The notes under the pieces were generated by a model. That model was not told where the DNA came from. It searched no databases and worked only from the letters and a program-made list of their open reading frames with translations. From a virus (lineage: Duplodnaviria > Caudoviricetes), in IMG/VR virus record IMGVR_UViG_3300036987_000305, positions 1-61,949 of that record: a DNA stretch of 61,949 bases, one strand, 5' to 3'. The number at the start of each line of letters is the position of its first letter. The stretch's first letter is position 1. Of the stretch, positions 1-61,949 are shown one piece after another. The translations under genes and the position numbers were made by a program.

Positions 1-127
1 CTGTACTCCGACTACAGCGCCAAGTGCGACGCTCTGCACGACGACTACAACGCCAAGTGCGACGCTCTGGACGACGACTACAACGCCAAGCGCGCCCCTC
101 TGTACTCCGACTACAGCGCCAAGCGCG
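1..127. repeat. Terminal direct repeat (identical to 61823-61949); contig is circular
   Basis: Exact 127-nt match between the two ends. A length of 127 is typical of a k=127 assembly overlap, and the ORF from 61484 runs in frame across the junction. Confidence 0.9.
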
Positions 128-396
128 ACGCTCTGTACTCCGACTACAGCGCCAAGCGCGCCCCTCTGCACGACGACTACAACGCCAAGTGCGACGCTCT
201 GGACGACGACTACAACGCCAAGCGCGCCCCTCTGGACGACGACTACAGCGCCAAGCGCGACGCTCTGTACGCCGCCTACAACGCCAAGCGCGCCCCTCTG
301 GACGACGACTACAGCGCCAAGCGCGACGCTCTGCGCGACGACTACAGCGCCAAGCGCGCCCCTCTGCACGACGACTACAACGCCAAGTGCGACGCT
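1..396 (+). repeat. 33-bp tandem repeat, 12 imperfect units (13 counting 61790-61822)
   Basis: Unit approximately ctg-(tac/cac/gac/cgc)-(tcc/gac/gcc)-gac-tac-(agc/aac)-gcc-aag-(tgc/cgc)-(gacgct/gcccct), read directly from the sequence. Confidence 0.95.
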
Positions 397-459
397 CTGG
401 CGGATTCACAATGGGATTTATTTATGGACCTGAAAAACCGCACCCCTCTTTGGGTGTGA
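1..459 (+). CDS. 3' part of the 11-aa (hendecad) repeat protein that starts at 61484; ~265 aa in total
   Basis: Frame 1 reads LYSDYSAKCDA-LHDDYNAKCDA-LDDDYNAKRAP... then ...WDLFMDLKNRTPLWV*, with TGA ending at 459. It is in frame with the ATG at 61484 across the overlap. Confidence 0.8.
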   Translation: MYSDYSAKCDALHDDYNAKCDALDDDYNAKRAPLYSDYSAKRDALYSDYSAKRAPLHDDYNAKCDALDDDYNAKRAPLDDDYSAKRDALYAAYNAKRAPLDDDYSAKRDALRDDYSAKRAPLHDDYNAKCDALADSQWDLFMDLKNRTPLWV

Positions 460-556
460 AATTTGCCCCAGGACGAACGATCCCCCCGTGAGACGACCCC
501 TAGGTCGTCTCATAGCCTGATAATCGATCCTGAGCCAACCTCGAAAGGAAAACGCC

Positions 557-733
557 ATGAATGACAGAATAGACAGATCCACTTTTGCCGGATTCAAAAA
601 CTACTGGTCCGCACGCCCGGGATATTTTCAGGAAGTCTACCATCGCCCCTTCGACCCAGCCACCGCCCGCGCCGCCTTCCGTGACGCCATGGCTATAAAC
701 TGGCCCTTATTGGGAAGGAGGCTGACGCAATGA
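557..733 (+). CDS. Small hypothetical early protein (58 aa)
   Basis: GAAAGGA RBS before the ATG; MNDRIDRSTFAGFKNYW...; ATGA overlap with the next ORF. Confidence 0.6.
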   Translation: MNDRIDRSTFAGFKNYWSARPGYFQEVYHRPFDPATARAAFRDAMAINWPLLGRRLTQ

Positions 734-825
734 GCTATCTACTCACCTTACTCGCCCTGGCGGTCCTGATTCTGATCCTATTATGGCCCCCCAAACCGCC
801 CACCAACACAAGCAGAACAAGATGA
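730..825 (+). CDS. Small membrane peptide (31 aa)
   Basis: GGAGG RBS; MSYLLTLLALAVLILILLWPPK... hydrophobic helix. Confidence 0.5.
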   Translation: MSYLLTLLALAVLILILLWPPKPPTNTSRTR

Positions 826-862
826 AATCGAACGCGAAAACCGGATTCAGCACCTGTAAACG

Positions 863-897
863 AAAACGGGGAAGGCGCAAGCCCTCCCCGTTTTTTA
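863..897. terminator. Bidirectional intrinsic terminator between the convergent early and RNR blocks
   Basis: aaaacgggga-aggcgcaagccc-tccccgtttttt: GC hairpin with an A tract before and a T tract after. Confidence 0.8.
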
Positions 898-957
898 TTG
901 CCCGTCGACACGTTTACCCCGCATGTCCGCGCCGTGGACATGACCACGACACGCAGC

Positions 958-2982
958 CTACCCGCACTCGCTAAATCCGCACGACCGGCACACAACGCAA
1001 CCCCCCTCGTGCTCGATCTTCCCCCCGCACTCCTTGCACGCCCCGTTCACCAAAACCTTCGGCTCAGGCAATTCCTCCGCCTCACCCTTCTCTTCAAGAT
1101 ACTGCCGAATCGCCTTGGACACCGCATCCGCGCATGACTTAACCCTGCGTTCGCCCATGCCGCAATGAGAATGACAAGATATATCGGACAGCTGCTTCAA
1201 AGTCTCCTTCGCGGAGATTCCATACCGCCACGCCATCGACACCATCCGCCCGATAGCCTGGGACTGCGAATCCGCGCATCCCCCCGCTTTGCCTATGGTG
1301 GCAAACAGCTCGCATGGCCCCAACTCATCACTGTTGATCGTGATATAAATCGACCCGCAGCCAGTTTGCTGCTTAAACGTCCGGCCCGGAAGCACCGAAG
1401 GGCGATGCCGAACCGGCTCACTCAGTGCGACGGATACGCGACCGCGAAGCGGTTCTGTCCGCAGCACCTGATTATCCCTCGACCCATCCCTGTACACCGT
1501 AACCCCCTTACAGTCCAGCGCATACGCCAGATCGAAGACCCGCTTTACGTCCTCTCTTGTGGCGTCATGAGGCAAGTTAACAGTTTTGCTAACTGCGTTA
1601 TCAGTATACATCTGGAACGCGTCCTGCATTCTCACGTGATACTCAGGGCTTACATCATGCGCCGTCCGCAGGAACTCGCTGGTGTTCTTCTCCCCAAGCT
1701 GAGCGTCGTCCATTACATTCTTCGTAAAACTCGCAGCGAATATAGGTTCTATCCCAGACGAACACCCCGCGATTATCGATAACGTCCCCGTCGGTGCGAT
1801 AGTTGTCACTGTCGCGTTCCGGCGCCCCGGAAGCGTAGAGCAGTTTGGGTAAAGCCCCCGGACAACCCCAAGCCGCGCCGATTCTTCCAACGCCCAGTGC
1901 CTGACGCTCTGCATCACCTCCCCCGCCAGCTGCAAAGCTTGCTCCGAATCATACTTGACCCCCAGCTGAATCAGCATATCCGCAAAGCCCATAACCCCAA
2001 GGCCAATCTTCCGGTTCCCTTTTGTAACCTCTTCGATTTCAGGCAAAGGATACTTGTTAACATCGATGACGTTGTCCAAAAAGCGAACCGCGATCTTCAC
2101 CACTTCCTCCAACCGGCACCAGTCTATTTTACGCCCGAATACCATCTTGCCCAGATTTATTGAGCCGAGATTACATGACTCGTACGGAAGCAAAGGTTGC
2201 TCCCCGCATGGATTGGTTGCCTCGTAAGATCCAATACTTGGCGTGGGATTAAATTGGTTCATCCGATCAATAAATACCACCCCCGGCTCCCCGCTCTCCC
2301 ATGCATGGTCCACAATCAGGCTCCAAACTTCATTGGCGTCCAGATCCCCCACCACGGCCCAGGTGTGTGGATTGACCAAGCCATACCTACTCCCGGACCC
2401 CACCGCAGTCATAAAATCATCAGTAATTCCAATGGAAAGATTGAAATTGGTAAGCGCAGTCGGATCCTCTTTGGCCTTTATGAACTCGACTATGTCCGGG
2501 TGATCCACCCGAAGCATCCCCATATTCGCTCCGCGCCGGGTGCCCCCCTGCTTGATAGCTTCAGTAGCCGCGTTGAAGACACCCATAAACGACACGGGGC
2601 CGCTGGACACCCCCGAAGTCGTCTTCACGAGGTCGTTCTTCGGCCGCAGCCTGGAGAACGAAAACCCGGTCCCACCGCCGCTCTTGTGGATAAGCGCTGT
2701 CTGCTTAATCGCCTCGAATATCTCGGGGATACTGTCCCCGACCGGCAACACGAAGCAAGCTGCCAGTTGACCTAACTCCCGGCCGGCGTTCATGAGCGTA
2801 GGAGAGTTGGGCAGGAATTCCAAGCTGTCCATTACTTCGTAGAACGATCGTTCTGCTTCTGCCGGCCTTTCATCCACCGACGCAATGGCGTGGGCCACGC
2901 GCCGAAACATCCCCTCCGGAGTCTCCCCATCCTTCAAGTACCTCTTCTCCAAGACCTTTCTCGCGTTTTCAGACAGTTCCAT
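958..2982 (-). CDS. nrdJ: Adenosylcobalamin-dependent (class II) ribonucleotide reductase with C-terminal TSCPD/Zn-ribbon domain
   Basis: PNSPTLMNAG, LAACFVL, GGTRRGANM, TNPCGEQPL, TIAPTGT, KGVTVYRDGSR and terminal CxxC pairs. No beta-subunit gene nearby. Confidence 0.92.
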   Translation of the reverse strand: MELSENARKVLEKRYLKDGETPEGMFRRVAHAIASVDERPAEAERSFYEVMDSLEFLPNSPTLMNAGRELGQLAACFVLPVGDSIPEIFEAIKQTALIHKSGGGTGFSFSRLRPKNDLVKTTSGVSSGPVSFMGVFNAATEAIKQGGTRRGANMGMLRVDHPDIVEFIKAKEDPTALTNFNLSIGITDDFMTAVGSGSRYGLVNPHTWAVVGDLDANEVWSLIVDHAWESGEPGVVFIDRMNQFNPTPSIGSYEATNPCGEQPLLPYESCNLGSINLGKMVFGRKIDWCRLEEVVKIAVRFLDNVIDVNKYPLPEIEEVTKGNRKIGLGVMGFADMLIQLGVKYDSEQALQLAGEVMQSVRHWALEESARLGVVRGLYPNCSTLPGRRNATVTTIAPTGTLSIIAGCSSGIEPIFAASFTKNVMDDAQLGEKNTSEFLRTAHDVSPEYHVRMQDAFQMYTDNAVSKTVNLPHDATREDVKRVFDLAYALDCKGVTVYRDGSRDNQVLRTEPLRGRVSVALSEPVRHRPSVLPGRTFKQQTGCGSIYITINSDELGPCELFATIGKAGGCADSQSQAIGRMVSMAWRYGISAKETLKQLSDISCHSHCGMGERRVKSCADAVSKAIRQYLEEKGEAEELPEPKVLVNGACKECGGKIEHEGGCVVCRSCGFSECG

Positions 2983-3406
2983 TCTTTTCTCCTTTCATAA
3001 CCACGGTATGCAAATACGCCATCGCGTTAAAGATTATCGCACAGCACGTCTCCTTGAGCTCGCACTCCCGCATGGGCTCGATGCCTCGGTCCAAGGCCGC
3101 GAGATCGAGCACATGCCGCACCAGCGACTCCACAACCTCATCCAGCGGAAATCCCCCCGCGCCATCGGACCCTTTCCAATTGTCAAATTCCCGCATCGAT
3201 CCATCCGCCTGCTTCTGGTGCCTCCGCATGTACCTGGCATACTCGAACATGGCCGGAAGGCTGAGCATCTTCACCCAATCGATCCTGGTCGTATCATTAT
3301 TCCTTGTGGCTCCTGTGCTAAACGCCCTATTCAAAGCCTGCCCACGGATGACCCCCATCTTCCCGGGCTCCGCTTCGTTCCCGTCTTTATCAGTCACACC
3401 ATGCAT
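2969..3406 (-). CDS. dATP/dGTP diphosphohydrolase-like (DUF5664-type) protein
   Basis: FSTGATR...DNWKG...ESLVRH...CAIIFNAMAYLH pattern; lies next to the RNR. Confidence 0.6.
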   Translation of the reverse strand: MHGVTDKDGNEAEPGKMGVIRGQALNRAFSTGATRNNDTTRIDWVKMLSLPAMFEYARYMRRHQKQADGSMREFDNWKGSDGAGGFPLDEVVESLVRHVLDLAALDRGIEPMRECELKETCCAIIFNAMAYLHTVVMKGEKNGTV

Positions 3407-3875
3407 TGTCGTCTTCTCCTTTCCCGTAGTGGGCGATCAGCAGCGCTTCCGCCCGATTGTGATCCTTCGCTCGCGCAAGATACTTTGCCGCGGCCGGGTA
3501 CAACCTCCTGGCCAGCGTCAAGCTGTATGCCTTGCTCTCCTGCTTCCGCTTGGCCGCGGCCTGCCCAAGCACCTTGGCCGGATAACCCAGACACTTCTTC
3601 CAAACTGCCGGTCTTACTATCCGCACTGGCCACCCTCGCGCAGCGAGTGTAGCCAGCCAGATTCCATAGTTCACTCCGAGCGCAAAGGTACTCGATACCC
3701 CTTGCATCGGCATTGACTGCTGGTATTCCAGAATCGCCACCGTGGGCACTGAGATCTTTCGAACGATCTCCTGGAGTGCACGCTCGTCTCCCGGGTAATC
3801 AAAAATCTCCACCTCGGATCCATTCCTTAAAATTGCAATCGCGCCTGTTTGCCCGGGATCGATTCCGATGATCAT
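3390..3875 (-). CDS. RuvC-like Holliday junction resolvase
   Basis: MIIGIDPGQTGAIA, ILEYQ, STFALGVNYG, VRPAVWKK, AEALLIA; AAGGAGG RBS before the ATG at 3875. Confidence 0.85.
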   Translation of the reverse strand: MIIGIDPGQTGAIAILRNGSEVEIFDYPGDERALQEIVRKISVPTVAILEYQQSMPMQGVSSTFALGVNYGIWLATLAARGWPVRIVRPAVWKKCLGYPAKVLGQAAAKRKQESKAYSLTLARRLYPAAAKYLARAKDHNRAEALLIAHYGKGEDDNAWCD

Positions 3876-3940
3876 TTTTCTTTCCTCCTTCGCTCCAGGG
3901 GTAAAAATAAAAGTTAATCGGTTTTTTCCAACATCTGGGA

Positions 3941-4045
3941 TGGGGGTGCATAAGTGCATCCTCTAGGAGGATGCACCTTCATGCACCCCCCTGAGTCCGC
4001 GGTGCATTTTGGGGGGTGCATAGGGGTGCATTTCGGTGCATTTTC
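3941..4045. repeat. Cluster of about 8 (G)GTGCA/TGCAC motifs with ~10-bp phasing; candidate replication origin
   Basis: tgggggtgca, aagtgcatc, atgcacc, atgcaccccc, ggtgcatttt, ggggggtgca, taggggtgca, tttcggtgca in non-coding DNA directly downstream of the primase-helicase. Confidence 0.6.
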
Positions 4046-4072
4046 ACTTTTTGAGCACCTCATATACTCCCT

Positions 4073-5923
4073 CTAATCGTCGTTACTAACTCTGTTTAGC
4101 CACACTAACCCCTCCTCTACTGAAATTGCACCCACCTTCTGTAATTTTGCCCTCGTTCTCTTAAAAGCCGACTCTTTTGCGTTATCCGTAATATTTCCCA
4201 AATTAGCGTAAAAATCAGCCTTCCAATCATTAACTTTTATTTTATCCACCCCCGCCGCGCTGATCGTCATCCGGAGACAATCGAACGATAATCTCTCCTG
4301 CTTCGACAGTTTTACTGTCTTCATTACCGCGTCCAAAGCCGACGGAACCGGAACCGCGGAGCCCACTCCGAACTCTATCTCGACGTTCAGAAGGTCAAAT
4401 CCGAAAGGTTCGGGGAGCTCCCCATCTTTCTGCTTCGTGAAGGACACGACGCCTGGGCGTACTTGGATTTCGAAGTCCATCGCGGCTTTGAGGGCCGACG
4501 ACCCCCGCCCCATCTCAATCTGCTTCTTCCCCGAGTGATGCACGATGAGCATGACGCACTGAAAGGCGTCCTTGATATAGTCCACTGCGTTTATGAACGC
4601 GCCGATGTCCTTGGCGCTGTTCTCGTCCGCAGTCCCGGGGAGATGCCTGGCGAGAGTGTCTATGATTATCAGGGAGGGTTTCCCATATTCGATGGACATC
4701 TGCTCGATTTCCTGGCGCATTTTCTCCGCGGATTTCGCGTCGAACTCTATACGGGAGCGGGACACGCGAACTTTCCCAGGTTCTGCTTTGATATCGTGGT
4801 GCTTCAGCCAGGCTTTGATGCGGCGCGGGATTCCCTTCTGCCCTTCACCGGCAAGATAGAAGACCGGCCCGGGCTTGGAGACATCGTTGTTCAGCCAGGC
4901 TGTGCGGTATGCGACGGAGAGCGCGAGGGCGATCGCGAGGAAGGATTTCCCGGCGGAGGATTCGCCGAACATAAGGCCTGTGGCGGGTGTTTCTATGAGG
5001 CTGTCGATGAGGTAGTCTACGGTGATGTGTTGGGAGAGGAGGTCAAAGACATCAATGAATAGGGATCGCGGAGCTTTGGGGTGGATCGGTACGGGTGCCG
5101 CTTCTAAGTCCGCGAGCTGGGTGTCCGTGAGGGGCGGGAAAGCAAGTTCCGGGTTGGAGATTCCCGGGGGGTTGGAGCCGTAGTGGTACCCGTTGGCGGC
5201 GATGCGTGCGAGTGACTCGAAGCGATCATTGGGTTCGCAGCGGGGGTACCAGTGGGCGAGCATGAGCTGTATGGCGGTATCACAGGATACACCGTAGTCC
5301 TTGGTCTGAGCGGCGACACGATAAATGTGGTCATTACCACCCTCCCCCATCAGCGCGGGCGGGGCAAGCGATAGAAACTTGGTTGCCAGGTCGATAGCGG
5401 TGGGGGTGTCGTAGACGAATCCGGGGACGGGTGCGGCCTTTTCCCGTATAGAGGGGAGGCCGACGATGGATGTGAGCCAATCAGGGCAGTCCGCGATAGG
5501 GTGATCGGCGGCGATTGCGTAGCCGGGGGAGCAGGGGGCAACGACGAATCCGCCCTCGCCGCGGGTGTCGAGTCCAACGCCGAGCTTGTCGGAAGCTGAA
5601 TTCTTGACGGCCCCGTGGTAATAGAGATGGTATCCTCCGGATACTGTGCGAACCCGCAGAGTGGGCGGGAGGACGTAGCCATTGGAAATCAGGAGGTCGT
5701 CGAGATTGTCCTCGGCGACGTCGCACTTCCCGGAGTCCACGTCAAGCACTGCGAGATTGGATTTCCCGCAGTCGATGCCCCATCCGCAGTTTGGGAACTT
5801 TGCTTTCCAGTTACGGATAGTAGTGAGGTCGGTCGAGGATTCTGCCCGCCATTTCACGAAGGGCGTCTTCCCTTTGAGAGGGAACAGGTGGAACCCACGC
5901 GCAATAAGGTCTTCAGGACCCAT
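4073..5923 (-). CDS. Bifunctional DNA primase/polymerase fused to an AAA_25/RepA-like helicase
   Basis: N-terminal WGIDCG, VLDVD, RTVSGGYHLYY, DTRGEGGFVVAP; C-terminal Walker A GESSAGKS, Walker B IIIDTL, HHSGK, RGSSAL. Confidence 0.9.
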   Translation of the reverse strand: MGPEDLIARGFHLFPLKGKTPFVKWRAESSTDLTTIRNWKAKFPNCGWGIDCGKSNLAVLDVDSGKCDVAEDNLDDLLISNGYVLPPTLRVRTVSGGYHLYYHGAVKNSASDKLGVGLDTRGEGGFVVAPCSPGYAIAADHPIADCPDWLTSIVGLPSIREKAAPVPGFVYDTPTAIDLATKFLSLAPPALMGEGGNDHIYRVAAQTKDYGVSCDTAIQLMLAHWYPRCEPNDRFESLARIAANGYHYGSNPPGISNPELAFPPLTDTQLADLEAAPVPIHPKAPRSLFIDVFDLLSQHITVDYLIDSLIETPATGLMFGESSAGKSFLAIALALSVAYRTAWLNNDVSKPGPVFYLAGEGQKGIPRRIKAWLKHHDIKAEPGKVRVSRSRIEFDAKSAEKMRQEIEQMSIEYGKPSLIIIDTLARHLPGTADENSAKDIGAFINAVDYIKDAFQCVMLIVHHSGKKQIEMGRGSSALKAAMDFEIQVRPGVVSFTKQKDGELPEPFGFDLLNVEIEFGVGSAVPVPSALDAVMKTVKLSKQERLSFDCLRMTISAAGVDKIKVNDWKADFYANLGNITDNAKESAFKRTRAKLQKVGAISVEEGLVWLNRVSNDD

Positions 5924-5960
5924 AGGTGTGTCTCCTTAATCGAGCGATGTGCTCCAAGTA

Positions 5961-6161
5961 TTAAATAAGGTCCTTCGGGTTCACCTGTAGGACTTCGGCG
6001 ACCTTGTGAATATCCTCGGCGGTCCAGGATCCGTTGGATATTTTCCAGTAGAGCCCTTGCCGGGAGATCCCGAGTCTTTCGGCGAGAGCGGCTATCGTGG
6101 ACTCTTTGTCCAGCAGAATATGCTTAATCTTGAGCCCGACGGCTTTTGGGTCGAATGGCAT
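5961..6161 (-). CDS. Small Cro/CI-like helix-turn-helix regulator
   Basis: TIAALAERLGISRQGLYWKI HTH; GGAGG RBS; first gene after the divergent promoter. Confidence 0.8.
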   Translation of the reverse strand: MPFDPKAVGLKIKHILLDKESTIAALAERLGISRQGLYWKISNGSWTAEDIHKVAEVLQVNPKDLI

Positions 6162-6190
6162 AAGTGCACCTCCGTGTGGTTTTGAGGGGG

Positions 6191-6296
6191 AGTGTACAGT
6201 AGGAACAGTGTTATGTCAAGAAATATTATATGTAAAATAGGGGGGATGAATATTATGAAAATATTTCTTGACAAAGGGGGAGTCTTGGTGTAGATA
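6191..6296. promoter_or_regulatory. Divergent sigma70-type promoter pair with a 14-bp inverted repeat
   Basis: Minus strand TTGACA(6219-6214)-17-TACACT; plus strand TTGACA(6268-6273)-17-TAGATA. tgtcaagaaatatt and aatatttcttgaca are perfect inverted repeats. Confidence 0.75.
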
Positions 6297-6325
6297 GTAA
6301 GCGCATTTAGCGGAGAGGAGGATTT

Positions 6326-8209
6326 ATGATTCCAGTACCAGCCGGTCTTGAATATTTGCCCTACCAGGTCGAAGGGATAGAATTCGCTCGAAGCAGGAAG
6401 TCTGTCCTCTTTGGTGATGAGATGGGTTTGGGTAAGACCGTGGAAGCCATCGGGGTGATCAACTGTACCCCGGGGATAAACTCGGTGCTCGTTGTATGCC
6501 CGGCCACGCTGCGGCTGAACTGGCGCCGGGAGCTGGATAAATGGCTGGTGCGGGAAGTCGAGAGCGTTGTGATCAACTACGATCAGCTGCACAAGCTGGA
6601 CAGGAGCAGAAGCTATGATATTTGCATCCTGGATGAATGCACTTACATAAAAAACAAGAGCTCGAAGCGCTCACGGCTTTGCAGGGGGATTCGCGCGAGG
6701 AGGAAGCTGGCCTTGAGCGGTACACCTATCCTGAATAGACCCGCGGAACTGTGGCATATTCTGCACTGGTTGGCCCCGGATAAATGGCCGCTGTCCTCGT
6801 GGATGAAATTTACGCTGCGGTTTTGCGGGGCGTATCGGCGGTGGATAGGGCGGAAGCAGATCTGGGACGTCAGTGGTGCGACACATCTCGATGAGCTGCG
6901 TGAATTGCTGGCTCCGCTGATGATTCGCAGGCTGAAGCGAGATGTGCTGAAGGAGCTCCCGGAGAAGTTTCACCAGCTGATCGAATTGCCGATCGACGGA
7001 ATGACCGGGGAGCTGAAGAGGAAGATCGCGGAAGTGAACAGGGTGGTCTCCGCGATGGATACCCAGTACGCGCAGGACGTGGCGAAGCTGGAGGGGGCGC
7101 TGTCCGTTGTGTGGGAGGAGATGGCCCAGCTCCGGCACCAGGTCGGCCTGGAGAAGGTTCCGATGGCTGTGGAGCTGATCCGGGACGCGCTGGAAAGCGG
7201 GGAGAAAGTCGTTGTGTTTGCACATCATCGGGATGTGATCGCGTCGCTGAAAGCCGCGCTGAACGACTTCGGGCCGGTAGTTGTACACGGGTCGGTGTCG
7301 CCGGAGAATCGGCAGCTGGCAGTGGATCTGTTTCAGCACGACAGTCATGTCCGCGTATTCATCGGGCAGATCCAGGCCGCGGGGGTAGGTATCACCTTGA
7401 CAGCGGCTTCACATGTCGTGTTCGTGGAGTCCGATTGGACGCCCGGGGTGATGAGCCAGGCGGAGGACAGGTGCCATCGGATCGGCCAGAAGGATAGCGT
7501 ACTGGTCCAGACTCTGGTACTGGAGAACAGCTTGGACGCGAGAATGGCCAAAACGTTACTGAAGAAGCAGCGGATCATTGAACTTGTGCTCGACGTAGCA
7601 CCCAAAGAAGAGAAAGGAGAAGAAGAAATGATTGAAGAGAAACTGGAAAGAATCGCCGTGGCGTTGGAGAAAATCGCGGGATGGGAGGTGCTGGTTCAGA
7701 AAATCCCCCCGACATCCGAGCAGTTCGCGGCCCAGAAGGCCCCGGTATGCTGCCCGGAGACGGCAGCGGCGTCCTGCACGCAATCTTGCGGCGTTGCACC
7801 AGGGGAATCGGCGCCGGCATGCTGCCCGAAGACGGCGGCGGTGAAAGCGGATGATGGGCGGGAGGAAGTGAAAGCAGCGCTTCGGGCCAAGGGAATCAAG
7901 TTCAAGGATGCGGCGAGGACCGAGACGTTGCAGAAGCTGCTGGCGGATGCGGTTGTTGCGGTAATTCCGGATCCGGCGCCTGCTGATCCCGTTACGGCTG
8001 AGACGGACGATATCCTCGGCGAGGACCCGAAGAAACCGGCCACGAAGGACGATGTCCGAGCCGCGCTGATCGCGCTGTCGGCGGCGAAGGGGAAGGACGA
8101 GGCGCTGGGGCTCCTGAAGGCCATCGGAAAAGTGGATAAACTTTCCGACGTGGATCCTATTTACTATGGCGCGCTGCTCGATGCGTGCAAGGTGAGAGGA
8201 GTGGCGTAA
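6326..8209 (+). CDS. SNF2/HARP-like helicase with an in-frame C-terminal extension that resembles a separate phage protein
   Basis: DEMGLGKT, ILDECT, SGTPILNRPAEL, GVGITLTAA, QAEDRCHRIGQ. An internal AAAGGAGA plus ATG at 7628 begins an unrelated ~190-aa region. Confidence 0.88.
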   Translation: MIPVPAGLEYLPYQVEGIEFARSRKSVLFGDEMGLGKTVEAIGVINCTPGINSVLVVCPATLRLNWRRELDKWLVREVESVVINYDQLHKLDRSRSYDICILDECTYIKNKSSKRSRLCRGIRARRKLALSGTPILNRPAELWHILHWLAPDKWPLSSWMKFTLRFCGAYRRWIGRKQIWDVSGATHLDELRELLAPLMIRRLKRDVLKELPEKFHQLIELPIDGMTGELKRKIAEVNRVVSAMDTQYAQDVAKLEGALSVVWEEMAQLRHQVGLEKVPMAVELIRDALESGEKVVVFAHHRDVIASLKAALNDFGPVVVHGSVSPENRQLAVDLFQHDSHVRVFIGQIQAAGVGITLTAASHVVFVESDWTPGVMSQAEDRCHRIGQKDSVLVQTLVLENSLDARMAKTLLKKQRIIELVLDVAPKEEKGEEEMIEEKLERIAVALEKIAGWEVLVQKIPPTSEQFAAQKAPVCCPETAAASCTQSCGVAPGESAPACCPKTAAVKADDGREEVKAALRAKGIKFKDAARTETLQKLLADAVVAVIPDPAPADPVTAETDDILGEDPKKPATKDDVRAALIALSAAKGKDEALGLLKAIGKVDKLSDVDPIYYGALLDACKVRGVA

Positions 8210-9375
8210 TGAAACATTCGATTTTAGGGGCGTCAAGTTCCGGCCGGTGGCTGGCGTGCCCGGGGTCGGTCAGGCTGTCGAAGGGCATGCCGAAGAGCAC
8301 AAGCGCGTACGCGGCTGAAGGCACCGCGGCGCATGAGCTCGGCGAGATGTGTTTGCGGTCGGGGAATAACGCGGCTGATCATATTGGTGCGGTTATGACG
8401 GTCCAGGGCACAGCGTTTGAAGTAACCGAAGAAATGGCTGAAGCGGTGCAGGTGTATCTTGATACAGTTCGTGCGGATCTGGCCGCAGTGGGGAAGGGCG
8501 CCGTTTTTATGATCGAGAACAAGTTCCGATTGGACTGGTTGTACCCGGGACTTTTCGGAACAAATGACGCTTTGGTCGGCGAGCCCTTCGGCGTGTTAAA
8601 GATTTTTGATTATAAACACGGGGTTGGGGTGGCTGTCGAGGTTGAGGACAACACCCAGATGATGTATTACGCGCTGGGCGGCGCCAAGGGAGAGACGTAT
8701 GAAGACGTCGAGCTCGTAGTTGTCCAGCCCAGGGCGCCGCATTCCGACGGCCGGGTTCGCCGGCAGCGTATGCCAATCGAGGAGCTCATGCGATGGGCGC
8801 AGGAAGTTCTCCTCCCGGGGGCGAAAGCGACCGAGGATCCGAGCGCGCCATTGGACACCGGGGATCATTGCCGTTTTTGCCCGGCGCTGGCGGTGTGCCC
8901 ACTACAGAAGGAGCGTGCCATGACGATTGCCGCGGAAGTATTTGCGCCGGTACCATCGGCGCCGCCGAGCCCGGAAGCGATTCCGTACGAAAAGCTGCGG
9001 CAGATTCTCGACAAGGCTGATCTGATCGAAGCATGGTTGAAAGCGTGCAGGGAGCACGTCAAGGCCTTGCTGGAGACCGGGAAAGCATCGGCGGAGGAGG
9101 TAGGGTATAAACTGGTCCCCGGGAGAGCGTCCAGGAAGTGGGTGGACGACAAGGAGGCGGAGACCTGGCTGGAGGCCATGCTCGGGGATGAGGCATACGT
9201 GCCACGAAAGTTGGTAAGCGTAGCACAAGCCGAGAAAGTGCTGAAAGGGCCGGCGAAGAAAGCCCTGGCCGAGATGATCTCCGAAGTGCGGGGCGTGTCC
9301 ATGGTCCCGATCAGCGACAAACGTGAAGCCTTGGCGCCGTCGGCGACCACGGCATTCGAGGAGGTGGAGGTATGA
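8209..9375 (+). CDS. DUF2800-type PD-(D/E)XK (Cas4-like) nuclease
   Basis: HSILGASSSGRWLACPGS, AEGTAAH, FGTND, IFDYKHG, QMMYYALG, HCRFCPA; typical neighbour of DUF2815 and PolA. Confidence 0.85.
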   Translation: MKHSILGASSSGRWLACPGSVRLSKGMPKSTSAYAAEGTAAHELGEMCLRSGNNAADHIGAVMTVQGTAFEVTEEMAEAVQVYLDTVRADLAAVGKGAVFMIENKFRLDWLYPGLFGTNDALVGEPFGVLKIFDYKHGVGVAVEVEDNTQMMYYALGGAKGETYEDVELVVVQPRAPHSDGRVRRQRMPIEELMRWAQEVLLPGAKATEDPSAPLDTGDHCRFCPALAVCPLQKERAMTIAAEVFAPVPSAPPSPEAIPYEKLRQILDKADLIEAWLKACREHVKALLETGKASAEEVGYKLVPGRASRKWVDDKEAETWLEAMLGDEAYVPRKLVSVAQAEKVLKGPAKKALAEMISEVRGVSMVPISDKREALAPSATTAFEEVEV

Positions 9376-9668
9376 AAACTCTAACCAAGACCTATCTGGC
9401 GGCGCTGGTGGTGAAATCGGCTCGTCAGGCGATTTCCCAGGGGGAGGCGGTAGACCTGATCGAAACCCTTATGGACCTGCTCGTCTGCCACTTCCAGAAC
9501 GGGGGAGAAAAAGTTACTTTAAGGGGGTTTGGCACGTTTAAACTCCGAAAGCGGAGAGCTTTTACAGGGAGTAACCCGAACACCGGAGCCGCGATACAGA
9601 TCCCCGAGGCGTTGTCAATCACTTTTAAACCCGGCGCCGAGACGCTTCGCCGCCTTAACTTGAAGTAG
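9372..9668 (+). CDS. HU/IHF-family DNA-binding protein
   Basis: VTLRGFGTFKLRKR...GSNPNTGAAIQIP...ITFKPG signature. Confidence 0.9.
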   Translation: MKTLTKTYLAALVVKSARQAISQGEAVDLIETLMDLLVCHFQNGGEKVTLRGFGTFKLRKRRAFTGSNPNTGAAIQIPEALSITFKPGAETLRRLNLK

Positions 9669-9684
9669 AAAGGAGAAAAGAATT

Positions 9685-10335
9685 ATGAGCGACGAGAAAA
9701 AATCCAACAGTATTATCACGGTCCCGTTCCGCCTGGCGTTTCCGGAGGTGTTCACGGCCAAAGCCAGCGTCGAGGGCGGGAAGGCGAAGTTCTCGGTGAC
9801 CATGCTTTACCCGAAAGACGGGTCGGCGCTGATTCCCTCTATGCCGGGCGATGGGATCCTCGAGCTCCGCAAGCTGGCCTTGGCGGCGATCAAGGAGAAA
9901 TGGGGCGAGGACAAAACCAAGTGGCCGGCGTCCATAAAGGCGATCGATCTGAAGACGTACGTGAGCCCGAACGGTAAGGATGGCTGGCCGATCCGTGATG
10001 GGAACCTGGTGGAATGGGACGGCTTCGCGGGGCAGCTGTTTGTCCGGGCGTCCTCGCAGTTTCAGCCCGGGATCGTTGATCAGAAACTCCAGCCGATCAT
10101 CGACAAGTCCGCGGTGTACGGCGGGCTCATATGCCGCGCTCAGGTGAACGCGTTCGCATATGACAACGCCGGCAACCGTGGGGTGTCGTTCGGGTTGAAC
10201 AATCTCCAGGTCCTGAAGGACGACGGGGTGGTCTTTGGTGGCAAGCAGAATGCGGCTGAGGTCTTTGACGCCTTCGCGGCTTCCGGGGATCTGGCTTCCG
10301 GCGGTAGCACCGGCCCCGACGACGATTTCGCGTAA
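9685..10335 (+). CDS. DUF2815-type single-stranded DNA-binding protein
   Basis: RLAFPEVF, KFSVTML, IRDG, VYGG, GNRGVSFGLNNLQ; acidic tail ending DDDFA. Confidence 0.88.
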   Translation: MSDEKKSNSIITVPFRLAFPEVFTAKASVEGGKAKFSVTMLYPKDGSALIPSMPGDGILELRKLALAAIKEKWGEDKTKWPASIKAIDLKTYVSPNGKDGWPIRDGNLVEWDGFAGQLFVRASSQFQPGIVDQKLQPIIDKSAVYGGLICRAQVNAFAYDNAGNRGVSFGLNNLQVLKDDGVVFGGKQNAAEVFDAFAASGDLASGGSTGPDDDFA

Positions 10336-10342
10336 ACGGCCT

Positions 10343-10374
10343 GTTCCCGCCCAGGTATAATCCTGGGCGGGAAC
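10343..10374 (+). terminator. Strong hairpin after the SSB gene
   Basis: gttcccgcccagg-tataat-cctgggcgggaac is a perfect 13-bp stem; no clear U tract. Confidence 0.55.
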
Positions 10375-10414
10375 GTACCAAAATTGACACATTGTTCCTG
10401 GGGAGGAATAAGGC

Positions 10415-10924
10415 ATGTTCTGGTTTACGTCCGACGAACACTACAACCACCACGGCATCATCATCCATGCGCACCGGCCGTTCTGGCGGTGGCAAGATAT
10501 GAACGCGGAGATCATCAAGCGCCACAACTCGCGGGTGAAATCGAACGATACCGTGTTCCACCTGGGCGATTTCAAGATGGGCGCAAACGGGTCGAACAGC
10601 CACGAACTGATCGGCATGCTCAATGGCCGGCACGTGTTTGTCTGCGGCAACCACGACAAGAACAACGGCACGAACACGCCGATGAAGTACGCGGTCATAC
10701 AGACGTACGGCTTAACCATACTGCTGGCCCATAGGCCGGAAGATGCTGCGATGATCATGGCCAACGGCGGAATCGACATGGCGTTTGTGGGCCATGTGCA
10801 TCACAATTGGAAGTTCAAGCCGGGCATGGTCAATGTAGGCGTCGACGTGTGGGACTTCTATCCGGTCGATGCCAAACAGATTCTCAAAGCATACAAGGGG
10901 TGGCAGAATGGTATTAGTAATTGA
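10415..10924 (+). CDS. Calcineurin-like metallophosphoesterase
   Basis: FTSDEHYNH, HLGDF, GNHD, HRP, GHVH, NVGVDVW motifs. Confidence 0.88.
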   Translation: MFWFTSDEHYNHHGIIIHAHRPFWRWQDMNAEIIKRHNSRVKSNDTVFHLGDFKMGANGSNSHELIGMLNGRHVFVCGNHDKNNGTNTPMKYAVIQTYGLTILLAHRPEDAAMIMANGGIDMAFVGHVHHNWKFKPGMVNVGVDVWDFYPVDAKQILKAYKGWQNGISN

Positions 10925-12911
10925 TTTTGAGACAAGATCCGCATGCGACCTGAAGAAACATGGCGCCTTCGTCTATTCGGAGGACCCGACTACGGACGTC
11001 ACGTGCTTAGCGCTGAAGAAAAACGGGGAGCCCCCCGTTATCTGGAAGCGAGGGGATCCGCTTTGGTTCCTCCCGCTCCTCGAGGAAGCCACCGAGATTA
11101 TCGCCCACAATTTATCCTTCGAGGTGGTTATGTGGGAAAACGTCTGCGTCAAGCGCTACGGTTGGCCACCTCTTCCCGCCGAGAAACTTCGGTGTAGCGC
11201 GGCCCAAGGTGCTATGCACGCCATTCCCCGGGCGCTGGGGAATGCGTGTGCGGCCTTGGGGATGGAACAGCAGAAGGATAACGACGGCTACCGGATCATG
11301 ATGAAGCTATGTAAACCCCGGAAGCCTAAGCAGGACGAGGATCCGGACGGCCTCTACTGGAATGAAGACCCCGCGGATTTTGAAAAGCTGTACAAGTATT
11401 GCGCCCAGGATACTATAGCAGAGGAAGCGCTGTCGAATGCGCTTCGGCCGCTGCCGCTCAAGGAGTTGGAGATCTGGAGACTTGATCAGCAGATAAACGC
11501 CCGGGGCATCCAGATCGACCTCGACGGCGCCAGGGCAATGCTGGCCATGGTCGCCGAGCACGAAACAAAACTGCTCAAGCGGCTCGCACGGTTGACCAGC
11601 GGAGCTGTACGAACAGCCAAGCAGGTCGAGCAGCTGCGTAATCACCTTCGCGGCCTGGGCCTGGATCTCCCCGACCTTACCGCAAAGACCGTGAAGGACG
11701 CCTTAGATGGCGACAATTTGTCACCGGCTGTTCGGGAGATCCTGGAGATTCGTCGATCGTTGGGCAGGTCCTCATCGGCCAAATATAACTCGATGATCGA
11801 CCGAGCCAGTGCTGACGGCAGGGTGCGTGGATCGTTGCTTTATCATGGGGCTGGAACTGGCCGCTGGGCGGGTGCGGGAATCCAGCCACAAAATTTTCCG
11901 TCCCGCATTAAGGTCTCCGCCTCTGTTGAGGAGATGCTGGAGGTCGTCAAAATAGGCGGCCTGGCTCTCCACGATGCCCTCTACGGAGATGACCCTATGA
12001 TGACGGCCGGTGCATTGGTCCGATCGGTTATAACGGCAGCAGAGGGCAAGGAGCTCGTTGTGGCCGATTATTCGGCGATCGAGGGTCGGGGCTTGGCCTG
12101 GTTGGCGGGGGAGGAGACCGAGCTGAAGAACTACCGCGAGGGATTGGACGTGTACATCGCCAATGCAGCCATGATTCTGCACAAAAGGTACGAAGAAGTG
12201 ACGAAGGAAGAGCGCCAAAGCCCTGGAAAATTATCTGTACTTTCGTGCGGTTATGGCGGAAGCGCTGGTGCGGTAAGGAAGTTTGGGGGTGATGTACCGT
12301 TTCGGCTCCTCTGGGAAGGGTCTCTGGCCGGGAAAGCCCTGGAGGATCAGATCGACGAGGACATCAAGCGCGAGATCGTCAACCCGTGGAGGGAGACTCA
12401 CCCCAGGACGGTGGCCTTCTGGTACGACCTGGAGCGAGCGTGCATGGACGCGGTGGCCAATCCGGGGACGGTGGAGACTTGCCGGGGCGCCAGCTTCTCA
12501 GTCCGCGACAAGTTCTTGATGTGCAGATTGCCCTCGGGCCGGTTGCTCTTCTACTACGATCCGAAGATCATGGCCATGAAGACCTCCTGGGGGGAGATGA
12601 AGGACTGCGTGACGTACATGACCGTGGACAGCTTGACGAAGAAGTGGGTAAGAACCAATACATACGGGGGCAAAATCAGTGAGAATCTTTGCCAGAGCAT
12701 ATGCCGGGACATCATGGCCGAAGCGATGCTGAGACTGGAAGAAGCTGGATACCCGATCGTGATGACAGTCCATGACGAAATTGTTTGTGAGGTCCCGATC
12801 GGCTTTGGGTCCGTCGAGGAGTTCGAGCGAATCATGTGCCAGGTGCCGGCATGGGCGACGGGGTTCCCGATCGCCGCGGCTGGATGGAGAGGGAAACGGT
12901 ATAGGAAATAG
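10908..12911 (+). CDS. Family A DNA polymerase with 3'-5' exonuclease domain
   Basis: IDFETRS (ExoI), AHNLSFE, TGRWAG, QPQN, motif A ADYSAIE, motif B RQSPGKLSVLSCGYG, motif C VHDEI. Confidence 0.93.
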   Translation: MVLVIDFETRSACDLKKHGAFVYSEDPTTDVTCLALKKNGEPPVIWKRGDPLWFLPLLEEATEIIAHNLSFEVVMWENVCVKRYGWPPLPAEKLRCSAAQGAMHAIPRALGNACAALGMEQQKDNDGYRIMMKLCKPRKPKQDEDPDGLYWNEDPADFEKLYKYCAQDTIAEEALSNALRPLPLKELEIWRLDQQINARGIQIDLDGARAMLAMVAEHETKLLKRLARLTSGAVRTAKQVEQLRNHLRGLGLDLPDLTAKTVKDALDGDNLSPAVREILEIRRSLGRSSSAKYNSMIDRASADGRVRGSLLYHGAGTGRWAGAGIQPQNFPSRIKVSASVEEMLEVVKIGGLALHDALYGDDPMMTAGALVRSVITAAEGKELVVADYSAIEGRGLAWLAGEETELKNYREGLDVYIANAAMILHKRYEEVTKEERQSPGKLSVLSCGYGGSAGAVRKFGGDVPFRLLWEGSLAGKALEDQIDEDIKREIVNPWRETHPRTVAFWYDLERACMDAVANPGTVETCRGASFSVRDKFLMCRLPSGRLLFYYDPKIMAMKTSWGEMKDCVTYMTVDSLTKKWVRTNTYGGKISENLCQSICRDIMAEAMLRLEEAGYPIVMTVHDEIVCEVPIGFGSVEEFERIMCQVPAWATGFPIAAAGWRGKRYRK

Positions 12912-12915
12912 AATT

Positions 12916-13155
12916 GGTCACGGCTCATTGAGGGCAGTCGTCACTAAGACGTAGCGTGGGGTCTCACCTTGCAGTAGAGCGTCCTTTTCTCGTAGAGATA
13001 GGATGTAGCCTAGTCGGAGAATGGGAATGGCTAGAACATCACGCAACTGAGCGACCTGGAAGCCGTGACCTTTAATAAACTGGCGGTGCTCTCGAAAGAG
13101 GGTGAGGATAATCAGAGTAGCAGGAAGTAAGAATATATCCAATCCTGCCATCGCC
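12916..13155 (+). ncRNA. Candidate structured non-coding RNA(s) between polA and the accessory genes
   Basis: Perfect 10-bp closing stem ggtcacggct/agccgtgacc with nested stems. A second domain has ggcggtg/catcgcc, ctctc-gaaa-gaggg and gcagga/tcctgc. Confidence 0.5.
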
Positions 13156-13178
13156 TTCATGGAGAAAAGGAGGAGAAG

Positions 13179-13622
13179 ATGAAAACAGTCTACGCAGTTA
13201 CCGAGGGATGCTATGATGACTATCACGTTGTGGCACTTTTTTCAACGCGGGAACTGGCCAAACAATTTATATCGGTTATGGAGGAGCGCACAGACACAAG
13301 ATACGACGAGTTTAATCCTATCGAGGAAATTGCAGTAGACCCTCCGGTAGTGGATATGCTCCAGCGAGGATACACGATCTGGAGTGTGTATATGCTCCGA
13401 GATGGAGAAACGGAGCGTGTTAAAACACACCCATATATTGGTACTTACGCAATCTCTACCGCTGGCCACGCAGATATCGTGAGGCGGACCAAAATGCCTG
13501 CATATCAAGAAACTGGCGCACAGGATATCCTTATGATGGACGTCTGGGCCAAAACTGAGCAGGATGCGATCAAGGTTGTGGATGAGAAGCGGGTTCAACT
13601 GATCTACGCAGGGAAATGGTGA
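13179..13622 (+). CDS. Hypothetical phage accessory protein
   Basis: AGGAGG RBS; MKTVYAVTEGCYDDYHVVALFSTRELA start, a common small-phage-protein pattern. Confidence 0.75.
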   Translation: MKTVYAVTEGCYDDYHVVALFSTRELAKQFISVMEERTDTRYDEFNPIEEIAVDPPVVDMLQRGYTIWSVYMLRDGETERVKTHPYIGTYAISTAGHADIVRRTKMPAYQETGAQDILMMDVWAKTEQDAIKVVDEKRVQLIYAGKW

Positions 13623-13677
13623 TAAGGAGGGAGAGAATGAAGTGTCAATTCGAATGCAAGAAGGCAAAAGGGAAACG

Positions 13678-13974
13678 ATGGACCGATATTCAATAATATC
13701 CTACATAAACGGTGCGATAATGGAGACAGACTCCACCGGAGATTACGTCCTCTACTCCGACCACAAGGCCGCGATGGAGGAGAAGGATAAGTACTGTGGT
13801 GATGTGTGCGACCAATGGTTGCTCACCGTTCAAGGCAAGGAAAAGCAGATTGCCTCCCTCACCGCAGAACGGGACAGATTGAAAACGGCGTTGGAGGAGA
13901 TCGAGACAATGGCGACCATCGAGAATGTTCCGATTATAAGGATCGCCCAAGCAGCCCTCAAGGGTGGGAGGTGA
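13678..13974 (+). CDS. Hypothetical coiled-coil accessory protein
   Basis: GDYVLYSDH motif followed by heptad-rich C-terminus; start codon uncertain (13642 or 13678). Confidence 0.6.
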   Translation: MDRYSIISYINGAIMETDSTGDYVLYSDHKAAMEEKDKYCGDVCDQWLLTVQGKEKQIASLTAERDRLKTALEEIETMATIENVPIIRIAQAALKGGR

Positions 13975-13978
13975 AGGG

Positions 13979-14161
13979 ATGAGTTACGAACACAGAAGCT
14001 ATGTATGCAATCTATTGTCACCAGCAGATTGTCGTCACAAAATAGACGGGAAGCTTGCGTTTGTAGAGCTATGTGGAGGCAATTCCTTGTACGATGAAAT
14101 TAAGGAGTGCCCATACAGATTATCAGTAGAGATCAAGGAGGTGAATCATGGCAACGTGTGA
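13979..14161 (+). CDS. Small Cys-containing hypothetical protein
   Basis: GGAGG RBS; tightly packed in the operon. Confidence 0.5.
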   Translation: MSYEHRSYVCNLLSPADCRHKIDGKLAFVELCGGNSLYDEIKECPYRLSVEIKEVNHGNV

Positions 14162-14333
14162 AAAGTGTTGGGGAGATGCCTACATGAGGGCTTTGACAAA
14201 TCCCTCGAAATCGCAAGCCGATCACTATCACGATTTAATTCCGGAACGAAAAGACAACCCGTGTACTCCGCGTGAACAAGCGGGACAGTTTTGGGAGGAT
14301 AAGAATGAACCCACTCAACCATGCATCACTTGA
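14148..14333 (+). CDS. Small hypothetical protein
   Basis: AAGGAGG RBS; MATCEKCW start. Confidence 0.55.
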   Translation: MATCEKCWGDAYMRALTNPSKSQADHYHDLIPERKDNPCTPREQAGQFWEDKNEPTQPCIT

Positions 14334-14691
14334 AGCAGCACAGAGACTCGCCGCTGCGGGGATTGTGATTCATACAGACGCATATTGGTGTCTGGAGCCC
14401 GAAGAGCAAGAATGGGATCTGCTTTCAGTAGACTACTGCCCAGCGTTCGGTTTCGGTGAAAGTTACCCAGCCCCTTCAATGGCCGAGGTCTGGAGGGAGT
14501 TGCCAGGAGAGATTGAGTTAAATTACACCCTTGATGTGACTAAGATAGGGGGTGAAACTCAGGCTCTTTACTCTAAGATAGATGGTTTTGATAACTACTG
14601 CACTAAAGGGAGTGGTGGTAGCGCCAACCCCACAGACGCCCTGATCGACCTTCTAATCTGGATCAAAGCGCAGGGAAAGGAGAAGATATGA
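14305..14691 (+). CDS. Hypothetical phage protein
   Basis: GGAGG RBS; SLEAAQRLAAAG...YPAPSMAEVWRELP pattern. Confidence 0.7.
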   Translation: MNPLNHASLEAAQRLAAAGIVIHTDAYWCLEPEEQEWDLLSVDYCPAFGFGESYPAPSMAEVWRELPGEIELNYTLDVTKIGGETQALYSKIDGFDNYCTKGSGGSANPTDALIDLLIWIKAQGKEKI

Positions 14692-14803
14692 TAGAGGCTC
14701 TATTAGCTATAAACACCGGCATGCTGGTTTGTCTTCTCCTTATTGAGTTTCCACTTACCAGCGCCTTACTCAAAGCACTTGTCGCGCAGGAAGGGGTGAA
14801 AAT

Positions 14804-15103
14804 ATGAAACTCACCGACGAGCAGAGGAAGAGATTGACCAGGTATCTTGGCGAAGGATGGTGTGAACCTTACCTTGTGCCAGTTTGTGGTGAGAAGGAAT
14901 CATTTAAGACTATCGATCCCAACCGCACCTTCGACAACTGGACCGATCTCGGAGTCTTGAAAGAGAAGATCGAGGAGAAGGGGGAGTGGGGAGAGTTCTA
15001 TGATTACTCTAAGGATATGTGGATGTCCCCATCTCGATTCTTCGCCTTGGTTTTGGAATGGCTGGAAGGAAAGGAGGTAGCATGTACTGTCCAAAATGCC
15101 TGA
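14804..15103 (+). CDS. Hypothetical phage protein
   Basis: Open frame with a purine-rich RBS in the co-oriented cluster. Confidence 0.6.
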   Translation: MKLTDEQRKRLTRYLGEGWCEPYLVPVCGEKESFKTIDPNRTFDNWTDLGVLKEKIEEKGEWGEFYDYSKDMWMSPSRFFALVLEWLEGKEVACTVQNA

Positions 15104-15214
15104 AGCTGCGCAACCGAAAGCAGTGGATGAATCGGATTTATGACGCTCTCATGAAAAAGTTTCGGCGCGAATGTCCGTTTTGTTTGTATTCCTGTGATGA
15201 AGGAGAGTGAAACC

Positions 15215-15757
15215 ATGACACCAGAACAAATCAACAAGCGGTTCGCAGAGCTGGCGGGAGTTCCTTGGCATGAAAAGGCTTCGATCAAGCCAGACATATC
15301 CCCGAATGGGGCTGTTTGGGTCACGCTGGTTGTCTGCTCGTGCGGCGACGAAGTGTTTGACTGTCAATGGGCCGACCACCGTAAAAACCCCGACTTCTGC
15401 GCCGATCCCAGGCTTGTCCTGGAAGTGATGATGAAGCGACGAGATTGGAAAGATTTTGTATGGGTAGTCGGAATATATAAAGAGCAAACGAATAAAATAT
15501 ATATCTGTTACGACTACATCCGTGACACCACCGGCCTTCTGGCCCTCGCAGCAATCGAATGGATGGAGATGACGAAAACCGTCCCTGTATTCTCAAATCC
15601 TGTCTTATCCGAGTGGAAGTGTTACCTGTTCGGGGCCAGTAACAACACCATGGGAATGGTTTACAGGCCACTCGAAGGCAACGAGCCAAACTTCTTCTGG
15701 CGGTGGATGCAATACATCTGCTTCGGGAATAGGTGGGTGAAGGAGGGGAAGAAATGA
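15215..15757 (+). CDS. Hypothetical protein (NinX-like N-terminus; possible two-gene fusion)
   Basis: AAGGAG RBS; MTPEQINKRFAEL...DFCADPRLVLEV. The C-terminal MTKTVPVF...FWRWMQYICFGNRWVK segment looks like a second module. Confidence 0.6.
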   Translation: MTPEQINKRFAELAGVPWHEKASIKPDISPNGAVWVTLVVCSCGDEVFDCQWADHRKNPDFCADPRLVLEVMMKRRDWKDFVWVVGIYKEQTNKIYICYDYIRDTTGLLALAAIEWMEMTKTVPVFSNPVLSEWKCYLFGASNNTMGMVYRPLEGNEPNFFWRWMQYICFGNRWVKEGKK

Positions 15758-15999
15758 GATGCCCACACAACGACAAGGGCTACTGCCTCAAGGGAGGCTG
15801 CCCCTGTGACGGAGCGAAACGCAAGTGCATGAAAGGATGAAGCTATGAGAAAACTCTGTGACTTTATCGACTCCATTCCCTTTACCGACCTGGAGCTCGC
15901 TATCTGGTTTGCGCTGATCGCGATTACCCTATGGTGTCTGCTCCGGAAGTAGATTCCCGGAGCAGACACTGTCTTCTCTTTCCGAACAGGGCAGGAGGC

Positions 16000-16307
16000 T
16001 TATCGTCCCGCTGACCTGCAGTATGCATAAGGTACAACATTCGACGGGATGCTGCCGATAACGCTGATGTCGTTGATGATGTTCGTCAGCGATAAGGTTG
16101 TGCCGGCATAGATTTTAAGCATCGTATCCGAGACGGTCGCGGTCCCCGACAGGTTCACGTAAATGATGGCACTGGCGTGCGTGTTCTGGATCATGATATC
16201 GATCGGGTCTTTTGCCTCTCCGGTGGCGTATGGCCCCAGATTTTCTTCGCCGTACCGGTTACATCAAATGTACTCTACTTCCACTTCCACAGGTCCCCGT
16301 TTTTCAT
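16000..16307 (-). pseudogene. Probably disrupted small virion-type gene
   Basis: AAAGGAGG + ATG at 16307; TAG at codon 11; a 1-nt frame change near 16240 is needed to join the IMIQNTHASAIIYVNLSG frame. Confidence 0.5.
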
Positions 16308-16331
16308 TATAGCCTCCTTTTTCTCCAGGTA

Positions 16332-16754
16332 TTACGAAAAGAATGACGCCTCAGCCTCTCTACGGAGGATCAGCCCTCTCAATTTGCGGCCTCCTCCGTA
16401 GACCCATTTCCTCAGTTCTCTCACGGCCTCGCTATAACGCCCCTCGTTAATACGCTTCCGGAGGGTTGATCCGGCCAGCCTTGTTGCGCCGAGGTTATAC
16501 GCGAAGTCCGCTATGGCACCATGTCTTTCCCCGGCGGTCTTCGGGCAGAGAGTCTTGGATGCGATGAGATATGTAGTCGCGTCATTATGGAATCGAGCTT
16601 CCACTTGCGCGTCGGTCCACACAGTGCCCCTGGTAATATCTTTGCCGATCGCGCCTCGTCCTATCGTCCAGACTCCGGCGGGGCAAAGGTAGGCTTTAAG
16701 GTGCTTACCTTCGAAAATATCAACAAGTTTGGTTAATACTTCTCTTGCTGTCAT
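16332..16754 (-). CDS. Endolysin, GH24 phage lysozyme
   Basis: FEGKHLKAYLCPAGVWTIGRG, FAYNLG, STL, WVYGGGRKLRGLILRREAE. Confidence 0.93.
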   Translation of the reverse strand: MTAREVLTKLVDIFEGKHLKAYLCPAGVWTIGRGAIGKDITRGTVWTDAQVEARFHNDATTYLIASKTLCPKTAGERHGAIADFAYNLGATRLAGSTLRKRINEGRYSEAVRELRKWVYGGGRKLRGLILRREAEASFFS

Positions 16755-17227
16755 CGGTTAATATATTTCATCGCGCGATCCACAAACCAAAACCCAAGGA
16801 TCATCGAGAGAATTCCGGCGTCGTTATCGGTCCAGATCCGGCTCATCATATCATTGAAATCGGTGGCCATTGAAATGGAGTACGCCTTGTGGATAGAGAA
16901 TATGGCCATCCACCAGTAGGTTAATACCGGGCGCACTGATTGATTTAACCCGTCGATGAAGGGCACGCCCGTCATTTGACTCTGGCCCTTTAATGCCTCG
17001 GCGTATGCGCCCATCTCCCCGCGGATAGCTTCTAAGGCTTGATTAGCGTGGATCTTGTCGATATCTTGCTGCGCCCTGGCAGCGTCGATCTCGAGCTGTA
17101 CTTTAGTCATGCGGAATTCATGATCCTGATCGCGCTTAAGTGTGAATAGCTTAAATACCTCCGGCAGGAGTCTCATGATCCCGCCAAGCGCGCCGCCCAA
17201 AAGAGATAGTATCGTCATATAAGTCAC
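16751..17227 (-). CDS. Holin-like membrane protein (3TM/GTA-holin-like)
   Basis: Hydrophobic N-terminus, SVRPVLTY, ILGFWFVDR; adjacent to the endolysin. Confidence 0.7.
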   Translation of the reverse strand: MTYMTILSLLGGALGGIMRLLPEVFKLFTLKRDQDHEFRMTKVQLEIDAARAQQDIDKIHANQALEAIRGEMGAYAEALKGQSQMTGVPFIDGLNQSVRPVLTYWWMAIFSIHKAYSISMATDFNDMMSRIWTDNDAGILSMILGFWFVDRAMKYINR

Positions 17228-17319
17228 CTCGCTCTATTCTATTACTGCACCTGTCCCCACACCACGCGCATGGCCCCCAGTCTCTACGGCACCAAGGGAA
17301 TACGTAAATGATCCGCACG

Positions 17320-17535
17320 CTACATCACCAAATTATCCATGAAATGCTGCCCACCCTTGATCAATATCGATGGGATCGCCAGAAGGGGCTTGCCGTCCTT
17401 GTCGTAGAAACCGTGGCAAGGGATGTTTTCTATTTCAAGTATTACAAAGCCGACCGCACCTGGGATTGGGATCTTATCGCCGTTGTGCAATTGAATGATA
17501 AAGGCGAAGATAAATAGCGCGATTAGCTTTTTCAT
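17320..17535 (-). CDS. Small exported or membrane hypothetical protein
   Basis: GGAGG RBS; signal-like MKKLIALFIFAFII; ATGA overlap. Confidence 0.55.
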   Translation of the reverse strand: MKKLIALFIFAFIIQLHNGDKIPIPGAVGFVILEIENIPCHGFYDKDGKPLLAIPSILIKGGQHFMDNLVM

Positions 17536-17792
17536 TGCGTCTCCCTCCGGGCTTTGCTTTTCAGTAATGCATCCAGCACTTGTGCCTGCCCCTGCTTTAG
17601 CTCTTCCAATCCACGGGCGATGTTTACGAATTGTGTTTCCAAGCATACTATCCGTTCGGTATTACTTTGTTGCTTCGCCTTTGTTTCTTTCTGTTCCGCG
17701 CTAATATACTGCGCTGTGATAAAACCAAGGGCGACAACGAAAGCAAGAACCGCCCAGAGAGAGAATTGAACTTTCGTTTCGCCGTTTGCCAT
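17532..17792 (-). CDS. Membrane-anchored coiled-coil protein of the lysis region
   Basis: AAGGAGG RBS; one TM segment followed by heptads. Confidence 0.7.
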   Translation of the reverse strand: MANGETKVQFSLWAVLAFVVALGFITAQYISAEQKETKAKQQSNTERIVCLETQFVNIARGLEELKQGQAQVLDALLKSKARRETQ

Positions 17793-17817
17793 TATACTAC
17801 CTCCTTGTTATTATTGG

Positions 17818-18087
17818 CTACATTAACTCTGCTTCTCTTGCCTCGATTTCGTAGCTTATATCTCTGTACCCTTTCCAGATCCCCTGCCAGATGTATGAGA
17901 GGGTAAACTTCACCTTCCCATCCCTCGCCCATTGCCTTTGATGACACATTTCGTGCTTCCGCCAGCGATCCGTGACCATTGACTCCGGGCAGGTGTAGTA
18001 GGTAGTCTGCCCCAAAGTCACGGCCCAGTTGCCTTTGTAGCCGATGGGCCTGAAGAGTTTGGCTAGTTTTGAGTTATAATAATCCAT
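17818..18087 (-). CDS. Small HExxH (DUF4157-like) zincin protein
   Basis: AVTLG...RKHEMCHQRQW...Y...YEIEAR. Confidence 0.7.
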   Translation of the reverse strand: MDYYNSKLAKLFRPIGYKGNWAVTLGQTTYYTCPESMVTDRWRKHEMCHQRQWARDGKVKFTLSYIWQGIWKGYRDISYEIEAREAELM

Positions 18088-18182
18088 AGCCCTCCTAAGA
18101 TCGCGTACAAGTACCCGGAGAGGATCAGCGCGTTGATGATGCCTCTCGCGGTGTCGAGGTCGTCGGGTTCATGAGGGTACAT
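18063..18182 (-). CDS. Small membrane peptide (39 aa)
   Basis: AAGGAG RBS; MYPHEPDDLDTARGIINALILSGYLYAILGGLWIIITQN. Confidence 0.5.
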   Translation of the reverse strand: MYPHEPDDLDTARGIINALILSGYLYAILGGLWIIITQN

Positions 18183-18191
18183 AGTGCTCCT

Positions 18192-21100
18192 TTATCTTCG
18201 TTTTTCCAGATCTTCCACCCTGGCGGCCAGCTCCTGCACGGCCTTGATCAGCATAGGAATGAAAACGGAGGTCTTGACGGATTTCGTGACCGTACCGGTG
18301 GGCTGAACGATCATAGGCCTTTGATCTTCGGTTTCCGTGTACTCCTCCATCCTGGGGATTCGATGCATAACTGGCGCATAGACCGCTTCCACAGCAGACT
18401 CGATTTCGTTGCCTTCTTCGTCCAGGACGGCCTCTTTCGCCGGGGATACCATCTGCATCAACATCTCGCCGGATTCGCTGTAGAGCGGCACTTCATCGAA
18501 GATCGGAACCGTTTCATCCACCATTTCGATGATGGTTTTCCGGACGTGCCTTCCATCGATCTCAAGGATCTCTGTTTTCGGACTCTCGACTGTTTTGGTC
18601 TCGGTCTTCTGGCGTTTCTGGGTCTTGGGCACCCAATCAAGATCCAACACCCGCTCCATATCGGGCGTACTGGTAACCATGCCGGGGAATACGGTTTCAA
18701 GTTCCTGAGCGACGACACCGAGCTGCTTAAGGTCGGGCTTGCTCTTGAGGTTGAAATGGCGCACTTTGACCTTCAGCAGGTCGGAGAGTTTGGCGGTGGC
18801 GTCCTTGATGCCGCCCTTGAGCTTCTCGTCAGAGATGGTGCCGTATACGCCCGCAGAGTTGAGGATATCGCCATCTGTATCGACAGTGATAACGTTGGCC
18901 TCAGCAGAGTCACGTCCGACGAAGATCAAGGTGGAACCATCGGTTGTGGTGCCTTTAACTGTGAGCTGGCCTACTGCGGGAGTGCCGTCAAGGTCCGTCG
19001 TCCCGATGCCGACGTTGCCGTCGTTTAAAATAGTCAACCTTTCCGTCCCCCCAGCAGTTGTAGTATCCGCAGCTGTCCAAAAACCAATATGTGTTACAGC
19101 ATTTGAGTAGCCATTTCCACCTCCTATATAAAAATTAGTATATGCAGCATCATTATCTATCCAAAGAACCCCTATTGGTTTTGAAGCAGTAGCATAAGGT
19201 ATAGCATTTACAACAGCTATTTTACGAGTATTATCAGTTCTGGTTAATGCCAATATATCAGCCCCGAGTGTTAGAGCATTAGGACCAGCTGCAGGATTAT
19301 AATATCCACTTGCAACATCCAACTTCGCCCCCGGATTCGTCGTCCCGATGCCGACGTTGCCGTTGCTATTTATATACATTGCCCCTGTAGTTAGACCAGT
19401 TGTTTTAAAAATATATGCCGATGGATAAGCATCTCCACCAGAAAAATCAACTGTGTTTCCACCTGAATCGTAAATTCCCAAAGCACCACTATCATAGAGA
19501 AGTGTTCCTGACGTTCTAATATTTCCACTGACATCCAACTTCGCCCCCGGCCCCGTCGTCCCGATGCCGACGTTGCCATTCCCCAGCACCGTAATCAGAT
19601 CGGCCTCGTGATTACTCAACCTCAGCACCGTCTCCGCAGCAGCCAGATCCGTCCATCCGGTCCCGTCAACCTTGCCACCTCGCAGATGTACGGCCGCATG
19701 CGTATCGGTCGGATCAGCCGCACCAATCACACCAGTCAGCCGCAATGCACCATCCTGGGTCGCGTCCGTCAGGCCAACGACATCCAATCCCCCAACGGTC
19801 CCGGAGATGGCCGACAGCTTCCCAAACGTATCCGTCGAAGCAAGGGTCGTCATTCCGTGGGCGATGTCTGAATCAACAAGCGCGAGTTCCTTGGGGAAGG
19901 GTCGGGTGAAACTGTATCCGGTAGTGGGATAGGAGGCATCAAGCTGATTTGTGGTAGCATCGATCCATTTATTAGGTTGGATCCCTTCCGGTTCGAGCGC
20001 GAGGGTTGCGCCGATTTCGGTGATTGTAATAGCTCGTAAATAAAACAGATCATCAACTGCGCTATTTGCACCGACAAAGGTTCTTACCCCCGCTTTTGTT
20101 CCAACGATTGCTATAGACGTTGCTTGAATCGCGTTTGTAAATTCAACAGAAACAGTTGTCCACACATCTTCAGTAGTCCCCGCGATAAGGGCTGTTCCCG
20201 ATGCCGTTGACTGTCCCGGAGTATTAAACAGAATTCCATCTATGTTGGTATTGGCTGACGGAATATAATAACTAAACAACACCCTATATCGCTTTCCGTA
20301 GGCAAACACACCTGTTTTATTAAGGTAATGTGTGTCGTTCGCGCTACTCGCGTAAAAACTTAAATTGTTGTCCTGTCCGCCGATTGTATCGACATTCCCG
20401 GTTGCTGTACCCTGTGCACCTGTCCAACTATCCACCCCCGCACTAAAATCACTTGTATAAACCGCCGTCTGGCTCCCCCACTTATCACTCTCCGCTATCC
20501 CATTCCGGTACAGGTCCAGCACTTCGGCTGCGGTGAGGGCACGGTTGAAGGTGATGGCGTGGTGGGTGGTGCCTGCGTAACGAGTAGTACTGTAACCCAA
20601 TACTGCCAAAGTTCCAGTATTTGACAGATCAGCGGGGATCCCTGCTGTAATTGCGACCGTCTCAAGTAATACGCCATCGATATGAAACGAAACGGAACCA
20701 GCCGCAGAAGCTGTTTCTCGCGTAACAACAGCGGTTATTTCATGGGCAGTGTTATTAGTTAGTGATATTGCTGACGTTGTTTCTTTAGAAACCGATGTTC
20801 CACCAGTCTTTGCATGAAGGTAAATTAATTTAGCATCACTCGACAGGTATAATTGATAACGATTGTCATCGTCCTGCCGTTTTGCTAATAAAATTTGATT
20901 AGCACTCGGCGTCCAATCCGGCAGACTCCCCTTCCACACCAGGGTAAAGTTCCCCGTCCCAAAATCGATATTATCATTATCCGCTACCGTGATGCCGCTC
21001 GATCCAGATGCCGCTGCCGTCATGGCAACGCCCTGATTCGGTTCCCTTGCGAGGACGGCAGCCTCAGATTTGGCAAAGGCTGTGGTGGCTGCCTGAGTCG

Positions 21101-21842
21101 TGGCGGTATTATCCGCGATGGCGGTGGTAAGGGTGGCGGAAGCGACGGTGGGGTTAGCTGTGTATGCCGGGTCAACTCCAACGCCGCCGGAAGCAAGAAC
21201 TTGGCCCGTTGCTACATCTGCAAGGTAAGAGAGATCTCCATCCGCATCAGACTTCACGAGCGACCCAAGTGCAGCTCCAGTAGTGATTTTTGCTGTAGCT
21301 ACAGTAATAGATGTCAGCGATGGTGTTGCCGAATAAGCCGGATCAGCCCCCACTCCACCCGAGACAAGCACCTGACCAGTGGCCACATCAGCGAGAGGCG
21401 TCACCGCTCCAGTTCCACTCCCCAGCATGATCGCGCCGTCGGTAACCGTAGCCAGACCGGTACCGCCTTGAGTAACAAGCACCGGCAGCTCCGTAATCCC
21501 CAAGTCAACCGGCCCCCAGGCAGACCCGTCCCAAATGAACGACTGGGTCTCTCCGGGGGTGATCGTGAATCCGTTGACAACGATAGAGTGTGTCGATGTG
21601 TCGTTGTTAACGACGGTGAATACCTTCCCCGGGGTAGTGTCGGTCGGGTTCTGGATTGTCTGGGCATTTCCGGCGCCGGTTAGGGTTACGATGACGCCAG
21701 CGTAGAGGTTTACGTTAGAGGTAGTGACGGCCGCAAAAGTCGGCGTCCCTGCGGGGTCCGTGGATGTGGTCATCGAGTTAAAACCATCGTCTCCAGAATC
21801 GGGAATAAAGAGCGCGGGTGGTATACTGTCTTTAACGTACAT
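18192..21842 (-). CDS. Tail fibre with LamG-like/carbohydrate-binding domains, GNVGIGT repeats and a C-terminal S74 intramolecular chaperone
   Basis: QGGTG and GQVL-S-G repeats; LamG FNRALTAAEV; 3x GNVGIGTT; SDEKLK...LGVVAQELETVFP...LIKAVQEL. Confidence 0.88.
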   Translation of the reverse strand: MYVKDSIPPALFIPDSGDDGFNSMTTSTDPAGTPTFAAVTTSNVNLYAGVIVTLTGAGNAQTIQNPTDTTPGKVFTVVNNDTSTHSIVVNGFTITPGETQSFIWDGSAWGPVDLGITELPVLVTQGGTGLATVTDGAIMLGSGTGAVTPLADVATGQVLVSGGVGADPAYSATPSLTSITVATAKITTGAALGSLVKSDADGDLSYLADVATGQVLASGGVGVDPAYTANPTVASATLTTAIADNTATTQAATTAFAKSEAAVLAREPNQGVAMTAAASGSSGITVADNDNIDFGTGNFTLVWKGSLPDWTPSANQILLAKRQDDDNRYQLYLSSDAKLIYLHAKTGGTSVSKETTSAISLTNNTAHEITAVVTRETASAAGSVSFHIDGVLLETVAITAGIPADLSNTGTLAVLGYSTTRYAGTTHHAITFNRALTAAEVLDLYRNGIAESDKWGSQTAVYTSDFSAGVDSWTGAQGTATGNVDTIGGQDNNLSFYASSANDTHYLNKTGVFAYGKRYRVLFSYYIPSANTNIDGILFNTPGQSTASGTALIAGTTEDVWTTVSVEFTNAIQATSIAIVGTKAGVRTFVGANSAVDDLFYLRAITITEIGATLALEPEGIQPNKWIDATTNQLDASYPTTGYSFTRPFPKELALVDSDIAHGMTTLASTDTFGKLSAISGTVGGLDVVGLTDATQDGALRLTGVIGAADPTDTHAAVHLRGGKVDGTGWTDLAAAETVLRLSNHEADLITVLGNGNVGIGTTGPGAKLDVSGNIRTSGTLLYDSGALGIYDSGGNTVDFSGGDAYPSAYIFKTTGLTTGAMYINSNGNVGIGTTNPGAKLDVASGYYNPAAGPNALTLGADILALTRTDNTRKIAVVNAIPYATASKPIGVLWIDNDAAYTNFYIGGGNGYSNAVTHIGFWTAADTTTAGGTERLTILNDGNVGIGTTDLDGTPAVGQLTVKGTTTDGSTLIFVGRDSAEANVITVDTDGDILNSAGVYGTISDEKLKGGIKDATAKLSDLLKVKVRHFNLKSKPDLKQLGVVAQELETVFPGMVTSTPDMERVLDLDWVPKTQKRQKTETKTVESPKTEILEIDGRHVRKTIIEMVDETVPIFDEVPLYSESGEMLMQMVSPAKEAVLDEEGNEIESAVEAVYAPVMHRIPRMEEYTETEDQRPMIVQPTGTVTKSVKTSVFIPMLIKAVQELAARVEDLEKRR

Positions 21843-21879
21843 GGCATTCTCCTTTAATATGTGGTTTTAACTGCGGTGT

Positions 21880-22251
21880 TTAGGCCTCCATAACATTGGC
21901 GGTTATCGTAGCGTCGCCCCCGGTTGTGTTCGGGGTGATTGTCAGAACGACCTTATCGTCGTGCTGGGACAGGGCCAACGGGATCTTGTAGTTCCCCGCG
22001 GCGCTAAGGATATACGTCAGCGGGGACAGTACAGCGCCCGAGGCTTGAACGATGTTGTACTGGTCGGTTGCCGACAGCCGTTCATTGATCGTCTTGCAAA
22101 CGATCGTCACAGCGGACGTTGTGCCGGCAAAAGCAAGTTTGATGTAGAGGAAGATCCCATCCTTCCGGTTCTTGACGGTGCGCGTTAAGACGAAGTTGGG
22201 GTCGGTTTCTGTGATAGCGCCTGTCTGTGTAGTGCATGTCGAAGCGGCCAT
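21880..22251 (-). CDS. Small virion structural protein
   Basis: AAGGAGG RBS; T/A-rich beta-type composition; directly upstream of the fibre gene. Confidence 0.7.
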   Translation of the reverse strand: MAASTCTTQTGAITETDPNFVLTRTVKNRKDGIFLYIKLAFAGTTSAVTIVCKTINERLSATDQYNIVQASGAVLSPLTYILSAAGNYKIPLALSQHDDKVVLTITPNTTGGDATITANVMEA

Positions 22252-22278
22252 GGTTATTCCTCCTTAGATTTGGTAGTG

Positions 22279-22308
22279 AGTATACCATTGTATCAATCCT
22301 GATACAAT
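22279..22308 (-). promoter_or_regulatory. Promoter overlapped by a perfect palindrome
   Basis: Minus strand TTGTAT-17-TATACT with an extended-10 TG; attgtatca-atcc-tgatacaat 9-bp inverted repeat. Confidence 0.55.
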
Positions 22309-22309
22309 A

Positions 22310-25300
22310 TTATTTTTTGTCTTCCATCTCCTTTTTTTTCCGGATGACCGGCGGCGTTATCCACCGGTTTTTCTGTAGCTTTTCGTAAACGTTCTCGTAG
22401 TCCTTCGCCGGTAGCTCTTTTTCCCATAGGATTAAAAGCGCGGCTCGCTCCGCCGATGTTGCTGCCGACCGGAAGGAGTTAACATATACGTTACCCTCTT
22501 TTCGTGTTCCCAGGTCTCTATACCGGCCGTAGAATTCCTTCAACGATTGGTTGGTCTGTCCAGTTTCCACTGCTGTGAGCCAGAGCTCTCTCGCAGTTTC
22601 GAAGTCGGCACCTTCCCCCTTGTTGGTCGCATCGATCATTTTGTCTTTCAGATCGAGGGATTTATTCGCAGCGATCTTCCGCTCCTCATTGACGACGTCC
22701 TGGGCTCTCTCCCTGGTGCCGGTATCGGACACACGAAGCAATCGACCTATCGTGTTAAACGGGACGATGCCCAGGACGTCTTTAATTTCGTTGTTCATTT
22801 CCTCGACTTTTGTGCCCTGAAACTTATATACCAGCCCCCCGAACAGGCCGTTCCAAGTCTCTTTCGACAGGGATTCAAACGCTCGCATTCCGCCTGCCTT
22901 AGCGACCTCTTCGCTCATCGTGGGCGACCCGTAATACGTGTTCACGGGGATAACTCCGTTCGCGTAGTACCGGGTCCAATCGATGACCGAAGAGATCAGA
23001 GGGTGCAGGTTGTACGGCTGCGCCCCGGTCACTAAACCCAAGGCGCCCATAGAGCCCGTGAAGTCCCGGGTGATGGCCGCGTCGACAATGGCGCCGGTCA
23101 TCTGACCGGAATAACTTTGAGGGATCGTAATAAATACCCCCTTATCGCCCAGCATCCCAATGAGCACTTGGGCTTTTTTACCAAGGATCCATTCCAGTGC
23201 TGTCCCGATCCACGCGGTAGGGATAGGGATCGTCGTGTACATTCGCCGCAGGTATCTTCCCGCTTTCTTCGCTGTCTTCGCAATCTCCCCCTCCTCCCCG
23301 CCCCACCATCCAGCGACCATCGTTGCGAAGAGGATATGGGGCATCACATTCGCGATAAAGGTTTTCATCGCATACGTGGCGGGCTTGTTCTTGATCGCTA
23401 CAGAGGTGGAGACGAGGTCCTGCGTCGCGATATTCGCGAACGGGAAAATGATCTCCGTCCACTTTGTAATCAAACCGCCCGAGAGGCTGTTCGGCGTTCC
23501 GGCGCGTTCGATAATGGCCACTGTCTTCTCGTGTTTCCCGAGGCGAATTCCGGTTGCCTGCTCTTTCAGGGTGACCGCTTCTTCCGCGGCGTACTTTGCC
23601 CAGCGCTCCCCCGCCTTCCCGAGCTTCCCGACAAAGCGAAGGTACATCGGAATCAGGAGGAAGCGGTCGAGCTTCGTCCTCTCGAGGTAGTCGATCCCGC
23701 GTTTCATGATTCCGCCCACTGTGTTGGGGTATTGAGTAGGATCCGCCATTCTCCGCAGCATCTCTTCCTCCTGCTGGTGGTATGACGTATCACTATTCCA
23801 GAATCGTTCCGCGGTCAGTTTCTTTTCGCGAAGGAGGCGCAGCTCACGCTCAGTCGTAATGCCCCAGCCGGCTTTAATGGCGTCCGTAAAGGTCCGTTTG
23901 TACCCCTTCATCAGGTATCCGGATACCTCGGGCATCTTTTGCCAGGTTCCGAAGGAGTCCCGGATAGGATTCATCAGGGTCCAGCCGAGATTCCATTGGA
24001 TGAAGAGCCTGGCGATAAAGGCCTTCCCCGCCATGCCCAGCTTCAACAAACCGTGGGCGCGATCCGGATTGAATGCCCACATATCCGCGAGCTCTTTGTC
24101 GATGTAATACCCTTCGGTCTTCCCATTTGGGGTAACAACGATCAGCCCATAGTCCGCATCGGGTGAAGGCATGAAAACTCCGCCGGCGCCAGGTCGTGCC
24201 TTGATCACGTCCGGAAGCGTTCCGTTCTGTTTCATCTCCCGAAATTCTTCCATGGTCTCGGCGACGTTGCCCTCCGTGATCAGCCCCTCAAGGACGCCCA
24301 TCTTCGTTTTATGGTGCTCGGCGGCGCGAATGAGCGCCATGCCTTTCGCCAATGTGGCGCCGAATACGTTGGCCACATCCCCGAGCATTCCGTACTGCTT
24401 GTAGATGTGCGCAGTGGGTCCGGATCCGTATCCAGTCCCGTAGACTTTGTCGATCTCGTACTCCAGATTCACGAACGTTGCGTAATCGGGGTTGTTGAGC
24501 ATGTAATCAACTAACTTTTTAGGGAGGAAGTCCGCGTCAGCGACCACGTTCAGCACATGCTTCTCGTACAGCGCCCGGAATTTAAAGGCGTAGTCGGCGA
24601 GCCTGTTGAACTTGGCGTCGCCCATATCCTGGCGCATGCGCTCCAGGTGCGCCTTGGCCGCCGGGCCACTCTCGCCCCCGGGGTTGTTAATGTCGGCGCG
24701 TTCTGTAGCAGCACGGTTTTGCCCCATGTATTCATGCAGATCAACTATGGAGATCCCCTCCTTGTCGGCGGCTATAACAATCTCATCGTCAACCTGCTTA
24801 GAGAAAGCGCTGACGATCGAATTGATATACGGCAGTTCGGTGAACCAGTATTCGATCCTGTGCTCATCGCGTACTTTTCGCCCCTCCTTGGAGAGCCGGC
24901 GGGCGATGTCAAAAGCCTTCTGTTCTTTTCGGACAAACGTCCGCATGACTTCGTGCCACAATTTCGATCGGCCGAATTTCCGCTGCTCGGTAAGAAGATT
25001 CGTTTTTAGGTTTTGGATCTCGACATCCCGTTGGGCCATGCCCCGGTAGCGCTCCCTGCGCTTGGTCATGACCATGGCGGGGTCCTTTACCAGCTCTTGG
25101 AGACCATCGTAGACTTCCTTGAAAGTCGGTTTACGGTCCAGGTAGTTGAAGAACGCCTTGGTGAATGTCGGGGCAGTGGTCTCCATCAAGCGCGGATTAT
25201 TCAGCAGTACAGAGATTGCGTCCGCATAGAGCTCCTCGGAGGACCAGCGATACCGTGTATACTTTCTATCCAGGTCGGGGTTAAAGGGCTTCCAGCGCAT

Positions 25301-28300
25301 GGAGAGCTTCTTCAGCTCCGCGATGATCGTCTCCTTCTCGAAGAGTTGCCGCTTTTGGATCTCCTCTTTCAGAAGCTCGTTAAAGCGCTTCTTGATTTCG
25401 GCTTCCGTAGCGTACTTCCCGGGCATCCGGACTTCAACGGTTTCGGTAATGGTCTTCGTTCCGATCTGCCGGCCGACGCCGCCGAGGGCCTTCACGCGCT
25501 CGTCGACGATCCCCTTCATGGCCTGGAGGACAACGGCTTTCTTCGTTGCGGAATCAGCGAGCTGCATGAAGCGGAGAATAATTGCGGGGTCGTTGGTTCG
25601 GCCGCGCATGATGTCAAGAATCATCTCCGGGGTAATGGACGTCTGCTCATACTCCGGAACCTCTTTGATGATCTCCTGAACGATAACCCTGTCTGGAATT
25701 TCCTCGGCCTTCAGCTGGCGTTCGGCTTCTGCCCGCATACGCGCGCGATCGGCATCCGTGAGAATGACGTTCGGGGAATCCGGGTATTCCGCAAGAAGAG
25801 AGTTGTCGTACTTAGACGCTGAGGCCAAGCGACCAAGTATATTCCCCCGCTTCAGATCCTTGTTAGGCAGCCAATCGGCAAGGTGGCCAATCTCGTGGGC
25901 GAGCGTCTTCGCGACGTCTGCCTGGGACATGGAGGCAAGGACGCCAATCCGGCCTTTCGCGGGAAAGAATCTACCAACGGCGCCCTTGAGGAACTTCATG
26001 ACCTTCGGGGCTTTGCCGTCCGAAAGTTCTTTGACGAGCTGGACCAGTTCCGGAAGTTCGATAGCCGAACGAACCTGTTTCAGGTAGGCTTCCCGCTGGG
26101 TTTCTGTTGACGTAGTCTCCGCATACCCACCCATATCGGCGAAGTCCAGATCTGCGGAATCCGTGCCGGTATCGACGGTTGTGCTGGTAGGATCATTGCG
26201 CAGTAACGGCAAAGCCGCAGAGCCGGCGGCTTCCCGTGTCACCTTTACAGGTTCGAAGATTGCGACTGCCTGGTAGGGCGTAGAGACAAATCCGATGTAC
26301 CCGGCCGCCTGGATTTTCTTTTCGAACAGGAGATTCCGGGCTTTATCGCCGAGGAGTTTCGCTTTCTTCATCTCCGCGTCGGTCGGGTAGAGCTTTAACG
26401 GATCCTCCCAAGAATCATACAGATCGTTTCCGTTCACCTGCGCAGAGTACCGGTATGGCCCAACGTACGGTTCCGCGGTATATGTCCCGAATCCCCAGTA
26501 GGTTTTATCCAGCCAAAGTTTTGGGTGCATCTGCTTGGAGGCACGTTCAGCACCGGCTCCCTTCGTGCCATGCTTGGACGGATCCGTCGCCTTCATTTTT
26601 TCCTGGTTCGACCAGTGCGTAAGGGTGACGATCTTCCCGCGGAATTCTTTGGGGGCGCCCTGCCCCCGGGTCTCGGACACGGCGTCTTTTTTCGCGTCCT
26701 TTAACGCTTTCTCCGCGGCTTGGTATTTTCTCATCTCCTCTTTTACCTTCTTCAGGTACTCGGTAAATCTTCGAAGAATGTTCTGATCATCCTTGCTCTG
26801 GTCCCCGAAGACAGTTCGCGTGGAGCCTCCGGTTCTTGCTTGCTCAATTCCGAGAATATCAGATTGGCTAAATCTCCCTTGCCCGTCTCGGTGAGAGCGG
26901 GAGTTGAATTGCTTGACGGTGTCATAGAGTTTTCCTTTCTTCGCCGTTACTGCCCGGCGAGCGGATACGAGGTAGTCCTCGACGTTAGCAATATCCAGGT
27001 GGGATATGCTGTTCAAAGCTAGGGTAACAGGATCCTCCGCTGCAAAAAGATCAGCTGTGGAAGAGGTATCCACTTTCGGATCCAATGCGTCGTACAGCAC
27101 CCGCACGAAGGACCACATGGTCTCCTGAACCTCCGCGACTTTCAGACCCATACTATTCGCGACTTCTCGCGCTCTCGCGGCAAAGGCTATGTACATGGGG
27201 TTATCAAGTAGCTGCTTCACCGAAGTGTTGTAGTCCCGCAGTCCGGTGATGGGGTCGGCGGGATTCAGAAGCTCGAATGCCATATGCCGGGCCACCCACA
27301 TATCCGCGGTGGCCAGATCAAGAACGCCTCTGATATTCAGGGAGTAGTTCGGTTGCTTAAAGTTCCCCAACTTCCCCAAGTACTGCCCTGAGAATACGTC
27401 GATGATCTTCTTCCGAATAACGTCAGCCCGAATCCCCGCTTTGAATTTATCGTTGAAAATCTTTTCCAGTTTCGATACGTCACTCGGGCGTTTGGCTTTA
27501 TCCCATGCCATCCAGGCGCGAAGAGCAACTTCCAGATTCTCCCCGGGTTTCATCCCGACGGACGTCGCCGCTAAAAGCTGCGCGAATGTTGCGTGCTCGT
27601 AGGGCATCGTCTCGATCGGGAAGAGATGGTTGATGAAGCGCCGGCAGTTTTCATACCAACCAAGGCCTTCTTTCCCGGCTTTGGAAATGGCGGCCATCTC
27701 CGTAGGGTCGAAGAAGTTATAGAGCTCCAGAACTTTTCGAAGCCGCTGGAGCTTTGTCTCTTCGTTCGTTCCGAACACCGCTTTGATGTTGTGGTCAGTG
27801 AACCATGCCGGCCCGGCGAGTTTGGCGATCTTCTTCCAGGCGGATCGTTCTGCTGGAGAGAGGGCGGTTTCGGCCTGCTTCAAGGCAGGATGCGCAGTCT
27901 TTCCAGACTCCAGGGCGGCCATGATCCTTCGTTCCTCATCCACTGAGGAAACTGAGGACGATGGGACCTCGTGGAATTTGTACTCCTCGTCTTCTTGTTG
28001 TCCCGGGCGAAGATCCTTAATCGCTCGAGTTTCCTGGTAGACTTTTCCCTCAAATTCTCGGTGGATCGTCTCATCAGTATGGAAGGATTTCTTGCCCACG
28101 TTCTCATCAACATCGCCGGCTTCTGCTACCGCGATCTTACTCGCCAACTCCGACCCCTGGTAAATGGCCAAATTATAGACGTTCGCATGGGAGACGATGT
28201 CCGAGTTATCCCTCAGGAACTGGAGGGTGCGCTCATAGGTCTCCGATGTTTCTTCCTGGATCCCCACGATGATGTTCGGAATGAACTTGATTCCGGTATC

Positions 28301-30745
28301 GCGGAGTTTCTGGGCGGCTTTATCGATCAGCGCTTCGGTATGCGGCTTATGAAGCGGCCGCAGAATATCGTCATTGTAGCTTTCGACGCCAAGCTCCACG
28401 AACTTTATCCCGGATTCTGCCAGCCATTCAGTATCAAACTTGTTGAAGGTCCCGGCAGTTGTCTGGATGATGAACCCATCGAAGTCGGGATTCTCAGCCT
28501 TTATCACCTTGTTAACTTCGGAAAGCATCTTATAATTCGGCGCCTGGCCAAACGTCTTATCGTTCAGATATACCAATTTCGCTTTCAACTTACCGAAAGA
28601 CCGGGCCTGTTGGAAGATGGCCTCCTTGGGCGGGGTCGTCAGGTCTTTCGGCACCGTGCAAAATGCGCACTTGAATTTACACCCTTGGGACATGGTCAAT
28701 CGTGGGATGACTTCGGATCCTTCAAAGTGCCGGTAGTCAGTGCCTTCGGTGTATTGCAGCCCGTACTTATCCGCGTAAGACTGGAGCGAATCATGCCACG
28801 TCGCATTTGGCAGATCGGCCATCTTGCTTTCGACATACCCGCCAATATCGATATTCCCAGCGTAATCAGCGGCCAGATCCTTGATCAGATTCTGATTCAC
28901 GTCGATCGCTGAGAAGACCAGGTTTGTATACCCAGACTCCGCAATGAAACGCTTCGCGGCTTCCATGTCGCGTACGACATAGACATCCGCATTCGGATTG
29001 ATGTGCGAGATAAACCCCATCCATTGCGGGATCTCCCAGAAGTCTGTTAGGCGTTTGTACCCAGGCACCGTCGCATACGTCTCATCATAATACTGCACGG
29101 ATTGGTCCGTCGGATCCGTCTTCCCGAGGAGAGTCGTTCCGAATTGGACCATGAGGGTTCTACCATCATTTGATGTAGATTGCACATCAAGATCCGGATC
29201 CGCCGATCGGCGTACCCAAGGATTGGACACGCTGTCGGTTTTCTTTACCGCGTCGGGATAAGTGAAATGCGGCCGGGAGACTGCGTTTCCGGGGATCTCG
29301 GCTGCGAGTTCCGGGGAGTATTGAACGTATTGTCCGCTTCGTCCTTGGACCTGTCCCGATACGCTTCCGCGCCCTGGAACTTCACCTTGATCCCCAAGGT
29401 CTTCAGCTCTTTGAGAAATTCTGCTCTGTCCATCCGGTACCTCCTCTAGCACGGTTTCGGTTTTGGCTTCCCCTTCTTCACTTATACCACCCCCTTCTTG
29501 CACAGTTGCCCCAGGTTGAACGATCGCGGCTGTAGACGGACCTTCAGCCGTCCCTGTTTCGGCGGTCGTTCCTGGGGCGTTTAATTCCGAAAAAGTAAAT
29601 TCTGATTTGGGCTTCGCGCTCGGGAGCATGGAGACCGGGGTGTCAGGTGCAGGCGCCGCTGGACGGACGCGATTATACACTTCTGTTGAGGTAGCCAAAG
29701 CCCCCGCCTGCAACGACCCGACTACCAGCCCCTGCGCCGCAGCTTCTGGGACTCCTTCCTTCCAGGGTTTCCCCATCGCGAGATTCGTAAAGATCTGTTC
29801 TTGCAGTGACTGGGGCATCTCCTCAAGAGCCCCTTCTTTGAATACCCCCTTAGCGATTGTCTTTCCGGCGTTCAGCAAGGTGCTACGCTCCCCCGCCCCC
29901 AGCAGGGCTTTAACCGCAGAAACTTCTACGTCCTTCAGCCCGGGGATCAGAGATGTTCCGTAAGATATGGCGGCCGTTCCGGCTCCCGCCGCTACCGCAG
30001 GTAAGATGCTTTGCCCCCAGGTACGTCCTTCTTGCCGCGCTCCTTCCTGGATCTGACCAGCTGTGATGGCCCCTTCGGAAATGGCACCAGCTTTCAAGAG
30101 CGTCTTCACCATCACGGGGGAGGAGAGGAACGCCTTGACCGCGGCAGTATCGCTAAGCGCAATCCCGGCGCGCTTCAATGCGGTGACAGCAACGGTTCGA
30201 ACCCCGCCCATTATCCCCAGCATCATCGGGGCGGATTCCAAAACCCCGCCGGCCGCGACAGACGGATCCTTGACAAGTGCCACAACGGTGTCCACGAAGC
30301 CCTTGGCTTCCGAGACACGGCGGTTTGCTTCCTTGCGCTCGGGGCTGTATTCGTCCTCGAGGATCTTCTTCGTGGTTTTTGGATCGTATCCGACCGCCTC
30401 CAGCGCTTTGCCGGTGAGATTCCCGGTGAACATATCCGCAATACCGACCATGCTCTCCCCGAACCCGACAACGCCTTTGGCCACATCCACGGCGACGTTC
30501 TTGACAGTCCCCATCGCACCATTTGGATCGGCGCCAATCGGCGCTTCAGCCGGTCTTTCCGGGACGACACTCATCGTAGTACGCGACGTGGCCATACTCT
30601 CCGGAGTGCGAACAGAGATCGTCGCACCCGTCGCGGACAGCGGACCAAGATATTCTATCCCCGACTCCTTTTCATCCAGGGGGCCGAGGTATTCTACGCC
30701 GGATTTCTCTGTAGGCAATGGCCCAAGGTACTCGACTTCAGGCAT
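22310..30745 (-). CDS. Giant polyvalent internal virion (ejection) protein: B12-type radical SAM, HhH-glycosylase-like, ART-like and zincin domains plus a helical C-terminal region
   Basis: SQGCKFKCAFC (CxxxCxxC), LNDKTF, ELGVES; GWY...LLAATS...ATADMWVAR...QETMW; LTHWS...GYIG...AIFEP; AHEIGH...EELYADA. It is the last of three ejection-type genes. Confidence 0.82.
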   Translation of the reverse strand: MPEVEYLGPLPTEKSGVEYLGPLDEKESGIEYLGPLSATGATISVRTPESMATSRTTMSVVPERPAEAPIGADPNGAMGTVKNVAVDVAKGVVGFGESMVGIADMFTGNLTGKALEAVGYDPKTTKKILEDEYSPERKEANRRVSEAKGFVDTVVALVKDPSVAAGGVLESAPMMLGIMGGVRTVAVTALKRAGIALSDTAAVKAFLSSPVMVKTLLKAGAISEGAITAGQIQEGARQEGRTWGQSILPAVAAGAGTAAISYGTSLIPGLKDVEVSAVKALLGAGERSTLLNAGKTIAKGVFKEGALEEMPQSLQEQIFTNLAMGKPWKEGVPEAAAQGLVVGSLQAGALATSTEVYNRVRPAAPAPDTPVSMLPSAKPKSEFTFSELNAPGTTAETGTAEGPSTAAIVQPGATVQEGGGISEEGEAKTETVLEEVPDGQSRISQRAEDLGDQGEVPGRGSVSGQVQGRSGQYVQYSPELAAEIPGNAVSRPHFTYPDAVKKTDSVSNPWVRRSADPDLDVQSTSNDGRTLMVQFGTTLLGKTDPTDQSVQYYDETYATVPGYKRLTDFWEIPQWMGFISHINPNADVYVVRDMEAAKRFIAESGYTNLVFSAIDVNQNLIKDLAADYAGNIDIGGYVESKMADLPNATWHDSLQSYADKYGLQYTEGTDYRHFEGSEVIPRLTMSQGCKFKCAFCTVPKDLTTPPKEAIFQQARSFGKLKAKLVYLNDKTFGQAPNYKMLSEVNKVIKAENPDFDGFIIQTTAGTFNKFDTEWLAESGIKFVELGVESYNDDILRPLHKPHTEALIDKAAQKLRDTGIKFIPNIIVGIQEETSETYERTLQFLRDNSDIVSHANVYNLAIYQGSELASKIAVAEAGDVDENVGKKSFHTDETIHREFEGKVYQETRAIKDLRPGQQEDEEYKFHEVPSSSVSSVDEERRIMAALESGKTAHPALKQAETALSPAERSAWKKIAKLAGPAWFTDHNIKAVFGTNEETKLQRLRKVLELYNFFDPTEMAAISKAGKEGLGWYENCRRFINHLFPIETMPYEHATFAQLLAATSVGMKPGENLEVALRAWMAWDKAKRPSDVSKLEKIFNDKFKAGIRADVIRKKIIDVFSGQYLGKLGNFKQPNYSLNIRGVLDLATADMWVARHMAFELLNPADPITGLRDYNTSVKQLLDNPMYIAFAARAREVANSMGLKVAEVQETMWSFVRVLYDALDPKVDTSSTADLFAAEDPVTLALNSISHLDIANVEDYLVSARRAVTAKKGKLYDTVKQFNSRSHRDGQGRFSQSDILGIEQARTGGSTRTVFGDQSKDDQNILRRFTEYLKKVKEEMRKYQAAEKALKDAKKDAVSETRGQGAPKEFRGKIVTLTHWSNQEKMKATDPSKHGTKGAGAERASKQMHPKLWLDKTYWGFGTYTAEPYVGPYRYSAQVNGNDLYDSWEDPLKLYPTDAEMKKAKLLGDKARNLLFEKKIQAAGYIGFVSTPYQAVAIFEPVKVTREAAGSAALPLLRNDPTSTTVDTGTDSADLDFADMGGYAETTSTETQREAYLKQVRSAIELPELVQLVKELSDGKAPKVMKFLKGAVGRFFPAKGRIGVLASMSQADVAKTLAHEIGHLADWLPNKDLKRGNILGRLASASKYDNSLLAEYPDSPNVILTDADRARMRAEAERQLKAEEIPDRVIVQEIIKEVPEYEQTSITPEMILDIMRGRTNDPAIILRFMQLADSATKKAVVLQAMKGIVDERVKALGGVGRQIGTKTITETVEVRMPGKYATEAEIKKRFNELLKEEIQKRQLFEKETIIAELKKLSMRWKPFNPDLDRKYTRYRWSSEELYADAISVLLNNPRLMETTAPTFTKAFFNYLDRKPTFKEVYDGLQELVKDPAMVMTKRRERYRGMAQRDVEIQNLKTNLLTEQRKFGRSKLWHEVMRTFVRKEQKAFDIARRLSKEGRKVRDEHRIEYWFTELPYINSIVSAFSKQVDDEIVIAADKEGISIVDLHEYMGQNRAATERADINNPGGESGPAAKAHLERMRQDMGDAKFNRLADYAFKFRALYEKHVLNVVADADFLPKKLVDYMLNNPDYATFVNLEYEIDKVYGTGYGSGPTAHIYKQYGMLGDVANVFGATLAKGMALIRAAEHHKTKMGVLEGLITEGNVAETMEEFREMKQNGTLPDVIKARPGAGGVFMPSPDADYGLIVVTPNGKTEGYYIDKELADMWAFNPDRAHGLLKLGMAGKAFIARLFIQWNLGWTLMNPIRDSFGTWQKMPEVSGYLMKGYKRTFTDAIKAGWGITTERELRLLREKKLTAERFWNSDTSYHQQEEEMLRRMADPTQYPNTVGGIMKRGIDYLERTKLDRFLLIPMYLRFVGKLGKAGERWAKYAAEEAVTLKEQATGIRLGKHEKTVAIIERAGTPNSLSGGLITKWTEIIFPFANIATQDLVSTSVAIKNKPATYAMKTFIANVMPHILFATMVAGWWGGEEGEIAKTAKKAGRYLRRMYTTIPIPTAWIGTALEWILGKKAQVLIGMLGDKGVFITIPQSYSGQMTGAIVDAAITRDFTGSMGALGLVTGAQPYNLHPLISSVIDWTRYYANGVIPVNTYYGSPTMSEEVAKAGGMRAFESLSKETWNGLFGGLVYKFQGTKVEEMNNEIKDVLGIVPFNTIGRLLRVSDTGTRERAQDVVNEERKIAANKSLDLKDKMIDATNKGEGADFETARELWLTAVETGQTNQSLKEFYGRYRDLGTRKEGNVYVNSFRSAATSAERAALLILWEKELPAKDYENVYEKLQKNRWITPPVIRKKKEMEDKK
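26752..26925 (-). CDS. Nested +1-frame ORF (57 aa) inside the polyvalent gene
   Basis: AGAAAGGA-7nt-ATG; MTPSSNSTPALTETGKGDLANLIFSELSKQEPEAPRELSSGTRARMIRTFFEDLPST*. Translated by hand; below the ORF-track size cutoff. Confidence 0.5.
   Translation of the reverse strand: MTPSSNSTPALTETGKGDLANLIFSELSKQEPEAPRELSSGTRARMIRTFFEDLPST
29245..29433 (-). CDS. Nested +1-frame ORF (62 aa) inside the polyvalent gene
   Basis: GAGGAGG-7nt-ATG; MDRAEFLKELKTLGIKVKFQGAEAY...; the host frame is a low-complexity G/Q/R/S linker here. Confidence 0.55.
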   Translation of the reverse strand: MDRAEFLKELKTLGIKVKFQGAEAYRDRSKDEADNTFNTPRNSQPRSPETQSPGRISLIPTR

Positions 30746-32089
30746 CTATATCTCCTTGTTTCCGTCCCATGAAACTACTCTACCGTTCACCTTGTATCTG
30801 CCGGGGGGTTTCCCCGCCAGGGGAGATTGCGGCCTGGAGCTTGCCGAAGTCGCGGAAGGAAGGTCCGCGAACGGGCTAATAAAATTAGCCGGAGTCAGAG
30901 GCCTTTTTGCCGGGGCGCCGGGCGTTTCTGTCTTTGCCGCCCACGCCGGATTGTACGGATTCTTTTTATCGAACTTGGAGCCACTGATCTTTGCGCGATC
31001 TTCCGCCGCCACGAATTCATCGAAAGGCATATTCGCGTATTTCAGATCCTGGATCCACTCTTTGTACCTGAGGGACTGCGGGGAAGTTTTCTCCGCGCCC
31101 TCTTTGTACTTCTTTCCCTGGCCGAGGACCTTCGTTACCACTCCGTCTTTATTGATGACAGACGTTTGAACGACTGTTTCCCCGGAGGCATCGGTCGTGG
31201 TCACGTCCTTGATGACGTTCCCCTTGTCCTTTATAATGCCCTCCCACTCTTTCGCCCATGCGCCCTGATCAGCCTGGATTCTCCCGGCTTTTACGTCTGC
31301 CAGTTTCCCGGCATAGAACGATTCAAATGCGGTATTAGGAATATCCTTCGCCTTATTCGTTTCGATCACCTTCAGGATATCCTTGACGCCATCGAGTTTC
31401 CCATCGATCAATCCGATCTGTGCGATCATTTGGAGGGTCTTGTTGTCTTTCAGGATCCCCTCGTTCTCTTTGATCCAATTCTGGACTTCGATGCTGCCCC
31501 GCATCTTGTCGAGATTCCCGGTCAGCCCCTGGGTCTTTGCCTTCGCATCTGTGGCGATCTGGGCCAAGGCCGCGACTTTCTCCGGGGGAGCCCCGGCCTT
31601 CATCGCGTCCGAATAGTTCTTCAGCGCTGTCGCTTCCTCCCTCGTAGCTACGCCGAGGAGCACGGGCTTCTCTGCGTCAAAGAGTTTCAGGTCCGTGGCC
31701 ATCGCTTGGGAGAATGCCTCCTGATCTGCCATCGTGAGGGTTGAGGGGTCTTTCCCCCCGAGAAACGCTTTCACGTTCTCCATGTGCATAAGCTGCTCCT
31801 CGGGGGCCATCCGTTGAAAGAGCGGACCAGCGGCGGGATTCCAAGGACGCTTGAGTGCATCGAGCCTCCGCCGCTTTTCGGCGACATCCAGCTGGGACCC
31901 CTCCACCGCAAGATCCGCGGCTTTCGTCTGCGTCTCCAAAAGCTTCGTCCGAAGGGGGGCCTCTGCCGCGTCCCGGGCGGCCTTGTCCTGGTTCTGCATC
32001 ATCTGCTGGACAACGCCGGCATTCTGCAACCCTCCGGTAATTCCCGAAGCAACCCCGGCGAGAGAACTTACATTGCTGAGATTTGCCAT
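30746..32089 (-). CDS. Putative internal virion/ejection protein
   Basis: Helical A/K/Q-rich protein; C-terminal GRYKVNGRVVSWDG; lies between the tail and giant-protein genes. Confidence 0.7.
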   Translation of the reverse strand: MANLSNVSSLAGVASGITGGLQNAGVVQQMMQNQDKAARDAAEAPLRTKLLETQTKAADLAVEGSQLDVAEKRRRLDALKRPWNPAAGPLFQRMAPEEQLMHMENVKAFLGGKDPSTLTMADQEAFSQAMATDLKLFDAEKPVLLGVATREEATALKNYSDAMKAGAPPEKVAALAQIATDAKAKTQGLTGNLDKMRGSIEVQNWIKENEGILKDNKTLQMIAQIGLIDGKLDGVKDILKVIETNKAKDIPNTAFESFYAGKLADVKAGRIQADQGAWAKEWEGIIKDKGNVIKDVTTTDASGETVVQTSVINKDGVVTKVLGQGKKYKEGAEKTSPQSLRYKEWIQDLKYANMPFDEFVAAEDRAKISGSKFDKKNPYNPAWAAKTETPGAPAKRPLTPANFISPFADLPSATSASSRPQSPLAGKPPGRYKVNGRVVSWDGNKEI

Positions 32090-32104
32090 ACCCTCCGTCC
32101 CCCC

Positions 32105-33094
32105 TTAAAATAAACTGCTGAAGAAACCAGCGACAGCTCCGACCACCCCGCCAACTAACGCACCTATCGGCCCTCCTACCGCCCCGATTGCTGCTCCTGT
32201 TGCTGCTCCTGCGGCAAATCCTGTAGCGGTACTGCCTACCATCCTAGCCGATTTCTCGTTTCTAATCAACCCCAAACTGAGGTTATGCCCCAAGTTTTCG
32301 GTGCTGTCTTTATGGAGCGCATCAAGCAATTTAGGAGCGGCGAATCCCGCAGCCGCCGGCCACATAAACGGCGCTGCCATTGAAGCGTATCCACCCGCCC
32401 CTGCTTCGGTCGCAGCGAGAGCCCCAGCTTCGCTTACCGATCCGATCGCTACCCCTCCGCCGTAAGGGCCAGCCCCGGCTTCAAGTGCCGCTGGGAGCGC
32501 CGCATTTCCGGCCAGCCCCACCACCCCGGTTTCTACCGCGGGGGCAGCTCCGGCTGCTAAAGTCGTCGGTCCCGCGACTCCGACAGGAGCGGTAGCGCTT
32601 GGGGCGGTAAGCGCGCCGATCGCAGAATCAATACCCGCCCCCACTTTCGCCGCTCCAATTTGAAGAGGATTGTACCCGTACGCTGACATTTGCCCATATG
32701 TTGCACCAGCTTCCGCCATCCCGGAGGCTGACAAACCGGTTGCGGTGCCGATCGTCCCGGGGGCAGCTCCTGCCGCGGCTGCTTTCGCAGGGCTCATCAA
32801 GTACAACGCCCCGGCCGTCGTCGCCAGATTGGCCATGGATGCTTTCGAACTAGCCGCTCGATTGGCCTCCGCGGTGTCCGTCGCGTTCTGCTGCCCGATG
32901 TCGAATTGCCGCACTTGCTCCGCTTGCTGCCGATTCCGCGCCATGTTATTCGCCGCGGCATCAAGTTCCGCCTGGATCAGCTGATCGAGATACCGTCTGG
33001 AAGGTATTCTACCAGTAGCCGATCCTTGCGCAAACGCATCCATGATCCGCCTGGTACCGGTTAGGCTGGGTGAAGAAATAGAATCTACTGGCAT
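32105..33094 (-). CDS. Putative ejection/pilot protein with a glycine-zipper C-terminus
   Basis: G/A-rich; GAATGAAIGAVGGPIGALVGGVVGAVAGFF. Confidence 0.7.
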   Translation of the reverse strand: MPVDSISSPSLTGTRRIMDAFAQGSATGRIPSRRYLDQLIQAELDAAANNMARNRQQAEQVRQFDIGQQNATDTAEANRAASSKASMANLATTAGALYLMSPAKAAAAGAAPGTIGTATGLSASGMAEAGATYGQMSAYGYNPLQIGAAKVGAGIDSAIGALTAPSATAPVGVAGPTTLAAGAAPAVETGVVGLAGNAALPAALEAGAGPYGGGVAIGSVSEAGALAATEAGAGGYASMAAPFMWPAAAGFAAPKLLDALHKDSTENLGHNLSLGLIRNEKSARMVGSTATGFAAGAATGAAIGAVGGPIGALVGGVVGAVAGFFSSLF

Positions 33095-33108
33095 AATTAC
33101 CCTCCTGT

Positions 33109-36100
33109 CTATCTTGTATGGTCGCGATCTTTCGTATAATACACCGACAAGTACAAAGGCTCAAGAGATTTTGTCTCGTCATCCGTTGTGGCCGAAAGTT
33201 TGAATACGTGGAATGTCCCGGGCAGGGAGAATATGTCCTGCATGACATTTGCATAGATATGCGTAGCATCAGCCACAGAAAGCGAATACGCTGTGCCTCC
33301 GGCGGTGGATCCATCGATCGTATGCGTCAATGTAACTGCGCTGTCCGTGTTCTTCGCCACGGCGATCAGGTTGGCCCGGGAGATAGATGTCTGCGCCAGC
33401 AGATCCGCCGCAATCGGTAATTGCGCTCCAGTTTCTAGAGTGGCCGTGATGTCGGTGCCCAAAAAAGTGGCACCGTTCTCTAACCGACACATGGTCCCCG
33501 TAGCGTTATCAATGAACCCGTACGTATGATAATTCCCCTCCGTGTCTTTCGCTTCTATCCCCATCTGTACATAGAGACCTGTGGTCCTATCAATTTCATA
33601 CCACTTCCAGCGCTGGAGGTCGAGAACATACTCCTTGTTTAAGGAATTATTCGAGGCCGCCGACTTCGTCGCCACGCTGGAACTCGTCGCGGCCGTTGTC
33701 ACGCCCTGCTGGATAACTTCTCCGCTCTGCCAGGTTCCCGAAGTCGGTCGGAAGTAGATGATGCCCGCGGCTGTCCCGGAGCCCCAGGCGCCCGTGATGG
33801 TGCCGATATGATCAACGACTCCCGCAGCCGACGACGTAGCCCCTGTAATGGTCTCCCCCGCCAGGGGCTCGTGCGCCCCCGTCGTGAACGAAATCTGGTA
33901 CAACTCCGTTGCCCAAAGCCAATGGTACTCGTGCTTGTGCTGATCAACGAATGCTTGTTCGTACACGAGCATGCTTGTATCCACGTGGGGAGTCTTTGTC
34001 TGGTCGAACACGTGGGCAATATCGTCCGATACCGAAAGCGGTGGTTGGCCATTTGAAATGTACACCCCTTTGTTTCCCCGCCAAATAGCGAGCGTCTTTG
34101 CCTGGTTGACATTTTTTTCCAGTTCGGCTGAGATAGTCTTTAGAGTTGCCGGCGCAGGGCACCCGATACTTGGGGATACCTGGTATCGGTCAAAGAATAT
34201 TTCGTCGTTATTGTACCCCCAAGTAAGCGTCCACATTTCGGTCTCTTTGAAGGCCAAGACCATATTGAATATATTGGACGCGTACTGCGCGAAAATTGAC
34301 GTCCCGCAGGTAAGCGCATCTGCGTTCCCGAAATCAATCTCGAAATAGTCGGAGCCGTTCCAGACGCTATCAGTACCTCCCGCGGAAATAATCATGCGAT
34401 TCTTGTACTGGTAGTTATCACAGCCGAGCATTAGCCTATCAGCCGCATGAATCGCGAAGGAGTATCCCTTGATCTCCTTCCCGAGGGGAATTCCGCCTAC
34501 GTAGTATATAGCGCATGAAGCGCTTAGCGTTTGACTAAAAGTGATTTTGTAATAGTAAAGGGAGTATCCCCCCGCAATTGATTTCTTATTCTCGCTGGTA
34601 GGGGTAGTGTTGTACCAACTGAAGACGCCCGATTTTCCAAGAGAAATGCCCGGGGTGCTTATCGTCTGATCAGTCACGCTCCCTACAGAAACATATTGCG
34701 CCCCATTCCAGTACGACACCGATGCAAGAGTATTCGCGGTGGTATTCTCTCCATTCGGGGCAACGTTAATCAAAAGAGCCGTTATTTTTTCGGTAAACCC
34801 TATCTCAAGGGAATCCCCGGTTGCGAAACTCCCGAGATTTAACCAGGAGGATGTGTCCGATAGAAGATACGTATCCGTACGAATCTGAAGAGTCCGGTCG
34901 GTTAACGTCGGGAGATTTTGATAGCATGATGCAATCGCCCGATACTCGTTGTCCCAGAGATCTATAATATTTTGAAAAGGGGCATCGACCGTTACGTAGT
35001 AGACCGTTGTTGCCGCGTCAATTCCGGAAAAACTAACATTATAAAAGTAGAGGAAACTCCCGTCGATATACCCCGGTTTCGCGGTAGCCACCGTCGAATC
35101 AAAAGTGATAGACTGCCCGCCTGTTACCTTCAGTGTTTTTCCGCTAGAAGCAGTGTAATCTACCTGGCCGGCTACTTGCGTAAAAGACGAGCCATTCCAG
35201 TAGCTAACAACCGCCGTTGACGTAGAGTCATTCGCCGTTCCAACATAGAACTTAATGCCTTTCAGCGGACGAACAGATCCTATGTAAACATTTCCGATAC
35301 TCCCCGATCCGCCCGGGGTCGAGTAGGGCGCCGCCGGTTTAATGAAGGAGCCCACATTCCGGCAGGTTTTACTTACTCGGACTTCATCGAAATACCCCCA
35401 GAAACTACCGTAGTACGGGGTCCCTGGATCCAGGTGCCTGAATAGATTTACCGCAGAAGTGTATACTTCTGCCCGGATCGTATCCGTCCCCGTAAAGACC
35501 AGGCTCCCGTTTAGAAACGCGTACCAGGTATCACCATTTTCACTGAATTGCACGTGGTACCAATCCGAGAAACTGTACGAAATTCCAAGGCCCGAAGCGT
35601 ATATGGGACTCGTCACCACTTCATGCTTCCGGATAGTCGCGTAGAGAATGTTGGTCCAAGGGACAAGCCCGAGTTTAAAGTAGTTTATGTCCGTCGTACA
35701 CGTTGCGCCGGTACAGATCGTCGTGTTGACCACAACTGTATCGATCGTAAACCGGGCGGTGTTTGTCGGCGTGAAGGCAAGACCTGCGGTACTAGCAGCG
35801 GTAAGAATTTCTGTATACGTGCCATCCGCGCCCCTCGCCGCACCCGACGCCCCGCCAAAACTGGCCGTGACGGTGCCCACAGACCAACCCGAAATGGTGT
35901 ATGTTACCCGGTACACCTCCCCCGCCACAGCGGCAAGGGTATTGTGCGCCAGCGTTCCCGTACCGTCACCGTCTTTATTTACCGCATTGCTGGAATACGT
36001 GAATCCCGCCGCGAGGGTCCAGTTGGTTGCTGCGCCCGTAAAAGCACCGTCGCCTGCCAGCAGGTCTGTGGTCTCGTACATCACGTTGCCGTCAGTCCAC

Positions 36101-37380
36101 GTTCCCGTCACGGAATCCATCCAGATCGTCCCCGCCGCCGTCCCCGCCGCCCATGACCCGGAAGCCAAAGAAAATTCGCGCACTGTCCCAGTCGCCCCGG
36201 AGGATGCCTGTATCACGGCGCCGCCGACTGTAGGCGCATGAGACCCCGTCGTATAGACGACCTTCGTGACCGATTTCTCCTGGTAGTACAGTTGATTGGA
36301 CTCATTCCCCCCGGGAGAAATCCACATATCAATCGTCCATGTACCGTCAGAGAAATCAAAGTCCGCATGATTTGGGACGGTCATATACGTCGACACCCCT
36401 GAAGCGGCACCCCCGGAAGAGAATTTACCCCCGATCGCGGGTGATCCGAAGGTAGTCCCCCCGTTCGTAACGGTGTGCGCATTAGGGCCGCTGTCGGTAT
36501 AGTTATCATCGAGGTGTAAAAGCAGAGCGACATTGGAATCGTCGCCCCCTCCGGCCGTATCCGCAGTGAAGGACGCGTACTCAGTGGTCTTGGTATTCGT
36601 TACTTTATCAGTGTAGTCATACATGAAGGTCTTCGCAGAATCAAAGTTCACGAATCGGGCACACTTCAGCTCATCCCCGCCCCAGATGCACGTGTCGACT
36701 TTATTGCAGTACACCACTTGATCACGGGGGGCACTGGAGAATTGGCCAATCGCCGCCCCCGTTGAGTCGGTGAATAGCGCTGTGCCCGTGAATTCTCCGG
36801 CCGTAGGAATTGCGGTTATATTCTGAACAACCTTGCTTGCCGTCAGCCCAGCGTTATACTCCTGGACGAGGATATGGCTCTCTGCGGGGGCAGCTTTGAC
36901 AAAGTGGTACGCGGCCCGAGCTTTGTAGTAGCTGGCAATCGGGATATTCGCATTGATCGCCGTCATCCCCAAGACGCCCTCGGGGTGATCATCGGCATAC
37001 CTCATGTTGGTGAGCGTCGAGAAGTTCTTCCCAATGTGGATCGGATGCTTCCCCGGGGTCCATTTCCCATCGAGGGGGATGATGTATTTCTCCTCGGGCT
37101 CGTTAGGGGCGACCTGCGCGAGCGGAGAAACGACCACCAGAGGGAGGGTAAGGTCCAGGTTCTTCTCATTATCCGGAGCCTGCACGGGGGACAGCACCAT
37201 GCGGGAGTGTGTAAGGTCCAGGCTCTTCGCGTCCTCGACGTCAGGCTGCACCTCCTTCAGATCAACTACCGGGATCTGGAACGTAGTACCCTGCTCATTC
37301 TCCGGGGCCGGCGCAGACGGCATAGCCGGTGGCGAAATTCTCAAAATAACCGGAGGATCGGTTCTGTCTTTACCTGCCAT
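33109..37380 (-). CDS. Large tail tubular/nozzle-type protein with inserted LamG and other beta modules
   Basis: TLTNMRY near the N-terminus; IGCPAPAT, IWRGNKGVY, EYVLDLQRWKW propeller-like segments; LLLHLD...WTIDMW...GYFDEVRVSK LamG. Confidence 0.72.
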   Translation of the reverse strand: MAGKDRTDPPVILRISPPAMPSAPAPENEQGTTFQIPVVDLKEVQPDVEDAKSLDLTHSRMVLSPVQAPDNEKNLDLTLPLVVVSPLAQVAPNEPEEKYIIPLDGKWTPGKHPIHIGKNFSTLTNMRYADDHPEGVLGMTAINANIPIASYYKARAAYHFVKAAPAESHILVQEYNAGLTASKVVQNITAIPTAGEFTGTALFTDSTGAAIGQFSSAPRDQVVYCNKVDTCIWGGDELKCARFVNFDSAKTFMYDYTDKVTNTKTTEYASFTADTAGGGDDSNVALLLHLDDNYTDSGPNAHTVTNGGTTFGSPAIGGKFSSGGAASGVSTYMTVPNHADFDFSDGTWTIDMWISPGGNESNQLYYQEKSVTKVVYTTGSHAPTVGGAVIQASSGATGTVREFSLASGSWAAGTAAGTIWMDSVTGTWTDGNVMYETTDLLAGDGAFTGAATNWTLAAGFTYSSNAVNKDGDGTGTLAHNTLAAVAGEVYRVTYTISGWSVGTVTASFGGASGAARGADGTYTEILTAASTAGLAFTPTNTARFTIDTVVVNTTICTGATCTTDINYFKLGLVPWTNILYATIRKHEVVTSPIYASGLGISYSFSDWYHVQFSENGDTWYAFLNGSLVFTGTDTIRAEVYTSAVNLFRHLDPGTPYYGSFWGYFDEVRVSKTCRNVGSFIKPAAPYSTPGGSGSIGNVYIGSVRPLKGIKFYVGTANDSTSTAVVSYWNGSSFTQVAGQVDYTASSGKTLKVTGGQSITFDSTVATAKPGYIDGSFLYFYNVSFSGIDAATTVYYVTVDAPFQNIIDLWDNEYRAIASCYQNLPTLTDRTLQIRTDTYLLSDTSSWLNLGSFATGDSLEIGFTEKITALLINVAPNGENTTANTLASVSYWNGAQYVSVGSVTDQTISTPGISLGKSGVFSWYNTTPTSENKKSIAGGYSLYYYKITFSQTLSASCAIYYVGGIPLGKEIKGYSFAIHAADRLMLGCDNYQYKNRMIISAGGTDSVWNGSDYFEIDFGNADALTCGTSIFAQYASNIFNMVLAFKETEMWTLTWGYNNDEIFFDRYQVSPSIGCPAPATLKTISAELEKNVNQAKTLAIWRGNKGVYISNGQPPLSVSDDIAHVFDQTKTPHVDTSMLVYEQAFVDQHKHEYHWLWATELYQISFTTGAHEPLAGETITGATSSAAGVVDHIGTITGAWGSGTAAGIIYFRPTSGTWQSGEVIQQGVTTAATSSSVATKSAASNNSLNKEYVLDLQRWKWYEIDRTTGLYVQMGIEAKDTEGNYHTYGFIDNATGTMCRLENGATFLGTDITATLETGAQLPIAADLLAQTSISRANLIAVAKNTDSAVTLTHTIDGSTAGGTAYSLSVADATHIYANVMQDIFSLPGTFHVFKLSATTDDETKSLEPLYLSVYYTKDRDHTR

Positions 37381-38044
37381 CGGGGGTCTCCATCGTCACG
37401 GTATCGGGCAGTCTATGCGCGATCTGGCCTTCCGGATATTTCATCACGTACTCATTCCGTTTCCGCTGCACTTCAACGATGTACTGATTATACGCCATGG
37501 CCGCATCAGCCCAACGCCGAAGTTTCAACGCCGAAAACGCCAGCGTAAAAAGGTAGACGCTTTCGTGGAATTCGACAGGGAGGTTGGATGCAGGGAGATC
37601 TGTCCCCGCGGTACTGAGAACGACCGTAGGGTAGCACGCTGCGTAAATTTCCAGATCATAAGTTCCGACATCTGGAACAGGGTCGAGGATTAGGTAATCC
37701 CCCCATTGGAACCAGTACTGGGGGGAAGATCCGTCAACACTCGCATGCCCAAAAGTCTGTGGGAGAGCGCAGAGCAAGCCCCATCCCCCCTGAGTCGCGC
37801 CCGATTTGTACTCCACGTAGTTGACCCGAATCACCCCATTCCCTACCAAGGATACTACTTTCTGGGAGACCGAGATGTTGGTCTTCGCGATCTTGGACTC
37901 GTAGCAAAGCCCTTTCGCGCATACGTCCCGATAACCCATGTTAAGGATGATGGTAATCTCAGCGTCCGAAAGAATAGTTGTAGACGACTCATTAAGATCA
38001 CTTCGGACGTTCGAAAGAATTTTAGCGACAGTTAGTGTCCCCAC
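37370..38044 (-). CDS. Head-tail adaptor paralog 4 (no insertion)
   Basis: VRSDLNE...SDAEI...PQYWFQWG...DPVPD...LPVEFHE core shared with the three upstream genes. Confidence 0.72.
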   Translation of the reverse strand: MGTLTVAKILSNVRSDLNESSTTILSDAEITIILNMGYRDVCAKGLCYESKIAKTNISVSQKVVSLVGNGVIRVNYVEYKSGATQGGWGLLCALPQTFGHASVDGSSPQYWFQWGDYLILDPVPDVGTYDLEIYAACYPTVVLSTAGTDLPASNLPVEFHESVYLFTLAFSALKLRRWADAAMAYNQYIVEVQRKRNEYVMKYPEGQIAHRLPDTVTMETPDGR

Positions 38045-39663
38045 GGGCGACCTCCTTGATAGACGACGTTATTAGGTAGTTGTTTTATAGCACACTTTTC
38101 AGCTCGCCGGGTAACATATTCTTGCCGACGCGCTCTTAAATTTCGAATATAAATATTGTAATACCCGGCCGCCTGCTTCCAACGCTGGAGCGCGAGGCAA
38201 ACCGCATAGAGCGAGAAGTCCAATACGCAAGTCCGAAATTCCTCGGGAAGCGAATCCGGGTAGTCTGTCGTTGATGTCAACTCGGTTGCAGGGTAGTCTG
38301 ATACGTAGAGCTTAAGAGGATACGCATCATCCGGGACCGGCTCAATTACAATATTATTATTCCATTGGAACCAATATTGGGGGGTGTTATCTTTTATTGA
38401 AATGTGGCCGAGGTTCTCGGGACGGATTTTCAGGAGCGCCCCGTTGCTAGATGTGCTGGTTGTTGGTGTAAGCGTAGAGGAGATCATGTATACGTCATTG
38501 TCGGCTCCAGTGCTTCCGCAAGCCACAACCTGATTATCCCCAAACGCAGACGAATAAAGGGTGGTGTTGCGAGGGTTTGTAACTTCCGCCCAAGTTAAGC
38601 CAGCATCGCTTGATTTCACTACATATGCATCAGTACCGTCCGCGTTGCCAAAGGCAAATACATCCACCCCGTTATAGGTAACTGAATTTAACTGATAGCT
38701 TGTTTTGGGGGTATCTACCCTTGTCCATGTAATCCCGTCTGTTGATCGGCAAGTTCTTCCGCTTCCCGACACAGCAACAAAGGCTGTCCCGCACCAGGTT
38801 ATGCCCCTGATCTTGCGCATTGCCCCGCCATTGATTGTTGCCGGCGTCCATGTAACACCATTATCGGTTGAATATTCGATATATCCAGTAAGTACATCAC
38901 TAGAATCCCCCCCGCCAGCTACAAAAGTGCCGCTTCCGTATGCAACAGCGGTGAGTTCGATTTGTAATGGATTGGAATGCGTTCTATCTGTCCAGGTTCC
39001 CCCGGATGATGTGGCAATGTATATGCCAGTTAAGGTTGAATAGTGCGCTCCGACTGCACAATAGATACCATCGCCGTATGCGACTGCAAAAAAGCATCTG
39101 TTGTAACTATTAATTGTGGACTCGCTCCATGTAGCCCCATCGGTGGACCAGATAACATACCCATGTAGAGTAGGCTGGTTTCCTGGATCACCAACAGCGC
39201 AAAATCCGGCGCTACCATATGTAATTGATCTGATCGACCTTCCACCGGAAGTGTTTAATCCTGTTATCGGCGTCCATATAACCAAATCGGTAGAGTAATA
39301 CATCGCCAATAACCCAGACACGAGGCATTTTATTACCCATACACCATCGCCATATCCCAGCGCTTGAGACCCTTGCGGGATGGCCGGACCGGCAAGTTCG
39401 GTAAACGATGAGCTCGATCCCCCCGTTACTATTTCTTCGCTACGCTCTACGAAATTAACCCGATGTCCGTTAAACGAAACAAGCCGACTCCCGGAAACCG
39501 TAGTTGCGGTATCCTCATGCTCTATACAAAACGCCCTACTTGCCACATCCTTGTATCCATCGTTAATGGCTTGCAGGAGCATCTCCGCGGTAACAGCCGA
39601 ACCTACCGGCGCTTTGAGCCTCGAGCGAATCTCGGATTCTATGTCTCCGACGCTGTTCCGCAT
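38032..39663 (-). CDS. Head-tail adaptor paralog 3 with an inserted BNR/beta-propeller domain
   Basis: Adaptor core split by ~330 aa of S-T-D-G-x-T-W / VAYG-G repeats. Confidence 0.75.
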   Translation of the reverse strand: MRNSVGDIESEIRSRLKAPVGSAVTAEMLLQAINDGYKDVASRAFCIEHEDTATTVSGSRLVSFNGHRVNFVERSEEIVTGGSSSSFTELAGPAIPQGSQALGYGDGVWVIKCLVSGLLAMYYSTDLVIWTPITGLNTSGGRSIRSITYGSAGFCAVGDPGNQPTLHGYVIWSTDGATWSESTINSYNRCFFAVAYGDGIYCAVGAHYSTLTGIYIATSSGGTWTDRTHSNPLQIELTAVAYGSGTFVAGGGDSSDVLTGYIEYSTDNGVTWTPATINGGAMRKIRGITWCGTAFVAVSGSGRTCRSTDGITWTRVDTPKTSYQLNSVTYNGVDVFAFGNADGTDAYVVKSSDAGLTWAEVTNPRNTTLYSSAFGDNQVVACGSTGADNDVYMISSTLTPTTSTSSNGALLKIRPENLGHISIKDNTPQYWFQWNNNIVIEPVPDDAYPLKLYVSDYPATELTSTTDYPDSLPEEFRTCVLDFSLYAVCLALQRWKQAAGYYNIYIRNLRARRQEYVTRRAEKCAIKQLPNNVVYQGGRPWGH

Positions 39664-39670
39664 ACTCCTC

Positions 39671-40651
39671 CTACTGGTAAATCATGCTGTTACGGCCGTC
39701 CGGGATTACCTCAACGATGCTCTGCCGCAGATAGACAAGCTCATTTGCGTAAATCGACTCAAGCATCTGCGCGGGACCTGTTCTCCGATCCTTGTGGAGG
39801 GCCTTCGCCGCCGCAAAAAGAACCATCAGATGCTGGTACGCCGAGCCCAGTTCTGTCTGATTGGTGATGGCCGCATAATCTGCTTCAGCGTACGCATAGA
39901 ATCCGCTGATCACGATCGTATTGGCCCCCGTCAGAACAGGTTTCCACGGGGTGGTCGCGGCGAGACTCTGCATATGGACCCCGGTAGTCGTTACGGCTAC
40001 GCCCGTCGCGCCACAAGAGGGTGTAACCGATCCACTCGTACCCACGCTGTCCACGGTGAAGACGAAAGTCACATTGGTATTCGCGGCGGCGATTGCGGTG
40101 TAGGCTGTCAGCGTCGTCGGGCCGGCTCCCGCGTGGGATGCCGTCGTGGAACACGTCCAGGCGGATCCTCCATCGACCCACTGATTTGCGCTGGAGCCCT
40201 CAACGAACGCTATACCGTTGTAGACCGTAGTCATTTTCGGAAGATCCGCTACGTACAGCCTAAGCTGATAGATGGCGTCCGGCACCGGCTCGATTCCTAT
40301 ATTGGACCCGAACTCATACCAATACTGCGGCGCCGCCCCATTGGCCGCCGGGTAATGCCCCAACCGAAGCGGGTCAATTTTGGTCAGCATCTGCGCCCTC
40401 CCTGAGGAGGGGATATACTCGACATGAAGGACCTTGTACGCATTCGTCGCAACGTTTCGTGTGGATGCCACGGTTACAGCGTCCAGGACACGACGCACGC
40501 ACAGCGCTTTCTGGGCGATGTCTTTGGCCGCGATACTCAACCATCGCCAGATTTCAGCCTGCGTAAAAAAAGACGGGGTTACCTCGTTGATGTACGTTCG
40601 TACCCGGGCCTCTAGTTCTTCAGCGTCCAGATTTGGAAAAGTTCCCGCCAT
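39671..40651 (-). CDS. Head-tail adaptor paralog 2 with an inserted beta-sandwich-like domain
   Basis: VRTYINE...PQYWYEFG...EPVPDAIYQLRLYVAD, then a ~120-aa T/G-rich insert before AYQHLMVLFAAAKA. Confidence 0.75.
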   Translation of the reverse strand: MAGTFPNLDAEELEARVRTYINEVTPSFFTQAEIWRWLSIAAKDIAQKALCVRRVLDAVTVASTRNVATNAYKVLHVEYIPSSGRAQMLTKIDPLRLGHYPAANGAAPQYWYEFGSNIGIEPVPDAIYQLRLYVADLPKMTTVYNGIAFVEGSSANQWVDGGSAWTCSTTASHAGAGPTTLTAYTAIAAANTNVTFVFTVDSVGTSGSVTPSCGATGVAVTTTGVHMQSLAATTPWKPVLTGANTIVISGFYAYAEADYAAITNQTELGSAYQHLMVLFAAAKALHKDRRTGPAQMLESIYANELVYLRQSIVEVIPDGRNSMIYQ

Positions 40652-40663
40652 AATAACCTCCTG

Positions 40664-41560
40664 TTAAATAAAGCCGCCAAGCGGGCCGGCAGAGTCCCAT
40701 CCAGTGTAGAGATTCCCGTGGATCTTCTGGACCGCAATAGCGTTTCTGAATATCCTAAAATACAGGTCAGATTGCACCGGATCAAACGTGTGCTCCCCCG
40801 CCTTGAGCCGCGCCATATAACAGATGCCGTCCACGATAGCGCTGTGGTATGCTTGATCAATCTCCGGCGTTTGAGCCGACATCGAGGAAGTAGTCAGCGC
40901 GGTCAGAGGATACCGAATGACAGACAGGTAAATCGGGTAGGAATCATCCGGCGGAGGATAGACCGTCAAGTACCCCGTGCGGTAGTCGAGCACAAAACGC
41001 GCCGGCTCATTCTGGTCAGCGCTTCTCCAAGAAACGATTCCGTCCATCGATGCGGTGTTTGTCTTCGTGAGGAATTTTGGAGAGTCGGAGTTGTCCGAAA
41101 AAGTCGGGTACGTTGCACCCTGGTCCGCGGTATTCGTCCCGTCCCCGACGACTTCGCCGAGGGTGAACGTGCCCGTTCGGTGTTCAACCGTGTATGTAGT
41201 CGAAGTGTCCTTGGATACCACGGTGCACGCCTTCGAGCTCGTCACACCGGTGACGGTGGCAGCAGCGGCGAAGGTGGTTGGCGTGGGCGCCACATCCAGC
41301 GTCATCAGCTCTGTCTCGACGAGTTTCGCTGAGAGGACGTAGAGGATCAGGGGGGAAAGCGCGTAGTCGAGGACTCCCGCGGAGGTAAAGATCCGGCAGA
41401 TAGAGTCCGTTGTCGTATCGACCAGGGAGCGCGTCTCCCGAGCGATAATGTTCTCAATCTGGTTCGCGTAATATACCAGCTCCGAATCCACCCAAAGATA
41501 GGGTTTTTCGTAGTTGTTCAGCCGGTATCGAGCCTGGTCGATGATCTCCTGAAGGGTCAT
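40664..41560 (-). CDS. Head-tail adaptor paralog 1 with an inserted TVTG-TS module
   Basis: MTLQEII...RLNN...WVDSEL...VYPPPD...PEIDQAYHSAIV core; ~75-aa insert. Confidence 0.75.
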   Translation of the reverse strand: MTLQEIIDQARYRLNNYEKPYLWVDSELVYYANQIENIIARETRSLVDTTTDSICRIFTSAGVLDYALSPLILYVLSAKLVETELMTLDVAPTPTTFAAAATVTGVTSSKACTVVSKDTSTTYTVEHRTGTFTLGEVVGDGTNTADQGATYPTFSDNSDSPKFLTKTNTASMDGIVSWRSADQNEPARFVLDYRTGYLTVYPPPDDSYPIYLSVIRYPLTALTTSSMSAQTPEIDQAYHSAIVDGICYMARLKAGEHTFDPVQSDLYFRIFRNAIAVQKIHGNLYTGWDSAGPLGGFI

Positions 41561-41561
41561 T

Positions 41562-41831
41562 CTATCCTCCTGCCTGGGGGAGTTTATGCGAATACGGAAT
41601 CGTATCTTTCCCCATATTCGTCAAGATATACTCGATCGCGTCATCCACCCGACGTTCGAATTCTTTATTGCTAAATACCATAGAAACGGATCCAATGCGA
41701 GCTTTTAATATCCTGACCGCTTCCTCGAGAGGGATGGACACCGAGAGAAGCGGGTCCTCGCCCTTCGTCGCGATCTGGATCCTCGTACCCGTTTCGTTCC
41801 AATGCCGCGCTATTTCCAGGTAGACCTGCAT
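41562..41831 (-). CDS. Hypothetical protein
   Basis: GGAGG-type RBS; co-oriented and tightly packed. Confidence 0.65.
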   Translation of the reverse strand: MQVYLEIARHWNETGTRIQIATKGEDPLLSVSIPLEEAVRILKARIGSVSMVFSNKEFERRVDDAIEYILTNMGKDTIPYSHKLPQAGG

Positions 41832-41842
41832 CCTTTCCCTCC

Positions 41843-43171
41843 CTACTCATACATAATAAGAATAGAACTATTCGCGGTAGCAATCACTACCGTCAACCCG
41901 ATTGAAAACGGAATATCGTGCATTTCTAATTCATAAGGCTGTGTTTGAGCACCCATCGCCCCCGACGACCAAATAACTGTTCCGGAAGCGGCGGTATTAT
42001 CGTACAACGTAATTACGCTATTATTCGTCACAGCTGTGACGATAAGTCCATGTATATTACCAGCGCCGTATTTACACACCACACCCGCAGTGATCCCTTG
42101 AATAAACTTACTTATCGCTTGTGTTGAGGGGTTCCCTAAACGAACAATACTGACTACACGCATAGTAAGTGCTACGGGAGAAACAGACCCTCCAGAGTTA
42201 TTATTTTCAAACGTAATAGGTAAAGTAAGACTTGTAGTAAGAGAATCCGTAGCAGAACTAATCGTATGAATTAAAACATCGTCTATATAAAATTGCGCAG
42301 ACAAGTTCGTAATGTCTATGGTAAATCGATGCACATTAGTATCAAGTGCGTAAGACACTCCCGCATTTCCATTAAACGATCCAGAAGAAACAAGCGTGTC
42401 AGAAGAGGACTTCCTACTTCCTACACTGAAAACCGTACCCGCAAGCTGAAAAAAGAATCCATCAGTCGCATTGTACGCTCCTATCCGGCGAGTGTTATTT
42501 GCCGTCCCGGTAGTTGTAAATCTACAAATTCCCCGAAACTGATTAACCGAAGATGGAACGTAACGCGACCCTCTCACCGATACATATTTAGCAGTAGAAT
42601 CGGCCGTCTCTCCTGTAGTAAGAGATATCTCACCAGCCTGAACAACTGTCCCACTACCGGTTACGGTTTCCGTCCAAAAGTTCGTGTCTTTCGTAGTTCC
42701 AGAAAATGTCGTACCCACTAATCGGAAAGAAGTAACTGCTTTTAATTCCCTGAATGCAGTAACGGCAACGTCTTTGCTATTCTGTGCGTCAACAATTTTA
42801 GCAGATTGTACCACTCCACTCCCATCAACCGGAAGCCTCCCACTCACCGGCGTATACTGATCCAGACTCGCGATGTCTACCTTCCCAAGATCCCTTGCAG
42901 CGCGATCCGTAACGTCCGAATCGACATTCAGCGTGTCGGTATTCACCAGCGGTTGCGACATCGAGACCCAAGCCAACACCCCCGGATCGGAATCATACAC
43001 CAGATTCCGCATGGACTCTAACCGCTGAGACCACCCGTTCGCGTGCTTAAAGTACCACAGCTCGGTATCCGTCTCGAAGAACTCGTCCCCGAGCTGCGCA
43101 TTTACAGGCTTCCCCTCGAGGCTAGTGCCCGAATACTTCAGCGGTGTTGTCCAAGGTCCCTGTATCGCCAT
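41843..43171 (-). CDS. Modular virion structural protein (lectin-like middle domain)
   Basis: N-terminal FFETDTELWY module; AT-rich beta-sandwich middle; C-terminal ITLYDNTAASG...PFSIGL module. Confidence 0.7.
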   Translation of the reverse strand: MAIQGPWTTPLKYSGTSLEGKPVNAQLGDEFFETDTELWYFKHANGWSQRLESMRNLVYDSDPGVLAWVSMSQPLVNTDTLNVDSDVTDRAARDLGKVDIASLDQYTPVSGRLPVDGSGVVQSAKIVDAQNSKDVAVTAFRELKAVTSFRLVGTTFSGTTKDTNFWTETVTGSGTVVQAGEISLTTGETADSTAKYVSVRGSRYVPSSVNQFRGICRFTTTGTANNTRRIGAYNATDGFFFQLAGTVFSVGSRKSSSDTLVSSGSFNGNAGVSYALDTNVHRFTIDITNLSAQFYIDDVLIHTISSATDSLTTSLTLPITFENNNSGGSVSPVALTMRVVSIVRLGNPSTQAISKFIQGITAGVVCKYGAGNIHGLIVTAVTNNSVITLYDNTAASGTVIWSSGAMGAQTQPYELEMHDIPFSIGLTVVIATANSSILIMYE

Positions 43172-43187
43172 ACGCCTCCTGCCTCCG

Positions 43188-43502
43188 CTACTTCTTCGTG
43201 AACCCCTTCCGCACAGCGGGACGGGGCGCCGGCTTCACCTGGGGCGCCTCCTCGATTGTTTCGCTCACTTCAGAGAAAACGTCGAGCACTACATTTTCAG
43301 CCGGGGCAGACGCTTCGGGTTCCGCCTTTTCGGCCACGGCGGGGGGTTCAATATTCGCTGAAACCCTATTTTCGGAGGCTTCCAGAATCTCCTCCTTGGT
43401 CATCATGCACTCAACCATGTCCCCCCTGCGCCGGAGGACTTCCGAATAGGCGTAAGGAGCACCGACTCCGTTCTTCCTCAGCATTCTAAACTTCTCTGCC
43501 AT
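43188..43502 (-). CDS. Hypothetical head-region protein
   Basis: AAGGAGG RBS; acidic/Pro-rich linker. Confidence 0.7.
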   Translation of the reverse strand: MAEKFRMLRKNGVGAPYAYSEVLRRRGDMVECMMTKEEILEASENRVSANIEPPAVAEKAEPEASAPAENVVLDVFSEVSETIEEAPQVKPAPRPAVRKGFTKK

Positions 43503-43515
43503 TATTATCCTCCTT

Positions 43516-43562
43516 AAAAAACCGGGTGGGTACTCCCCCGAAGGGTTTCTCCACCCGGGTTA
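43516..43562 (-). terminator. Probable terminator after the capsid-associated genes
   Basis: ccgggtgg...ccacccgg stem; aaaaa on + gives a U tract on -. Confidence 0.6.
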
Positions 43563-43567
43563 TGGGG

Positions 43568-44500
43568 CTAGTAAGTAGCCGAGTTGATTGCAATGAGATT
43601 CAGCTCATCAGCTGTTGCCGCAAAAACAGTCGGCGCCCAAATGTACTTCATGGACGCGGAGGCCGCGAGCTTCGTCACATTCGCGAACGTGCAGTTCGAG
43701 TCAAGAATCATCGCCGCGGTAGATCCGCCAGAGAAGGTGAAAGCCACCGCCGCCGCCGAACTGTGGTTCGGGTTCATAGCGTAGAACATGCAGTTCTTGA
43801 AGAACGCCTGAGTATTCCCCCCGGCATTCGCAACCGCGATAAAGTACGGGTCGGTATCGGCAATCGACATTGTAAATATGCAATTCTCGAATACCGTATA
43901 CGTAGCCTCACCCAACGTCACATTCGGGGTGAGCTCATCCCGATCAATCGTACTGGTCCCGAAAACGCACCCGTTAAAGTAGTTCTCGGACCCCGTGACA
44001 CTCACGCCGTTGTAACTGGCGTGGCCACCCTGCGCGGCCGCCATTGGCCCGCCAAAGTGGACATTCTCAAACGTGTTGCGCTCTCCGGAAACCAGCCAGC
44101 CGACATAATCCCCCGCCGCCGTGCCGTGCATGGTGTACAGGTTCGCGAAGGTATTGCCATACCCACTCACCGTGATCATCGGCGTAAAAGTTGTAGACAT
44201 GCCGATCCGACTCCGCTGATTGAACCTGTTCCGGGAGGTCCCGATCAATCCGCAAAGCGACTTGCTCCACGTGAATGCCGAAGCCAAACTCACCGTCGAC
44301 GCCGACTGCTCCAGGATGATGCAATCGTTCTTCAAAGTCTCCAGCTTCGCGTAAGCCGCAGTCAAGGTCTTCAGACCATTTCCGTTGTAGTTCCCCTCGT
44401 TGCCATCCGACCCGAGAGCCGCGTTCAGGAAGTATTTCTTCCGCCACTGATCATTGCCCTCCAGTGAATGCTGGACCAACTCCGTTGATACATGAGCCAT
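43568..44500 (-). CDS. Parallel beta-helix (pectin-lyase-like) virion protein
   Basis: GSDGNEG...LKTLTAAY start; repeated NTFEN/NYFNGCVF/VFENCIF/FFKNCMF rungs. Confidence 0.7.
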   Translation of the reverse strand: MAHVSTELVQHSLEGNDQWRKKYFLNAALGSDGNEGNYNGNGLKTLTAAYAKLETLKNDCIILEQSASTVSLASAFTWSKSLCGLIGTSRNRFNQRSRIGMSTTFTPMITVSGYGNTFANLYTMHGTAAGDYVGWLVSGERNTFENVHFGGPMAAAQGGHASYNGVSVTGSENYFNGCVFGTSTIDRDELTPNVTLGEATYTVFENCIFTMSIADTDPYFIAVANAGGNTQAFFKNCMFYAMNPNHSSAAAVAFTFSGGSTAAMILDSNCTFANVTKLAASASMKYIWAPTVFAATADELNLIAINSATY

Positions 44501-44558
44501 GATAAATCCTCCTCAAGTAAAATCGGGCGGGTGATATGCTTCCCCCCGCCCTACTGGT

Positions 44559-45062
44559 TTACTTCGCTGCCGTATCCACAACCAACGCGTACACATCGTA
44601 CACGCCGTTCAGCAGCGCCGCCGTGCCCACGCACAGCTTGATGTAGTCTTCTGCCGCGTAGAACTTGCCGGCGATCAGATTCGCCGCACCGGTATCCGCC
44701 GCCAGAGCCGAAATAACGCCGCCAACAGTGGCGCTCGGAATCGTCGCGGTATTCATGAAGACGGTAGCCGCCGAGGAGTCACCGATCGTAAACGTACCGG
44801 TAACACCCGTGAGCTCGGCCTCCACGGTCTGGATCCACACCCGAAGAACGATCGTGTAGATCGGGATGCGAATCGCGTAATATACGTCGGTACTGGTATT
44901 CGTGAGGCCGGTCAGACCAACGTCGACCTGGGACTTCAGGATACCAAACCTCCAGTTTTCCGTCACGTTCACGCCGTCGCCAACGCTGTGAGAATGCGTG
45001 GTCGGAGCGGTTGAACTGGTGATCAATGTTGATCCACCGGTATAATCCACTGCAAGAGCCAT
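44559..45062 (-). CDS. Capsid cement/decoration-like protein
   Basis: Directly after the capsid gene; IPIYTIVL...FTIGDS...GKFYAAEDYI jelly-roll pattern. Confidence 0.65.
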   Translation of the reverse strand: MALAVDYTGGSTLITSSTAPTTHSHSVGDGVNVTENWRFGILKSQVDVGLTGLTNTSTDVYYAIRIPIYTIVLRVWIQTVEAELTGVTGTFTIGDSSAATVFMNTATIPSATVGGVISALAADTGAANLIAGKFYAAEDYIKLCVGTAALLNGVYDVYALVVDTAAK

Positions 45063-45118
45063 AATAACCTCCTTATTGCGTTAAGTTAACCGTTACACAA
45101 AACCCCCCGCAAAGTCAA

Positions 45119-46066
45119 CTAAAACCTTGCGTAGAGATACCCGAGGCCCTGCGGCTTCGCTACCTTGTACCCGTAGATCATCAGCCCACGAACGATCTGA
45201 TCGAACGAGGTGGGGGAGATGAGGTTCTGGGTCTTCTTGCCGTCGACCTGCATGGCGAAGGTAATGGCATCCCGGTTTCCGAAGAGGCAGTAGAACGACT
45301 GGAAGCCCGAAGACTCCGTACCCGCTGCAACCGACCCCATGTTGTTGCTCTTGTAGAGCACGAACCGCCCGATCTTGCCCAAGGTGTTGGTCCGGATGAT
45401 CGAAGAAGCATCCCCAGAGACAGACACCTCGCGGAGATCGGACTTCTGGATCAGACCGGCCATACGCTCGGGAATGACCATCCAGCACCCTTCCTCGTCC
45501 ACATCGTTCTCGCCGAGGACGGATCCGCAGTCGATGATGTAGGAGAGGACATTGTCCTTGGTGATCTGGACCGGAGCACCAGAGGCGCCGAGGTTATAAG
45601 CGCTGGTGATCTTGCCGGCAGTCGTTCCGTAGTTGTACTGGCCTGCGTCCGCATAAACCGCGCCCAGGACCGCCGCGTCCACAGCAATGTCGAGCTGCTT
45701 TACGGCATCAGACGTCCACTTCTCGAGGAGCGGCAGATCCGACTGGATCTTGTCGACATCGTCCAGGTACAGATTCCAACCCTGGCCTTTGTCGATCAGC
45801 AGCTCGACATCCGGAGACTCGGGCCGCGAAATAGGAAGGGTCATCCCCTTCGAGTAGGTGAAAGTGTTCACGTCCGCGATCGTGCGGATGTACACCTTAT
45901 CACCGTAGCTGGAAATTTCGCCCTGGTATTCGGTATTCGAAATAGCTGTCAGGACGGTCTTCTTATAATACTTCTTCAGGATCTTTTTGGACCAAACTTC
46001 AGGGATAAACTTCGAGGTCCCTTCCGAAGTGTAGTCCGGATGACCCGCAACACGTGAAACTCCCAT
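45119..46066 (-). CDS. Major capsid protein
   Basis: FIPEVWSKK, NTEYQGEI, GDKVYI, LLIDK, IGRFVLYKSNN, VRGLMIYGYKV; follows the scaffold gene. Confidence 0.88.
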   Translation of the reverse strand: MGVSRVAGHPDYTSEGTSKFIPEVWSKKILKKYYKKTVLTAISNTEYQGEISSYGDKVYIRTIADVNTFTYSKGMTLPISRPESPDVELLIDKGQGWNLYLDDVDKIQSDLPLLEKWTSDAVKQLDIAVDAAVLGAVYADAGQYNYGTTAGKITSAYNLGASGAPVQITKDNVLSYIIDCGSVLGENDVDEEGCWMVIPERMAGLIQKSDLREVSVSGDASSIIRTNTLGKIGRFVLYKSNNMGSVAAGTESSGFQSFYCLFGNRDAITFAMQVDGKKTQNLISPTSFDQIVRGLMIYGYKVAKPQGLGYLYARF

Positions 46067-46122
46067 AGTAATCCTCCTTCGTGTAGGTATACCCCGAAGA
46101 AGTAATCAAAGCCCCCTAGACC

Positions 46123-47259
46123 CTACCGCAGTGTGCCGGCAACAAGCGCCCGATCGAAAATAAGATCCATCTCCGCTTCGGTTCTCCCGCCCCACTCTTT
46201 GGGCTTAAACCTGCCCCTGGTAGAATCGTCCATGAACTTATCGTACTGCTTTCGGGTATACACCTGATCAAGCTCCGCCTTTTTCAAAGGGGCACTCCCC
46301 CCGGATCGAGGTGGCGCTAATTGTTTCTTCAACCTGTCGGCGGAGGTGGTATCCTCCCCGGCGCCCGTATCATCATCGGCGTCCGAAGCATTCTTCGTCG
46401 CCAGAAAGTCATTAAAAAACTGTGCAACTGTCGGGGCGTCCAACGCCGCGGAGGCGGCCTTGAGAAGTTGGAGTCTCGTTCTCCCGGTATATGGAACGCT
46501 CTCGGAGAGAAATTCCATGAATTCAGGATCGGCATCAATCTTCTGCCAATCCTTCCCTACCAGGGCAACCATGTTGAGACCGAATCGTTCGGCTTTAGAA
46601 ACTTCCGCATCAGACTCGATCGTTTTCAACTTGGAATTAACAACGGCTTCCAATTCCGCAATCTTCACTTTATCCGCACTTCGTTCTTTTTCTAACGCCC
46701 CAAAGAGCTTCGCTGCCCCCGGATAGTCCCCGAGCAAAGTCTTCAGCTCCGGATCTTCGAGATCAAGTACCGGCTTTGCATCAGGCTGGACCGCGTCTTT
46801 CTTCGGTGTTTCCACCTCAAGAGATTTGATCTTGGTTTCCAAAGAGGCCGCATACTCCTGCCACTGCACCAATTCCGCTTTAGCCGACTTTAAGGCCCCC
46901 GCATATTTAGGGAGTTCTTTGTCGTACTTGCCCTTTAAGGACAGGTACTTTGCCTTGAAACTCTCTTCCTCCTTATCGGTGGTCTGTCCAGTCTTGTCCG
47001 TGGTATCGGTTGAGTCGGTGTCGTCTCCGGCTGCGTCTTTCCCCGCAGTATCGGTACTCCCCGAATCATCTCCGCCACCGCCGTCTTTTGAATCATCGTC
47101 AGCCCGATCCTTCTGAGTGTCCGAGTCAGCCTTAGAGAGTTGATCATCCCCTCCGCCGGTGTCATCGGGTCCAGTTGCATACATCGCCGCACGAATCTTC
47201 TCCACTTCTGCTTCTTCCGCATCAATCCTTTGTTCAATCACGCTGTTTTCTGTTGCCAT
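46123..47259 (-). CDS. Capsid scaffolding protein
   Basis: Very acidic N-terminus, KYLSLKGKYDKE coiled coil, DPEFMEFL; lies between portal and capsid genes. Confidence 0.8.
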   Translation of the reverse strand: MATENSVIEQRIDAEEAEVEKIRAAMYATGPDDTGGGDDQLSKADSDTQKDRADDDSKDGGGGDDSGSTDTAGKDAAGDDTDSTDTTDKTGQTTDKEEESFKAKYLSLKGKYDKELPKYAGALKSAKAELVQWQEYAASLETKIKSLEVETPKKDAVQPDAKPVLDLEDPELKTLLGDYPGAAKLFGALEKERSADKVKIAELEAVVNSKLKTIESDAEVSKAERFGLNMVALVGKDWQKIDADPEFMEFLSESVPYTGRTRLQLLKAASAALDAPTVAQFFNDFLATKNASDADDDTGAGEDTTSADRLKKQLAPPRSGGSAPLKKAELDQVYTRKQYDKFMDDSTRGRFKPKEWGGRTEAEMDLIFDRALVAGTLR

Positions 47260-47342
47260 ATTGTTCTCCTTTTTGCGGGTCTCTCTCGAGGTATCCGCGG
47301 GGTATTCAGACAGGGCCTCCAGCTAAGGTGTCCTGGTCTGTG

Positions 47343-47579
47343 CTATTTAAGCTCCCGGTATCGATTGACATACTCAGGAACTTTATTTACGTGAGAAAGA
47401 ATTTGCTCCAGCTCTATGCATCCGCCGGCAAGTTTAATTGCAACTTCTCCGGTATTATGCGTATTCTTCACGGCCTGCGTAATCAGCGACTCCCGGATCC
47501 ACGCAAGCAGCGTATCAAACGCGGGCGACGACGACAAGTTCGCGATAGCCCGTACGACCTCTTCGGACGGCTTAAGCAT
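47343..47579 (-). CDS. Small portal-adjacent protein
   Basis: GGAGG RBS; conserved podoviral position between portal and scaffold. Confidence 0.7.
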   Translation of the reverse strand: MLKPSEEVVRAIANLSSSPAFDTLLAWIRESLITQAVKNTHNTGEVAIKLAGGCIELEQILSHVNKVPEYVNRYRELK

Positions 47580-49689
47580 ACCCTCCTGCGCCTCCCGCAT
47601 TCCCCGGAGTCGAGGCCTCCAAACGTGGCCGTTCCGGATTAAACTGCCTGTTGTCCACCCCCTGCGCCGGATTACCGGCCGCGTCCAGAGTCACCGGAGC
47701 CTGCTCGGGCGCTACACCCGGGGGCGCCGCGGGAATCGGAGTGGGCGGAGCCGTCTCATCCAAATCGATCCCCAGATTTTTCGCAACCTGGAACAGCATC
47801 CTCCGCCGATTCTCCATGCCAACCAAGCCCGCATCCATCGGATTCGCGGTGTAATTCGTGTACTCCATCTGGCGCTGGGTCTCCTGATCCTTCGCCAGAA
47901 GAGACGAGGTGCCCCGCGCCGACAGCTTATAATCCCCAAGCAATCCATAGATCTCGGTGTTGTCAAGCAGATAATCGTAATGCCGCTCAAGCGCTGGGAC
48001 AATGAAATCCAAATCAATATTCCGAATCACTGCCCTCAGCCCCTGCGCCGCCATGGCTCGCAGCTGAGCAAGACCCGAACTTGTATTGCCTGCTCCCCCG
48101 ACCTGCGAATCCCCATGGGCAAATCCCGGCACGCCGCTGTGCTCATCGGCGATCTTGGAGAACGTTGTATACACTCTGATCAACTGTTCCGTCACCATGG
48201 GCGGCTGGTACCAAGCAATGGGTGGCGTCGAACTGCCCATCTGCTCTTCCGTCAGATACCACTTCTTGCCCGGGTGATCATCCCGCGAAGACCCCGGCTC
48301 CAACCGGTCGACATTAATCGCCGTCTGCGGCAAGGCTCCCATCCCCACGTTCGAGAGAATCGATCGAGCGCACGCATTACACACCTGCTGGCAATCCGCG
48401 ATCTTTTCCGGAACACCCTCCCCCCAGAAAGAATCGTTGTCGGTTTCGAACGACGTCTTGGAGAAAGGCTTGCGGCCCAGAGAATCGTAGTTCAGCATCG
48501 CTTTGATGATGTGCGTCCCGATCTTCCAGACACAAACCGGGTAATCCATCAAGGGATCCTCGATCTCTTCCGCGGTCATCCCCCAATCCAGCAGGGTCTG
48601 CCCTGGGATCTCCCCCCAGAACTCGAGGCAGTATATGTTCTCCGCCCGGGAATCCGGGGCGTCGTCACTCTCCTCGTTGATCCCGTCCCAGGCTTCGGAA
48701 GACAGGCCAAGCCAACCATCCTTCAATGCCCCTCTTTGGAACTCAGCCAAAACACGATCGATCGCGTCGCTGTCATACCCGTCGAGAGAGCGAAGATTCG
48801 CAAGGTGCCGAGGGCGGATTGAAATCACATCGAACAAATCCCCCGCGTCAACCCCGGTTGAGCGAGGGGAGGGAAAGATATTGAACGGAGACCGCCGGTC
48901 GTACTGCGGGACAATCTTGGTTTCAACCGTTCGCGTAATGCGACCCGTCTCTGCGTCCCGCGAGATCCGACGGACTTTCTCCATCCGGAAAATAGGCCCT
49001 TTGATAATGCCGGCCTTGTACACTACGATGTCGTCTATCGCGGCCTCGAGAGCGGTATAGAACCCGCCCTCCGCGAAATGGTCGTCGATCTGGTCTGCGA
49101 TACTCTCTGCCAGCTCTTTGGATTTTCGTACGATTTGCTGCTGGATCTTCTTTTTAATTTCATCTGCCTGATCCATGATCATCATGCGAAGCTGATCGGA
49201 AGGAATCGACTGCCCGGTTTGCTGCGCCTGGCTGACCGCCATATCGAGAAAACGCTTGACAACGCCGTCCTCGATCTTCCCCTGAATATCGTCGGGGAGT
49301 TCAGGCACCGGCGTAGGGTCAACAGCAAATATCCTCTGGCCGGGCACAATCACAATGTCCTTGATCTGCGCCATGGCGTTCCGGCACTTCGTCCCAGTGA
49401 TATTCATGAAGATTTCAGGCTGTTTGACAGACCTGATCTCCGCCAGTTTCTGCGGGGAGTATGCGCCTTTTCGTTGGTCCCGCGCAGCAATCATCTCCGC
49501 TTCTACAGTGATTTTTGCCTGCTTCGCATCGGTCCAACGGGTGTCGATATGCGCCGAAAGCCCCGAAATAAGGGTCTCTTCCGCCGCCAAGGTGGACTCT
49601 TCGGTGGCTCTTCGGGCCTCACTCTCGCGACGAGCAAGCTCCGCCGGGCCGATATTTGTCAATACGGGGGAGTCGGTCATATCGGGCAT
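47572..49689 (-). CDS. Portal protein (podoviral type)
   Basis: 705 aa; SPFNIFPSP, FWGEGV, DEHSGVP, TSSGLAQL; downstream of the terminase. Confidence 0.87.
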   Translation of the reverse strand: MPDMTDSPVLTNIGPAELARRESEARRATEESTLAAEETLISGLSAHIDTRWTDAKQAKITVEAEMIAARDQRKGAYSPQKLAEIRSVKQPEIFMNITGTKCRNAMAQIKDIVIVPGQRIFAVDPTPVPELPDDIQGKIEDGVVKRFLDMAVSQAQQTGQSIPSDQLRMMIMDQADEIKKKIQQQIVRKSKELAESIADQIDDHFAEGGFYTALEAAIDDIVVYKAGIIKGPIFRMEKVRRISRDAETGRITRTVETKIVPQYDRRSPFNIFPSPRSTGVDAGDLFDVISIRPRHLANLRSLDGYDSDAIDRVLAEFQRGALKDGWLGLSSEAWDGINEESDDAPDSRAENIYCLEFWGEIPGQTLLDWGMTAEEIEDPLMDYPVCVWKIGTHIIKAMLNYDSLGRKPFSKTSFETDNDSFWGEGVPEKIADCQQVCNACARSILSNVGMGALPQTAINVDRLEPGSSRDDHPGKKWYLTEEQMGSSTPPIAWYQPPMVTEQLIRVYTTFSKIADEHSGVPGFAHGDSQVGGAGNTSSGLAQLRAMAAQGLRAVIRNIDLDFIVPALERHYDYLLDNTEIYGLLGDYKLSARGTSSLLAKDQETQRQMEYTNYTANPMDAGLVGMENRRRMLFQVAKNLGIDLDETAPPTPIPAAPPGVAPEQAPVTLDAAGNPAQGVDNRQFNPERPRLEASTPGNAGGAGGYA

Positions 49690-49807
49690 ACAGTCCCTCC
49701 AAATACGGGTAAAAAGTATCCAGTTTCTGGACCCCGTGGATAAAAAACATCCAGTTAGAAACAGACGTACACCAAAAGAAGAAATGTGTCAAGCGAAAAC
49801 TTCGTAG

Positions 49808-50452
49808 TTAATACCAAGCGGAGGGATCAGGGGAGGAAGCTGTCTGGATACCGCGGTGCTCCGGCTTAAACGCGTCGATAACCATGGAAAAAGCCCGGAT
49901 CGCGTAGAAATGGTTTTCGTTTTTAAGATCCACCTTCGAAAAAGACGTCAGTTGCGACCTGATTGTCGAATCCTCGAGAAAAGTTAGTTTCTTGGACGTG
50001 ACAATCTCCTTGATCTTCAGCAAAGACGCCTCAAAAGACGACGATCGGGTCTGCCGAAGCGCCACATTCATCCTGTTTAGGCGTTTCGCCTGGTTAAAAT
50101 CCCTGATAAATGTAAAATACTGCGCGTCCAGACTCGTATACACCGACGTACAGCGCATCGTCCGCAACTCCGAGAAGAAATTTAGCAGCCCTGAGAACGA
50201 CACCGTCGAAAATTCTGCTACAACAGCGAGCGCCGGCACCTGAAACTCAAACGACAACGCCGTGTCCGTCGGGATTTCAGCAACGACGCAACAAAATGCT
50301 GGATTTCCATCCACCGGCCAGGACAGCCCAGCGAAGATTCGACGGGAACCCTGGAGGTTGGCCACCGGGATAGGCGTTTCAGTAGGTTTGGTGGTCTTCG
50401 CCCCCTTGACGGGGGGCGGAAGAGGCCACTTCGGGGGCGGAAGCTGGATCAT
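49808..50452 (-). CDS. Hypothetical protein, possibly a degenerate RNase-H/terminase-nuclease fold
   Basis: IFAGLSWP...AFCCVVAE...VVAEF beta pattern; lies between terminase and portal. Confidence 0.6.
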   Translation of the reverse strand: MIQLPPPKWPLPPPVKGAKTTKPTETPIPVANLQGSRRIFAGLSWPVDGNPAFCCVVAEIPTDTALSFEFQVPALAVVAEFSTVSFSGLLNFFSELRTMRCTSVYTSLDAQYFTFIRDFNQAKRLNRMNVALRQTRSSSFEASLLKIKEIVTSKKLTFLEDSTIRSQLTSFSKVDLKNENHFYAIRAFSMVIDAFKPEHRGIQTASSPDPSAWY

Positions 50453-50829
50453 ATCTTGTAAGCTCCAATTAAACCCTGGGCGAGGGCCTGAATACCATAC
50501 GCCTCAAGCTCATGACCAGGGCGATCTTCCCCTATGTCCTCCAGAATACTCTGCCAAATATGCACCGCCTCGTGTACCAAAAGTCCGACAATCTCCAGGG
50601 GGCTTGCCTTTGCTTTCTTGTCTATGCAGACGACGCAGCACTGCCCCTGTGGGCTGTAAAGATAGTGGACCGTTGCGTCTTTCCCCCTCATGATCCATTC
50701 AGGCGCCGAACTCAATGGGACCTTTAGCCGCTTCAACTCATGTTTGAAGTCGGCCTCTTTCGTGCAAAGAGCGATGCAGTAGGGGGATCGAATCACCGTT
50801 CTGTCCAGCCATTTCACACGAGTCTTCAT
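50449..50829 (-). CDS. Small zincin-like (HExxH) protein
   Basis: LLVHEAVHIWQ...ELEAYGIQ. Confidence 0.7.
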   Translation of the reverse strand: MKTRVKWLDRTVIRSPYCIALCTKEADFKHELKRLKVPLSSAPEWIMRGKDATVHYLYSPQGQCCVVCIDKKAKASPLEIVGLLVHEAVHIWQSILEDIGEDRPGHELEAYGIQALAQGLIGAYKI

Positions 50830-50840
50830 CCCACCCCCTC

Positions 50841-52883
50841 TCATAGCAATTCAGGAAACATCAGTTCCGGCGCCGATTGCCGGGCCATTGCCTCATAGTT
50901 AAAAGCGTGCCGGTAGTGATCAGGACCGAGCCGCATGTACTCGTAGTACTGGGACCCGGTTTCATCGTCCGTCACCAGCTTCTTCGCCACGTTATGGCAC
51001 TGCTTCGCGAACGTCTCCATGACGTCTGACTGCCGTGGCAATACAATCGTATGGTCGACAATCTCCTGGTGGCTCGCATCCAGGCTCTCTGTCCTGTTCA
51101 CCTGTACCATCATCGTGGCTTCGTTCCAGTTGTAGGACCCCTTCTGGTGCTTGTTATAGAAGTTCAGAAACACCCGCCCCGGGAATCGTTCGGCAAATGC
51201 CCGGGCGTGCTTCGTCTCGGGGAGGTAGTCAACGACGCATCGCATGACCTTGAACCGCCCCATGAACTCGTCCAGGATCTTCCACGATTCGCCCGTCTTG
51301 TCCGCGTTCCCCTTGTACTCCCCGACATGAACGATCTCCCCGCCCCGCACTGTCTTCTTTCCTAAAACGACGTGGAAGTTGTTGTTCTGGTCGACACCCA
51401 TGTACGTGCCCTCTTTCGACTCGGAAGCCATGGGGGTTGATCCGCAGCACGAAAGCACCTGCTCCTCGGTCAACCGATCTTTCGCGTCCACGTACGCGAT
51501 CCCAAGCTTCAGGTTGTAGAAGTCCGTCAGGTTTGTAGTCGTCTCAAACGCCCGCAAAATATTCTCGGGGGATGAGTTCCTCGACATCGAGTAGAGTTGG
51601 GAGAACTGCCGGCCGCGGCGATCCAGGATCCCTGGGCGTTTCGCAACCCAAAGCCCTTTCTCCGGGTTCAATTCGGCCTGACATTTCTCGCAGGCACGGA
51701 TAGTTTTCCCGTGGACGCGAATGATGGTCCGGGGGAATGTCCCGACAAGGTCAGTATAGTGGTTGCACTTTGGGCATTTTAACAGCCAGAATCTCTGGTC
51801 GGTTGTCTGGAATAGAGCGTCTATACCGTAGTCGGGCAGCGTGGGATTGGACAGGAAGAGCAGATCGCCAATCTCCGAATGACCCATGCGCTCATTGGCC
51901 ATGTCCACAGCTTTGGGTGGCGCCTCATCTAACTCATCGTAAACGTTCATGTCGCTCGGAGTGGAATTCCCCGACCAAATAGCTTTCCCCTTTCTTCGGG
52001 TGCAGAGAGTGCCGTTCGGAACCGTCGCGCAATATATCCTCCCCCGGTACGAAACAATATCCGCCGCTGGGATATCGACTTGAAAATCGATGTGCTGCTG
52101 ACTAACCGCAATAAACCGTCCTTTTCCCGGTAAAAGATCCTCCGCCATTTCAAAGCGCTCCTTTCCATCACCATCAATTACCAACATGCGATGATTTGGA
52201 GTAACAAGACAATCCACCCGCTTATTTCTGAAATGGTACATCGACCCCTCATGGTCGTACTGGTACAGGGCTGTAGGCAATACCCAACTCCACCGGCCAA
52301 GGGGAGAGCGTGTCGCGAACTCGTCAGCCATCGTAGTATCTTTGAAAAACTTCCATCCTCGCCGACGAGTCAGCACCTCCGTCTGGTCATCGTGGCATTT
52401 CATACCAACGCGAGAATTCATCCCCCGCAAGTACAGGAACGTGTTCCAGATTTTCTTGACGTTCGCCGAGTCCGTGTCCTTCACCCACTGCCCGATCGTC
52501 TCAGGATTATCCTCGATCAGAGGAGTGAGCCGCCCCTTGGACATTTCCGTTACGTCCGTCCGCGAGGGGAAGAAGTACATGATCCCGCGGTACATCCCGT
52601 ACCGGCAGCCGTAAACCACCCGCAGCAGAGCTTTCGAGGTCAGACCCAGCTGCGTGGCCTTTATCTCAACCTGGAAATTGTGGGTATCCGCGTACGGCTC
52701 CCGAAGATACTCATGGTGGTGAAAAGAGAACGGCCGGCCGTCCAACATGACCTTATTCTTCTCGCACCAATCGCCGAGATCCTTGCACTCGAGATCCCCG
52801 ACCCCTCCCTTGTCGAACTCCTCCTCCATCTTCCCGATCATCGTATTATAGAGGTCGGCTGTAAAATTCGAGAGAATGGGCAT
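50841..52883 (-). CDS. terL: Terminase large subunit (gpA-like ATPase) containing an intein
   Basis: KATQLGLTS Walker A variant; GMNSRVGMK|STPSDMNVYDELDE Walker B; SNPT; CPKC/CEKC; MGVDQ; DHYRHA. Confidence 0.9.
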   Translation of the reverse strand: MPILSNFTADLYNTMIGKMEEEFDKGGVGDLECKDLGDWCEKNKVMLDGRPFSFHHHEYLREPYADTHNFQVEIKATQLGLTSKALLRVVYGCRYGMYRGIMYFFPSRTDVTEMSKGRLTPLIEDNPETIGQWVKDTDSANVKKIWNTFLYLRGMNSRVGMKCHDDQTEVLTRRRGWKFFKDTTMADEFATRSPLGRWSWVLPTALYQYDHEGSMYHFRNKRVDCLVTPNHRMLVIDGDGKERFEMAEDLLPGKGRFIAVSQQHIDFQVDIPAADIVSYRGRIYCATVPNGTLCTRRKGKAIWSGNSTPSDMNVYDELDEAPPKAVDMANERMGHSEIGDLLFLSNPTLPDYGIDALFQTTDQRFWLLKCPKCNHYTDLVGTFPRTIIRVHGKTIRACEKCQAELNPEKGLWVAKRPGILDRRGRQFSQLYSMSRNSSPENILRAFETTTNLTDFYNLKLGIAYVDAKDRLTEEQVLSCCGSTPMASESKEGTYMGVDQNNNFHVVLGKKTVRGGEIVHVGEYKGNADKTGESWKILDEFMGRFKVMRCVVDYLPETKHARAFAERFPGRVFLNFYNKHQKGSYNWNEATMMVQVNRTESLDASHQEIVDHTIVLPRQSDVMETFAKQCHNVAKKLVTDDETGSQYYEYMRLGPDHYRHAFNYEAMARQSAPELMFPELL
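51966..52397 (-). mobile_element. Mini-intein (144 aa, no homing endonuclease) in terL
   Basis: Starts CHDDQTEVLTRRRGW; block B VTPNHRM; block F YRGRIYCATVP; ends WSGN, followed by extein Ser. Confidence 0.9.
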
Positions 52884-53773
52884 CAGACCTTGACCCCCCT
52901 CAAATCGACCATCTGCCGATCACGTACGGTAGCGACCAGATACCCCAGTTCCGTGGGATTATACTGCGCCATTTCGCTATACGTCTCCAGCCCTTCTACA
53001 AAGGTCTTCAGGAATGACCCGGTCACGCCGTACCACCGATGGTCCGGATGGATGTAGGACCCGACCCGGCCCGCTGCCGAAGTCGTATAGTTCTGACGCA
53101 GCTTCCCCCGTTCCGAAGTAAGATATACTGTCGGCAAAGGGGCAGTCACAAGAACGATATGGATGTGCCCCATAGCCATCAGGATGCAATCCCCCGCCAT
53201 CTCCTGAAGGATCAGCTTCAGCCGATACTGCATATTCGCCTTCTTCCTGTGTGGATCTGGCGATACACTGCTGATCATCTTCCGGCCATGGGTGAAATAT
53301 CCCTTGAACATGGGCTTCCCGTCGGCATGAACAAACTCCACTTTATTCGTGTACGTCCCTTCGATCGGATATTCCGTTCCGCTCATCGCCCGAAGTTCGC
53401 GGCACAGTTTCTCGTTCACCGCTTCCTCCCATCCCAGGCGCTGCAACTTCATCTCCAACGTTTTCTCGTGGTTACCCTTCAGCACGCTCAGCAACCGCCC
53501 GGTTTTCGCCAACGGCGCCAGCTGTTCCACCGTGCGATTGAACTGCTCCTGAGGCCTACCCGCCACCGTCAACGAATCATACCTTTTGTCATCAATCCAG
53601 AACGCGTCCATGGAATCGCCCATCTTGATCCCGTACCGGGATTCATCCGCGCAAATGTAATCGATGCATTCCTTGTACTTGTCCGTTGCCTTCGCCGCAT
53701 TCCCTTCCTGGTCATCGCCAAACAGCACCAGCTCGAAATCCGCCGGCATGCCCGGGATCGTTGATATCCTCAT
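52883..53773 (-). CDS. Calcineurin-like metallophosphoesterase
   Basis: FGDDQ, MGDSMD, GNHE, THG, MGHIH, TGSFLK. Confidence 0.85.
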   Translation of the reverse strand: MRISTIPGMPADFELVLFGDDQEGNAAKATDKYKECIDYICADESRYGIKMGDSMDAFWIDDKRYDSLTVAGRPQEQFNRTVEQLAPLAKTGRLLSVLKGNHEKTLEMKLQRLGWEEAVNEKLCRELRAMSGTEYPIEGTYTNKVEFVHADGKPMFKGYFTHGRKMISSVSPDPHRKKANMQYRLKLILQEMAGDCILMAMGHIHIVLVTAPLPTVYLTSERGKLRQNYTTSAAGRVGSYIHPDHRWYGVTGSFLKTFVEGLETYSEMAQYNPTELGYLVATVRDRQMVDLRGVKV

Positions 53774-54066
53774 CTCAGCCTCCCTTTCCGTTCAGGTTTT
53801 GGTCGATACGTGCCTTTACAATTAATGCAAACAGCGCTCTCGCCATCACTATCCACGTCCAGTAGAATCCCGCAGTGGATACACCGCCCTTCCGCACACC
53901 TCTGCTCACCTAATTTTCGGAGATACTTCTGTTGATGACGTTTCGCAGCGAGCCAATGCTTCTCGCAATAGAGATAATGAGTGGCTTTCTCCGGGCATCC
54001 CCGGCACAGTCCCCGCTCGACATGCCGCACCCGGTATGCCTTTTTTGCCGCAATTGATCCGCCCAT
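53770..54066 (-). CDS. Small zinc-finger protein
   Basis: GLCRGC...YCEKH and GRCIHCG...CINC. Confidence 0.72.
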   Translation of the reverse strand: MGGSIAAKKAYRVRHVERGLCRGCPEKATHYLYCEKHWLAAKRHQQKYLRKLGEQRCAEGRCIHCGILLDVDSDGESAVCINCKGTYRPKPERKGRLR

Positions 54067-54068
54067 GC

Positions 54069-54719
54069 CTACCCTTTCTTGTCGTACGTCACCTGCCGCA
54101 AAAGCCCACGAATCGATCTCCTCTCCTTCAACCGCCGAATCACCTCGTCCTTCATTCTCGTGTCGAACAGGTCATCGGTCTCCTTCAGGATCGAGATCAC
54201 TTCCTCCTGGAACTCCGCGACCATCTGGACGGAGTACATCGCCTCCGCCAGCTTCAGCTGCATCTCCAATTGCTTCCGGACCTCCGCCGCGATCGCAATC
54301 ACATTGCTCTGAAGCTTTAGAACATTCGCGTACGTGATCACCCCTTTGGCTTTCAACATCTCGGCCAGCTTCGTATTCCCCGGCTCGCGCTTTACCCGGG
54401 CCTCCAGCTGCTCGTAGTCCGAGAAGTCCTTATCTTCCCGATCGATGTACTTCTTCACCCGCCGCAGTTCATCCAGAACCGACGCGTTCATCTGACTCAG
54501 CTGCTGCATGGTATCGATCGTGCCCGACGCCAGTTCCGACTTGACCAGCGCCGGGTCGAACTCGTGATGCTGGCTCTCCAGCCGCTGGATCGCCTTCCGC
54601 ACAGATGCCTCAGTACAACCAAATTCCCTCGCCATCTGCGCCTTCGAGACCTTGTCCTGGACCATCTGCATCAGCTTGATCTTATCGATCTTCTGCGGCT
54701 GCACATCGTAGATTGTCAT
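54069..54719 (-). CDS. HTH-containing protein, candidate terminase small subunit
   Basis: N-terminal SKAQMAREFGCTEASVRKAI HTH followed by coiled coils; upstream of terL. Confidence 0.62.
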   Translation of the reverse strand: MTIYDVQPQKIDKIKLMQMVQDKVSKAQMAREFGCTEASVRKAIQRLESQHHEFDPALVKSELASGTIDTMQQLSQMNASVLDELRRVKKYIDREDKDFSDYEQLEARVKREPGNTKLAEMLKAKGVITYANVLKLQSNVIAIAAEVRKQLEMQLKLAEAMYSVQMVAEFQEEVISILKETDDLFDTRMKDEVIRRLKERRSIRGLLRQVTYDKKG

Positions 54720-54913
54720 ATGAAATCCTCGCTTCGGATCGGCAGCCTGAACGGGGGCTTTTTCACCGCGGACAACATGAAGATCGCCCACTTCAAAGCC
54801 AAGAGTTCTTCGCAGTCGTAGGACAGATTTTTGTTTTTCCCATTCTCCGTCCTAACCGCCAAAAACTCCATTCGCCTCCGCAGGCACCTAATTCGCTTTT
54901 CGTCTTGTTTCAT
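54716..54913 (-). CDS. Hypothetical protein
   Basis: ATGA overlap with the next gene; LSYDCEELLALKWAI. Confidence 0.55.
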   Translation of the reverse strand: MKQDEKRIRCLRRRMEFLAVRTENGKNKNLSYDCEELLALKWAIFMLSAVKKPPFRLPIRSEDFI

Positions 54914-54946
54914 CGGAGGGGTATCTCCTTCCTGGAAAAGTACAGG

Positions 54947-55309
54947 TTAATTCGGCCGCGGACCTCCGAACGGAAGGACATTCTCCCGCGGACCTCCGAA
55001 CGGAAGAACAGTCTGCTGCGGAGCCACTTTAGCAGCCGGCGCCGCGCTCGCCATCTGGATCCCCGTCGTCACTTCGATGTAAAGATTTCGAATCCCCTCG
55101 TCGTCGACTTCGTACTCGAACAACGCTTTCTCCAGCCCGACGGAACAATTCTTCCCCCCGCCGTGAAGCTGCGCAATCCCGATCTGGTTATTCCCGCTGA
55201 TAAACGCGAAGGCCTCCGCCAAATATGGAGCCGCCGTCCCCATTCTCTGGCCGATGATCCACACGTTAGGCCCCCCCGCAAAACACGCCATTACCAATGG
55301 TCCTTTCAT
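54947..55309 (-). CDS. Hypothetical protein with a duplicated VLPFGGPR tail
   Basis: GGAGG RBS; 27-bp tandem duplication near the 3' end. Confidence 0.65.
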   Translation of the reverse strand: MKGPLVMACFAGGPNVWIIGQRMGTAAPYLAEAFAFISGNNQIGIAQLHGGGKNCSVGLEKALFEYEVDDEGIRNLYIEVTTGIQMASAAPAAKVAPQQTVLPFGGPRENVLPFGGPRPN

Positions 55310-55312
55310 ATC

Positions 55313-55564
55313 TCATGCCTCCCTGAAAATAAATCTCTCCCCGATATGGTCATACCCCCGCCGCTCCATCTCCACCCTCCCGGCCATCCATGCGTCCACC
55401 GGGATCTTCCCCTCCAGCTCGTTCTCGTTCGTCTTCCGCATGTACTTCCCTCGGCTCGCCACCCACCGAACATAATCATCGGGCACCTCCGGATCAGAAA
55501 GTACCTTACCCCTATACCGACCGAATGTCAAGATATATGGCTTCCTTGGCGCCTCATAGCTCAT
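55313..55564 (-). CDS. DUF3820/ExoX-C-terminal-like small protein
   Basis: LTFGRYRGKVL...VPDDYVRW. Confidence 0.72.
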   Translation of the reverse strand: MSYEAPRKPYILTFGRYRGKVLSDPEVPDDYVRWVASRGKYMRKTNENELEGKIPVDAWMAGRVEMERRGYDHIGERFIFREA

Positions 55565-56177
55565 TCCCGTACACCTCCTTAACCTCGGCTTCCGTGATGC
55601 CGATATAGGCCAGCACCTGCTTCTCGCTGGAATGGTTCAAGCACTTCATAAGCGTCGGAATAGGCACCCCGAACTCCACGTACTGCTGAAACGCCCATGT
55701 CTTCCGCAGCGTATGCGCTCCGTAATTCTCCTTCAAACCCACCCTCCGGCACCACCCCTTCACCAGCAACGACACCGACGGCACCACCATCACGCCATTC
55801 TTCCCCGCGAAAAGGTACTCCCACTGCTCGTCGAACGGATCCTCCGAGATCCATCGCTCCCGCCGGCCCCACTTCAACAGCCCCTGGATCGCCTCGATAC
55901 ACCCCCAGTTCAGCGCCACCCTCCGCTCTTTCCCGGTCTTCTTCTCCCGCAGCACGATCTCATCCATGGGCGCCAGGTCTTTCACCTGGTCCACCCGAAT
56001 AGACAGGAGGTCCGATGCCCGCAGATTCGTATTGATCCCCAGGATAAACAGGCAATAGTGCAGCGGATTCCCCGCCAGCAACTCCTTGACCTGTTTGATA
56101 TCGGACAGATCCCGGATCGGATCGACCCTGATGATACTCCCCTTCTTGGGGTGATTGTAGTTTTGCCCTTTTCGCAT
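55554..56177 (-). CDS. Small (catalytic-domain-only) tyrosine recombinase
   Basis: NTNLRASDLL (R), EKKTGK (K), HTLRKTW (HxxR), LNHSS (H), LAYIG (Y); GGAGG RBS before the ATG at 56177. Confidence 0.9.
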   Translation of the reverse strand: MRKGQNYNHPKKGSIIRVDPIRDLSDIKQVKELLAGNPLHYCLFILGINTNLRASDLLSIRVDQVKDLAPMDEIVLREKKTGKERRVALNWGCIEAIQGLLKWGRRERWISEDPFDEQWEYLFAGKNGVMVVPSVSLLVKGWCRRVGLKENYGAHTLRKTWAFQQYVEFGVPIPTLMKCLNHSSEKQVLAYIGITEAEVKEVYGNEL

Positions 56178-56185
56178 ACGCCTCC

Positions 56186-56614
56186 CTAGATCTTCACACT
56201 CTTCGCCGCCGGCAACCGGCACATCTTCACGACACCCGACAGCCGCGCCCCGCACTTCTTCATGTACGCGATCCGCTTCCCGAACTCCTCCGACGTATAC
56301 CACTCGCCGACACCGATGATGATCTCCCCCGTCAGTTTCTGGATAACGGTCTTGAGCCCCCCAGTCAGGCACAGATACATTACCGACGCCAGATTATCCC
56401 CGATCCCGTAGTACGCTTCCGACACCGCTTCGCCGTACCTCTCCTCCACGCCCTTCGGAGTCAGGAACCCGACCAGATCGACAACCAGGATGGCGCCGTC
56501 AACATCGGACTGCCGATACACCACCTCGGCCACTCCGCTCTTCGGCCGATTAATCGGGTCGGGATTCGTCAGCGGTCTGCTGTAGTTAAACACGTCGTTC
56601 TCATACCTGCTCAT
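56186..56614 (-). CDS. Hypothetical protein
   Basis: AAGGAGG RBS; ATGA overlap with the parB-like gene. Confidence 0.65.
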   Translation of the reverse strand: MSRYENDVFNYSRPLTNPDPINRPKSGVAEVVYRQSDVDGAILVVDLVGFLTPKGVEERYGEAVSEAYYGIGDNLASVMYLCLTGGLKTVIQKLTGEIIIGVGEWYTSEEFGKRIAYMKKCGARLSGVVKMCRLPAAKSVKI

Positions 56615-57450
56615 ACCTCGCCTCCTTTCACTCCAGCGTCTTCCATCTCCTGAATCAACGCATTTGCAGCGGCCAGGTAATCCCCCATCCGCTCCGACCC
56701 TTTCCCTGAAGCAGGGCATTCCACCAGCGACTCCACAACCTTGAACAGCCGAGGCCCCCACTTCTTCCAGTCCGCACGCGCCGCTTTCACCTCCTTCGGC
56801 AACCCGACCTTCTCCGCGTCCTTCTTCGTCGCACGCTTCTTCCCGGCCTCCTCGGCCACCTTCACGGCGCCGAGCATCTGCGCCAACGCCTCCTTCTCGC
56901 CAACCTCGTTGATCAGCTTGATGGCCAAGGTCGCGGACACCTTCCCCTCCTGCACGAGACTTTTGATCGCTGGCAACGCCGCATCCAGCGCCAAGCACGA
57001 TCCAATGTGCGTCCCGCTGTACCCGCTCTTCTTTGCCACTTCCCCGAGTTCCCATCCCCACAGCACCAGCCTCCGGTACACCGCCCCCTGCTCCAGGATC
57101 GTCAGCGGCTTCCCGTCATTCCCAACAACCATGGAAAGGACCCGGTCCCCCTCAGATCCTTCCTCGATAATCACTGGGACGCTCTTGATCTCCGCGCCCT
57201 CGCCGATCGCCATCATCGCGGCCGCCAGCCGGCAATGGCCGCTCACCACGTACGGGACCTCCAGCTCGTCCAGCCGCACCTTCAGCGGCACCTGCACGCC
57301 GATCTCCTTGATCGAATCCGCCAGCCTCCGGATATGCGCGGTCAGCTCCGCCGACGGCGTCCGAACGTTCCACCCCTCCTCCTCGTTCAGCGTCCTCGGG
57401 TCCATCCTAAACAGCTCGCTCTTCCCCACCACCAGTTCCTTGAGTCCCAT
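56611..57450 (-). CDS. ParB-like (ParB/Srx N-domain plus HTH) protein
   Basis: WNVR...LADSIKEIGVQVPLKV...VVSGHCRLAA; LTILEQ...EVAKKSGYS. Confidence 0.85.
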   Translation of the reverse strand: MGLKELVVGKSELFRMDPRTLNEEEGWNVRTPSAELTAHIRRLADSIKEIGVQVPLKVRLDELEVPYVVSGHCRLAAAMMAIGEGAEIKSVPVIIEEGSEGDRVLSMVVGNDGKPLTILEQGAVYRRLVLWGWELGEVAKKSGYSGTHIGSCLALDAALPAIKSLVQEGKVSATLAIKLINEVGEKEALAQMLGAVKVAEEAGKKRATKKDAEKVGLPKEVKAARADWKKWGPRLFKVVESLVECPASGKGSERMGDYLAAANALIQEMEDAGVKGGEV

Positions 57451-57459
57451 CTTCCCCTC

Positions 57460-57585
57460 CTATCCGGCGAAACACCACCACAAAAACAGCACCGCGGCCG
57501 CTACTCCCAGGCTAAACGCCGCTCCCACGATAATCAGCCAGGTCCTCGCAATGATCCTCTCCCTCCGATTGATGCTTCCGATCAT
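57460..57585 (-). CDS. Small membrane protein
   Basis: AAAGGAGG RBS; one TM helix; first gene of the leftward block. Confidence 0.6.
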   Translation of the reverse strand: MIGSINRRERIIARTWLIIVGAAFSLGVAAAVLFLWWCFAG

Positions 57586-57620
57586 ATGTGTCCTCCTTTC
57601 GTTTGTCGGTCTATGGGTCC

Positions 57621-57648
57621 CTTCTACCACACTTTTATCTTTTGTCAA
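57621..57648 (-). promoter_or_regulatory. Candidate leftward sigma70 promoter
   Basis: TTGACA-16-TAGAAG with TG upstream of the -10; T-rich upstream tract. Confidence 0.5.
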
Positions 57649-57729
57649 GAAAAAAGTTTAACTATCCGGGTCGGCGAAAATTTCCCCAGAAAAATTTTGA
57701 GGACTGCAAAGTAGCTTTTTGCGGGTAGA

Positions 57730-57822
57730 GGCGCATCGCGCTATTAACTTTCCGTAGGTGGGGCGCATCGCGCTATTAACTTTCCGTAGGTGGGGCGCAT
57801 CGCGCTATTAACTTTCCGTAGG
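57730..57822. repeat. 3 x 32-bp tandem repeat (third copy 29 bp)
   Basis: ggcgcatcgcgctattaactttccgtaggtgg at 57730, 57762 and 57794. Confidence 0.95.
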
Positions 57823-58254
57823 ATGGCACTAATAGACAATGAGCGCTTGGCGCGCAAAAAGATCGGGCGCGTTACGGAGCCTAGCCCGTATTTTAATTCC
57901 CGACGCGGGCCGACCCGAAGACGACTGTACCGGATAGGGTGGCCCCCGGCACGAATCGAGTCGAATCAATAGCTTAGCAGCAGGCCCTGGGAGGGCTGTA
58001 TAGACAGCTATACAGGCGCTGAGAGCCCTCGTCGGACCCACCCTGGCAACCCTGAAACTCAAGTAGCTGATATCACTGCCTTCAAACGCTTAACTACCGT
58101 CAATTGTTAAGCAGACGCATACCACGTGAATAAATGCTTATGTATTAGAACGAACGTTCTGCCAGGACCACGAACGGCCCCCACACCGAGGCCCAAATAC
58201 CTTACATGGCAACAGCGCACTTAAACACCTGATATAACAGCGGTAGTAGGAAAG

Positions 58255-58347
58255 TTATCAACAGGTTTATCAACAGGTTTATCAACAGGTTTATCAACAG
58301 GTTTATCAACAGGTTTATCAACAGGTTTATCAACAGGTTTATCAACA
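58255..58347 (+). repeat. 8 x 12-bp tandem array of DnaA-box-like TTATCAACA
   Basis: (ttatcaacaggt)7 ttatcaaca; one mismatch to TTATCCACA. Confidence 0.9.
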
Positions 58348-58355
58348 CCCTCACC

Positions 58356-58399
58356 GCTACATTGTAGCTACATTGTAGCTACATTGCAGCTACATTACG
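58356..58399 (+). repeat. 4 x 11-bp tandem repeat
   Basis: gctacattgta, gctacattgta, gctacattgca, gctacattacg. Confidence 0.9.
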
Positions 58400-58557
58400 G
58401 TACCGAAGCCGCCTAAAGGCCCGATACACCTATCATATCAGCTACTTACACCCAACAGCCCGTGGACCTGGCCTCGAACGCCTGCTTGCTAAGCCTATTA
58501 ACGATCGCATCACGTAAAAAAGATCATCAATGATTACTTTAACTTTACACCCGTTGT

Positions 58558-58607
58558 GAAAAAAAGATAAAAAAAGCACTTGACAATATTTCAGCCGTAT
58601 GGATACT
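58558..58607 (+). promoter_or_regulatory. Strong early sigma70 promoter with an A-tract UP element
   Basis: aaaaaaagataaaaaaag-cac-TTGACA(58580)-16-GATACT(58602). Confidence 0.7.
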
Positions 58608-58620
58608 GAAGCCGTACCAT

Positions 58621-58807
58621 CGGTCTTTGACAACAGACGGAGCGCACAAACAAGCGGATCCACCGTCTAACACTGAATACCACCGGGATGGACGAATGCA
58701 GCCGCAAGGAGCATGAACGCCTTTAGGCCAGATAAGCGCTGGCCGCCCGGGGAGCCCCTTAGCGGGGCACTTAAACGGTTGAAATTGTTCAACCGCTTAA
58801 CATCCCG
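58621..58807 (+). ncRNA. boxA-like motif plus a multi-stem structured leader
   Basis: cggtctttgacaac, then agacgg/ccgtct; cgggatg/catcccg closes cc-gcaa-gg, ggccag/ctggcc, gcccc/ggggc and cggttgaa/ttcaaccg. Confidence 0.55.
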
Positions 58808-58825
58808 CTAAAAGAGGAATAAACC

Positions 58826-58966
58826 ATGATCGACCGCGCCGAAGCATCAAGAGCCCTCGCCAAGGCAATCGCCTACAAAAACTGTAATAAAGACGCCGAC
58901 GCCGAAGCATGGGCACGTAAACTGGTAAAGTTACTTGAATGCGCCAACATCCTGAAAGGAGAATAG
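58826..58966 (+). CDS. First early gene, 46-aa helical protein
   Basis: AGAGGA RBS; MIDRAEASRALAKAIAYKNCNKDADAEAWARKLV... Confidence 0.65.
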   Translation: MIDRAEASRALAKAIAYKNCNKDADAEAWARKLVKLLECANILKGE

Positions 58967-58969
58967 GCC

Positions 58970-59164
58970 ATGAAGAAATCGAAGAAAGAGGAAGCCCGCC
59001 TGGCAGCCCGCGCCCTTTGGGTGAAAGCATGCAGGCACGACGACATCCCCACAGACGCGAAGTTCGTTACATTCTCCCAAAGGAATCCGTTTGACAAACC
59101 CTACAACAAGGCGATGGAGAAGTACTGGAAAGAATGTGCGAAAACCGGCAGTTACCCACTTTAA
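58970..59164 (+). CDS. Small early protein
   Basis: GAAAGGAG RBS; LWVKACRHDDIP...FVTFS..NPF. Confidence 0.7.
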   Translation: MKKSKKEEARLAARALWVKACRHDDIPTDAKFVTFSQRNPFDKPYNKAMEKYWKECAKTGSYPL

Positions 59165-59179
59165 AAGGAGGTTACACCC

Positions 59180-59344
59180 ATGAGCGGAGCAAGCACCGAC
59201 AACGGCCAGGCCTACCTGGCGATCAATCCTAGCCTTGAAGATTACATCGCCCTAGCGCGGGCCGACAACGCGGAGATGAAAAAACGTGTTGAAGACACCC
59301 TCAACAAGATACGGCAAGGCCGCGAGAACGCGAAGAACAAGTGA
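59180..59344 (+). CDS. Small early protein (54 aa)
   Basis: AAGGAGG RBS; open frame to TGA at 59344. Confidence 0.6.
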   Translation: MSGASTDNGQAYLAINPSLEDYIALARADNAEMKKRVEDTLNKIRQGRENAKNK

Positions 59345-59369
59345 TACACCCTGAAAGGAGATCAACGCC

Positions 59370-59642
59370 ATGTTATACCGGATCTTTACAGAAGACAAGA
59401 CCGAAGCCGTCGACGTAGTACAGGAAGCTATGACCGTCCATGATATCGACAGCTATACCCTGATCCACGCAACCGGTTATTGGAAGGGAGCCGCCGAAAA
59501 CAGCCTAATCATCGAAGTAGAATGCGATATGAGCACCGCAACCTTCTACAAAATCTGCAACATAGCTAAGCAGATCAAGCTGGAATTAAGCCAGGAAGCC
59601 GTCCTGGTCCAGAGGATTGAAAGCGAATCCCTTATAATCTAA
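59370..59642 (+). CDS. PII/DUF3574-like fold protein, candidate SAM lyase
   Basis: SYTLIHATGYWKG..ENSLIIEV...IAKQIKLELSQEAVLV resembles the G-x-W/Y...E...Q-[ED]-[AC]-V-L pattern of phage SAM lyases. Confidence 0.55.
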   Translation: MLYRIFTEDKTEAVDVVQEAMTVHDIDSYTLIHATGYWKGAAENSLIIEVECDMSTATFYKICNIAKQIKLELSQEAVLVQRIESESLII

Positions 59643-59668
59643 CCCGCCGAAAAGAAAGGAAAAGCGCC

Positions 59669-60112
59669 ATGAAGAACCACGCGTACAGCCTCAAAATCAC
59701 CCGTGTAGCTGAACCCGACTTCCCTTATAAAGGCCAGTCTCTCACGTGCACAAGCGAGCTGCTGCAATTTGCAAGAGACCTGCAAAGCATAGACACCGAA
59801 AAATTCCTCGCCCTTTACCTTGACGCCCAAAATGTTCTGTTATGCATCCATGTCACCAAGGGCACTGTGAACCAGGCTGTTGTCTACCCGCGTGAAATAA
59901 TCCGCCATGCCCTGCTCTCCGCCGCTTCCGGAATGATCCTCGTCCACAACCACCCCTCAGGCAAGACCCGCCCTTCCGACGCGGACATCCGGCTGACCCA
60001 AACGATATGTGAAATCGCAAAAAAGTTGGATATACTCGTCCACGACCACCTGGTCCTAGGGGAAAACGACAGCTTCTTCAGCTTCCGGGACCATGGGATC
60101 CTCCCGAATTAA
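59669..60112 (+). CDS. RadC-like JAB-domain protein
   Basis: EKFLALYLD, GTVNQAVVYPREI, HNHPSG...PSDAD, DHLVLG. Confidence 0.92.
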   Translation: MKNHAYSLKITRVAEPDFPYKGQSLTCTSELLQFARDLQSIDTEKFLALYLDAQNVLLCIHVTKGTVNQAVVYPREIIRHALLSAASGMILVHNHPSGKTRPSDADIRLTQTICEIAKKLDILVHDHLVLGENDSFFSFRDHGILPN

Positions 60113-60143
60113 CCGCCTACCACCTTGAAAGGAGAGCACGACA

Positions 60144-60323
60144 ATGGATGACTCCACCGCCGTAAGCATTGCCGAAGGATTTTGTGGAGGCGAAAACGCC
60201 ACCGAAGAAGAGCAAATCGAAGCATGGCAGCACCTGATTAGTACCGGCCTCTGCTGGAAGCTGCAAGGGCGGTTCGGACGCACCGCCGAAGCCCTGATCC
60301 AAAAAGGCATATGCCGCGCTTAA
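60144..60323 (+). CDS. Small conserved-looking phage early protein (59 aa)
   Basis: GAAAGGAG RBS; EAWQHLISTGLCWKLQGRFGRTAEALI. Confidence 0.72.
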   Translation: MDDSTAVSIAEGFCGGENATEEEQIEAWQHLISTGLCWKLQGRFGRTAEALIQKGICRA

Positions 60324-60401
60324 CCGCCTACCACCGGCCTGTATAGTCCACCTATACAGGCTCACTGACAGGCTGTTAAACCCCTAACACAAGGAGGAAA
60401 C

Positions 60402-60584
60402 ATGGATGATCTTTTGAACTTCGGAGTTTGGCAATTGTACGTTGGCGCCGGGTTCGGTATTGCGGGCGCCCTCTGGCACGTAAACCGCGATCGGATCCTG
60501 GAAGCCCTTACATCCTGCGGTATAAGCATCCTGATGATCTGGTTGGCCTGGATGATCACCGACACCCTGAAAGGAGGCCTATGA
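60402..60584 (+). CDS. Small two-TM membrane protein
   Basis: AAGGAGG RBS; two hydrophobic segments. Confidence 0.65.
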   Translation: MDDLLNFGVWQLYVGAGFGIAGALWHVNRDRILEALTSCGISILMIWLAWMITDTLKGGL

Positions 60585-60751
60585 ACGCCCCCCAACAAAA
60601 AAGCGAACTCGCCTACCTGCAATTCCAGCGCAAAGCCCGCCGAGAATGCGGCCTGGACTACACGTCAAAGCTGGACAAGAAGGAGCTTCGCAAACGCATA
60701 GCAAAATACACTGAAATGATCCATGAATATGAAAGGAGCATAAAGCCGTGA
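60581..60751 (+). CDS. Small basic early protein
   Basis: AAAGGAGG RBS; ATGA overlap. Confidence 0.65.
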   Translation: MNAPQQKSELAYLQFQRKARRECGLDYTSKLDKKELRKRIAKYTEMIHEYERSIKP

Positions 60752-61248
60752 GAAAACAGGAAATCACCCTCTATTCTTTTCCGGAGCTTAACGAAAAAGC
60801 GCAACAAAAAGCCCTTAACCACCTACGTGAATGGAACACCGAAACCGATTGGTGGATCCCGACATATGAAGACGCTAATATGATCGGCCTCGAAATCGAT
60901 TCTTTCGACCTCGCCCGCCAAACCATCTGCTGTAAATTTATGGGGCACGCCAAAGTAACCGCGGACCTTATCCTGGCCAACCACGGCGAAACATGCGACA
61001 CCTACAAACTAGCCAAAGCCCACATCACGGCAGGCGAAAAACTTGAAGATGAAGCCCTTAACGCTGACATCGACCCCGCACTAGACGACATAACGGACGA
61101 CTTCCGCCTAGCCCTGCAACGCGGCTACCTGACCGCGCTCCAAGAGAAATACAACCACCTTACAGACGACGCCACCCTGATCGAACAGATGGAAGAGGGC
61201 GAGTATGAGTACCATTCCGACGGCCGCCTCTACACGGGCGAAAACTAA
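60748..61248 (+). CDS. Acidic phage early protein
   Basis: GTG start with GAAAGGAG; LYSFPELNEKAQQKA...EYEYHSDG pattern; D/E-rich. Confidence 0.75.
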   Translation: MRKQEITLYSFPELNEKAQQKALNHLREWNTETDWWIPTYEDANMIGLEIDSFDLARQTICCKFMGHAKVTADLILANHGETCDTYKLAKAHITAGEKLEDEALNADIDPALDDITDDFRLALQRGYLTALQEKYNHLTDDATLIEQMEEGEYEYHSDGRLYTGEN

Positions 61249-61267
61249 CTTTGAAAGGAGAAAAGCT

Positions 61268-61462
61268 GTGAAAGTAAGACCTTGCCCCCTACGGATCAAA
61301 AACCCAAACCATTACAAGAAAGACGGCTCCTGCCTCTGCTTCGATCATCCGGCCGTCGGCCAGGACGACAAAGCCCAGGCGAAGGTCATCAACAAATGGA
61401 AAAAGCATGGCCTCGTGATGGCGCGCAAAATGGCCCGAAGGACCAAAACGGAAACCCTCTAA
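61268..61462 (+). CDS. Small early protein
   Basis: GAAAGGAG RBS, GTG start; CP...HYKKDGSCLC. Confidence 0.6.
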   Translation: MKVRPCPLRIKNPNHYKKDGSCLCFDHPAVGQDDKAQAKVINKWKKHGLVMARKMARRTKTETL

Positions 61463-61483
61463 CCCCCTGAAAGGAGCAATACA

Positions 61484-61949
61484 ATGTGTGAATTCATTTC
61501 ATGGAAAGAGATCAAGACCCCCTCCGGCACGGAGATCCTTTTCCTCACCTACGGTGATATCTACAACACTTCACGAGGAATGGCCTTACGCAACCATACA
61601 ATCGCTGGCGACCTGACGGGGCATGGAGCAATCGCCTTTTACTACGAAATCTCCCCCACGAAAGGAAAGAACCGGGAATGCACCGACTTTTCCACCCCGG
61701 ATAACTTTCCGCCTGAAATCGTCGCGGCCCTGAAAGCAGGAAGAATGCGAGGACTTTCCCACTTCCCTGAGGGTCTTTTGCTCCCGGCTCTGTACTCCGA
61801 CTACAGCGCCAAGCGCGACGCTCTGTACTCCGACTACAGCGCCAAGTGCGACGCTCTGCACGACGACTACAACGCCAAGTGCGACGCTCTGGACGACGAC
61901 TACAACGCCAAGCGCGCCCCTCTGTACTCCGACTACAGCGCCAAGCGCG
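61484..61949 (+). CDS. 5' part of the hendecad-repeat protein (continues through 1-459)
   Basis: GAAAGGAG RBS; MCEFISWKE...GHGAIAFYY...ECTDFSTPDNFPPEI, then repeats; no stop before the contig end. Confidence 0.8.
   Translation, partial: MCEFISWKEIKTPSGTEILFLTYGDIYNTSRGMALRNHTIAGDLTGHGAIAFYYEISPTKGKNRECTDFSTPDNFPPEIVAALKAGRMRGLSHFPEGLLLPALYSDYSAKRDALYSDYSAKCDALHDDYNAKCDALDDDYNAKRAPLYSDYSAKR

Follow-up and report, generated by a model that had tools for sequence, protein, structure and literature searches.

The window analysed here is a complete virus record (G000, 61,949 bases) from an uncultured short-tailed phage, and its giant open reading frame, P0001, occupies positions 22310-30745 of the minus strand and encodes 2,811 amino acids. 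All the features of this protein given below lie on that strand. The three motif sets pointed out in the first-pass annotation are real, occur where they had been placed and share this single frame; they are above chance, as their key residues are conserved among relatives. The gene is part of a structural block, in which it follows the genes for a terminase, an SU10-type portal, SU10-adaptor-like products, a tail protein and smaller proteins, with a tail-fibre gene (18192-21842) coming directly after it. By analogy, the gene occupies the slot of the largest internal (ejection) protein in short-tailed phages, and its product is probably a giant polyvalent protein of the ejection type, located inside the virion. 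P0001 belongs to an already known class, the phage-type polyvalent proteins. Searches showed neither N4 vRNAP nor any ejection protein of solved structure to be similar in sequence, and domain A, domain B and the zincin module, the three regions discussed below, all stay under the cut-offs of the curated family models.

The protein has conserved ends and a variable middle. The N-terminal head of the scaffold spans aa ~70-400, and its conserved part (aa ~70-356, 29678-30538) matches phrog_30335 with an E-value of 3.6e-17 and, by blastp, P0006, P0008 and P0057 in their N-terminal parts. Meanwhile, aa ~1535-2800 align by blastp with the C-terminal ends of 55 relatives (P0002-P0056), forming a conserved module of ~1,270 aa with the zincin at its head, followed by the scaffold body seen in the blastp relatives (aa ~1901-2811, 22313-25045). 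No family or solved structure was matched by this body, its PDB matches being only repeat artefacts on one PPR-like motif. Different domains fill the N-terminal parts of the 55 relatives, for example RadC, ART-PolyVal, LPDs and Zeta toxin, and P0006 combines the same N-head and C-module with a different cargo. The radical SAM module, domain A and domain B are absent from the 55 scaffold relatives and from 27 viral contigs carrying the zincin module, so the three cargo domains travel apart from the scaffold. The same layout is found in the C-terminal domain of N4 vRNAP, where about 1,100 residues of helical structure come after an HExxH subdomain (PMC13434306).

The zincin module (aa 1535-1900, 25046-26143) is the N-terminal part of the C-terminal scaffold and sits exactly at the junction between variable cargo and conserved scaffold. 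Its AHEIGH motif (aa 1616-1621, 25883-25900) overlaps the stretch HEIGHLAD (25874-25897), which comprises the HEXXH (aa 1617-1621) and Asp1624; a phage-type MPTase with an aspartate three residues past the HEXXH has been described by Iyer et al. 2017. The candidate third zinc ligand is provided by the ExxxD sequence E1838-L-Y-A-D1842 (25220-25234) of the EELYADA motif (aa 1837, 25217-25237), with 217 residues separating His1621 from Glu1838. H1617, E1618, H1621 and E1838 are present in all 56 aligned proteins, as are Y1840 and A1841, while D1624 is kept in 55/56 and D1842 in 49/56, and the whole module is conserved in the 55 large relatives and the 27 viral contigs. A variable insert (aa ~1683-1780, 25406-25699), occupied in 20-60% of the 56 aligned rows, is located between the two active-site helices; here P0001 has about 104 residues, compared to about 25 in some relatives. 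Regarding known families, a snake-venom metalloproteinase gave the best PDB profile match, aligned over its HEXXH helix (E 0.2), and weak zincin-family matches were obtained in relatives, namely SprT-like (9/21), DUF6782 (7/21) and Reprolysin_3 (6/21); with Peptidase_M78 (cut-off 22), the corresponding HEXXH region in P0025 reaches 23.6 bits. The module had been read as a split zincin. The zincin reading and its distant glutamate are supported by the conservation and by the weak matches in relatives; instead of split, the region is better described as a single putative gluzincin-type domain whose insert is partly variable.

It had also been proposed that this zincin cuts the polyprotein into effectors. 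It is possible, though we hold it to be unlikely, that it leaves its own chain uncut and instead attacks host proteins or serves structure or packaging alone, like its counterpart in N4 vRNAP. N4 vRNAP is packaged uncut, yet cannot be encapsidated without its HExxH region; moreover, N4 vRNAP, ArdC and TraC1 are transferred full-length, and effector roles are listed for MPTases (PMC5512222). A structural role would also suit the joining of the zincin to a conserved body of 900 residues in all 55 relatives. Against this reading, the catalytic motifs are invariant, the module is always located where variable cargo gives way to scaffold, and a short linker motif resembling a processing site occurs in 8-14 copies in relatives of the cargo domains, although P0001 has only one linker copy of it.

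The cargo begins with a radical SAM module (aa ~540-940, 27926-29128), matched by Pfam Radical_SAM at aa 685-844 (E 1.6e-15) and carrying the CxxxCxxC motif at aa 689-696 (28658-28681). Over aa ~560-900 it is B12-type-like. Its only NCBIfam matches, to radical SAM families of the B12-binding and MiaB types, are sub-threshold, and a close homologue is present in 192 large proteins. Downstream of it, a HMMER search of the whole library with aa 960-1560 gave 738 proteins at E <= 0.001, the matches splitting into two separate mobile domains at query aa ~995-1260 and ~1360-1515, named here domains A and B.

Domain A (aa ~995-1260, 26966-27763) contains the motifs GWYENC (aa 1029, 27644-27661), FAQLLAATS (aa 1054), KQPNYSLNI (aa 1130), ATADMWVAR (aa 1145) and EVQETMW (aa 1205, 27113-27133). 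Pfam DUF7178 matches it below the cut-off (E 0.037), while the relatives P0164, P0177 and P0159 exceed that cut-off, and phmmer ties the domain to DUF7178-passing proteins with E-values of 1e-12 to 1e-24; Pfam HhH-GPD found nothing in the whole genome. The structural model has a mean pLDDT of 79.6, with low-confidence stretches at model residues 170-187 and 269-276. Its first Foldseek match is MjOgg (3knt_C, E 0.085, prob 0.99), the top five all being archaeal Ogg and AGOG, and the best match by VIA-align is Tm1821 Ogg (Z 10.0, rmsd 3.8, 180 aligned residues), where HhH-GPD enzymes fill all the top 15 rows and 24 of the 50 best. As seen by this modelling, domain A is a divergent DUF7178 with a predicted HhH-GPD DNA-glycosylase fold, and would be a module of the base-excision type.

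The residues K1130, N1137, T1146 and D1148 are kept in 75/75 domain A relatives, and the spacing of K1130, N1137 and D1148 matches that of K120, N127 and D138 of E. coli endonuclease III, with the same 18 residues from Lys1130 to Asp1148 as from K120 to D138 in the endonuclease III consensus. Lys1130 (27356-27358), the candidate Schiff-base lysine, starts a helix at model residue 141, and the candidate catalytic aspartate, Asp1148 (27302-27304), directly precedes the helix at 160-166. An invariant lysine at this spacing is a hallmark of DNA-acting glycosylase/lyase enzymes. The equivalence of the Lys/Asp pair rests on spacing, helix starts and shared fold, since profile-profile comparison with endonuclease III gave no significant alignment for the domain A family (prob 0.17 and 0.11). 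The P0001 copy has LGNFK where the family has LSGPK. Thus, the HhH-glycosylase-like call made from the sequence is upheld at the fold level by both structural searches and by the endonuclease III spacing, with glycosylase activity being putative.

Domain B (aa 1360-1515, core 1372-1501; 26201-26668) carries LTHWS (aa 1375, 26609-26623), TYWG (aa 1415), AGYIG (aa 1481) and AIFEP (aa 1495, 26249-26263), and also exists in stand-alone forms of 129-132 aa. No match was found in Pfam (including ART-PolyVal), NCBIfam or PADLOC, so that the domain stands without a Pfam model. Its structure is predicted with a pLDDT of 95.7, and the best VIA-align Z-scores were given by MbcT (6.3, below the level deemed safe in the notes of that program), VPA0770 (6.2), NatT (6.1) and ParT (5.9), followed by a RES toxin (5.8), a pre-ejectosome chain of cyanophage A4 (5.7) and the anti-CRISPR 6kyf (5.4), with diphtheria-toxin relatives and PARPs ranking lower. 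Judged by entry titles, ART-fold proteins make up at least 43 of the 50 best rows. The Foldseek E-values are 0.03 or worse, hhalign to ART-PolyVal gives probabilities of 7.9 (global) and 29.8 (local), and ART-PolyVal is annotated on 20% of the members of one ESM Atlas neighbour cluster.

Five motifs of domain B parallel ART-PolyVal. His1377 (26615-26617), in the HxS motif at the end of strand 1, aligns with the histidine of the ART-PolyVal HGT motif and is kept in 86/86 family members, followed by E1425 (84/86) and Y1416 (80/86); the nearly invariant polar residues are H1377, E1400, Y1416, Y1422, E1425, Y1443, D1448 and E1475. In contrast, the aspartate of the ART-PolyVal G.DG motif, at least 90% conserved among 22 domains, aligns with Ile1484 (26294-26296), a variable position in the domain B family (K 17, E 15, L 11, A 11, S 11 and I 5, of 86). 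The first-pass annotation had called the region ART-like and tied its domain calls to conserved catalytic residues: the fold and the HxS, GYxG and FxP parallels agree with that call, but the strand-5 aspartate is missing. From the model, domain B is an ART fold predicted to have lost the conserved strand-5 Asp, and it looks like an unnamed sister family of ART-PolyVal. ADP-ribosyl transferase activity is doubtful, because the conserved ART-PolyVal aspartate falls on a variable position; Glu1425 (26471-26473), in the loop after strand 2, is a possible substitute catalytic residue.

A less probable explanation is that domain B, and possibly also A, has no enzymatic role and serves for binding or as a decoy. 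Domain B would then be a pseudo-ART with NAD+, ADP-ribose or some host protein as its ligand, and A an HhH domain that only binds DNA. Such an HhH module could, for example, hold the leading genome end. Besides the swapped aspartate, the structural matches of domain B include catalytically dead ART folds, namely PARP13 and the TASOR pseudo-PARP. Against this explanation, the set of nearly invariant polar residues in domain B exceeds what the fold needs, and the QET-W motif and the Lys/Asp pair of domain A are kept in 67-75 of the 75 relatives.

The radical SAM, glycosylase-like and ART-like domains had been further combined into one anti-defence pathway of DNA base modification or de-modification, which we consider improbable. 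Domain A also occurs in 61 of the 119 other large proteins with a close radical SAM homologue, preceded by the radical SAM in 59 of these 61 chains, domain B is found in 24 of the 119 and both in 14. Among the 207 proteins found via A, B or zincin, A and B are together in 23, B being upstream of A in 21 of them and the gap being at most 60 residues in 13, and in P0071 the three domains are back to back; their travelling apart from the scaffold points in the same direction. On the other hand, 58/119 radical SAM carriers lack domain A and 95/119 lack domain B, the median gap between radical SAM and A is 668 residues (<=120 in only 5/59), and the order of P0001, A before B, is the minority one (2/23). 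Moreover, the radical SAM modules are 44-61% identical, so the carriers are related to one another and their counts do not represent independent events. Domain B is without a canonical catalytic acid, and polyvalent proteins typically join unrelated activities (PMC5512222). The co-occurrence lends only modest support to a joint cascade and to self-cleavage of the polyprotein.

It is most unlikely that domain A targets a free nucleotide or nucleoside instead of DNA, like the queuosine-monophosphate hydrolase DUF2419 of the same fold, as DNA glycosylases make up 13 of its 15 top rows, including the best, and its invariant lysine keeps the endonuclease III spacing, although DUF2419 queuine-salvage enzymes rank 4th (Z 8.2, 214 aligned residues) and 11th (Z 7.5, 204 aligned) and nucleotide-signal-degrading enzymes are proposed in polyvalent proteins (PMC7824862). 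The target could in that case be a signalling or modified nucleotide.

The explanation that we consider likely is that P0001 is a polyvalent protein of the ejection slot, in which a fixed scaffold bears ~1,000 residues of swappable cargo (radical SAM, A and B) with a gluzincin at the junction. Its packaging and ejection, like any self-cleavage or joint cascade, are inferred: most likely, the capsid would contain P0001 and release it along with the DNA, and the zincin is the best-placed candidate for separating cargo and scaffold by cleavage. In that case, the enzymes of the cargo would be at work during the first minutes of infection. Domain A would target DNA bases, which it would flip and probably excise by a lyase mechanism using Lys1130, and domain B would be an NAD+- or ADP-ribose-handling module with a chemistry other than canonical transfer.

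The stretch singled out in the first-pass annotation (25150-27720) lies wholly within one giant minus-strand open reading frame (22310-30745, 2,811 residues), in which residue n starts at base 30745-3(n-1). All motifs quoted there are present in this single frame and at the positions assigned to them: those of domain A run from GWYENC to EVQETMW (aa 1029-1211), those of domain B from LTHWS to AIFEP (aa 1375-1499), and the zincin motif HEIGH (aa 1617-1621, 25883-25897) is followed by EELYADA, starting at aa 1837, all on the minus strand. Plus-strand reading frames overlapping the region were taken as shadows of this long, conserved minus-strand gene. The record is rated complete, its 61,949 bases being the whole virus record, and the giant frame is surrounded by a structural gene set including an SU10-type portal (47572-49689), a minus-strand large terminase of 680 residues with an N-terminal extension (50841-52883) and, directly downstream, a tail-fibre gene (18192-21842). 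Three consecutive minus-strand genes (38032-41560) each have an SU10-adaptor-like or phrog_399-like domain (40664-41560; 39671-40651; and 38032-39663, where the domain occupies the C-terminal part), which suggests duplicated adaptor-type proteins. Residues 158-238 of the terminase match phrog_85 (E 8.5e-10), whose annotation is thymidylate synthase. A megablast comparison of the window at 40000-53000 with the phage collection gave no match.

In phages with a gene order like that of T7, the gene for the largest internal core (ejection) protein comes just ahead of the tail fibre. The giant frame occupies this position, being, as for T7 gp16 and other podovirus internal core proteins, the largest gene, placed directly before the tail fibre and after smaller internal-protein genes. 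The cargo of T7 gp16 is a lytic transglycosylase. The presence of an enzymatic cargo domain is likewise a likeness to podovirus ejection proteins such as cyanophage A4 gp27, as far as the available text of that report goes (PMC12002296); however, neither T7 gp16 nor A4 gp27 has sequence similarity to the protein under study. Judged from gene position only, the protein under study would be packed into the particle and passed to the host at infection.

Regarding its domains, the only Pfam match above threshold is the radical SAM core (aa 685-844, E 1.6e-15), with a sub-threshold match to DUF7178 (aa 1019-1214, E 0.037), and the sole PHROGs match is an N-terminal piece (aa 70-356). A large-protein search with aa 1000-1900 gave 58 relatives, of which 55 share aa ~1535-2800 by blastp, always at their own C-terminal end. 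Towards the N-terminus they have domains of other kinds, among them RadC, ART-PolyVal, several LPDs and Zeta toxin. One relative, P0006, combines the N-terminal head with the C-terminal module but has different cargo between them. The shared C-terminal module, the differing N-terminal domains and the layout of P0006 thus indicate a fixed scaffold with a swappable middle. Having several unlike enzymatic domains in one chain and its gene among virion genes, the protein belongs to the phage-type polyvalent class described by Iyer, Burroughs, Anand, de Souza and Aravind (2017, J Bacteriol; PMC5512222). As depicted in the available part of that paper, such proteins are giant chains of unrelated enzymes with a zincin-like MPTase hub, encoded among virion genes and bearing ART-type cargo, all of which are found here; unlike them, the present protein carries radical SAM and glycosylase-like domains, terms absent from the main text of that paper, whose supplementary lists may name these domains as LPDs.

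A further likeness is to the vRNAP of coliphage N4 (gp50), a giant ejected protein which is packaged uncut according to the available part of the same paper (PMC5512222), and whose C-terminal portion comprises an HExxH subdomain of ~250 residues followed by ~1,100 mostly helical residues, as given in the accessible text of PMC13434306. The protein under study has an analogous layout, with cargo upstream of an HExxH subdomain and a long C-terminal body, but the cargo of N4 is an RNA polymerase, and no sequence similarity to N4 vRNAP was detected by tblastn against the phage collection or by a PDB profile search. In the same collection, tblastn with aa 1000-1900 gave one match, a hypothetical protein of Pelagibacter phage Baldr, limited to the zincin part, and sequence searches of the region against solved structures gave nothing useful. 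For the C-terminal module, such a search returned only designer PPR repeats, on one PPR-like 32-residue motif of the scaffold body (24200-24295, minus strand, about aa 2151-2182); these matches (E 5e-12) were rejected as an artefact, as each designer pentatricopeptide repeat stacks on the same single stretch. At the other end of the protein, the motif [VI]-E-Y-L-G-P-L occurs in three tandem copies, 13 residues apart (aa 4-36; 30638-30736, minus strand), and two or more copies occur in none of the other proteins among the 325 large proteins gathered; these tandem motifs might be a docking or packaging signal.

Domain A covers aa ~995-1260. A whole-library HMMER search with aa 960-1560 (E <= 0.001) found 738 proteins, and the 150 listed are split between the A and B parts of the query. 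By whole-library phmmer, three proteins match domain A at E about 1e-12 (P0159, P0164 and P0177), and all of them score above the cut-off for DUF7178 (PF23802), with 52.8, 50.1 and 49.1 bits, respectively; two others (P0058 and P0059) match domain A through their DUF7178 regions. The copy in the window reaches 14.4 bits with the DUF7178 model, below the gathering cut-off of 27. A profile of 27 domain A sequences (alignment A2) had no significant match among PDB sequences, and NCBIfam and PADLOC have nothing for A, B or the zincin. The AlphaFold2 model built on alignment A2 is all-helical, with a mean pLDDT of 79.6 and two low-confidence stretches, and shows the two-lobed helical arrangement of the HhH-GPD fold. 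With Foldseek against the PDB, its top five matches are archaeal 8-oxoguanine glycosylases (Ogg, AGOG; 3knt_C, E 0.085, prob 0.99), and MUTYH is among the further matches. VIA-align, which is independent of Foldseek, places HhH-GPD proteins in all of the top 15 rows and in 24 of the best 50, led by the Tm1821 Ogg (3n0u; Z 10.0, rmsd 3.8, 180 aligned) and followed by EndoIII-3 of D. radiodurans (8.9), MutYX (8.3), the queuine-salvage protein DUF2419 (8.2), and NTHL1, MUTYH and Mag1 (8.0 each), with MagIII, MutY, thymine glycosylase, OGG1 and endonuclease III also within the top 15. Outside these 24 rows, the matches are short overlaps of helical bundles, 57-91 residues long. By the caution attached to VIA-align, helical proteins readily attain Z values of this size, which count as moderate for them; the weight of the fold call lies in the uniform match list and in the coverage of most of the domain. 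Both structure comparisons of the model thus bear out the helix-hairpin-helix glycosylase-like fold proposed from the sequence, and they support DUF7178 as a divergent family of predicted HhH-GPD fold.

The conserved residues can be read in the same direction. Seven positions are invariant among 75 members of the A family (K1130, N1137, T1146, D1148, W1150, Q1207 and W1211), and the 18-residue distance from K1130 to D1148, with the Asn 7 residues after the Lys, is that of K120, N127 and D138 in the consensus of E. coli endonuclease III, in which K120 and D138 are the catalytic residues. HhH-GPD enzymes have their catalytic Asp where a helix begins, ~20 residues beyond the hairpin, and the bifunctional ones also carry a Lys in the second helix of the hairpin; in the model of domain A, one helix opens at Lys1130 and the next begins directly after Asp1148. 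These residues would form a candidate glycosylase- or lyase-type active site in DUF7178. Besides the shared two-lobed helical fold, there are differences between domain A and the HhH-GPD glycosylases (Ogg2-type Tm1821 3n0u, endonuclease III, MutY, AlkA/Mag). The hairpin reads LSGPK in the A family and LGNFK in the window's copy, extra invariant GWY and QET-W motifs are present, no cysteine cluster for an iron-sulfur centre is seen, and the domain is embedded in a putative virion protein. There is also no match at the sequence level: Pfam HhH-GPD (PF00730) has no match at E <= 1 within the protein, nor any at E <= 0.001 across the genome, in a genome search for which the control genomes all matched, and hhalign between the A family and E. 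coli endonuclease III was not significant, either with the single sequence or with 120 close homologues, a profile that is shallow because these homologues are 86-99% identical. A full-text search on 'DUF7178' found no fold or function for it in print.

Domain B (aa 1360-1515) has no Pfam, NCBIfam or PADLOC family, and it is found within giant proteins but also on its own, in proteins of 129-132 residues. Its profile gave nothing useful against PDB sequences, and the ESM Atlas search gave a lead only for this domain. The model based on a 40-row alignment (A1) has a pLDDT of 95.7 and a pTM of 0.89, and contains the split beta-sheet core of the ART fold. The stretches flanking B that are conserved in the closest relatives were considered as linkers and rejected as such, being modelled confidently within the domain. 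Foldseek matches are weak (best E 0.031) and comprise 6kyf, ParT, MbcT, CopC, OspC3 and diphtheria toxin, where the anti-CRISPR 6kyf is the ADP-ribosyltransferase AcrIF11. In VIA-align, the best matches are MbcT (Z 6.3, 127 aligned), VPA0770 (6.2) and NatT (6.1), then ParT (5.9), a RES toxin (5.8), a cyanophage A4 pre-ejectosome chain (5.7) and 6kyf (5.4), and further down diphtheria-toxin relatives, exotoxin A, PARPs, Tpt1, Arr and DarT. Judged by entry titles, at least 43 of the best 50 rows are ART-fold proteins, so that the list, with its modest Z values, appears nearly pure in ART folds. The matched A4 segment is residues 1419-1604 of PDB 9k3a chain B (116 aligned); the A4 protein represented by this chain was assigned from its length, and the available portion of the A4 paper mentions no ADP-ribosyltransferase-like domain (PMC12002296).

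The catalytic residues of domain B follow the ART pattern in part. His1377, at the end of model strand 13-20, is present in 86 of 86 B domains, and Tyr1416, within model strand 56-59, in 80 of them, so that they represent the His/Arg of strand 1 and the Tyr/Ser of strand 2 of ART proteins. For ART-PolyVal, an H-Y-D triad with an Asp in strand 5 is described in the available part of PMC5512222, and we take this Asp to be that of its G.DG motif, which is at least 90% conserved in that family. The position aligned to it is variable in B (K 17, E 15, L 11, A 11, S 11 and I 5 of 86) and is Ile1484 in the window, in an alignment that is itself weak (prob 29.8), so the acid of strand 5 is not found there. 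Meanwhile, other polar residues are nearly invariant, namely E1400, E1425 and Y1443 (84/86 each), D1448 (83/86), and Y1422 and E1475 (80/86 each), of which E1425 or E1475 might substitute for the strand-5 acid. The variable Asp position together with these retained residues points to a re-wired or lost catalytic centre. Consequently, the ART-like call stands for the fold, as the matches are almost purely ART proteins, but one of the catalytic residues is not conserved.

The reading of B as an ordinary ART-PolyVal domain was rejected: the Pfam model (PF18760) has no match in the protein at E <= 1, the relative P0057 carries B at 706-836 together with a true ART-PolyVal at 1126-1287, and three rounds of jackhmmer from ART-PolyVal over the proteins gathered here gave 51 domain matches and no B domain. 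The two domains occur in the same giant proteins, at different positions. When 86 B domains were compared profile to profile with 22 of ART-PolyVal, the alignment was weak (global prob 7.9, local 29.8). Five motifs line up in it (HWS/HGT, the strand-2 aromatic, YD..DP/YL..NP, GYxG/G.DG and A.F.P/aF.p), so that the pattern on which the domain had been recognised was a fair reading of ART-PolyVal-like motifs. Domain B resembles ART-PolyVal and the minimal ARTs (RES toxins MbcT and NatT; ParT; 6kyf) in its ART fold, strand-1 His and strand-2 aromatic, and differs from ART-PolyVal in not keeping the conserved Asp and in having its own invariants, E1400, Y1422, E1425, D1448 and E1475.

Regarding the zincin (aa 1535-1900), a 56-row alignment shows H1617, E1618, H1621, E1838, Y1840 and A1841 as invariant, with D1624 in 55 and D1842 in 49 of the 56 rows. 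The E-x3-D at E1838 resembles the thermolysin-type third-ligand motif, and E1838 would be the candidate third zinc ligand on the basis of this conservation. Residues at aa ~1683-1780 are present in only 20-60% of the rows, indicating that the spacer of 216 residues includes a variable insert. The arrangement HEXXH-x2-D fits the phage-type MPTase, which, as described in the available part of PMC5512222, has this motif and variable inserts between two active-site helices; a conserved His upstream of HEXXH, mentioned there for one clade, is not seen in the 56-row alignment. The best PDB profile match is to a snake-venom metalloproteinase, at its HEXXH helix (E 0.2). Among 21 zincin relatives from viral contigs, 9 match SprT-like (best E 0.0019), 7 DUF6782 and 6 Reprolysin_3, and the homologous region of one relative (P0025) just passes Peptidase_M78 with 23.6 bits at a cut-off of 22. 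The copy in the window matched no curated peptidase family, Pfam MPTase-PolyVal had no match in the protein, and the ESM Atlas search gave nothing useful. These family-level matches are weak and all in the same direction. Thus, the proposed zincin with a distant Glu is supported by its conservation in all 56 rows and by the weak matches of its relatives, but not by a family match of the copy in the window. The conserved C-terminal body always has this module at its N-terminal edge, where cargo and scaffold meet, a position that fits the self-processing role suggested for it.

The radical SAM module (27926-29128, minus strand, aa 540-940), with its CxxxCxxC motif, is 44-61% identical in at least 192 large proteins of 1,546-4,920 residues, mostly multi-domain. 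In NCBIfam, it has sub-threshold matches to B12-binding and MiaB-type radical SAM models, and no second cysteine cluster upstream of CxxxCxxC is seen in the translation. The 119 other radical SAM carriers listed include 24 with B and 14 with both A and B, and the zincin scaffold of the window is present in just one of them; conversely, radical SAM, A and B are absent from all 55 scaffold relatives and from 27 viral contigs with the zincin. The cargo parts thus accompany one another more often than they accompany this scaffold, and these counts suggest that the cargo block travels apart from it. Of the 207 proteins collected by way of A, B or the zincin, A is present in 80 and B in 95, and in the carriers of both, B is upstream in 21/23, within 60 residues in 13, so that A before B, as in the window, is a rare order.

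Such co-occurrence raises the question of a joint pathway for radical SAM, A and B. In its favour, A is present in 61 of the 119 listed radical SAM carriers, with radical SAM first in 59, and 23 of the 207 gathered proteins carry both A and B. However, the median gap between radical SAM and A is 668 residues, many carriers are without one of the partners, and the counts are not independent, as the carriers are related to one another; a joint pathway is therefore considered unlikely.

The usual gap between radical SAM and A, of 300-1,400 residues, is filled by unnamed domains. In several of the radical SAM carriers, DUF3293 follows DUF7178; it is also found in short A or B carriers (P0159, aa 20-80; P0198, aa 240-298), where it overlaps a weaker match to the S-adenosylmethionine lyase family. 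In several relatives of the cargo domains (P0259, P0256, P0216, P0251 and P0093), the motif [AG]-Q-[FYM]-x-P occurs in 8-14 copies, where shuffling predicts <1, spaced ~100-250 residues apart like domain borders; this pattern suggests junctions or processing sites. In the protein under study, one copy (QYSP) lies in the linker that precedes radical SAM (aa 475-478; 29312-29323, minus strand), and a second one, inside B, is probably due to chance.

The interpretation in the first-pass annotation is partly supported: the fold calls are right, one catalytic residue is missing, and the proposed cascade acting on bases is a hypothesis. In its fullest form, DUF7178 would be a virion-delivered base-excision or base-flipping enzyme that, jointly with a phage-specific radical SAM module and a catalytically re-wired ART-fold domain, rewrites or strips bases of host or incoming phage DNA within minutes of infection. 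This scheme is considered improbable, and if true it would represent an injected 'base-editing' counter-defence unit, on which no paper was found. The polyvalent class, ART-type cargo and the zincin hub are already in print (PMC5512222), and since giant polyvalent virion proteins are a known class, the frame is ordinary. In the partial texts located, glycosylase-like cargo in polyvalent proteins was not found, the one glycosylase passage concerning T4 endonuclease V, nor was radical SAM cargo in ejection proteins, where the mention in the N4 paper concerns HExxH motifs; radical SAM together with HhH-GPD in phages was likewise not found in print.

What is new is the cargo. A predicted fold and a candidate Lys/Asp active site are provided for DUF7178, a family present in many polyvalent proteins; an unnamed ART-fold sister family of ART-PolyVal, lacking the usual catalytic Asp, is defined; and a well-conserved radical SAM module is established in this wide set of large proteins. 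Should domain A prove to be an active glycosylase or lyase that enters along with the genome, it would give the phage an early-acting weapon or shield of a new type, and it might be a useful enzyme.

Follow-up and report, generated by a model that had tools for sequence, protein, structure and literature searches.

A 57-codon open reading frame (ORF), which we call P0002, lies in the +1 frame within the gene for a giant phage polyvalent protein, and we consider it probably a real nested gene (probability about 0.65): a divergent member, or at least a positional orthologue, of a family of small nested genes that we define here as N3. It was found in a viral contig of 61,949 nucleotides, here called the window. 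In relatives of the host gene, nested +1-frame small genes are real and fall into families that we designate N1, N2, and N3, each beside a given domain. P0002 shares the position and architecture of N3, and its likeness to N3 is confined to the +1 frame.

Results

The nested ORF lies between two domains of a polyvalent protein

The host gene, an ORF call at 22310..30745 on the minus strand, encodes a polyvalent protein of 2811 aa in a virion/tail module and adjoins genes for a tail fibre, a portal, and a terminase. Residues 685-844 form a radical SAM domain, and distant relatives of the protein bear LPD22, LPD38, DUF7178, and ART-PolyVal. P0002 occupies 26752..26925 on the minus strand (57 aa plus stop; host residues 1274-1332), with its ATG at 26925 read off the sequence. 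In host residue order, it is preceded by a DUF7178-like (HhH-GPD glycosylase-like) domain at 27089..27763 (minus; residues ~995-1219) and followed by an ART-PolyVal-like domain at 26261..26638 (minus; residues ~1370-1495) that begins with TLTHWS. The original prediction had given the same start and inter-domain placement, its peptide matches ours letter for letter, and the frame it shares with a second nested ORF at 29433 is indeed +1 of the host gene in both cases. The two helices it had proposed also recur in a single-sequence AlphaFold2 model, at residues 13-29 and 40-52 (mean pLDDT, 76.1). The ESM Atlas recognition value is 1916 for P0002 and 1850 for a real N2 member, both under the useful range. 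A weak Shine-Dalgarno (SD)-like site, AGAAAGGA, is present at 26933..26940 on the minus strand, with the 7-nt spacer aaactct before the ATG. Its duplex energy is -5.6 kcal/mol, whereas 22 real starts have a median of -10.25; among 135 internal ATGs, 33 (24%) pair at least as well.

By sequence comparison, the first flanking domain is a divergent relative of DUF7178 that falls below the Pfam threshold (14.4 and 19.5 bits against PF23802, under the 27-bit curated cut-off) and is clearly homologous to members of the family, as judged by BLASTP against the Pfam DUF7178 region of protein P0005 (E = 6e-17) and tblastn against the relative L098 (E = 5e-24). It is an outlier, 24-34% identical to the family. 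A DUF7178 HMM built from hosts of N2 does not pick it up (E = 0.47), which places it outside the N2-host subfamily. Its C-terminal end carries an “AEVQET” motif (27119..27136, minus; alignment A8), which served as the positional landmark below. An HhH-GPD-like fold for the window domain would follow from a model of another DUF7178 subfamily, that of the N2 hosts (pLDDT, 79.9). VIA-align matched this model to 3n0u_A (Z = 8.5, middling for a helical protein; rmsd, 4.1; 183 aligned), and 20 of its 22 top rows are HhH-GPD glycosylases; Foldseek gave no match to the same model at E <= 0.001.

The second flanking domain aligns by BLASTP with residues 805-931 of P0005, an ART-PolyVal-bearing protein (E = 0.015), and a Pfam search that included PF18760 gave no match to the region at E <= 0.1. 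Its alignment (A2) shows invariant H118, Y157/Y163, and D182/D185. The available text of the polyvalent-protein paper gives the ART-PolyVal configuration as H (strand 1), Y (strand 2), and D (strand 5) (PMC5512222). Viral contigs scanned with a 601-aa stretch of the window's own protein yielded no match, nor did a phage collection searched by DNA and by protein. The nearest relatives of the window are at most 34% identical, and the only other occurrence, in run X2, shows no difference over the part covered. Of the further runs compared, X1 may be the source of the contig, and X3 and X4 contain almost none of it. The phage is present in groundwater and coal metagenomes.

ORF count, openness, and SD strength are at chance level

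The original prediction had proposed to compare the frequency of +1-frame ORFs with codon-shuffled controls, and by this measure the host gene is ordinary. It has 5 +1-frame ATG ORFs of at least 57 aa, against 4.97 ± 1.69 expected from 1000 synonymous shuffles, and 58% of the shuffles have at least 5. The P0002 stretch stays open in 46-48% of synonymous recodings, versus 2-12% for the nested genes of N1 and N2. Together with the SD-like pairing, these values are what would be expected if P0002 were a chance ORF: the stretch would be nothing more than a hydrophilic inter-domain linker, and any resemblance to N3 would be a statistical accident. We regard this account as possible, if somewhat doubtful. 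It has a simple basis in the code: a +1 stop needs a host L, I, V, or M codon ending in TA or TG and then A or G, and +1 ATGs come from N, D, H, or Y followed by a G-codon. Linkers with few L/I/V/M and many D/N/E/G residues would therefore contain +1 ORFs without selection; the host frame over P0002 has 7 L/I/V/M in 57 residues, compared with 22% gene-wide.

Because hydrophilic linkers yield +1 ORFs automatically, the shuffle count is uninformative here, and this obvious control can wrongly reject a genuine nested gene. Codon-usage log-likelihood, by which P0002 ranks 3 of 38, was also dropped as a coding test because the nested genes N1 and N2 come out as noncoding by the same measure. What does exceed chance is position, combined with +1-frame likeness to a nested family conserved in relatives. 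With 5 ORFs over 2811 codons, the number of such ORFs expected to start within the 64-codon interval past the motif is only ~0.11, yet one does, and the same holds for 59 of 63 relatives.

The N3 family is under selection in relatives

We define N3 as the small proteins nested after “AEVQET”-type DUF7178 domains. The loci examined were 63 IMG/VR genes with an AEVQET-like motif in the host frame (62 via alignment A8, plus L098), and in 59 of them a +1 ATG ORF of at least 45 aa starts 14-77 aa past the motif. An iterated HMM (E <= 1e-3) unites 35 of the 45 distinct nested peptides as N3, with start offsets of 14-64 aa (median, 51) and lengths of 58-129 aa (median, 61). The start of P0002, separated from the motif by 70 residues, is within the range of the 59 loci and just beyond that of the HMM-defined members, and its 57 aa are one residue under the observed N3 range.

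Across 51 pairs of members that are 61 aa long, host codon positions 1, 2, and 3 carry 768, 476, and 664 substitutions within N3 and 790, 456, and 2543 in the flanks. The third-position excess of the flanks is thus lost within N3, showing that the +1 frame is under selection in these relatives. SD pairing is generally weak in the family (median, -4.0), and 25 of 35 N3 starts are weaker than that of P0002. Two loci, L124 and L158, have the order DUF7178, N3, ART-PolyVal, as in the window. N3 is also present in short hosts of ~560-635 aa, two of which were scanned and gave no ART-PolyVal match; the putative partner is the glycosylase-like DUF7178 domain and not the ART-like one. Neither Pfam nor PHROG contains a family for N2 or N3.

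Likeness of P0002 to N3 is confined to the +1 frame

P0002 and N3 share the +1 frame, a length of ~60 aa, an S/T-rich N-terminus followed by two helical stretches, a weak SD, and a start tens of residues past the same motif in the same domain type. They differ in that P0002 has only a partial core, “P.ELssgtrARmIrtF” versus “PELAAKQARLIQKL”, the family core used for the comparison being ..LL..L..QE.KNPELAAKQARLIQ.L... By Smith-Waterman alignment, z is 5.9 for L170, with none of 1000 shuffles and none of 2000 regional shuffles scoring as well, 4.85 for L164, and 4.84 for L145. MAFFT aligns P0002 co-linearly over its full length, with 33-35% identity to L170 and L164, an extent that argues against a statistical accident. 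So does the frame dependence: 16 of 45 comparisons with the nested peptides reach P <= 0.05 in the +1 frame, whereas the same nucleotides give 0/45 in the host frame and 1/45 in the +2 frame.

A control set of 34 +1 ORFs of at least 45 aa from 21 window genes points the same way, as P0002 ranks first on three measures. Its maximum z is 6.66 (controls: mean, 2.98; maximum, 5.80) and its match number is 15 (controls: mean, 2.7; maximum, 7), although the single control ORF at z = 5.80 is also what the chance account would allow. An HMM built from 16 distinct 61-aa N3 members gives P0002 3.6 bits, against 0.5 bits for the best control ORF, with E = 0.0037 for one sequence and 0.77% of 2000 shuffles attaining the score; because several families and model variants were tried, these nominal P values of 0.004-0.008 should be read as ~0.02-0.04.

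This discount favors chance, as do the more general profile comparisons. Against the HMM of the whole N3 family, P0002 scores just 2.8 bits, which 14% of shuffles attain. Hhalign is not significant against alignment A9 (E = 0.4; probability, 0.15%) or against the 61-aa subgroup A11 (E = 0.18; probability, 0.33%), though the latter returns the same co-linear alignment, and BLASTP finds no alignment with L170 or L164 and a trivial one with L145. Likeness to the +1 ORFs of L009, L010, and L098 is not significant. An exhaustive HMMER search of 1.84 billion representatives with P0002 returned only 3 matches, all judged spurious, their weak scores being summed over tandem repeats.

The likeness might instead be inherited from an N3 gene that is no longer translated or needed. 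The weak SD of P0002, a codon choice with no sign of keeping the frame open, and the outlying, sub-threshold DUF7178-like domain would all suit such a relic. We nevertheless think it very improbable: at a divergence that leaves no significant host-frame likeness over the same nucleotides, +1 likeness would hardly survive unselected, nor would an intact ATG and a 57-codon frame, and weak SDs are general among N3 members. Membership of P0002 in N3, and its translation, seem to us the probable reading.

A sister family is predicted to bind its neighboring DUF7178 domain

N2 is a small protein of ~60 aa with the core PVTRE[NS]YLxLAYPEG, encoded either within or behind genes of another DUF7178 subfamily, after the domain. 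In 74 of 80 loci the DUF7178 gene continues past the domain, and N2 is there nested in the +1 frame. Programmed frameshifting was rejected as the source of N2 in view of a +1 stop 0-1 codon before the conserved ATG, a strong SD 6-9 nt upstream, and free-standing copies. Complex prediction of N2 with its DUF7178 subfamily gave ipSAE values of 0.80, 0.81, and 0.80, versus 0.01 for the best of three controls; contacts agree in at least 91%, and the partner pLDDT is at least 76. Among solved complexes, 58 of 80 attain this ipSAE mark, as do 2 of 110 mismatched pairs, a calibration that is only roughly valid for N2/DUF7178 because our own alignments were used. A search of the PDB by sequence found no entry like this pair. 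N2 is therefore predicted, from these models, to bind the neighboring DUF7178 domain, the subfamily modeled being other than that of the window.

P0002 resembles N2 in being a small protein of ~60 aa encoded in the +1 frame right after a DUF7178 domain, but shares no sequence likeness with it, and the DUF7178-like domain of the window belongs outside the subfamily found in N2 hosts. P0002 was judged not homologous to N1 or N2 by tblastn, an HMM with --max, hhalign (0.06% and 0.23%), and Smith-Waterman alignment (P >= 0.068). N2 and N3 likewise have no detectable likeness to each other.

Discussion

A small helical P0002 protein would be translated from an internal ATG of its own within the mRNA of the giant gene and would bind the adjoining DUF7178 domain in the producing cell. 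There it might act as a modulator or inhibitor, an “antidote,” or else as a subunit or chaperone. The original prediction had envisaged two nested toxin-immunity pairs within one gene. Its general design is borne out to the extent that small +1 genes do lie beside given domains in relatives and that P0002 occupies the N3 position with +1-only likeness; the immunity function is putative, and the 29433 ORF, the other proposed instance, is without relatives in N1, N2, and N3. The proposed history, an antidote overprinted in a linker, is likely the reverse of what occurred. The linker in the host frame over P0002 looks like read-through of a formerly separate, older small gene that overlapped the 3' end of a DUF7178 gene. 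More tentatively, N3 (with P0002 as a member) and N2 could both act as inhibitors by covering the DNA-binding face of DUF7178 in the producing cell, making effector and antidote inseparable, with the linkers being out-of-frame read-through of older small genes and not designed spacers.

The available text of the polyvalent-protein paper leaves overlapping genes unmentioned, with 0 occurrences of “overlapping” or “frameshift” (PMC5512222). Gene callers drop ORFs nested in longer genes.

Among known systems, the embedded spanin genes Rz/Rz1 of phage lambda also comprise a small +1-frame gene wholly inside a larger one, and their products cooperate in lysis. The proteins and their function differ from those considered here: P0002 is hosted by an injected virion protein of several domains, and it overlaps a linker instead of a functional domain. 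The Ugi protein of PBS2 and the p56 protein of phi29 are small inhibitors of the host uracil-DNA glycosylase encoded by separate genes. If DUF7178 is an HhH-GPD-type glycosylase, a small acidic helical partner covering its conserved face, as in the N2 complex model, would work in the same way. The target fold differs, however; here a domain of the phage itself would be targeted, and inhibition is putative. Type II toxin-antitoxin and polymorphic-toxin/immunity pairs similarly combine an enzymatic effector with a small binder to which it is tightly linked, but the gene for the putative P0002 partner lies within that of the effector instead of next to it, and toxicity of the effector and its neutralization are likewise putative.

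If the glycosylase-like domain is bound and controlled by these small proteins, they offer a pointer to DUF7178 function and to the means by which phages prevent an injected effector that could damage DNA from doing harm during virion assembly. The odd low-complexity linkers of polyvalent proteins would then be the shadows of overlapped genes. The N2- and N3-type arrangement recurs in considerably more than a hundred viral contigs, whose GC contents range from 0.34 to 0.71.

A nested open reading frame in a polyvalent virion-protein gene

On the minus strand of the window, AGAAAGGA-aaactct-ATG (ATG at 26925) opens a 57-aa ORF, 26752..26925, whose peptide, here P0002, is exactly the one in the original prediction. 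It lies within a giant gene (22310..30745, minus strand) for a 2811-aa polyvalent protein with radical SAM, DUF7178-like, and ART-PolyVal-like domains, in a complete-looking IMG/VR virus record that carries terminase, portal, and tail-fibre genes. As had been claimed, P0002 and a 62-aa ORF at 29433 are both in frame +1 of the giant gene, and P0002 occupies an interdomain position, covering host residues 1274-1332 with the DUF7178-like domain (residues about 995-1219) and the ART-PolyVal-like domain (residues about 1370-1495, starting at TLTHWS) on either side. The DUF7178-like domain scores 14.4 and 19.5 bits against Pfam, below the 27-bit cut-off, and matches the DUF7178 region of P0005, a distant relative with DUF7178 and ART-PolyVal domains, by BLASTP (E 6e-17). 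No relative of the host protein above 34% identity was found, and a search of 1.84 billion representative proteins gave no relatives of P0002 beyond three matches, which we judged repeat-inflated and rejected. The window may derive from a groundwater sample; a sequencing run from a second study (X2, a coal metagenome) contains the same phage sequence over 22310-30745, with no differences where covered. None of the relatives scanned was seen to combine a virion polyvalent protein with a radical SAM domain, which here spans host residues 685-844 (window 28214-28693, minus strand; Pfam E 1.6e-15).

All within-window tests of P0002 came out at chance level. The giant gene contains five +1 ATG ORFs of at least 57 aa, compared with 4.97 +/- 1.69 expected from 1000 synonymous shuffles and 4.74 from codon permutations. 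The original prediction, that a polyvalent effector carries its own antidotes nested in its linkers, was to be given up if such ORFs were no more frequent than in codon-shuffled controls; they are no more frequent, but the test itself is weak. The P0002 stretch stays open in 46-48% of synonymous recodings, a chance-level openness because a +1 stop requires a host L/I/V/M codon, and such codons are scarce there (7 of 57 residues, versus 22% gene-wide). Its SD-like site (-5.6 kcal/mol, versus -10.25 as the median of 22 real starts) is equaled or bettered at 33 of 135 internal ATGs. P0002 ranks third of 38 by codon-usage score, a test we discarded as powerless, since proven nested genes come out as noncoding by it. 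The ORF at 29433 (P0003; 29245-29433, minus strand, 62 aa) has the strongest SD-like site of the 135 internal ATGs (GGAGGT, 5-nt spacer, -13.3 kcal/mol), is open in 70% of synonymous redraws, and shows no likeness to the nested families N1, N2, and N3 defined below.

Signatures of nested genes in distant relatives

P0005 was used as the query to fetch distant polyvalent genes. Loci L003/L004 and L005-L008 form two clades with 74% protein identity between them. Across 2847 aligned codons, host third positions are the most variable in every 60-codon window except at two +1 ATG ORFs, N1 and N2. Differences between L003 and L005 in N2 (62 aa) are distributed 13/8/25 over its own codon positions, and identity, 48/62 in its own frame, is 32/62 in that of the host (Fisher P 2e-7); the corresponding differences in N1 (54-61 aa) are 6/8/15 (P 0.005). 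Judged by these substitution patterns, N1 and N2 are real nested genes. Each carries the +1-frame selection signature in L003 (8580-8762 and 10530-10715) and L005 (8730-8891 and 10650-10835), as in L014, a third clade with both genes (3843-4007 and 5793-5969). N1 stops exactly where the ART-like domain begins, in its first codons, and N2, with the core PVTRE[NS]YLxLAYPEG, is positioned after DUF7178. In two other relatives of P0005, L099 (7616-15148) and L002 (5097-16152), the polyvalent region is several consecutive ORFs of 780-1600 aa, not one giant ORF, which is consistent with module fusion and fission.

N2 matches no family in Pfam or PHROG and has 40 small-protein relatives in a database of 5.8 billion clusters. 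Among 80 IMG/VR loci kept from 99 found, N2 lies within a longer ORF, in its +1 frame, in 74 (GC 0.34-0.65), and a DUF7178-subfamily domain lies directly upstream in 77, two of the three misses being cut by the locus end. All eight hosts sampled from the 74 nested loci pass Pfam DUF7178. Five of the six free-standing copies are directly 3' of the stop of a gene ending in DUF7178; upstream of the sixth (L052) there is no such domain. None of tblastn, an HMM search run with --max, hhalign, and Smith-Waterman shuffling linked P0002 itself to N1 or N2, so that it was rejected as a member of either, and comparison with the N2-host subfamily ruled out that the window's DUF7178-like domain belongs to it.

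The N3 family and the case for P0002

A second search, with an alignment of the window domain and that of locus L098 (35% identity), yielded 63 IMG/VR loci, all with 24-34% identity to the window domain. An AEVQET-like motif, the landmark at the domain's C-terminal end, is present in 63 of 64 hosts (L098 counted), and 59 of these 63 have a +1 ATG ORF of at least 45 aa starting 14-77 aa past it. Iterated HMM searches joined 35 of the 45 distinct peptides at this position into one family, N3, without a match in Pfam or PHROG; many members are exactly 61 aa (GC 0.40-0.64). In 51 equal-spacing pairs among 16 distinct 61-aa members, differences on host positions 1/2/3 number 768/476/664 inside N3 versus 790/456/2543 in the flanks, a codon-position pattern that, as sequence evidence, is a dual-coding signature. 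In 19 of 35 cases the host measures about 560-635 aa and N3 overlaps its 3' end; in 14, N3 lies deep inside a long polyvalent host. All four hosts tested pass Pfam DUF7178. Two loci (L124 and L158) have the order LPD22 ... DUF7178 - N3 - ... ART-PolyVal, as in the window. N3 start SDs are weak (median -4.0), 25 of 35 being weaker than that of P0002. The ten peptides outside N3 (L112, L113, L115, L118, L125, L138, L163, L165, L168, and L171), among which L113 pairs by eye with L165, L163 with L168, and L115 with L118, could belong to additional partner families or represent highly divergent N3.

P0002 resembles N3 in several comparisons. Its Smith-Waterman z is 5.9 against L170 (reached by 0 of 1000 shuffles and 0 of 2000 regional shuffles), 4.85 against L164, and 4.84 against L145; residues 18-57 alone give 4.74 against L164. 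Against the N3-position peptides, P is at most 0.05 in 16 of 45 comparisons. The same nucleotides give 0 of 45 in the host frame and 1 of 45 in the +2 frame, so host-protein homology does not account for the likeness. When 34 +1 ORFs of at least 45 aa, drawn from 21 genes of the window, are compared, P0002 comes out on top both in maximum z and in number of matches. With the HMM built from the 16 61-aa members, P0002 reaches 3.6 bits (single-sequence E 0.0037), a score equaled by 0.77% of shuffles, with the best control ORF at 0.5 bits, and MAFFT aligns P0002 co-linearly over its whole length with 33-35% identity to L170 and L164. Other results count against membership: the 35-member HMM gives 2.8 bits, equaled by 14% of shuffles; hhalign gives E 0.4 (26 of 35 members) and 0.18 (12 of 16), though with the same alignment; BLASTP against L170, L164, and L145 finds nothing beyond a trivial match to L145; and one control ORF reaches z 5.80. 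The start offset (70) and length (57) of P0002 are just outside the ranges of N3 members. As several families and models were tried, we read the nominal P for the likeness as about 0.02-0.04. By chance, about 0.11 ORFs of this size are expected to start in the positional interval (5 ORFs in 2811 codons). Taken together with the N3 likeness, this leads us to an estimated probability of about 0.65 that P0002 is a genuine nested gene.

Predicted partner domain and proposed origin

Models of the DUF7178 domain with N2, from alignments of 20 and 38 rows, score 0.80, 0.81, and 0.80, as against 0.01 for the highest-scoring of three controls; the score mark, which 58 of 80 solved complexes but also 2 of 110 mismatched pairs attained, is only rough here because our own alignments were used. 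Contact agreement is at least 91%, partner pLDDT is at least 76, and the predicted interface takes in invariant DUF7178 residues. N2 is thus predicted to bind its own DUF7178 domain; a sequence search of the PDB found no similar structure.

The model of the N2-host DUF7178 domain (pLDDT 79.9) aligns by VIA-align with 3n0u_A (Z 8.5, rmsd 4.1, 183 aligned), and 20 of the 22 best rows belong to the HhH-GPD DNA glycosylase superfamily. A conserved T-x-D motif (TIDTH in alignment A6, TADMW in the window) may correspond to the catalytic-Asp motif of that superfamily. The earlier label "glycosylase-like" is plausible, but not settled, since Foldseek with this model gave no match at E<=0.001.

In the literature covered, which included passages of PMC13299392, we found no paper with "DUF7178" and no report of nested genes in polyvalent proteins; the founding polyvalent-protein paper, in the passages covered, has 0 occurrences of "overlapping" or "frameshift" (PMC5512222). 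In the ancestral unit that we propose, a small partner gene would have lain across the 3' end of a DUF7178 gene. After fusion of the latter to downstream modules, the host reading frame would have continued across the small gene, creating the apparent linker, with the small protein still translated from its own ATG. This protein would bind the glycosylase-like domain, as the model predicts for N2, and may inhibit, chaperone, or complete it. The ART-like neighbor of P0002 is probably incidental; the nested gene that adjoins the ART-like domain in other clades is a different one, N1.

Follow-up and report, generated by a model that had tools for sequence, protein, structure and literature searches.

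A probable small gene nested in the +1 frame of a giant radical SAM virion protein gene in an uncultured tailed phage

Results and discussion

Features of the locus

The window analysed here, a stretch of 61,949 nucleotides (IMG/VR record IMGVR_UViG_3300036987_000305), carries on its minus strand a 2811-aa ORF between tail and tail-fibre genes. Neighbours of this host gene match portal/adaptor, head, tail, and tail-fibre PHROGs, and aa 70–356 of its own product match phrog_30335. In the +1 frame of the host gene lies an ORF of 62 codons plus TAA. The features of the region, all on the minus strand, are as follows.

22310..30745 (-): host gene, 2811-aa ORF, virion structural module with a radical SAM domain (ORF, Pfam, PHROGs)
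28007..29302 (-): ordered two-domain radical SAM module, aa about 482–913 (pLDDT 68–97 over model residues about 45 to 476)
29303..29434 (-): host-frame linker, aa 438–481, of low complexity and modelled without order
29245..29433 (-): candidate nested +1-frame small gene (ORF, homologous nested ORFs at loci L001, L016, and L017, and database proteins P0003–P0006)
29320..29433 (-): conserved core of the small protein, codons 1–38 (invariant residues, +1-frame codon pattern, AF2 secondary structure)
29245..29319 (-): Pro/Ser-rich variable tail and stop codon of the small protein, where constraint is on the host frame
29440..29446 (-): Shine-Dalgarno sequence GAGGAGG, 6 nt 5′ of the nested ATG (L001 and L017 have GGAGG at the same distance, L016 the weaker AAAGGAAAAG)
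29446..29448 (-): +1-frame TAG stop, four codons 5′ of the nested ATG (from the sequence)
29481..29489 (-): extended −10-like TGGTATAAG, found in the window only and probably not functional

On the minus strand, GAGGAGG (29446..29440) is followed by TACCGG and the nested ATG (29433..29431), and the ORF ends with the TAA at 29247..29245. Its translation opens MDRAEFLKELKTLGIKVKFQG, and the host frame over the same region reads EEVPDGQSRISQRAEDLGDQGEVPGRG. An earlier sequence-only reading had described GAGGAGG shortly before an ATG opening a 62-codon +1-frame ORF just 5′ of the radical SAM domain; both the start arrangement and the location were borne out, the ordered module starting at aa about 482. 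Because of the TAG, the +1 frame is closed to ribosomes arriving from upstream.

Radical_SAM (PF04055) was the sole Pfam family above cut-off in the 2811-aa protein (matches to E 0.1), at aa 685–844 with E 1.6e-15 and 58.1 bits against a cut-off of 29.5. The CxxxCxxC cluster motif is CKFKCAFC at aa 689–696 (28658..28681, minus strand). Foldseek matched the module to MtaB/MiaB/RimO, AprD4, MgmA, TsrM, CysS, TokK, and OxsB at TM about 0.45–0.52, with a best E of 4e-14 to MtaB/AprD4/MiaB (TM about 0.5). By cluster motif and fold, the domain belongs to the radical SAM superfamily; every match to NCBIfam subfamilies was far below the curated cut-off. In the model of aa 438–929, residues 1–44 had pLDDT below 50 (10-residue block means 24–30), and G/P/S/Q/E/R/K/A make up 74–83% of the host-frame linker.

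Start signals and chance expectation

GGAGG followed after 4–9 nt by ATG occurred 48 times in the window versus 15.0 ± 4.2 times in shuffled sequences, with none of 100 shuffles reaching 48, and 20 of the 48 matches open ORFs of at least 100 aa. The phage therefore uses this signal at real gene starts, though chance would supply about one third of the matches. The +1 frame of the host gene has 102 stops in 2811 codons, leaves 6.4% of 62-codon stretches without a stop, and holds three ATG-ORFs of at least 62 aa; thus, the nested ORF taken alone is unremarkable in this genome. With single-genome evidence so mixed, its significance comes only via relatives.

The sequence-only reading had also proposed an extended −10 element and independent expression of an overprinted small protein. 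The sequence TGGTATAAG is present at 29489..29481, but a promoter role did not stand: a promoter scan of 28900..29900 called 0 sites, and the element is missing at all three other ORF-bearing loci. A private promoter is not needed by the nested gene. What stood of independent expression was the out-of-frame ORF with its own start signals and a +1-frame codon signature (see below).

Homologous nested ORFs in related loci

The nested ORF was found at the same place in 4 of 17 distinct related loci (the window, L001, L016, and L017) and was missing from the other 13. All four ORFs start with ATG, preceded at exactly 6 nt by GGAGG in the window, L001, and L017 and by the weak AAAGGAAAAG in L016. 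The host frame over the Shine-Dalgarno sequence reads E-V in three of the four, despite a linker that is otherwise unconserved. A +1-frame stop immediately adjoins the nested ATG in L016 and L017, the distance from the ATG to the conserved DR..F motif differs by 0–3 codons among the loci, and the nested stop codon falls in all four at a host-frame Val position (GTA-A / GTG-TAA). Homologous linkers lacking the ribosome-binding site or ATG, or carrying +1-frame stops, had been named as evidence against the gene; within this clade, ATG, a Shine-Dalgarno-like sequence, and an open +1 frame were kept in 4 of 4.

In a tree of the radical SAM module from 16 loci, the four ORF-bearing loci form one side of a single branch (support 88/91), a grouping for which 0 of 500 label shuffles were as low. 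The modules of L001, L016, and L017 share 49–52% identity with that of the window, and tree paths among the ORF-bearing loci exceed 1 change per site, so that unselected sequence would be randomised. The chance of a +1 frame of the observed length being free of stops was 0.064, 0.118, 0.033, and 0.029 in the four genes, giving a joint probability of about 7e-6 as a product that assumes independence. No copy of the small ORF was present elsewhere in the near-complete genomes of four relatives without it; together with its lack in 13 of 17 loci, this indicates a role that is dispensable for this kind of phage. GenBank held no relative of this uncultured phage, and the contigs matching this DNA were identical ones only.

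The frame under constraint

Codon-level comparison covered the four sequences with DNA (six non-independent pairs, about 40 codons), each frame being aligned via its own peptide alignment, a procedure that flatters whichever frame is aligned. In the core, +1-frame identity was 0.37, with codon positions 1, 2, and 3 differing at 0.48/0.39/0.64. Aligned in the host frame, this stretch had an identity of 0.28 with flat differences (0.57/0.56/0.52), and in the +2 frame an identity of 0.24. The gap between 0.37 and 0.28 is modest. As controls, 440 host-frame codons downstream gave differences of 0.33/0.24/0.61, and each of 10 control stretches, 40 alignment columns long, had a higher identity in the host frame (0.51–0.70) than in the +1 frame (0.24–0.38). 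The +1 identity of the core falls within this by-product range, found elsewhere beside the high host-frame values.

In the tail, the +1 frame was flat (0.48/0.49/0.47) and the host frame patterned (0.45/0.34/0.61). Constraint lies on the +1 frame in the core and returns to the host frame over the tail, a switch which agrees with the host model of disorder at aa 438–481 and order after it. Conservation of the +1 frame with a purifying codon signature, which the earlier reading had named as a check, was seen for the N-terminal half in this small sample.

The small protein and its family

A phmmer search of 1.84 billion representatives returned one match, a 62-aa protein (E 3.4e-12, 64% identity), and a family profile run against 5.8 billion proteins returned four of 56–80 aa (E 7e-20 to 2e-13). 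These database members, P0003–P0006, are known as protein sequences only, not as DNA. Pairwise identity among the eight family members was 25–70%, with six invariant residues (R3, F6, L10, G21, R28, and D31). Compared with P0003, the core is identical at 30 of 39 residues and the tail at 6 of 23. A semi-conserved motif, [DE][ND][ST][LF][FS], stands at the junction of core and tail; Phe follows the core in some members only, and the tail has no invariant aromatic residue. Cys is absent from all eight, and the N-terminus is charged (MDRAEF...). The AF2 model of the small protein has helix 3–12, a loop, and helix 22–32, which look ordered and amphipathic, at a low-confidence mean pLDDT of 63.

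Searches for a family, fold, or literature match gave nothing pointing to a function, and we read the family as a new one with a helix-loop-helix core and without known relatives.

Co-folding of the small protein with the 420-aa radical SAM module scored 0.42 (runs 0.42, 0.56, and 0.40), and the best control scored 0.01. In calibration, 58 of 80 solved complexes and 2 of 110 mismatched pairs attain the pass mark, and a pass at 0.60 or below is usually wrong if the pairing was not already a likely one. The partner had a pLDDT of 42–45, and the runs shared at least 17% of contacts. The model thereby lends weak support to a contact between the two.

Alternative explanations

An accidental ORF, in which the start signal and open +1 frame arose by chance and the similarity is a by-product of descent or of host-frame constraint, would fit the stop-free stretches and similar-sized ORFs counted in the host gene, the roughly 15 of 48 GGAGG-ATG matches expected anyway, the +1 identity inside the by-product range, and the absence from 13 of 17 relatives. 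Against it, the host frame is least conserved exactly here, flat across codon positions, and modelled as disordered, and so is not a possible source of +1 conservation; moreover, all four loci retain the ATG and a Shine-Dalgarno sequence despite more than 1 change per site, four stop-free frames together are very improbable if the loci are independent, and database matches reach E 7e-20. We regard chance as a very unlikely explanation. Even less credit is due to a prfB-like programmed +1 frameshift, in which the internal Shine-Dalgarno sequence, 2 nt before a would-be P-site codon, would shift host-frame ribosomes. The product would be a truncated N-terminal protein with a 62-residue alternative C-terminus, with no free small protein. 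A Shine-Dalgarno-like sequence does lie shortly 5′ of the frame junction in three of the four loci, as one does within the coding region just 5′ of the frame change in prfB and dnaX, and its spacing presumably resembles that of prfB. Unlike those sites, this junction has an ATG in 4 of 4 loci, which a shift site does not need, despite the varying distance to DR..F. It lacks a conserved slippery codon, and neither a slow codon nor an in-frame stop is present. At the would-be P site the codons vary (CCG, CCG, UUA, and UUA) and would re-pair poorly in +1, the 0-frame A-site codons appear ordinary (GAU/AAU), and a slippery heptamer for the return occurs in L001 only. With +1-frame stops adjoining the ATG in L016 and L017, the frame is not open across the junction in two of four loci; a Shine-Dalgarno-stimulated frameshift site was thus rejected.

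The small protein might instead be a substrate of the radical SAM domain, as a RiPP-like precursor with the conserved core as leader and a modified C-terminal part. The ORF lies directly 5′ of the module, its N-terminal half is conserved and its C-terminal half variable, the semi-conserved motif marks where the two meet, and the co-fold contact points weakly the same way. The host protein also has an HExxH motif at aa 1617–1621, and PMC13434306 cites peptide-modifying enzymes in which radical SAM and HExxH parts are fused. A precursor should conserve modifiable residues (Cys or aromatic) in its core peptide, here the C-terminal part, which the eight-member family does not, and the tail is free of +1 constraint; on this ground a RiPP precursor is disfavoured. 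Neither SPASM- nor PqqD-type domains, which serve in peptide recognition, appeared among Pfam matches to E 0.1, although a divergent peptide-recognition or auxiliary-cluster domain could escape such matching, and the fold of the module is that of methylthiotransferases and cobalamin-type enzymes generally, not of peptide maturases specifically. This reading too is given little chance. Compatible with a functional gene is a variant concerning origin, in which the small gene is older, once free-standing between two genes, and the linker is the overprinted novelty created when these were fused by read-across in another frame. The composition and disorder of the host-frame segment are typical of a newly read frame, the +1 product has the ordered-looking helices, and relatives vary widely in the N-terminal region of the giant protein, both in content and in length (before the nested ORF, about 440 aa in the window versus about 1360 in L001). 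P0005 is annotated as a gene on a 26.8-kb contig, a call that is easiest if the gene is not fully nested there, and for spanins, stop loss has been put forward as a way in which separate genes could become embedded (PMC6139136). However, no free-standing homologue was found in the near-complete genomes of four relatives, the genome of the window, or GenBank phages, and a restricted distribution usually marks a frame as the younger one (PMC8227390). Such an origin is possible, though we doubt it.

Comparison with known overlapping genes

In the lambda Rz/Rz1 and T7 18.5/18.7 spanins, too, a gene of about 60 codons with its own Shine-Dalgarno sequence sits wholly within a longer phage gene, in the +1 frame of that strand; late expression and a Pro-rich, poorly structured part are also in common (PMC6139136). 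By the criterion given there, an Rz1-like o-spanin has an N-terminal lipoprotein signal with a lipobox cysteine. Here, the small protein is without a signal peptide and, there being no Cys in 8 of 8 members, without a lipobox; it has no sequence similarity to spanins, and the gene around it encodes a 2811-aa protein of the structural module, one bearing a radical SAM domain, instead of a membrane i-spanin of about 150 aa in a lysis cassette. An embedded o-spanin was rejected on the lack of Cys, the charged N-terminus, and the nature of the host gene.

PhiX174 E within D is also one gene inside another in the +1 frame, with the nested frame phylogenetically restricted and disorder in one partner easing the dual constraint, as here (PMC8227390). 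The present case differs in that constraint is divided up, the ordered part of each protein facing the disordered part of the other, and in that the enclosing gene encodes a giant virion protein with several domains, in a tailed phage of about 62 kb. PhiX174 E has a hydrophobic membrane segment, which the small protein here lacks.

Small proteins encoded beside, and possibly contacting, a MiaB/MtaB/cobalamin-type radical SAM module, as here, include RiPP precursors and the YvfG of an MtaB-YvfG model (PDB 9a6d). No sequence or fold relation was found between the small protein and any radical SAM partner or substrate protein. To our knowledge, no case has been described in which another frame of the enzyme's gene encodes the partner, our literature searches not having been aimed at excluding one.

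Proposed gene and its possible role

The evidence from the relatives argues for a nested gene that is probably real, selected, and independently initiated, and we infer that it is translated. Within the late transcript of the giant structural gene, ribosomes would initiate at GGAGG-6 nt-ATG and translate 62 +1-frame codons. The resulting protein would be small, soluble, and cysteine-free, its first 38 or so residues forming a conserved helix-loop-helix (possibly helix-strand-helix) core and its Pro/Ser-rich tail being a mere reading of the +1 frame up to the first stop. The core would face the disordered, unconserved linker of the giant protein, and the unconstrained tail the start of its ordered radical SAM module.

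The sequence-only reading had suggested an inhibitor, immunity factor, or chaperone of the neighbouring enzyme, to which the position of the ORF and the weak co-fold pass may point. One tentative role, to which we give less than even odds, is that of a partner produced along with the giant protein. It would bind the radical SAM module next to it and help in assembly or folding, or gate the activity of the module while in the producing cell. It is unlikely, if conceivable, that it is a dedicated partner of a virion-borne radical SAM enzyme, gating it until packaging or ejection or serving as the peptide that it modifies. A partner encoded out of frame within the gene of its enzyme can never be separated from it by recombination. 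If true, this would be a new way to couple an enzyme with its regulator or substrate, and would give a handle on the work of a radical SAM enzyme inside a phage particle from anoxic groundwater.

The nested ORF and its setting in the window

The window comprises the whole virus record of 61,949 bases, with a completeness of 100% by CheckV. Neighbours of the giant gene match portal/adaptor, head, tail and tail-fibre PHROGs, and the features of this gene were as follows.

22310..30745 (-): giant host gene, 2811 aa, with a Radical_SAM domain and an N-terminal match to phrog_30335
30743..30766 (-): start of the giant gene, its ATG directly adjoining the stop codon (TAG) of the 447-aa gene upstream, with AAGGAG at 6 nt
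30638..30733 (-): three EYLGPL copies, 13 residues apart (MPEVEYLGPLPTEKSGVEYLGPLDEKESGIEYLGPL), host aa 5-36
29245..29433 (-): nested ORF of 62 codons in the +1 frame, opened by GAGGAGG-TACCGG-ATG at host codon 438
25883..25897 (-): HExxH motif HEIGH, host aa 1617-1621, some 770 residues C-terminal to the radical SAM domain
23759..23771 (-): second internal GGAGG-N5-ATG, in the host frame (EEEEM)

Because the ATG of the giant gene adjoins the upstream TAG and is preceded by AAGGAG at 6 nt, translational coupling within the structural operon is suggested. Initiation at the second internal GGAGG-N5-ATG might yield a C-terminal product of 483 aa, or the match may be due to chance. No Pfam protease family matched the host protein; an HExxH motif is described in PMC13434306 for the C-terminal domain of the giant ejected RNA polymerase of phage N4.

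The 62-codon ORF and the ribosome-binding site ahead of it were found as the sequence-only reading had described them. A +1-frame TAG lies four codons 5′ of the ATG. GGAGG-N4-9-ATG occurred 48 times in the window vs 15.0 ± 4.2 in shuffles, and 20 of the 48 matches opened ORFs of at least 100 aa. The GGAGG-ATG start signal is clearly used by this phage, and chance would still account for one third of the matches. The +1 frame of the host gene had 102 stops per 2811 codons, 6.4% of its 62-codon stretches were stop-free, and it held three ATG-started ORFs of this size. Judged within the window genome alone, the small ORF is not beyond chance. An extended -10 element, TGGTATAAG, had also been proposed; the sequence is present at 29481..29489, yet it was uncalled by the promoter scan and is not conserved. 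A private promoter for the small ORF is neither required nor conserved.

Metagenome runs on groundwater and coal, from two or more studies, contain contigs with identical DNA, and no RNA datasets were listed among these runs. Over 28300..30300, the contigs of other runs match letter for letter, with no variants, and so give no information on selection within the species. The letter-identical contigs of this stretch belong to groundwater- and coal-labelled runs of different studies, one of which may be the source sample.

Occurrence in related loci

Scans with the host-frame protein of this region found three relatives among viral contigs and three among metagenome contigs, whose best matching segments were 49-54% identical. 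Profile search with the radical SAM module gave 17 viral loci, three of which repeat L001-L003 by contig name; L040-L043, which read the same as L039 over the compared stretch, were dropped, and the distinct set consisted of 16 relatives and the window.

ATG-started +1-frame ORFs of 59, 54, and 64 codons were present at the same place in three relatives (L001, L016, and L017, respectively), just 5′ of the conserved host-frame motif Y-x-R-G-V...W-V-R-Q-S, and their products have visible similarity to that of the window. The window, L001, and L017 have GGAGG at exactly 6 nt 5′ of the start codon; the weaker SD of L016, AAAGGAAAAG, is farther upstream. A stop codon in the +1 frame borders directly on the ATG of L016 and of L017. 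The expectation that related phages keep the +1 frame, RBS and ATG held in these three loci, with a weaker SD in L016; in the remaining 13 relatives, the +1 frame at the site is interrupted by stops or reads as unrelated sequence.

The family profile had no match at E up to 10 in the loci without the ORF, and no copy of the small protein was found elsewhere in four near-complete genomes of ORF-less relatives, with the L001 record as the positive control. An in-frame version of the motif in the host frame of L003, EDYLKENHPALLNKIQERVDKYQG, alike by eye, was ruled out by the lack of a profile match in L003 at E up to 10. Searches for more members at the DNA level gave 68 stretches, none of them confirmed, in a profile scan of viral contigs; two degenerate DNA patterns gave no stretch and three unrelated chance matches, respectively, and genome contigs only one distant radical SAM match.

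When 400 aa of the radical SAM module were compared across 16 loci by maximum likelihood (L003, with 124 aa of the module only, was left out), the four ORF-bearing loci formed one side of a single branch of the tree, with support of 88/91; as the tree is unrooted, they are a clade only if the root lies outside this group. One change was enough in 86% of the bootstrap trees, and none of 500 label shuffles was as low. Tree paths among the four loci exceed one change per site.

The small-protein family

With the 62-aa product as the phmmer query, only one of 1.84 billion representative proteins matched; it has 62 aa (E 3.4e-12, 64% identity) and derives from one 577-base contig. A five-member profile against 5.8 billion proteins yielded, among 32 candidates, four proteins of 56-80 aa, with E-values of 7.1e-20, 3.7e-18, 3.8e-17, and 2.0e-13. 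The eight members share pairwise identities of 25-70%, and R3, F6, L10, G21, R28, and D31 are invariant. The window product and P0003, one of the four database proteins, are identical at 30 of the first 39 residues and at 6 of the last 23.

No match to the small protein was found in Pfam, PHROGs or NCBIfam; when the eight members were scanned one by one against Pfam with E up to 10, a single match at chance level resulted. The best E was 0.66 with the PDB sequence profile and 0.6 in tblastn against GenBank phages (Caulobacter jumbo phages, a chance match), and ESM Atlas scores of at most 0.81 are at lead level only. None of 7998 scored candidates was a longer protein with the motif, which per the tool is weak evidence, and the literature search gave no match. 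By these searches, the small protein appears to found a new family of eight members, with no relatives in Pfam, PHROGs, NCBIfam, the PDB or GenBank phages.

The protein has no Cys, a roughly balanced charge and a Pro-rich tail. AlphaFold2, with an 8-row alignment, predicted a helix at residues 3-12, a loop, a helix at 22-32, and no structure thereafter. This helix-loop-helix layout is tentative because the mean pLDDT is only 63.

Frame constraint in the shared DNA

The frames were compared among the four loci with DNA, giving six non-independent pairs over about 40 codons; the alignment for each frame was built from the peptides of that frame, a procedure biased towards the frame in question.

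Differences at codon positions 1/2/3 in the shared DNA and in a control
Core (first 37-43 codons), +1 frame: 0.48 / 0.39 / 0.64; aa identity 0.37
Core, same DNA, host frame: 0.57 / 0.56 / 0.52; aa identity 0.28
Core, same DNA, +2 frame: 0.66 / 0.62 / 0.75; aa identity 0.24
Control, 440 host codons downstream, host frame: 0.33 / 0.24 / 0.61
Small-ORF tail, +1 frame: 0.48 / 0.49 / 0.47
Small-ORF tail, host frame: 0.45 / 0.34 / 0.61

From these differences, the pattern of the core is therefore that of the +1 frame, and in the tail it is reversed. Ten control stretches, each 40 alignment columns long, all had higher identity in the host frame (0.51-0.70) than in the +1 frame (0.24-0.38).

Host residues 438-929, modelled with AlphaFold from a 16-row alignment, had a mean pLDDT of 80.8, with values below 50 at residues 438-481 and order from about residue 482. 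The host-frame peptide opposite the core consists of 74-83% G/P/S/Q/E/R/K/A. The switch of frame between core and tail agrees with the host model, and the two proteins therefore seem to split the shared DNA instead of both constraining it.

Translation and origin of the overlap

In the simplest reading, translation would start independently at the internal ATG on the giant gene's own mRNA. Precedents for independent initiation of nested genes are lambda Rz1 inside Rz and phiX174 E inside D, as given in PMC6139136 and PMC8227390, respectively. The main mechanistic rival, in which the internal SD would stimulate a +1 frameshift, has a low probability: the ATG is retained in all four loci despite its varying distance to the conserved motif, the would-be slip codons are not the same among loci, stops adjoin the ATG in two loci, and the return heptamer is not conserved. 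A return to the host frame by frameshifting or by termination-reinitiation was also rejected, there being no conserved slippery heptamer and no host-frame ATG near the stop (ATG only was inspected). On comparison with the relatives, the ORF probably encodes an independently initiated, out-of-frame small protein, as the sequence-only reading had proposed.

The small ORF may be the younger, overprinted frame. Its distribution among relatives is restricted, which is the usual mark of a younger frame according to PMC8227390. Three observations would fit equally with an older small gene, once free-standing, that a gene fusion overran, as PMC6139136 proposes for embedded spanins: of the two partners, the host-frame linker is the one that is disordered, unconserved and odd in composition; the giant proteins have a modular build; and P0005, another of the database proteins, was predicted as a gene on a contig of 26.8 kb.

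The radical SAM module and candidate function

The module following the linker, at 28007..29302 (-), is predicted to fold as a Rossmann-like domain and then a radical SAM barrel, with Pfam Radical_SAM at host aa 685-844. Foldseek matched it to MtaB, AprD4, MgmA, MiaB, RimO, TsrM, CysS, TokK, and OxsB (E 4e-14 to 1e-8, TM about 0.45-0.52). The top structural match is PDB 9a6d, an entry titled as an integrative model of MtaB with YvfG. No NCBIfam subfamily was near its cut-off for the module, and no homologue of the module was found in GenBank phages. YvfG, if a small partner protein, would be a precedent for a small protein bound to such an enzyme fold. In this group of uncultured phages (L001-L052; 62-167 kb), the module is built into giant structural-module proteins of 1500 to more than 3100 aa, in which the portion preceding it varies strongly in length from one relative to another.

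The module is the one constant neighbour of the small ORF across the four loci, and the parts of the giant protein N-terminal to it differ widely. Its position directly 5′ of the module makes the small ORF the foremost candidate for a role in helping, restraining or feeding the enzyme; since 13 of the 17 distinct loci are without the ORF, its product would be an accessory and not a core part of the enzyme. Co-folding of the small protein with the 420-aa module scored 0.42 (runs 0.42, 0.56, and 0.40; best control 0.01), and passes at 0.60 or lower are wrong more often than right unless the guess is likely beforehand. The partner had a pLDDT of 42-45, and the runs shared at least 17% of contacts; in the calibration of the tool, 58 of 80 solved complexes and 2 of 110 mismatched pairs attained the mark. 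This outcome lends weak support to a predicted contact. Binding to the adjacent module as a helper or gate is the favoured guess, though less likely than not, and a role as its substrate is very improbable; other roles take the remaining probability.

Nested phage genes are a known kind, and the small-protein family is new. To our knowledge, gene finders are unable to call same-strand, fully nested genes, which are thus missing from phage annotation. Claims of hidden ORFs are in most cases due to chance; unlike most of them, the small ORF passes the comparative test. It offers an example of cheap DNA sharing, in which the ordered part of each protein faces the disordered part of the other, in uncultured phages of groundwater and coal metagenomes.
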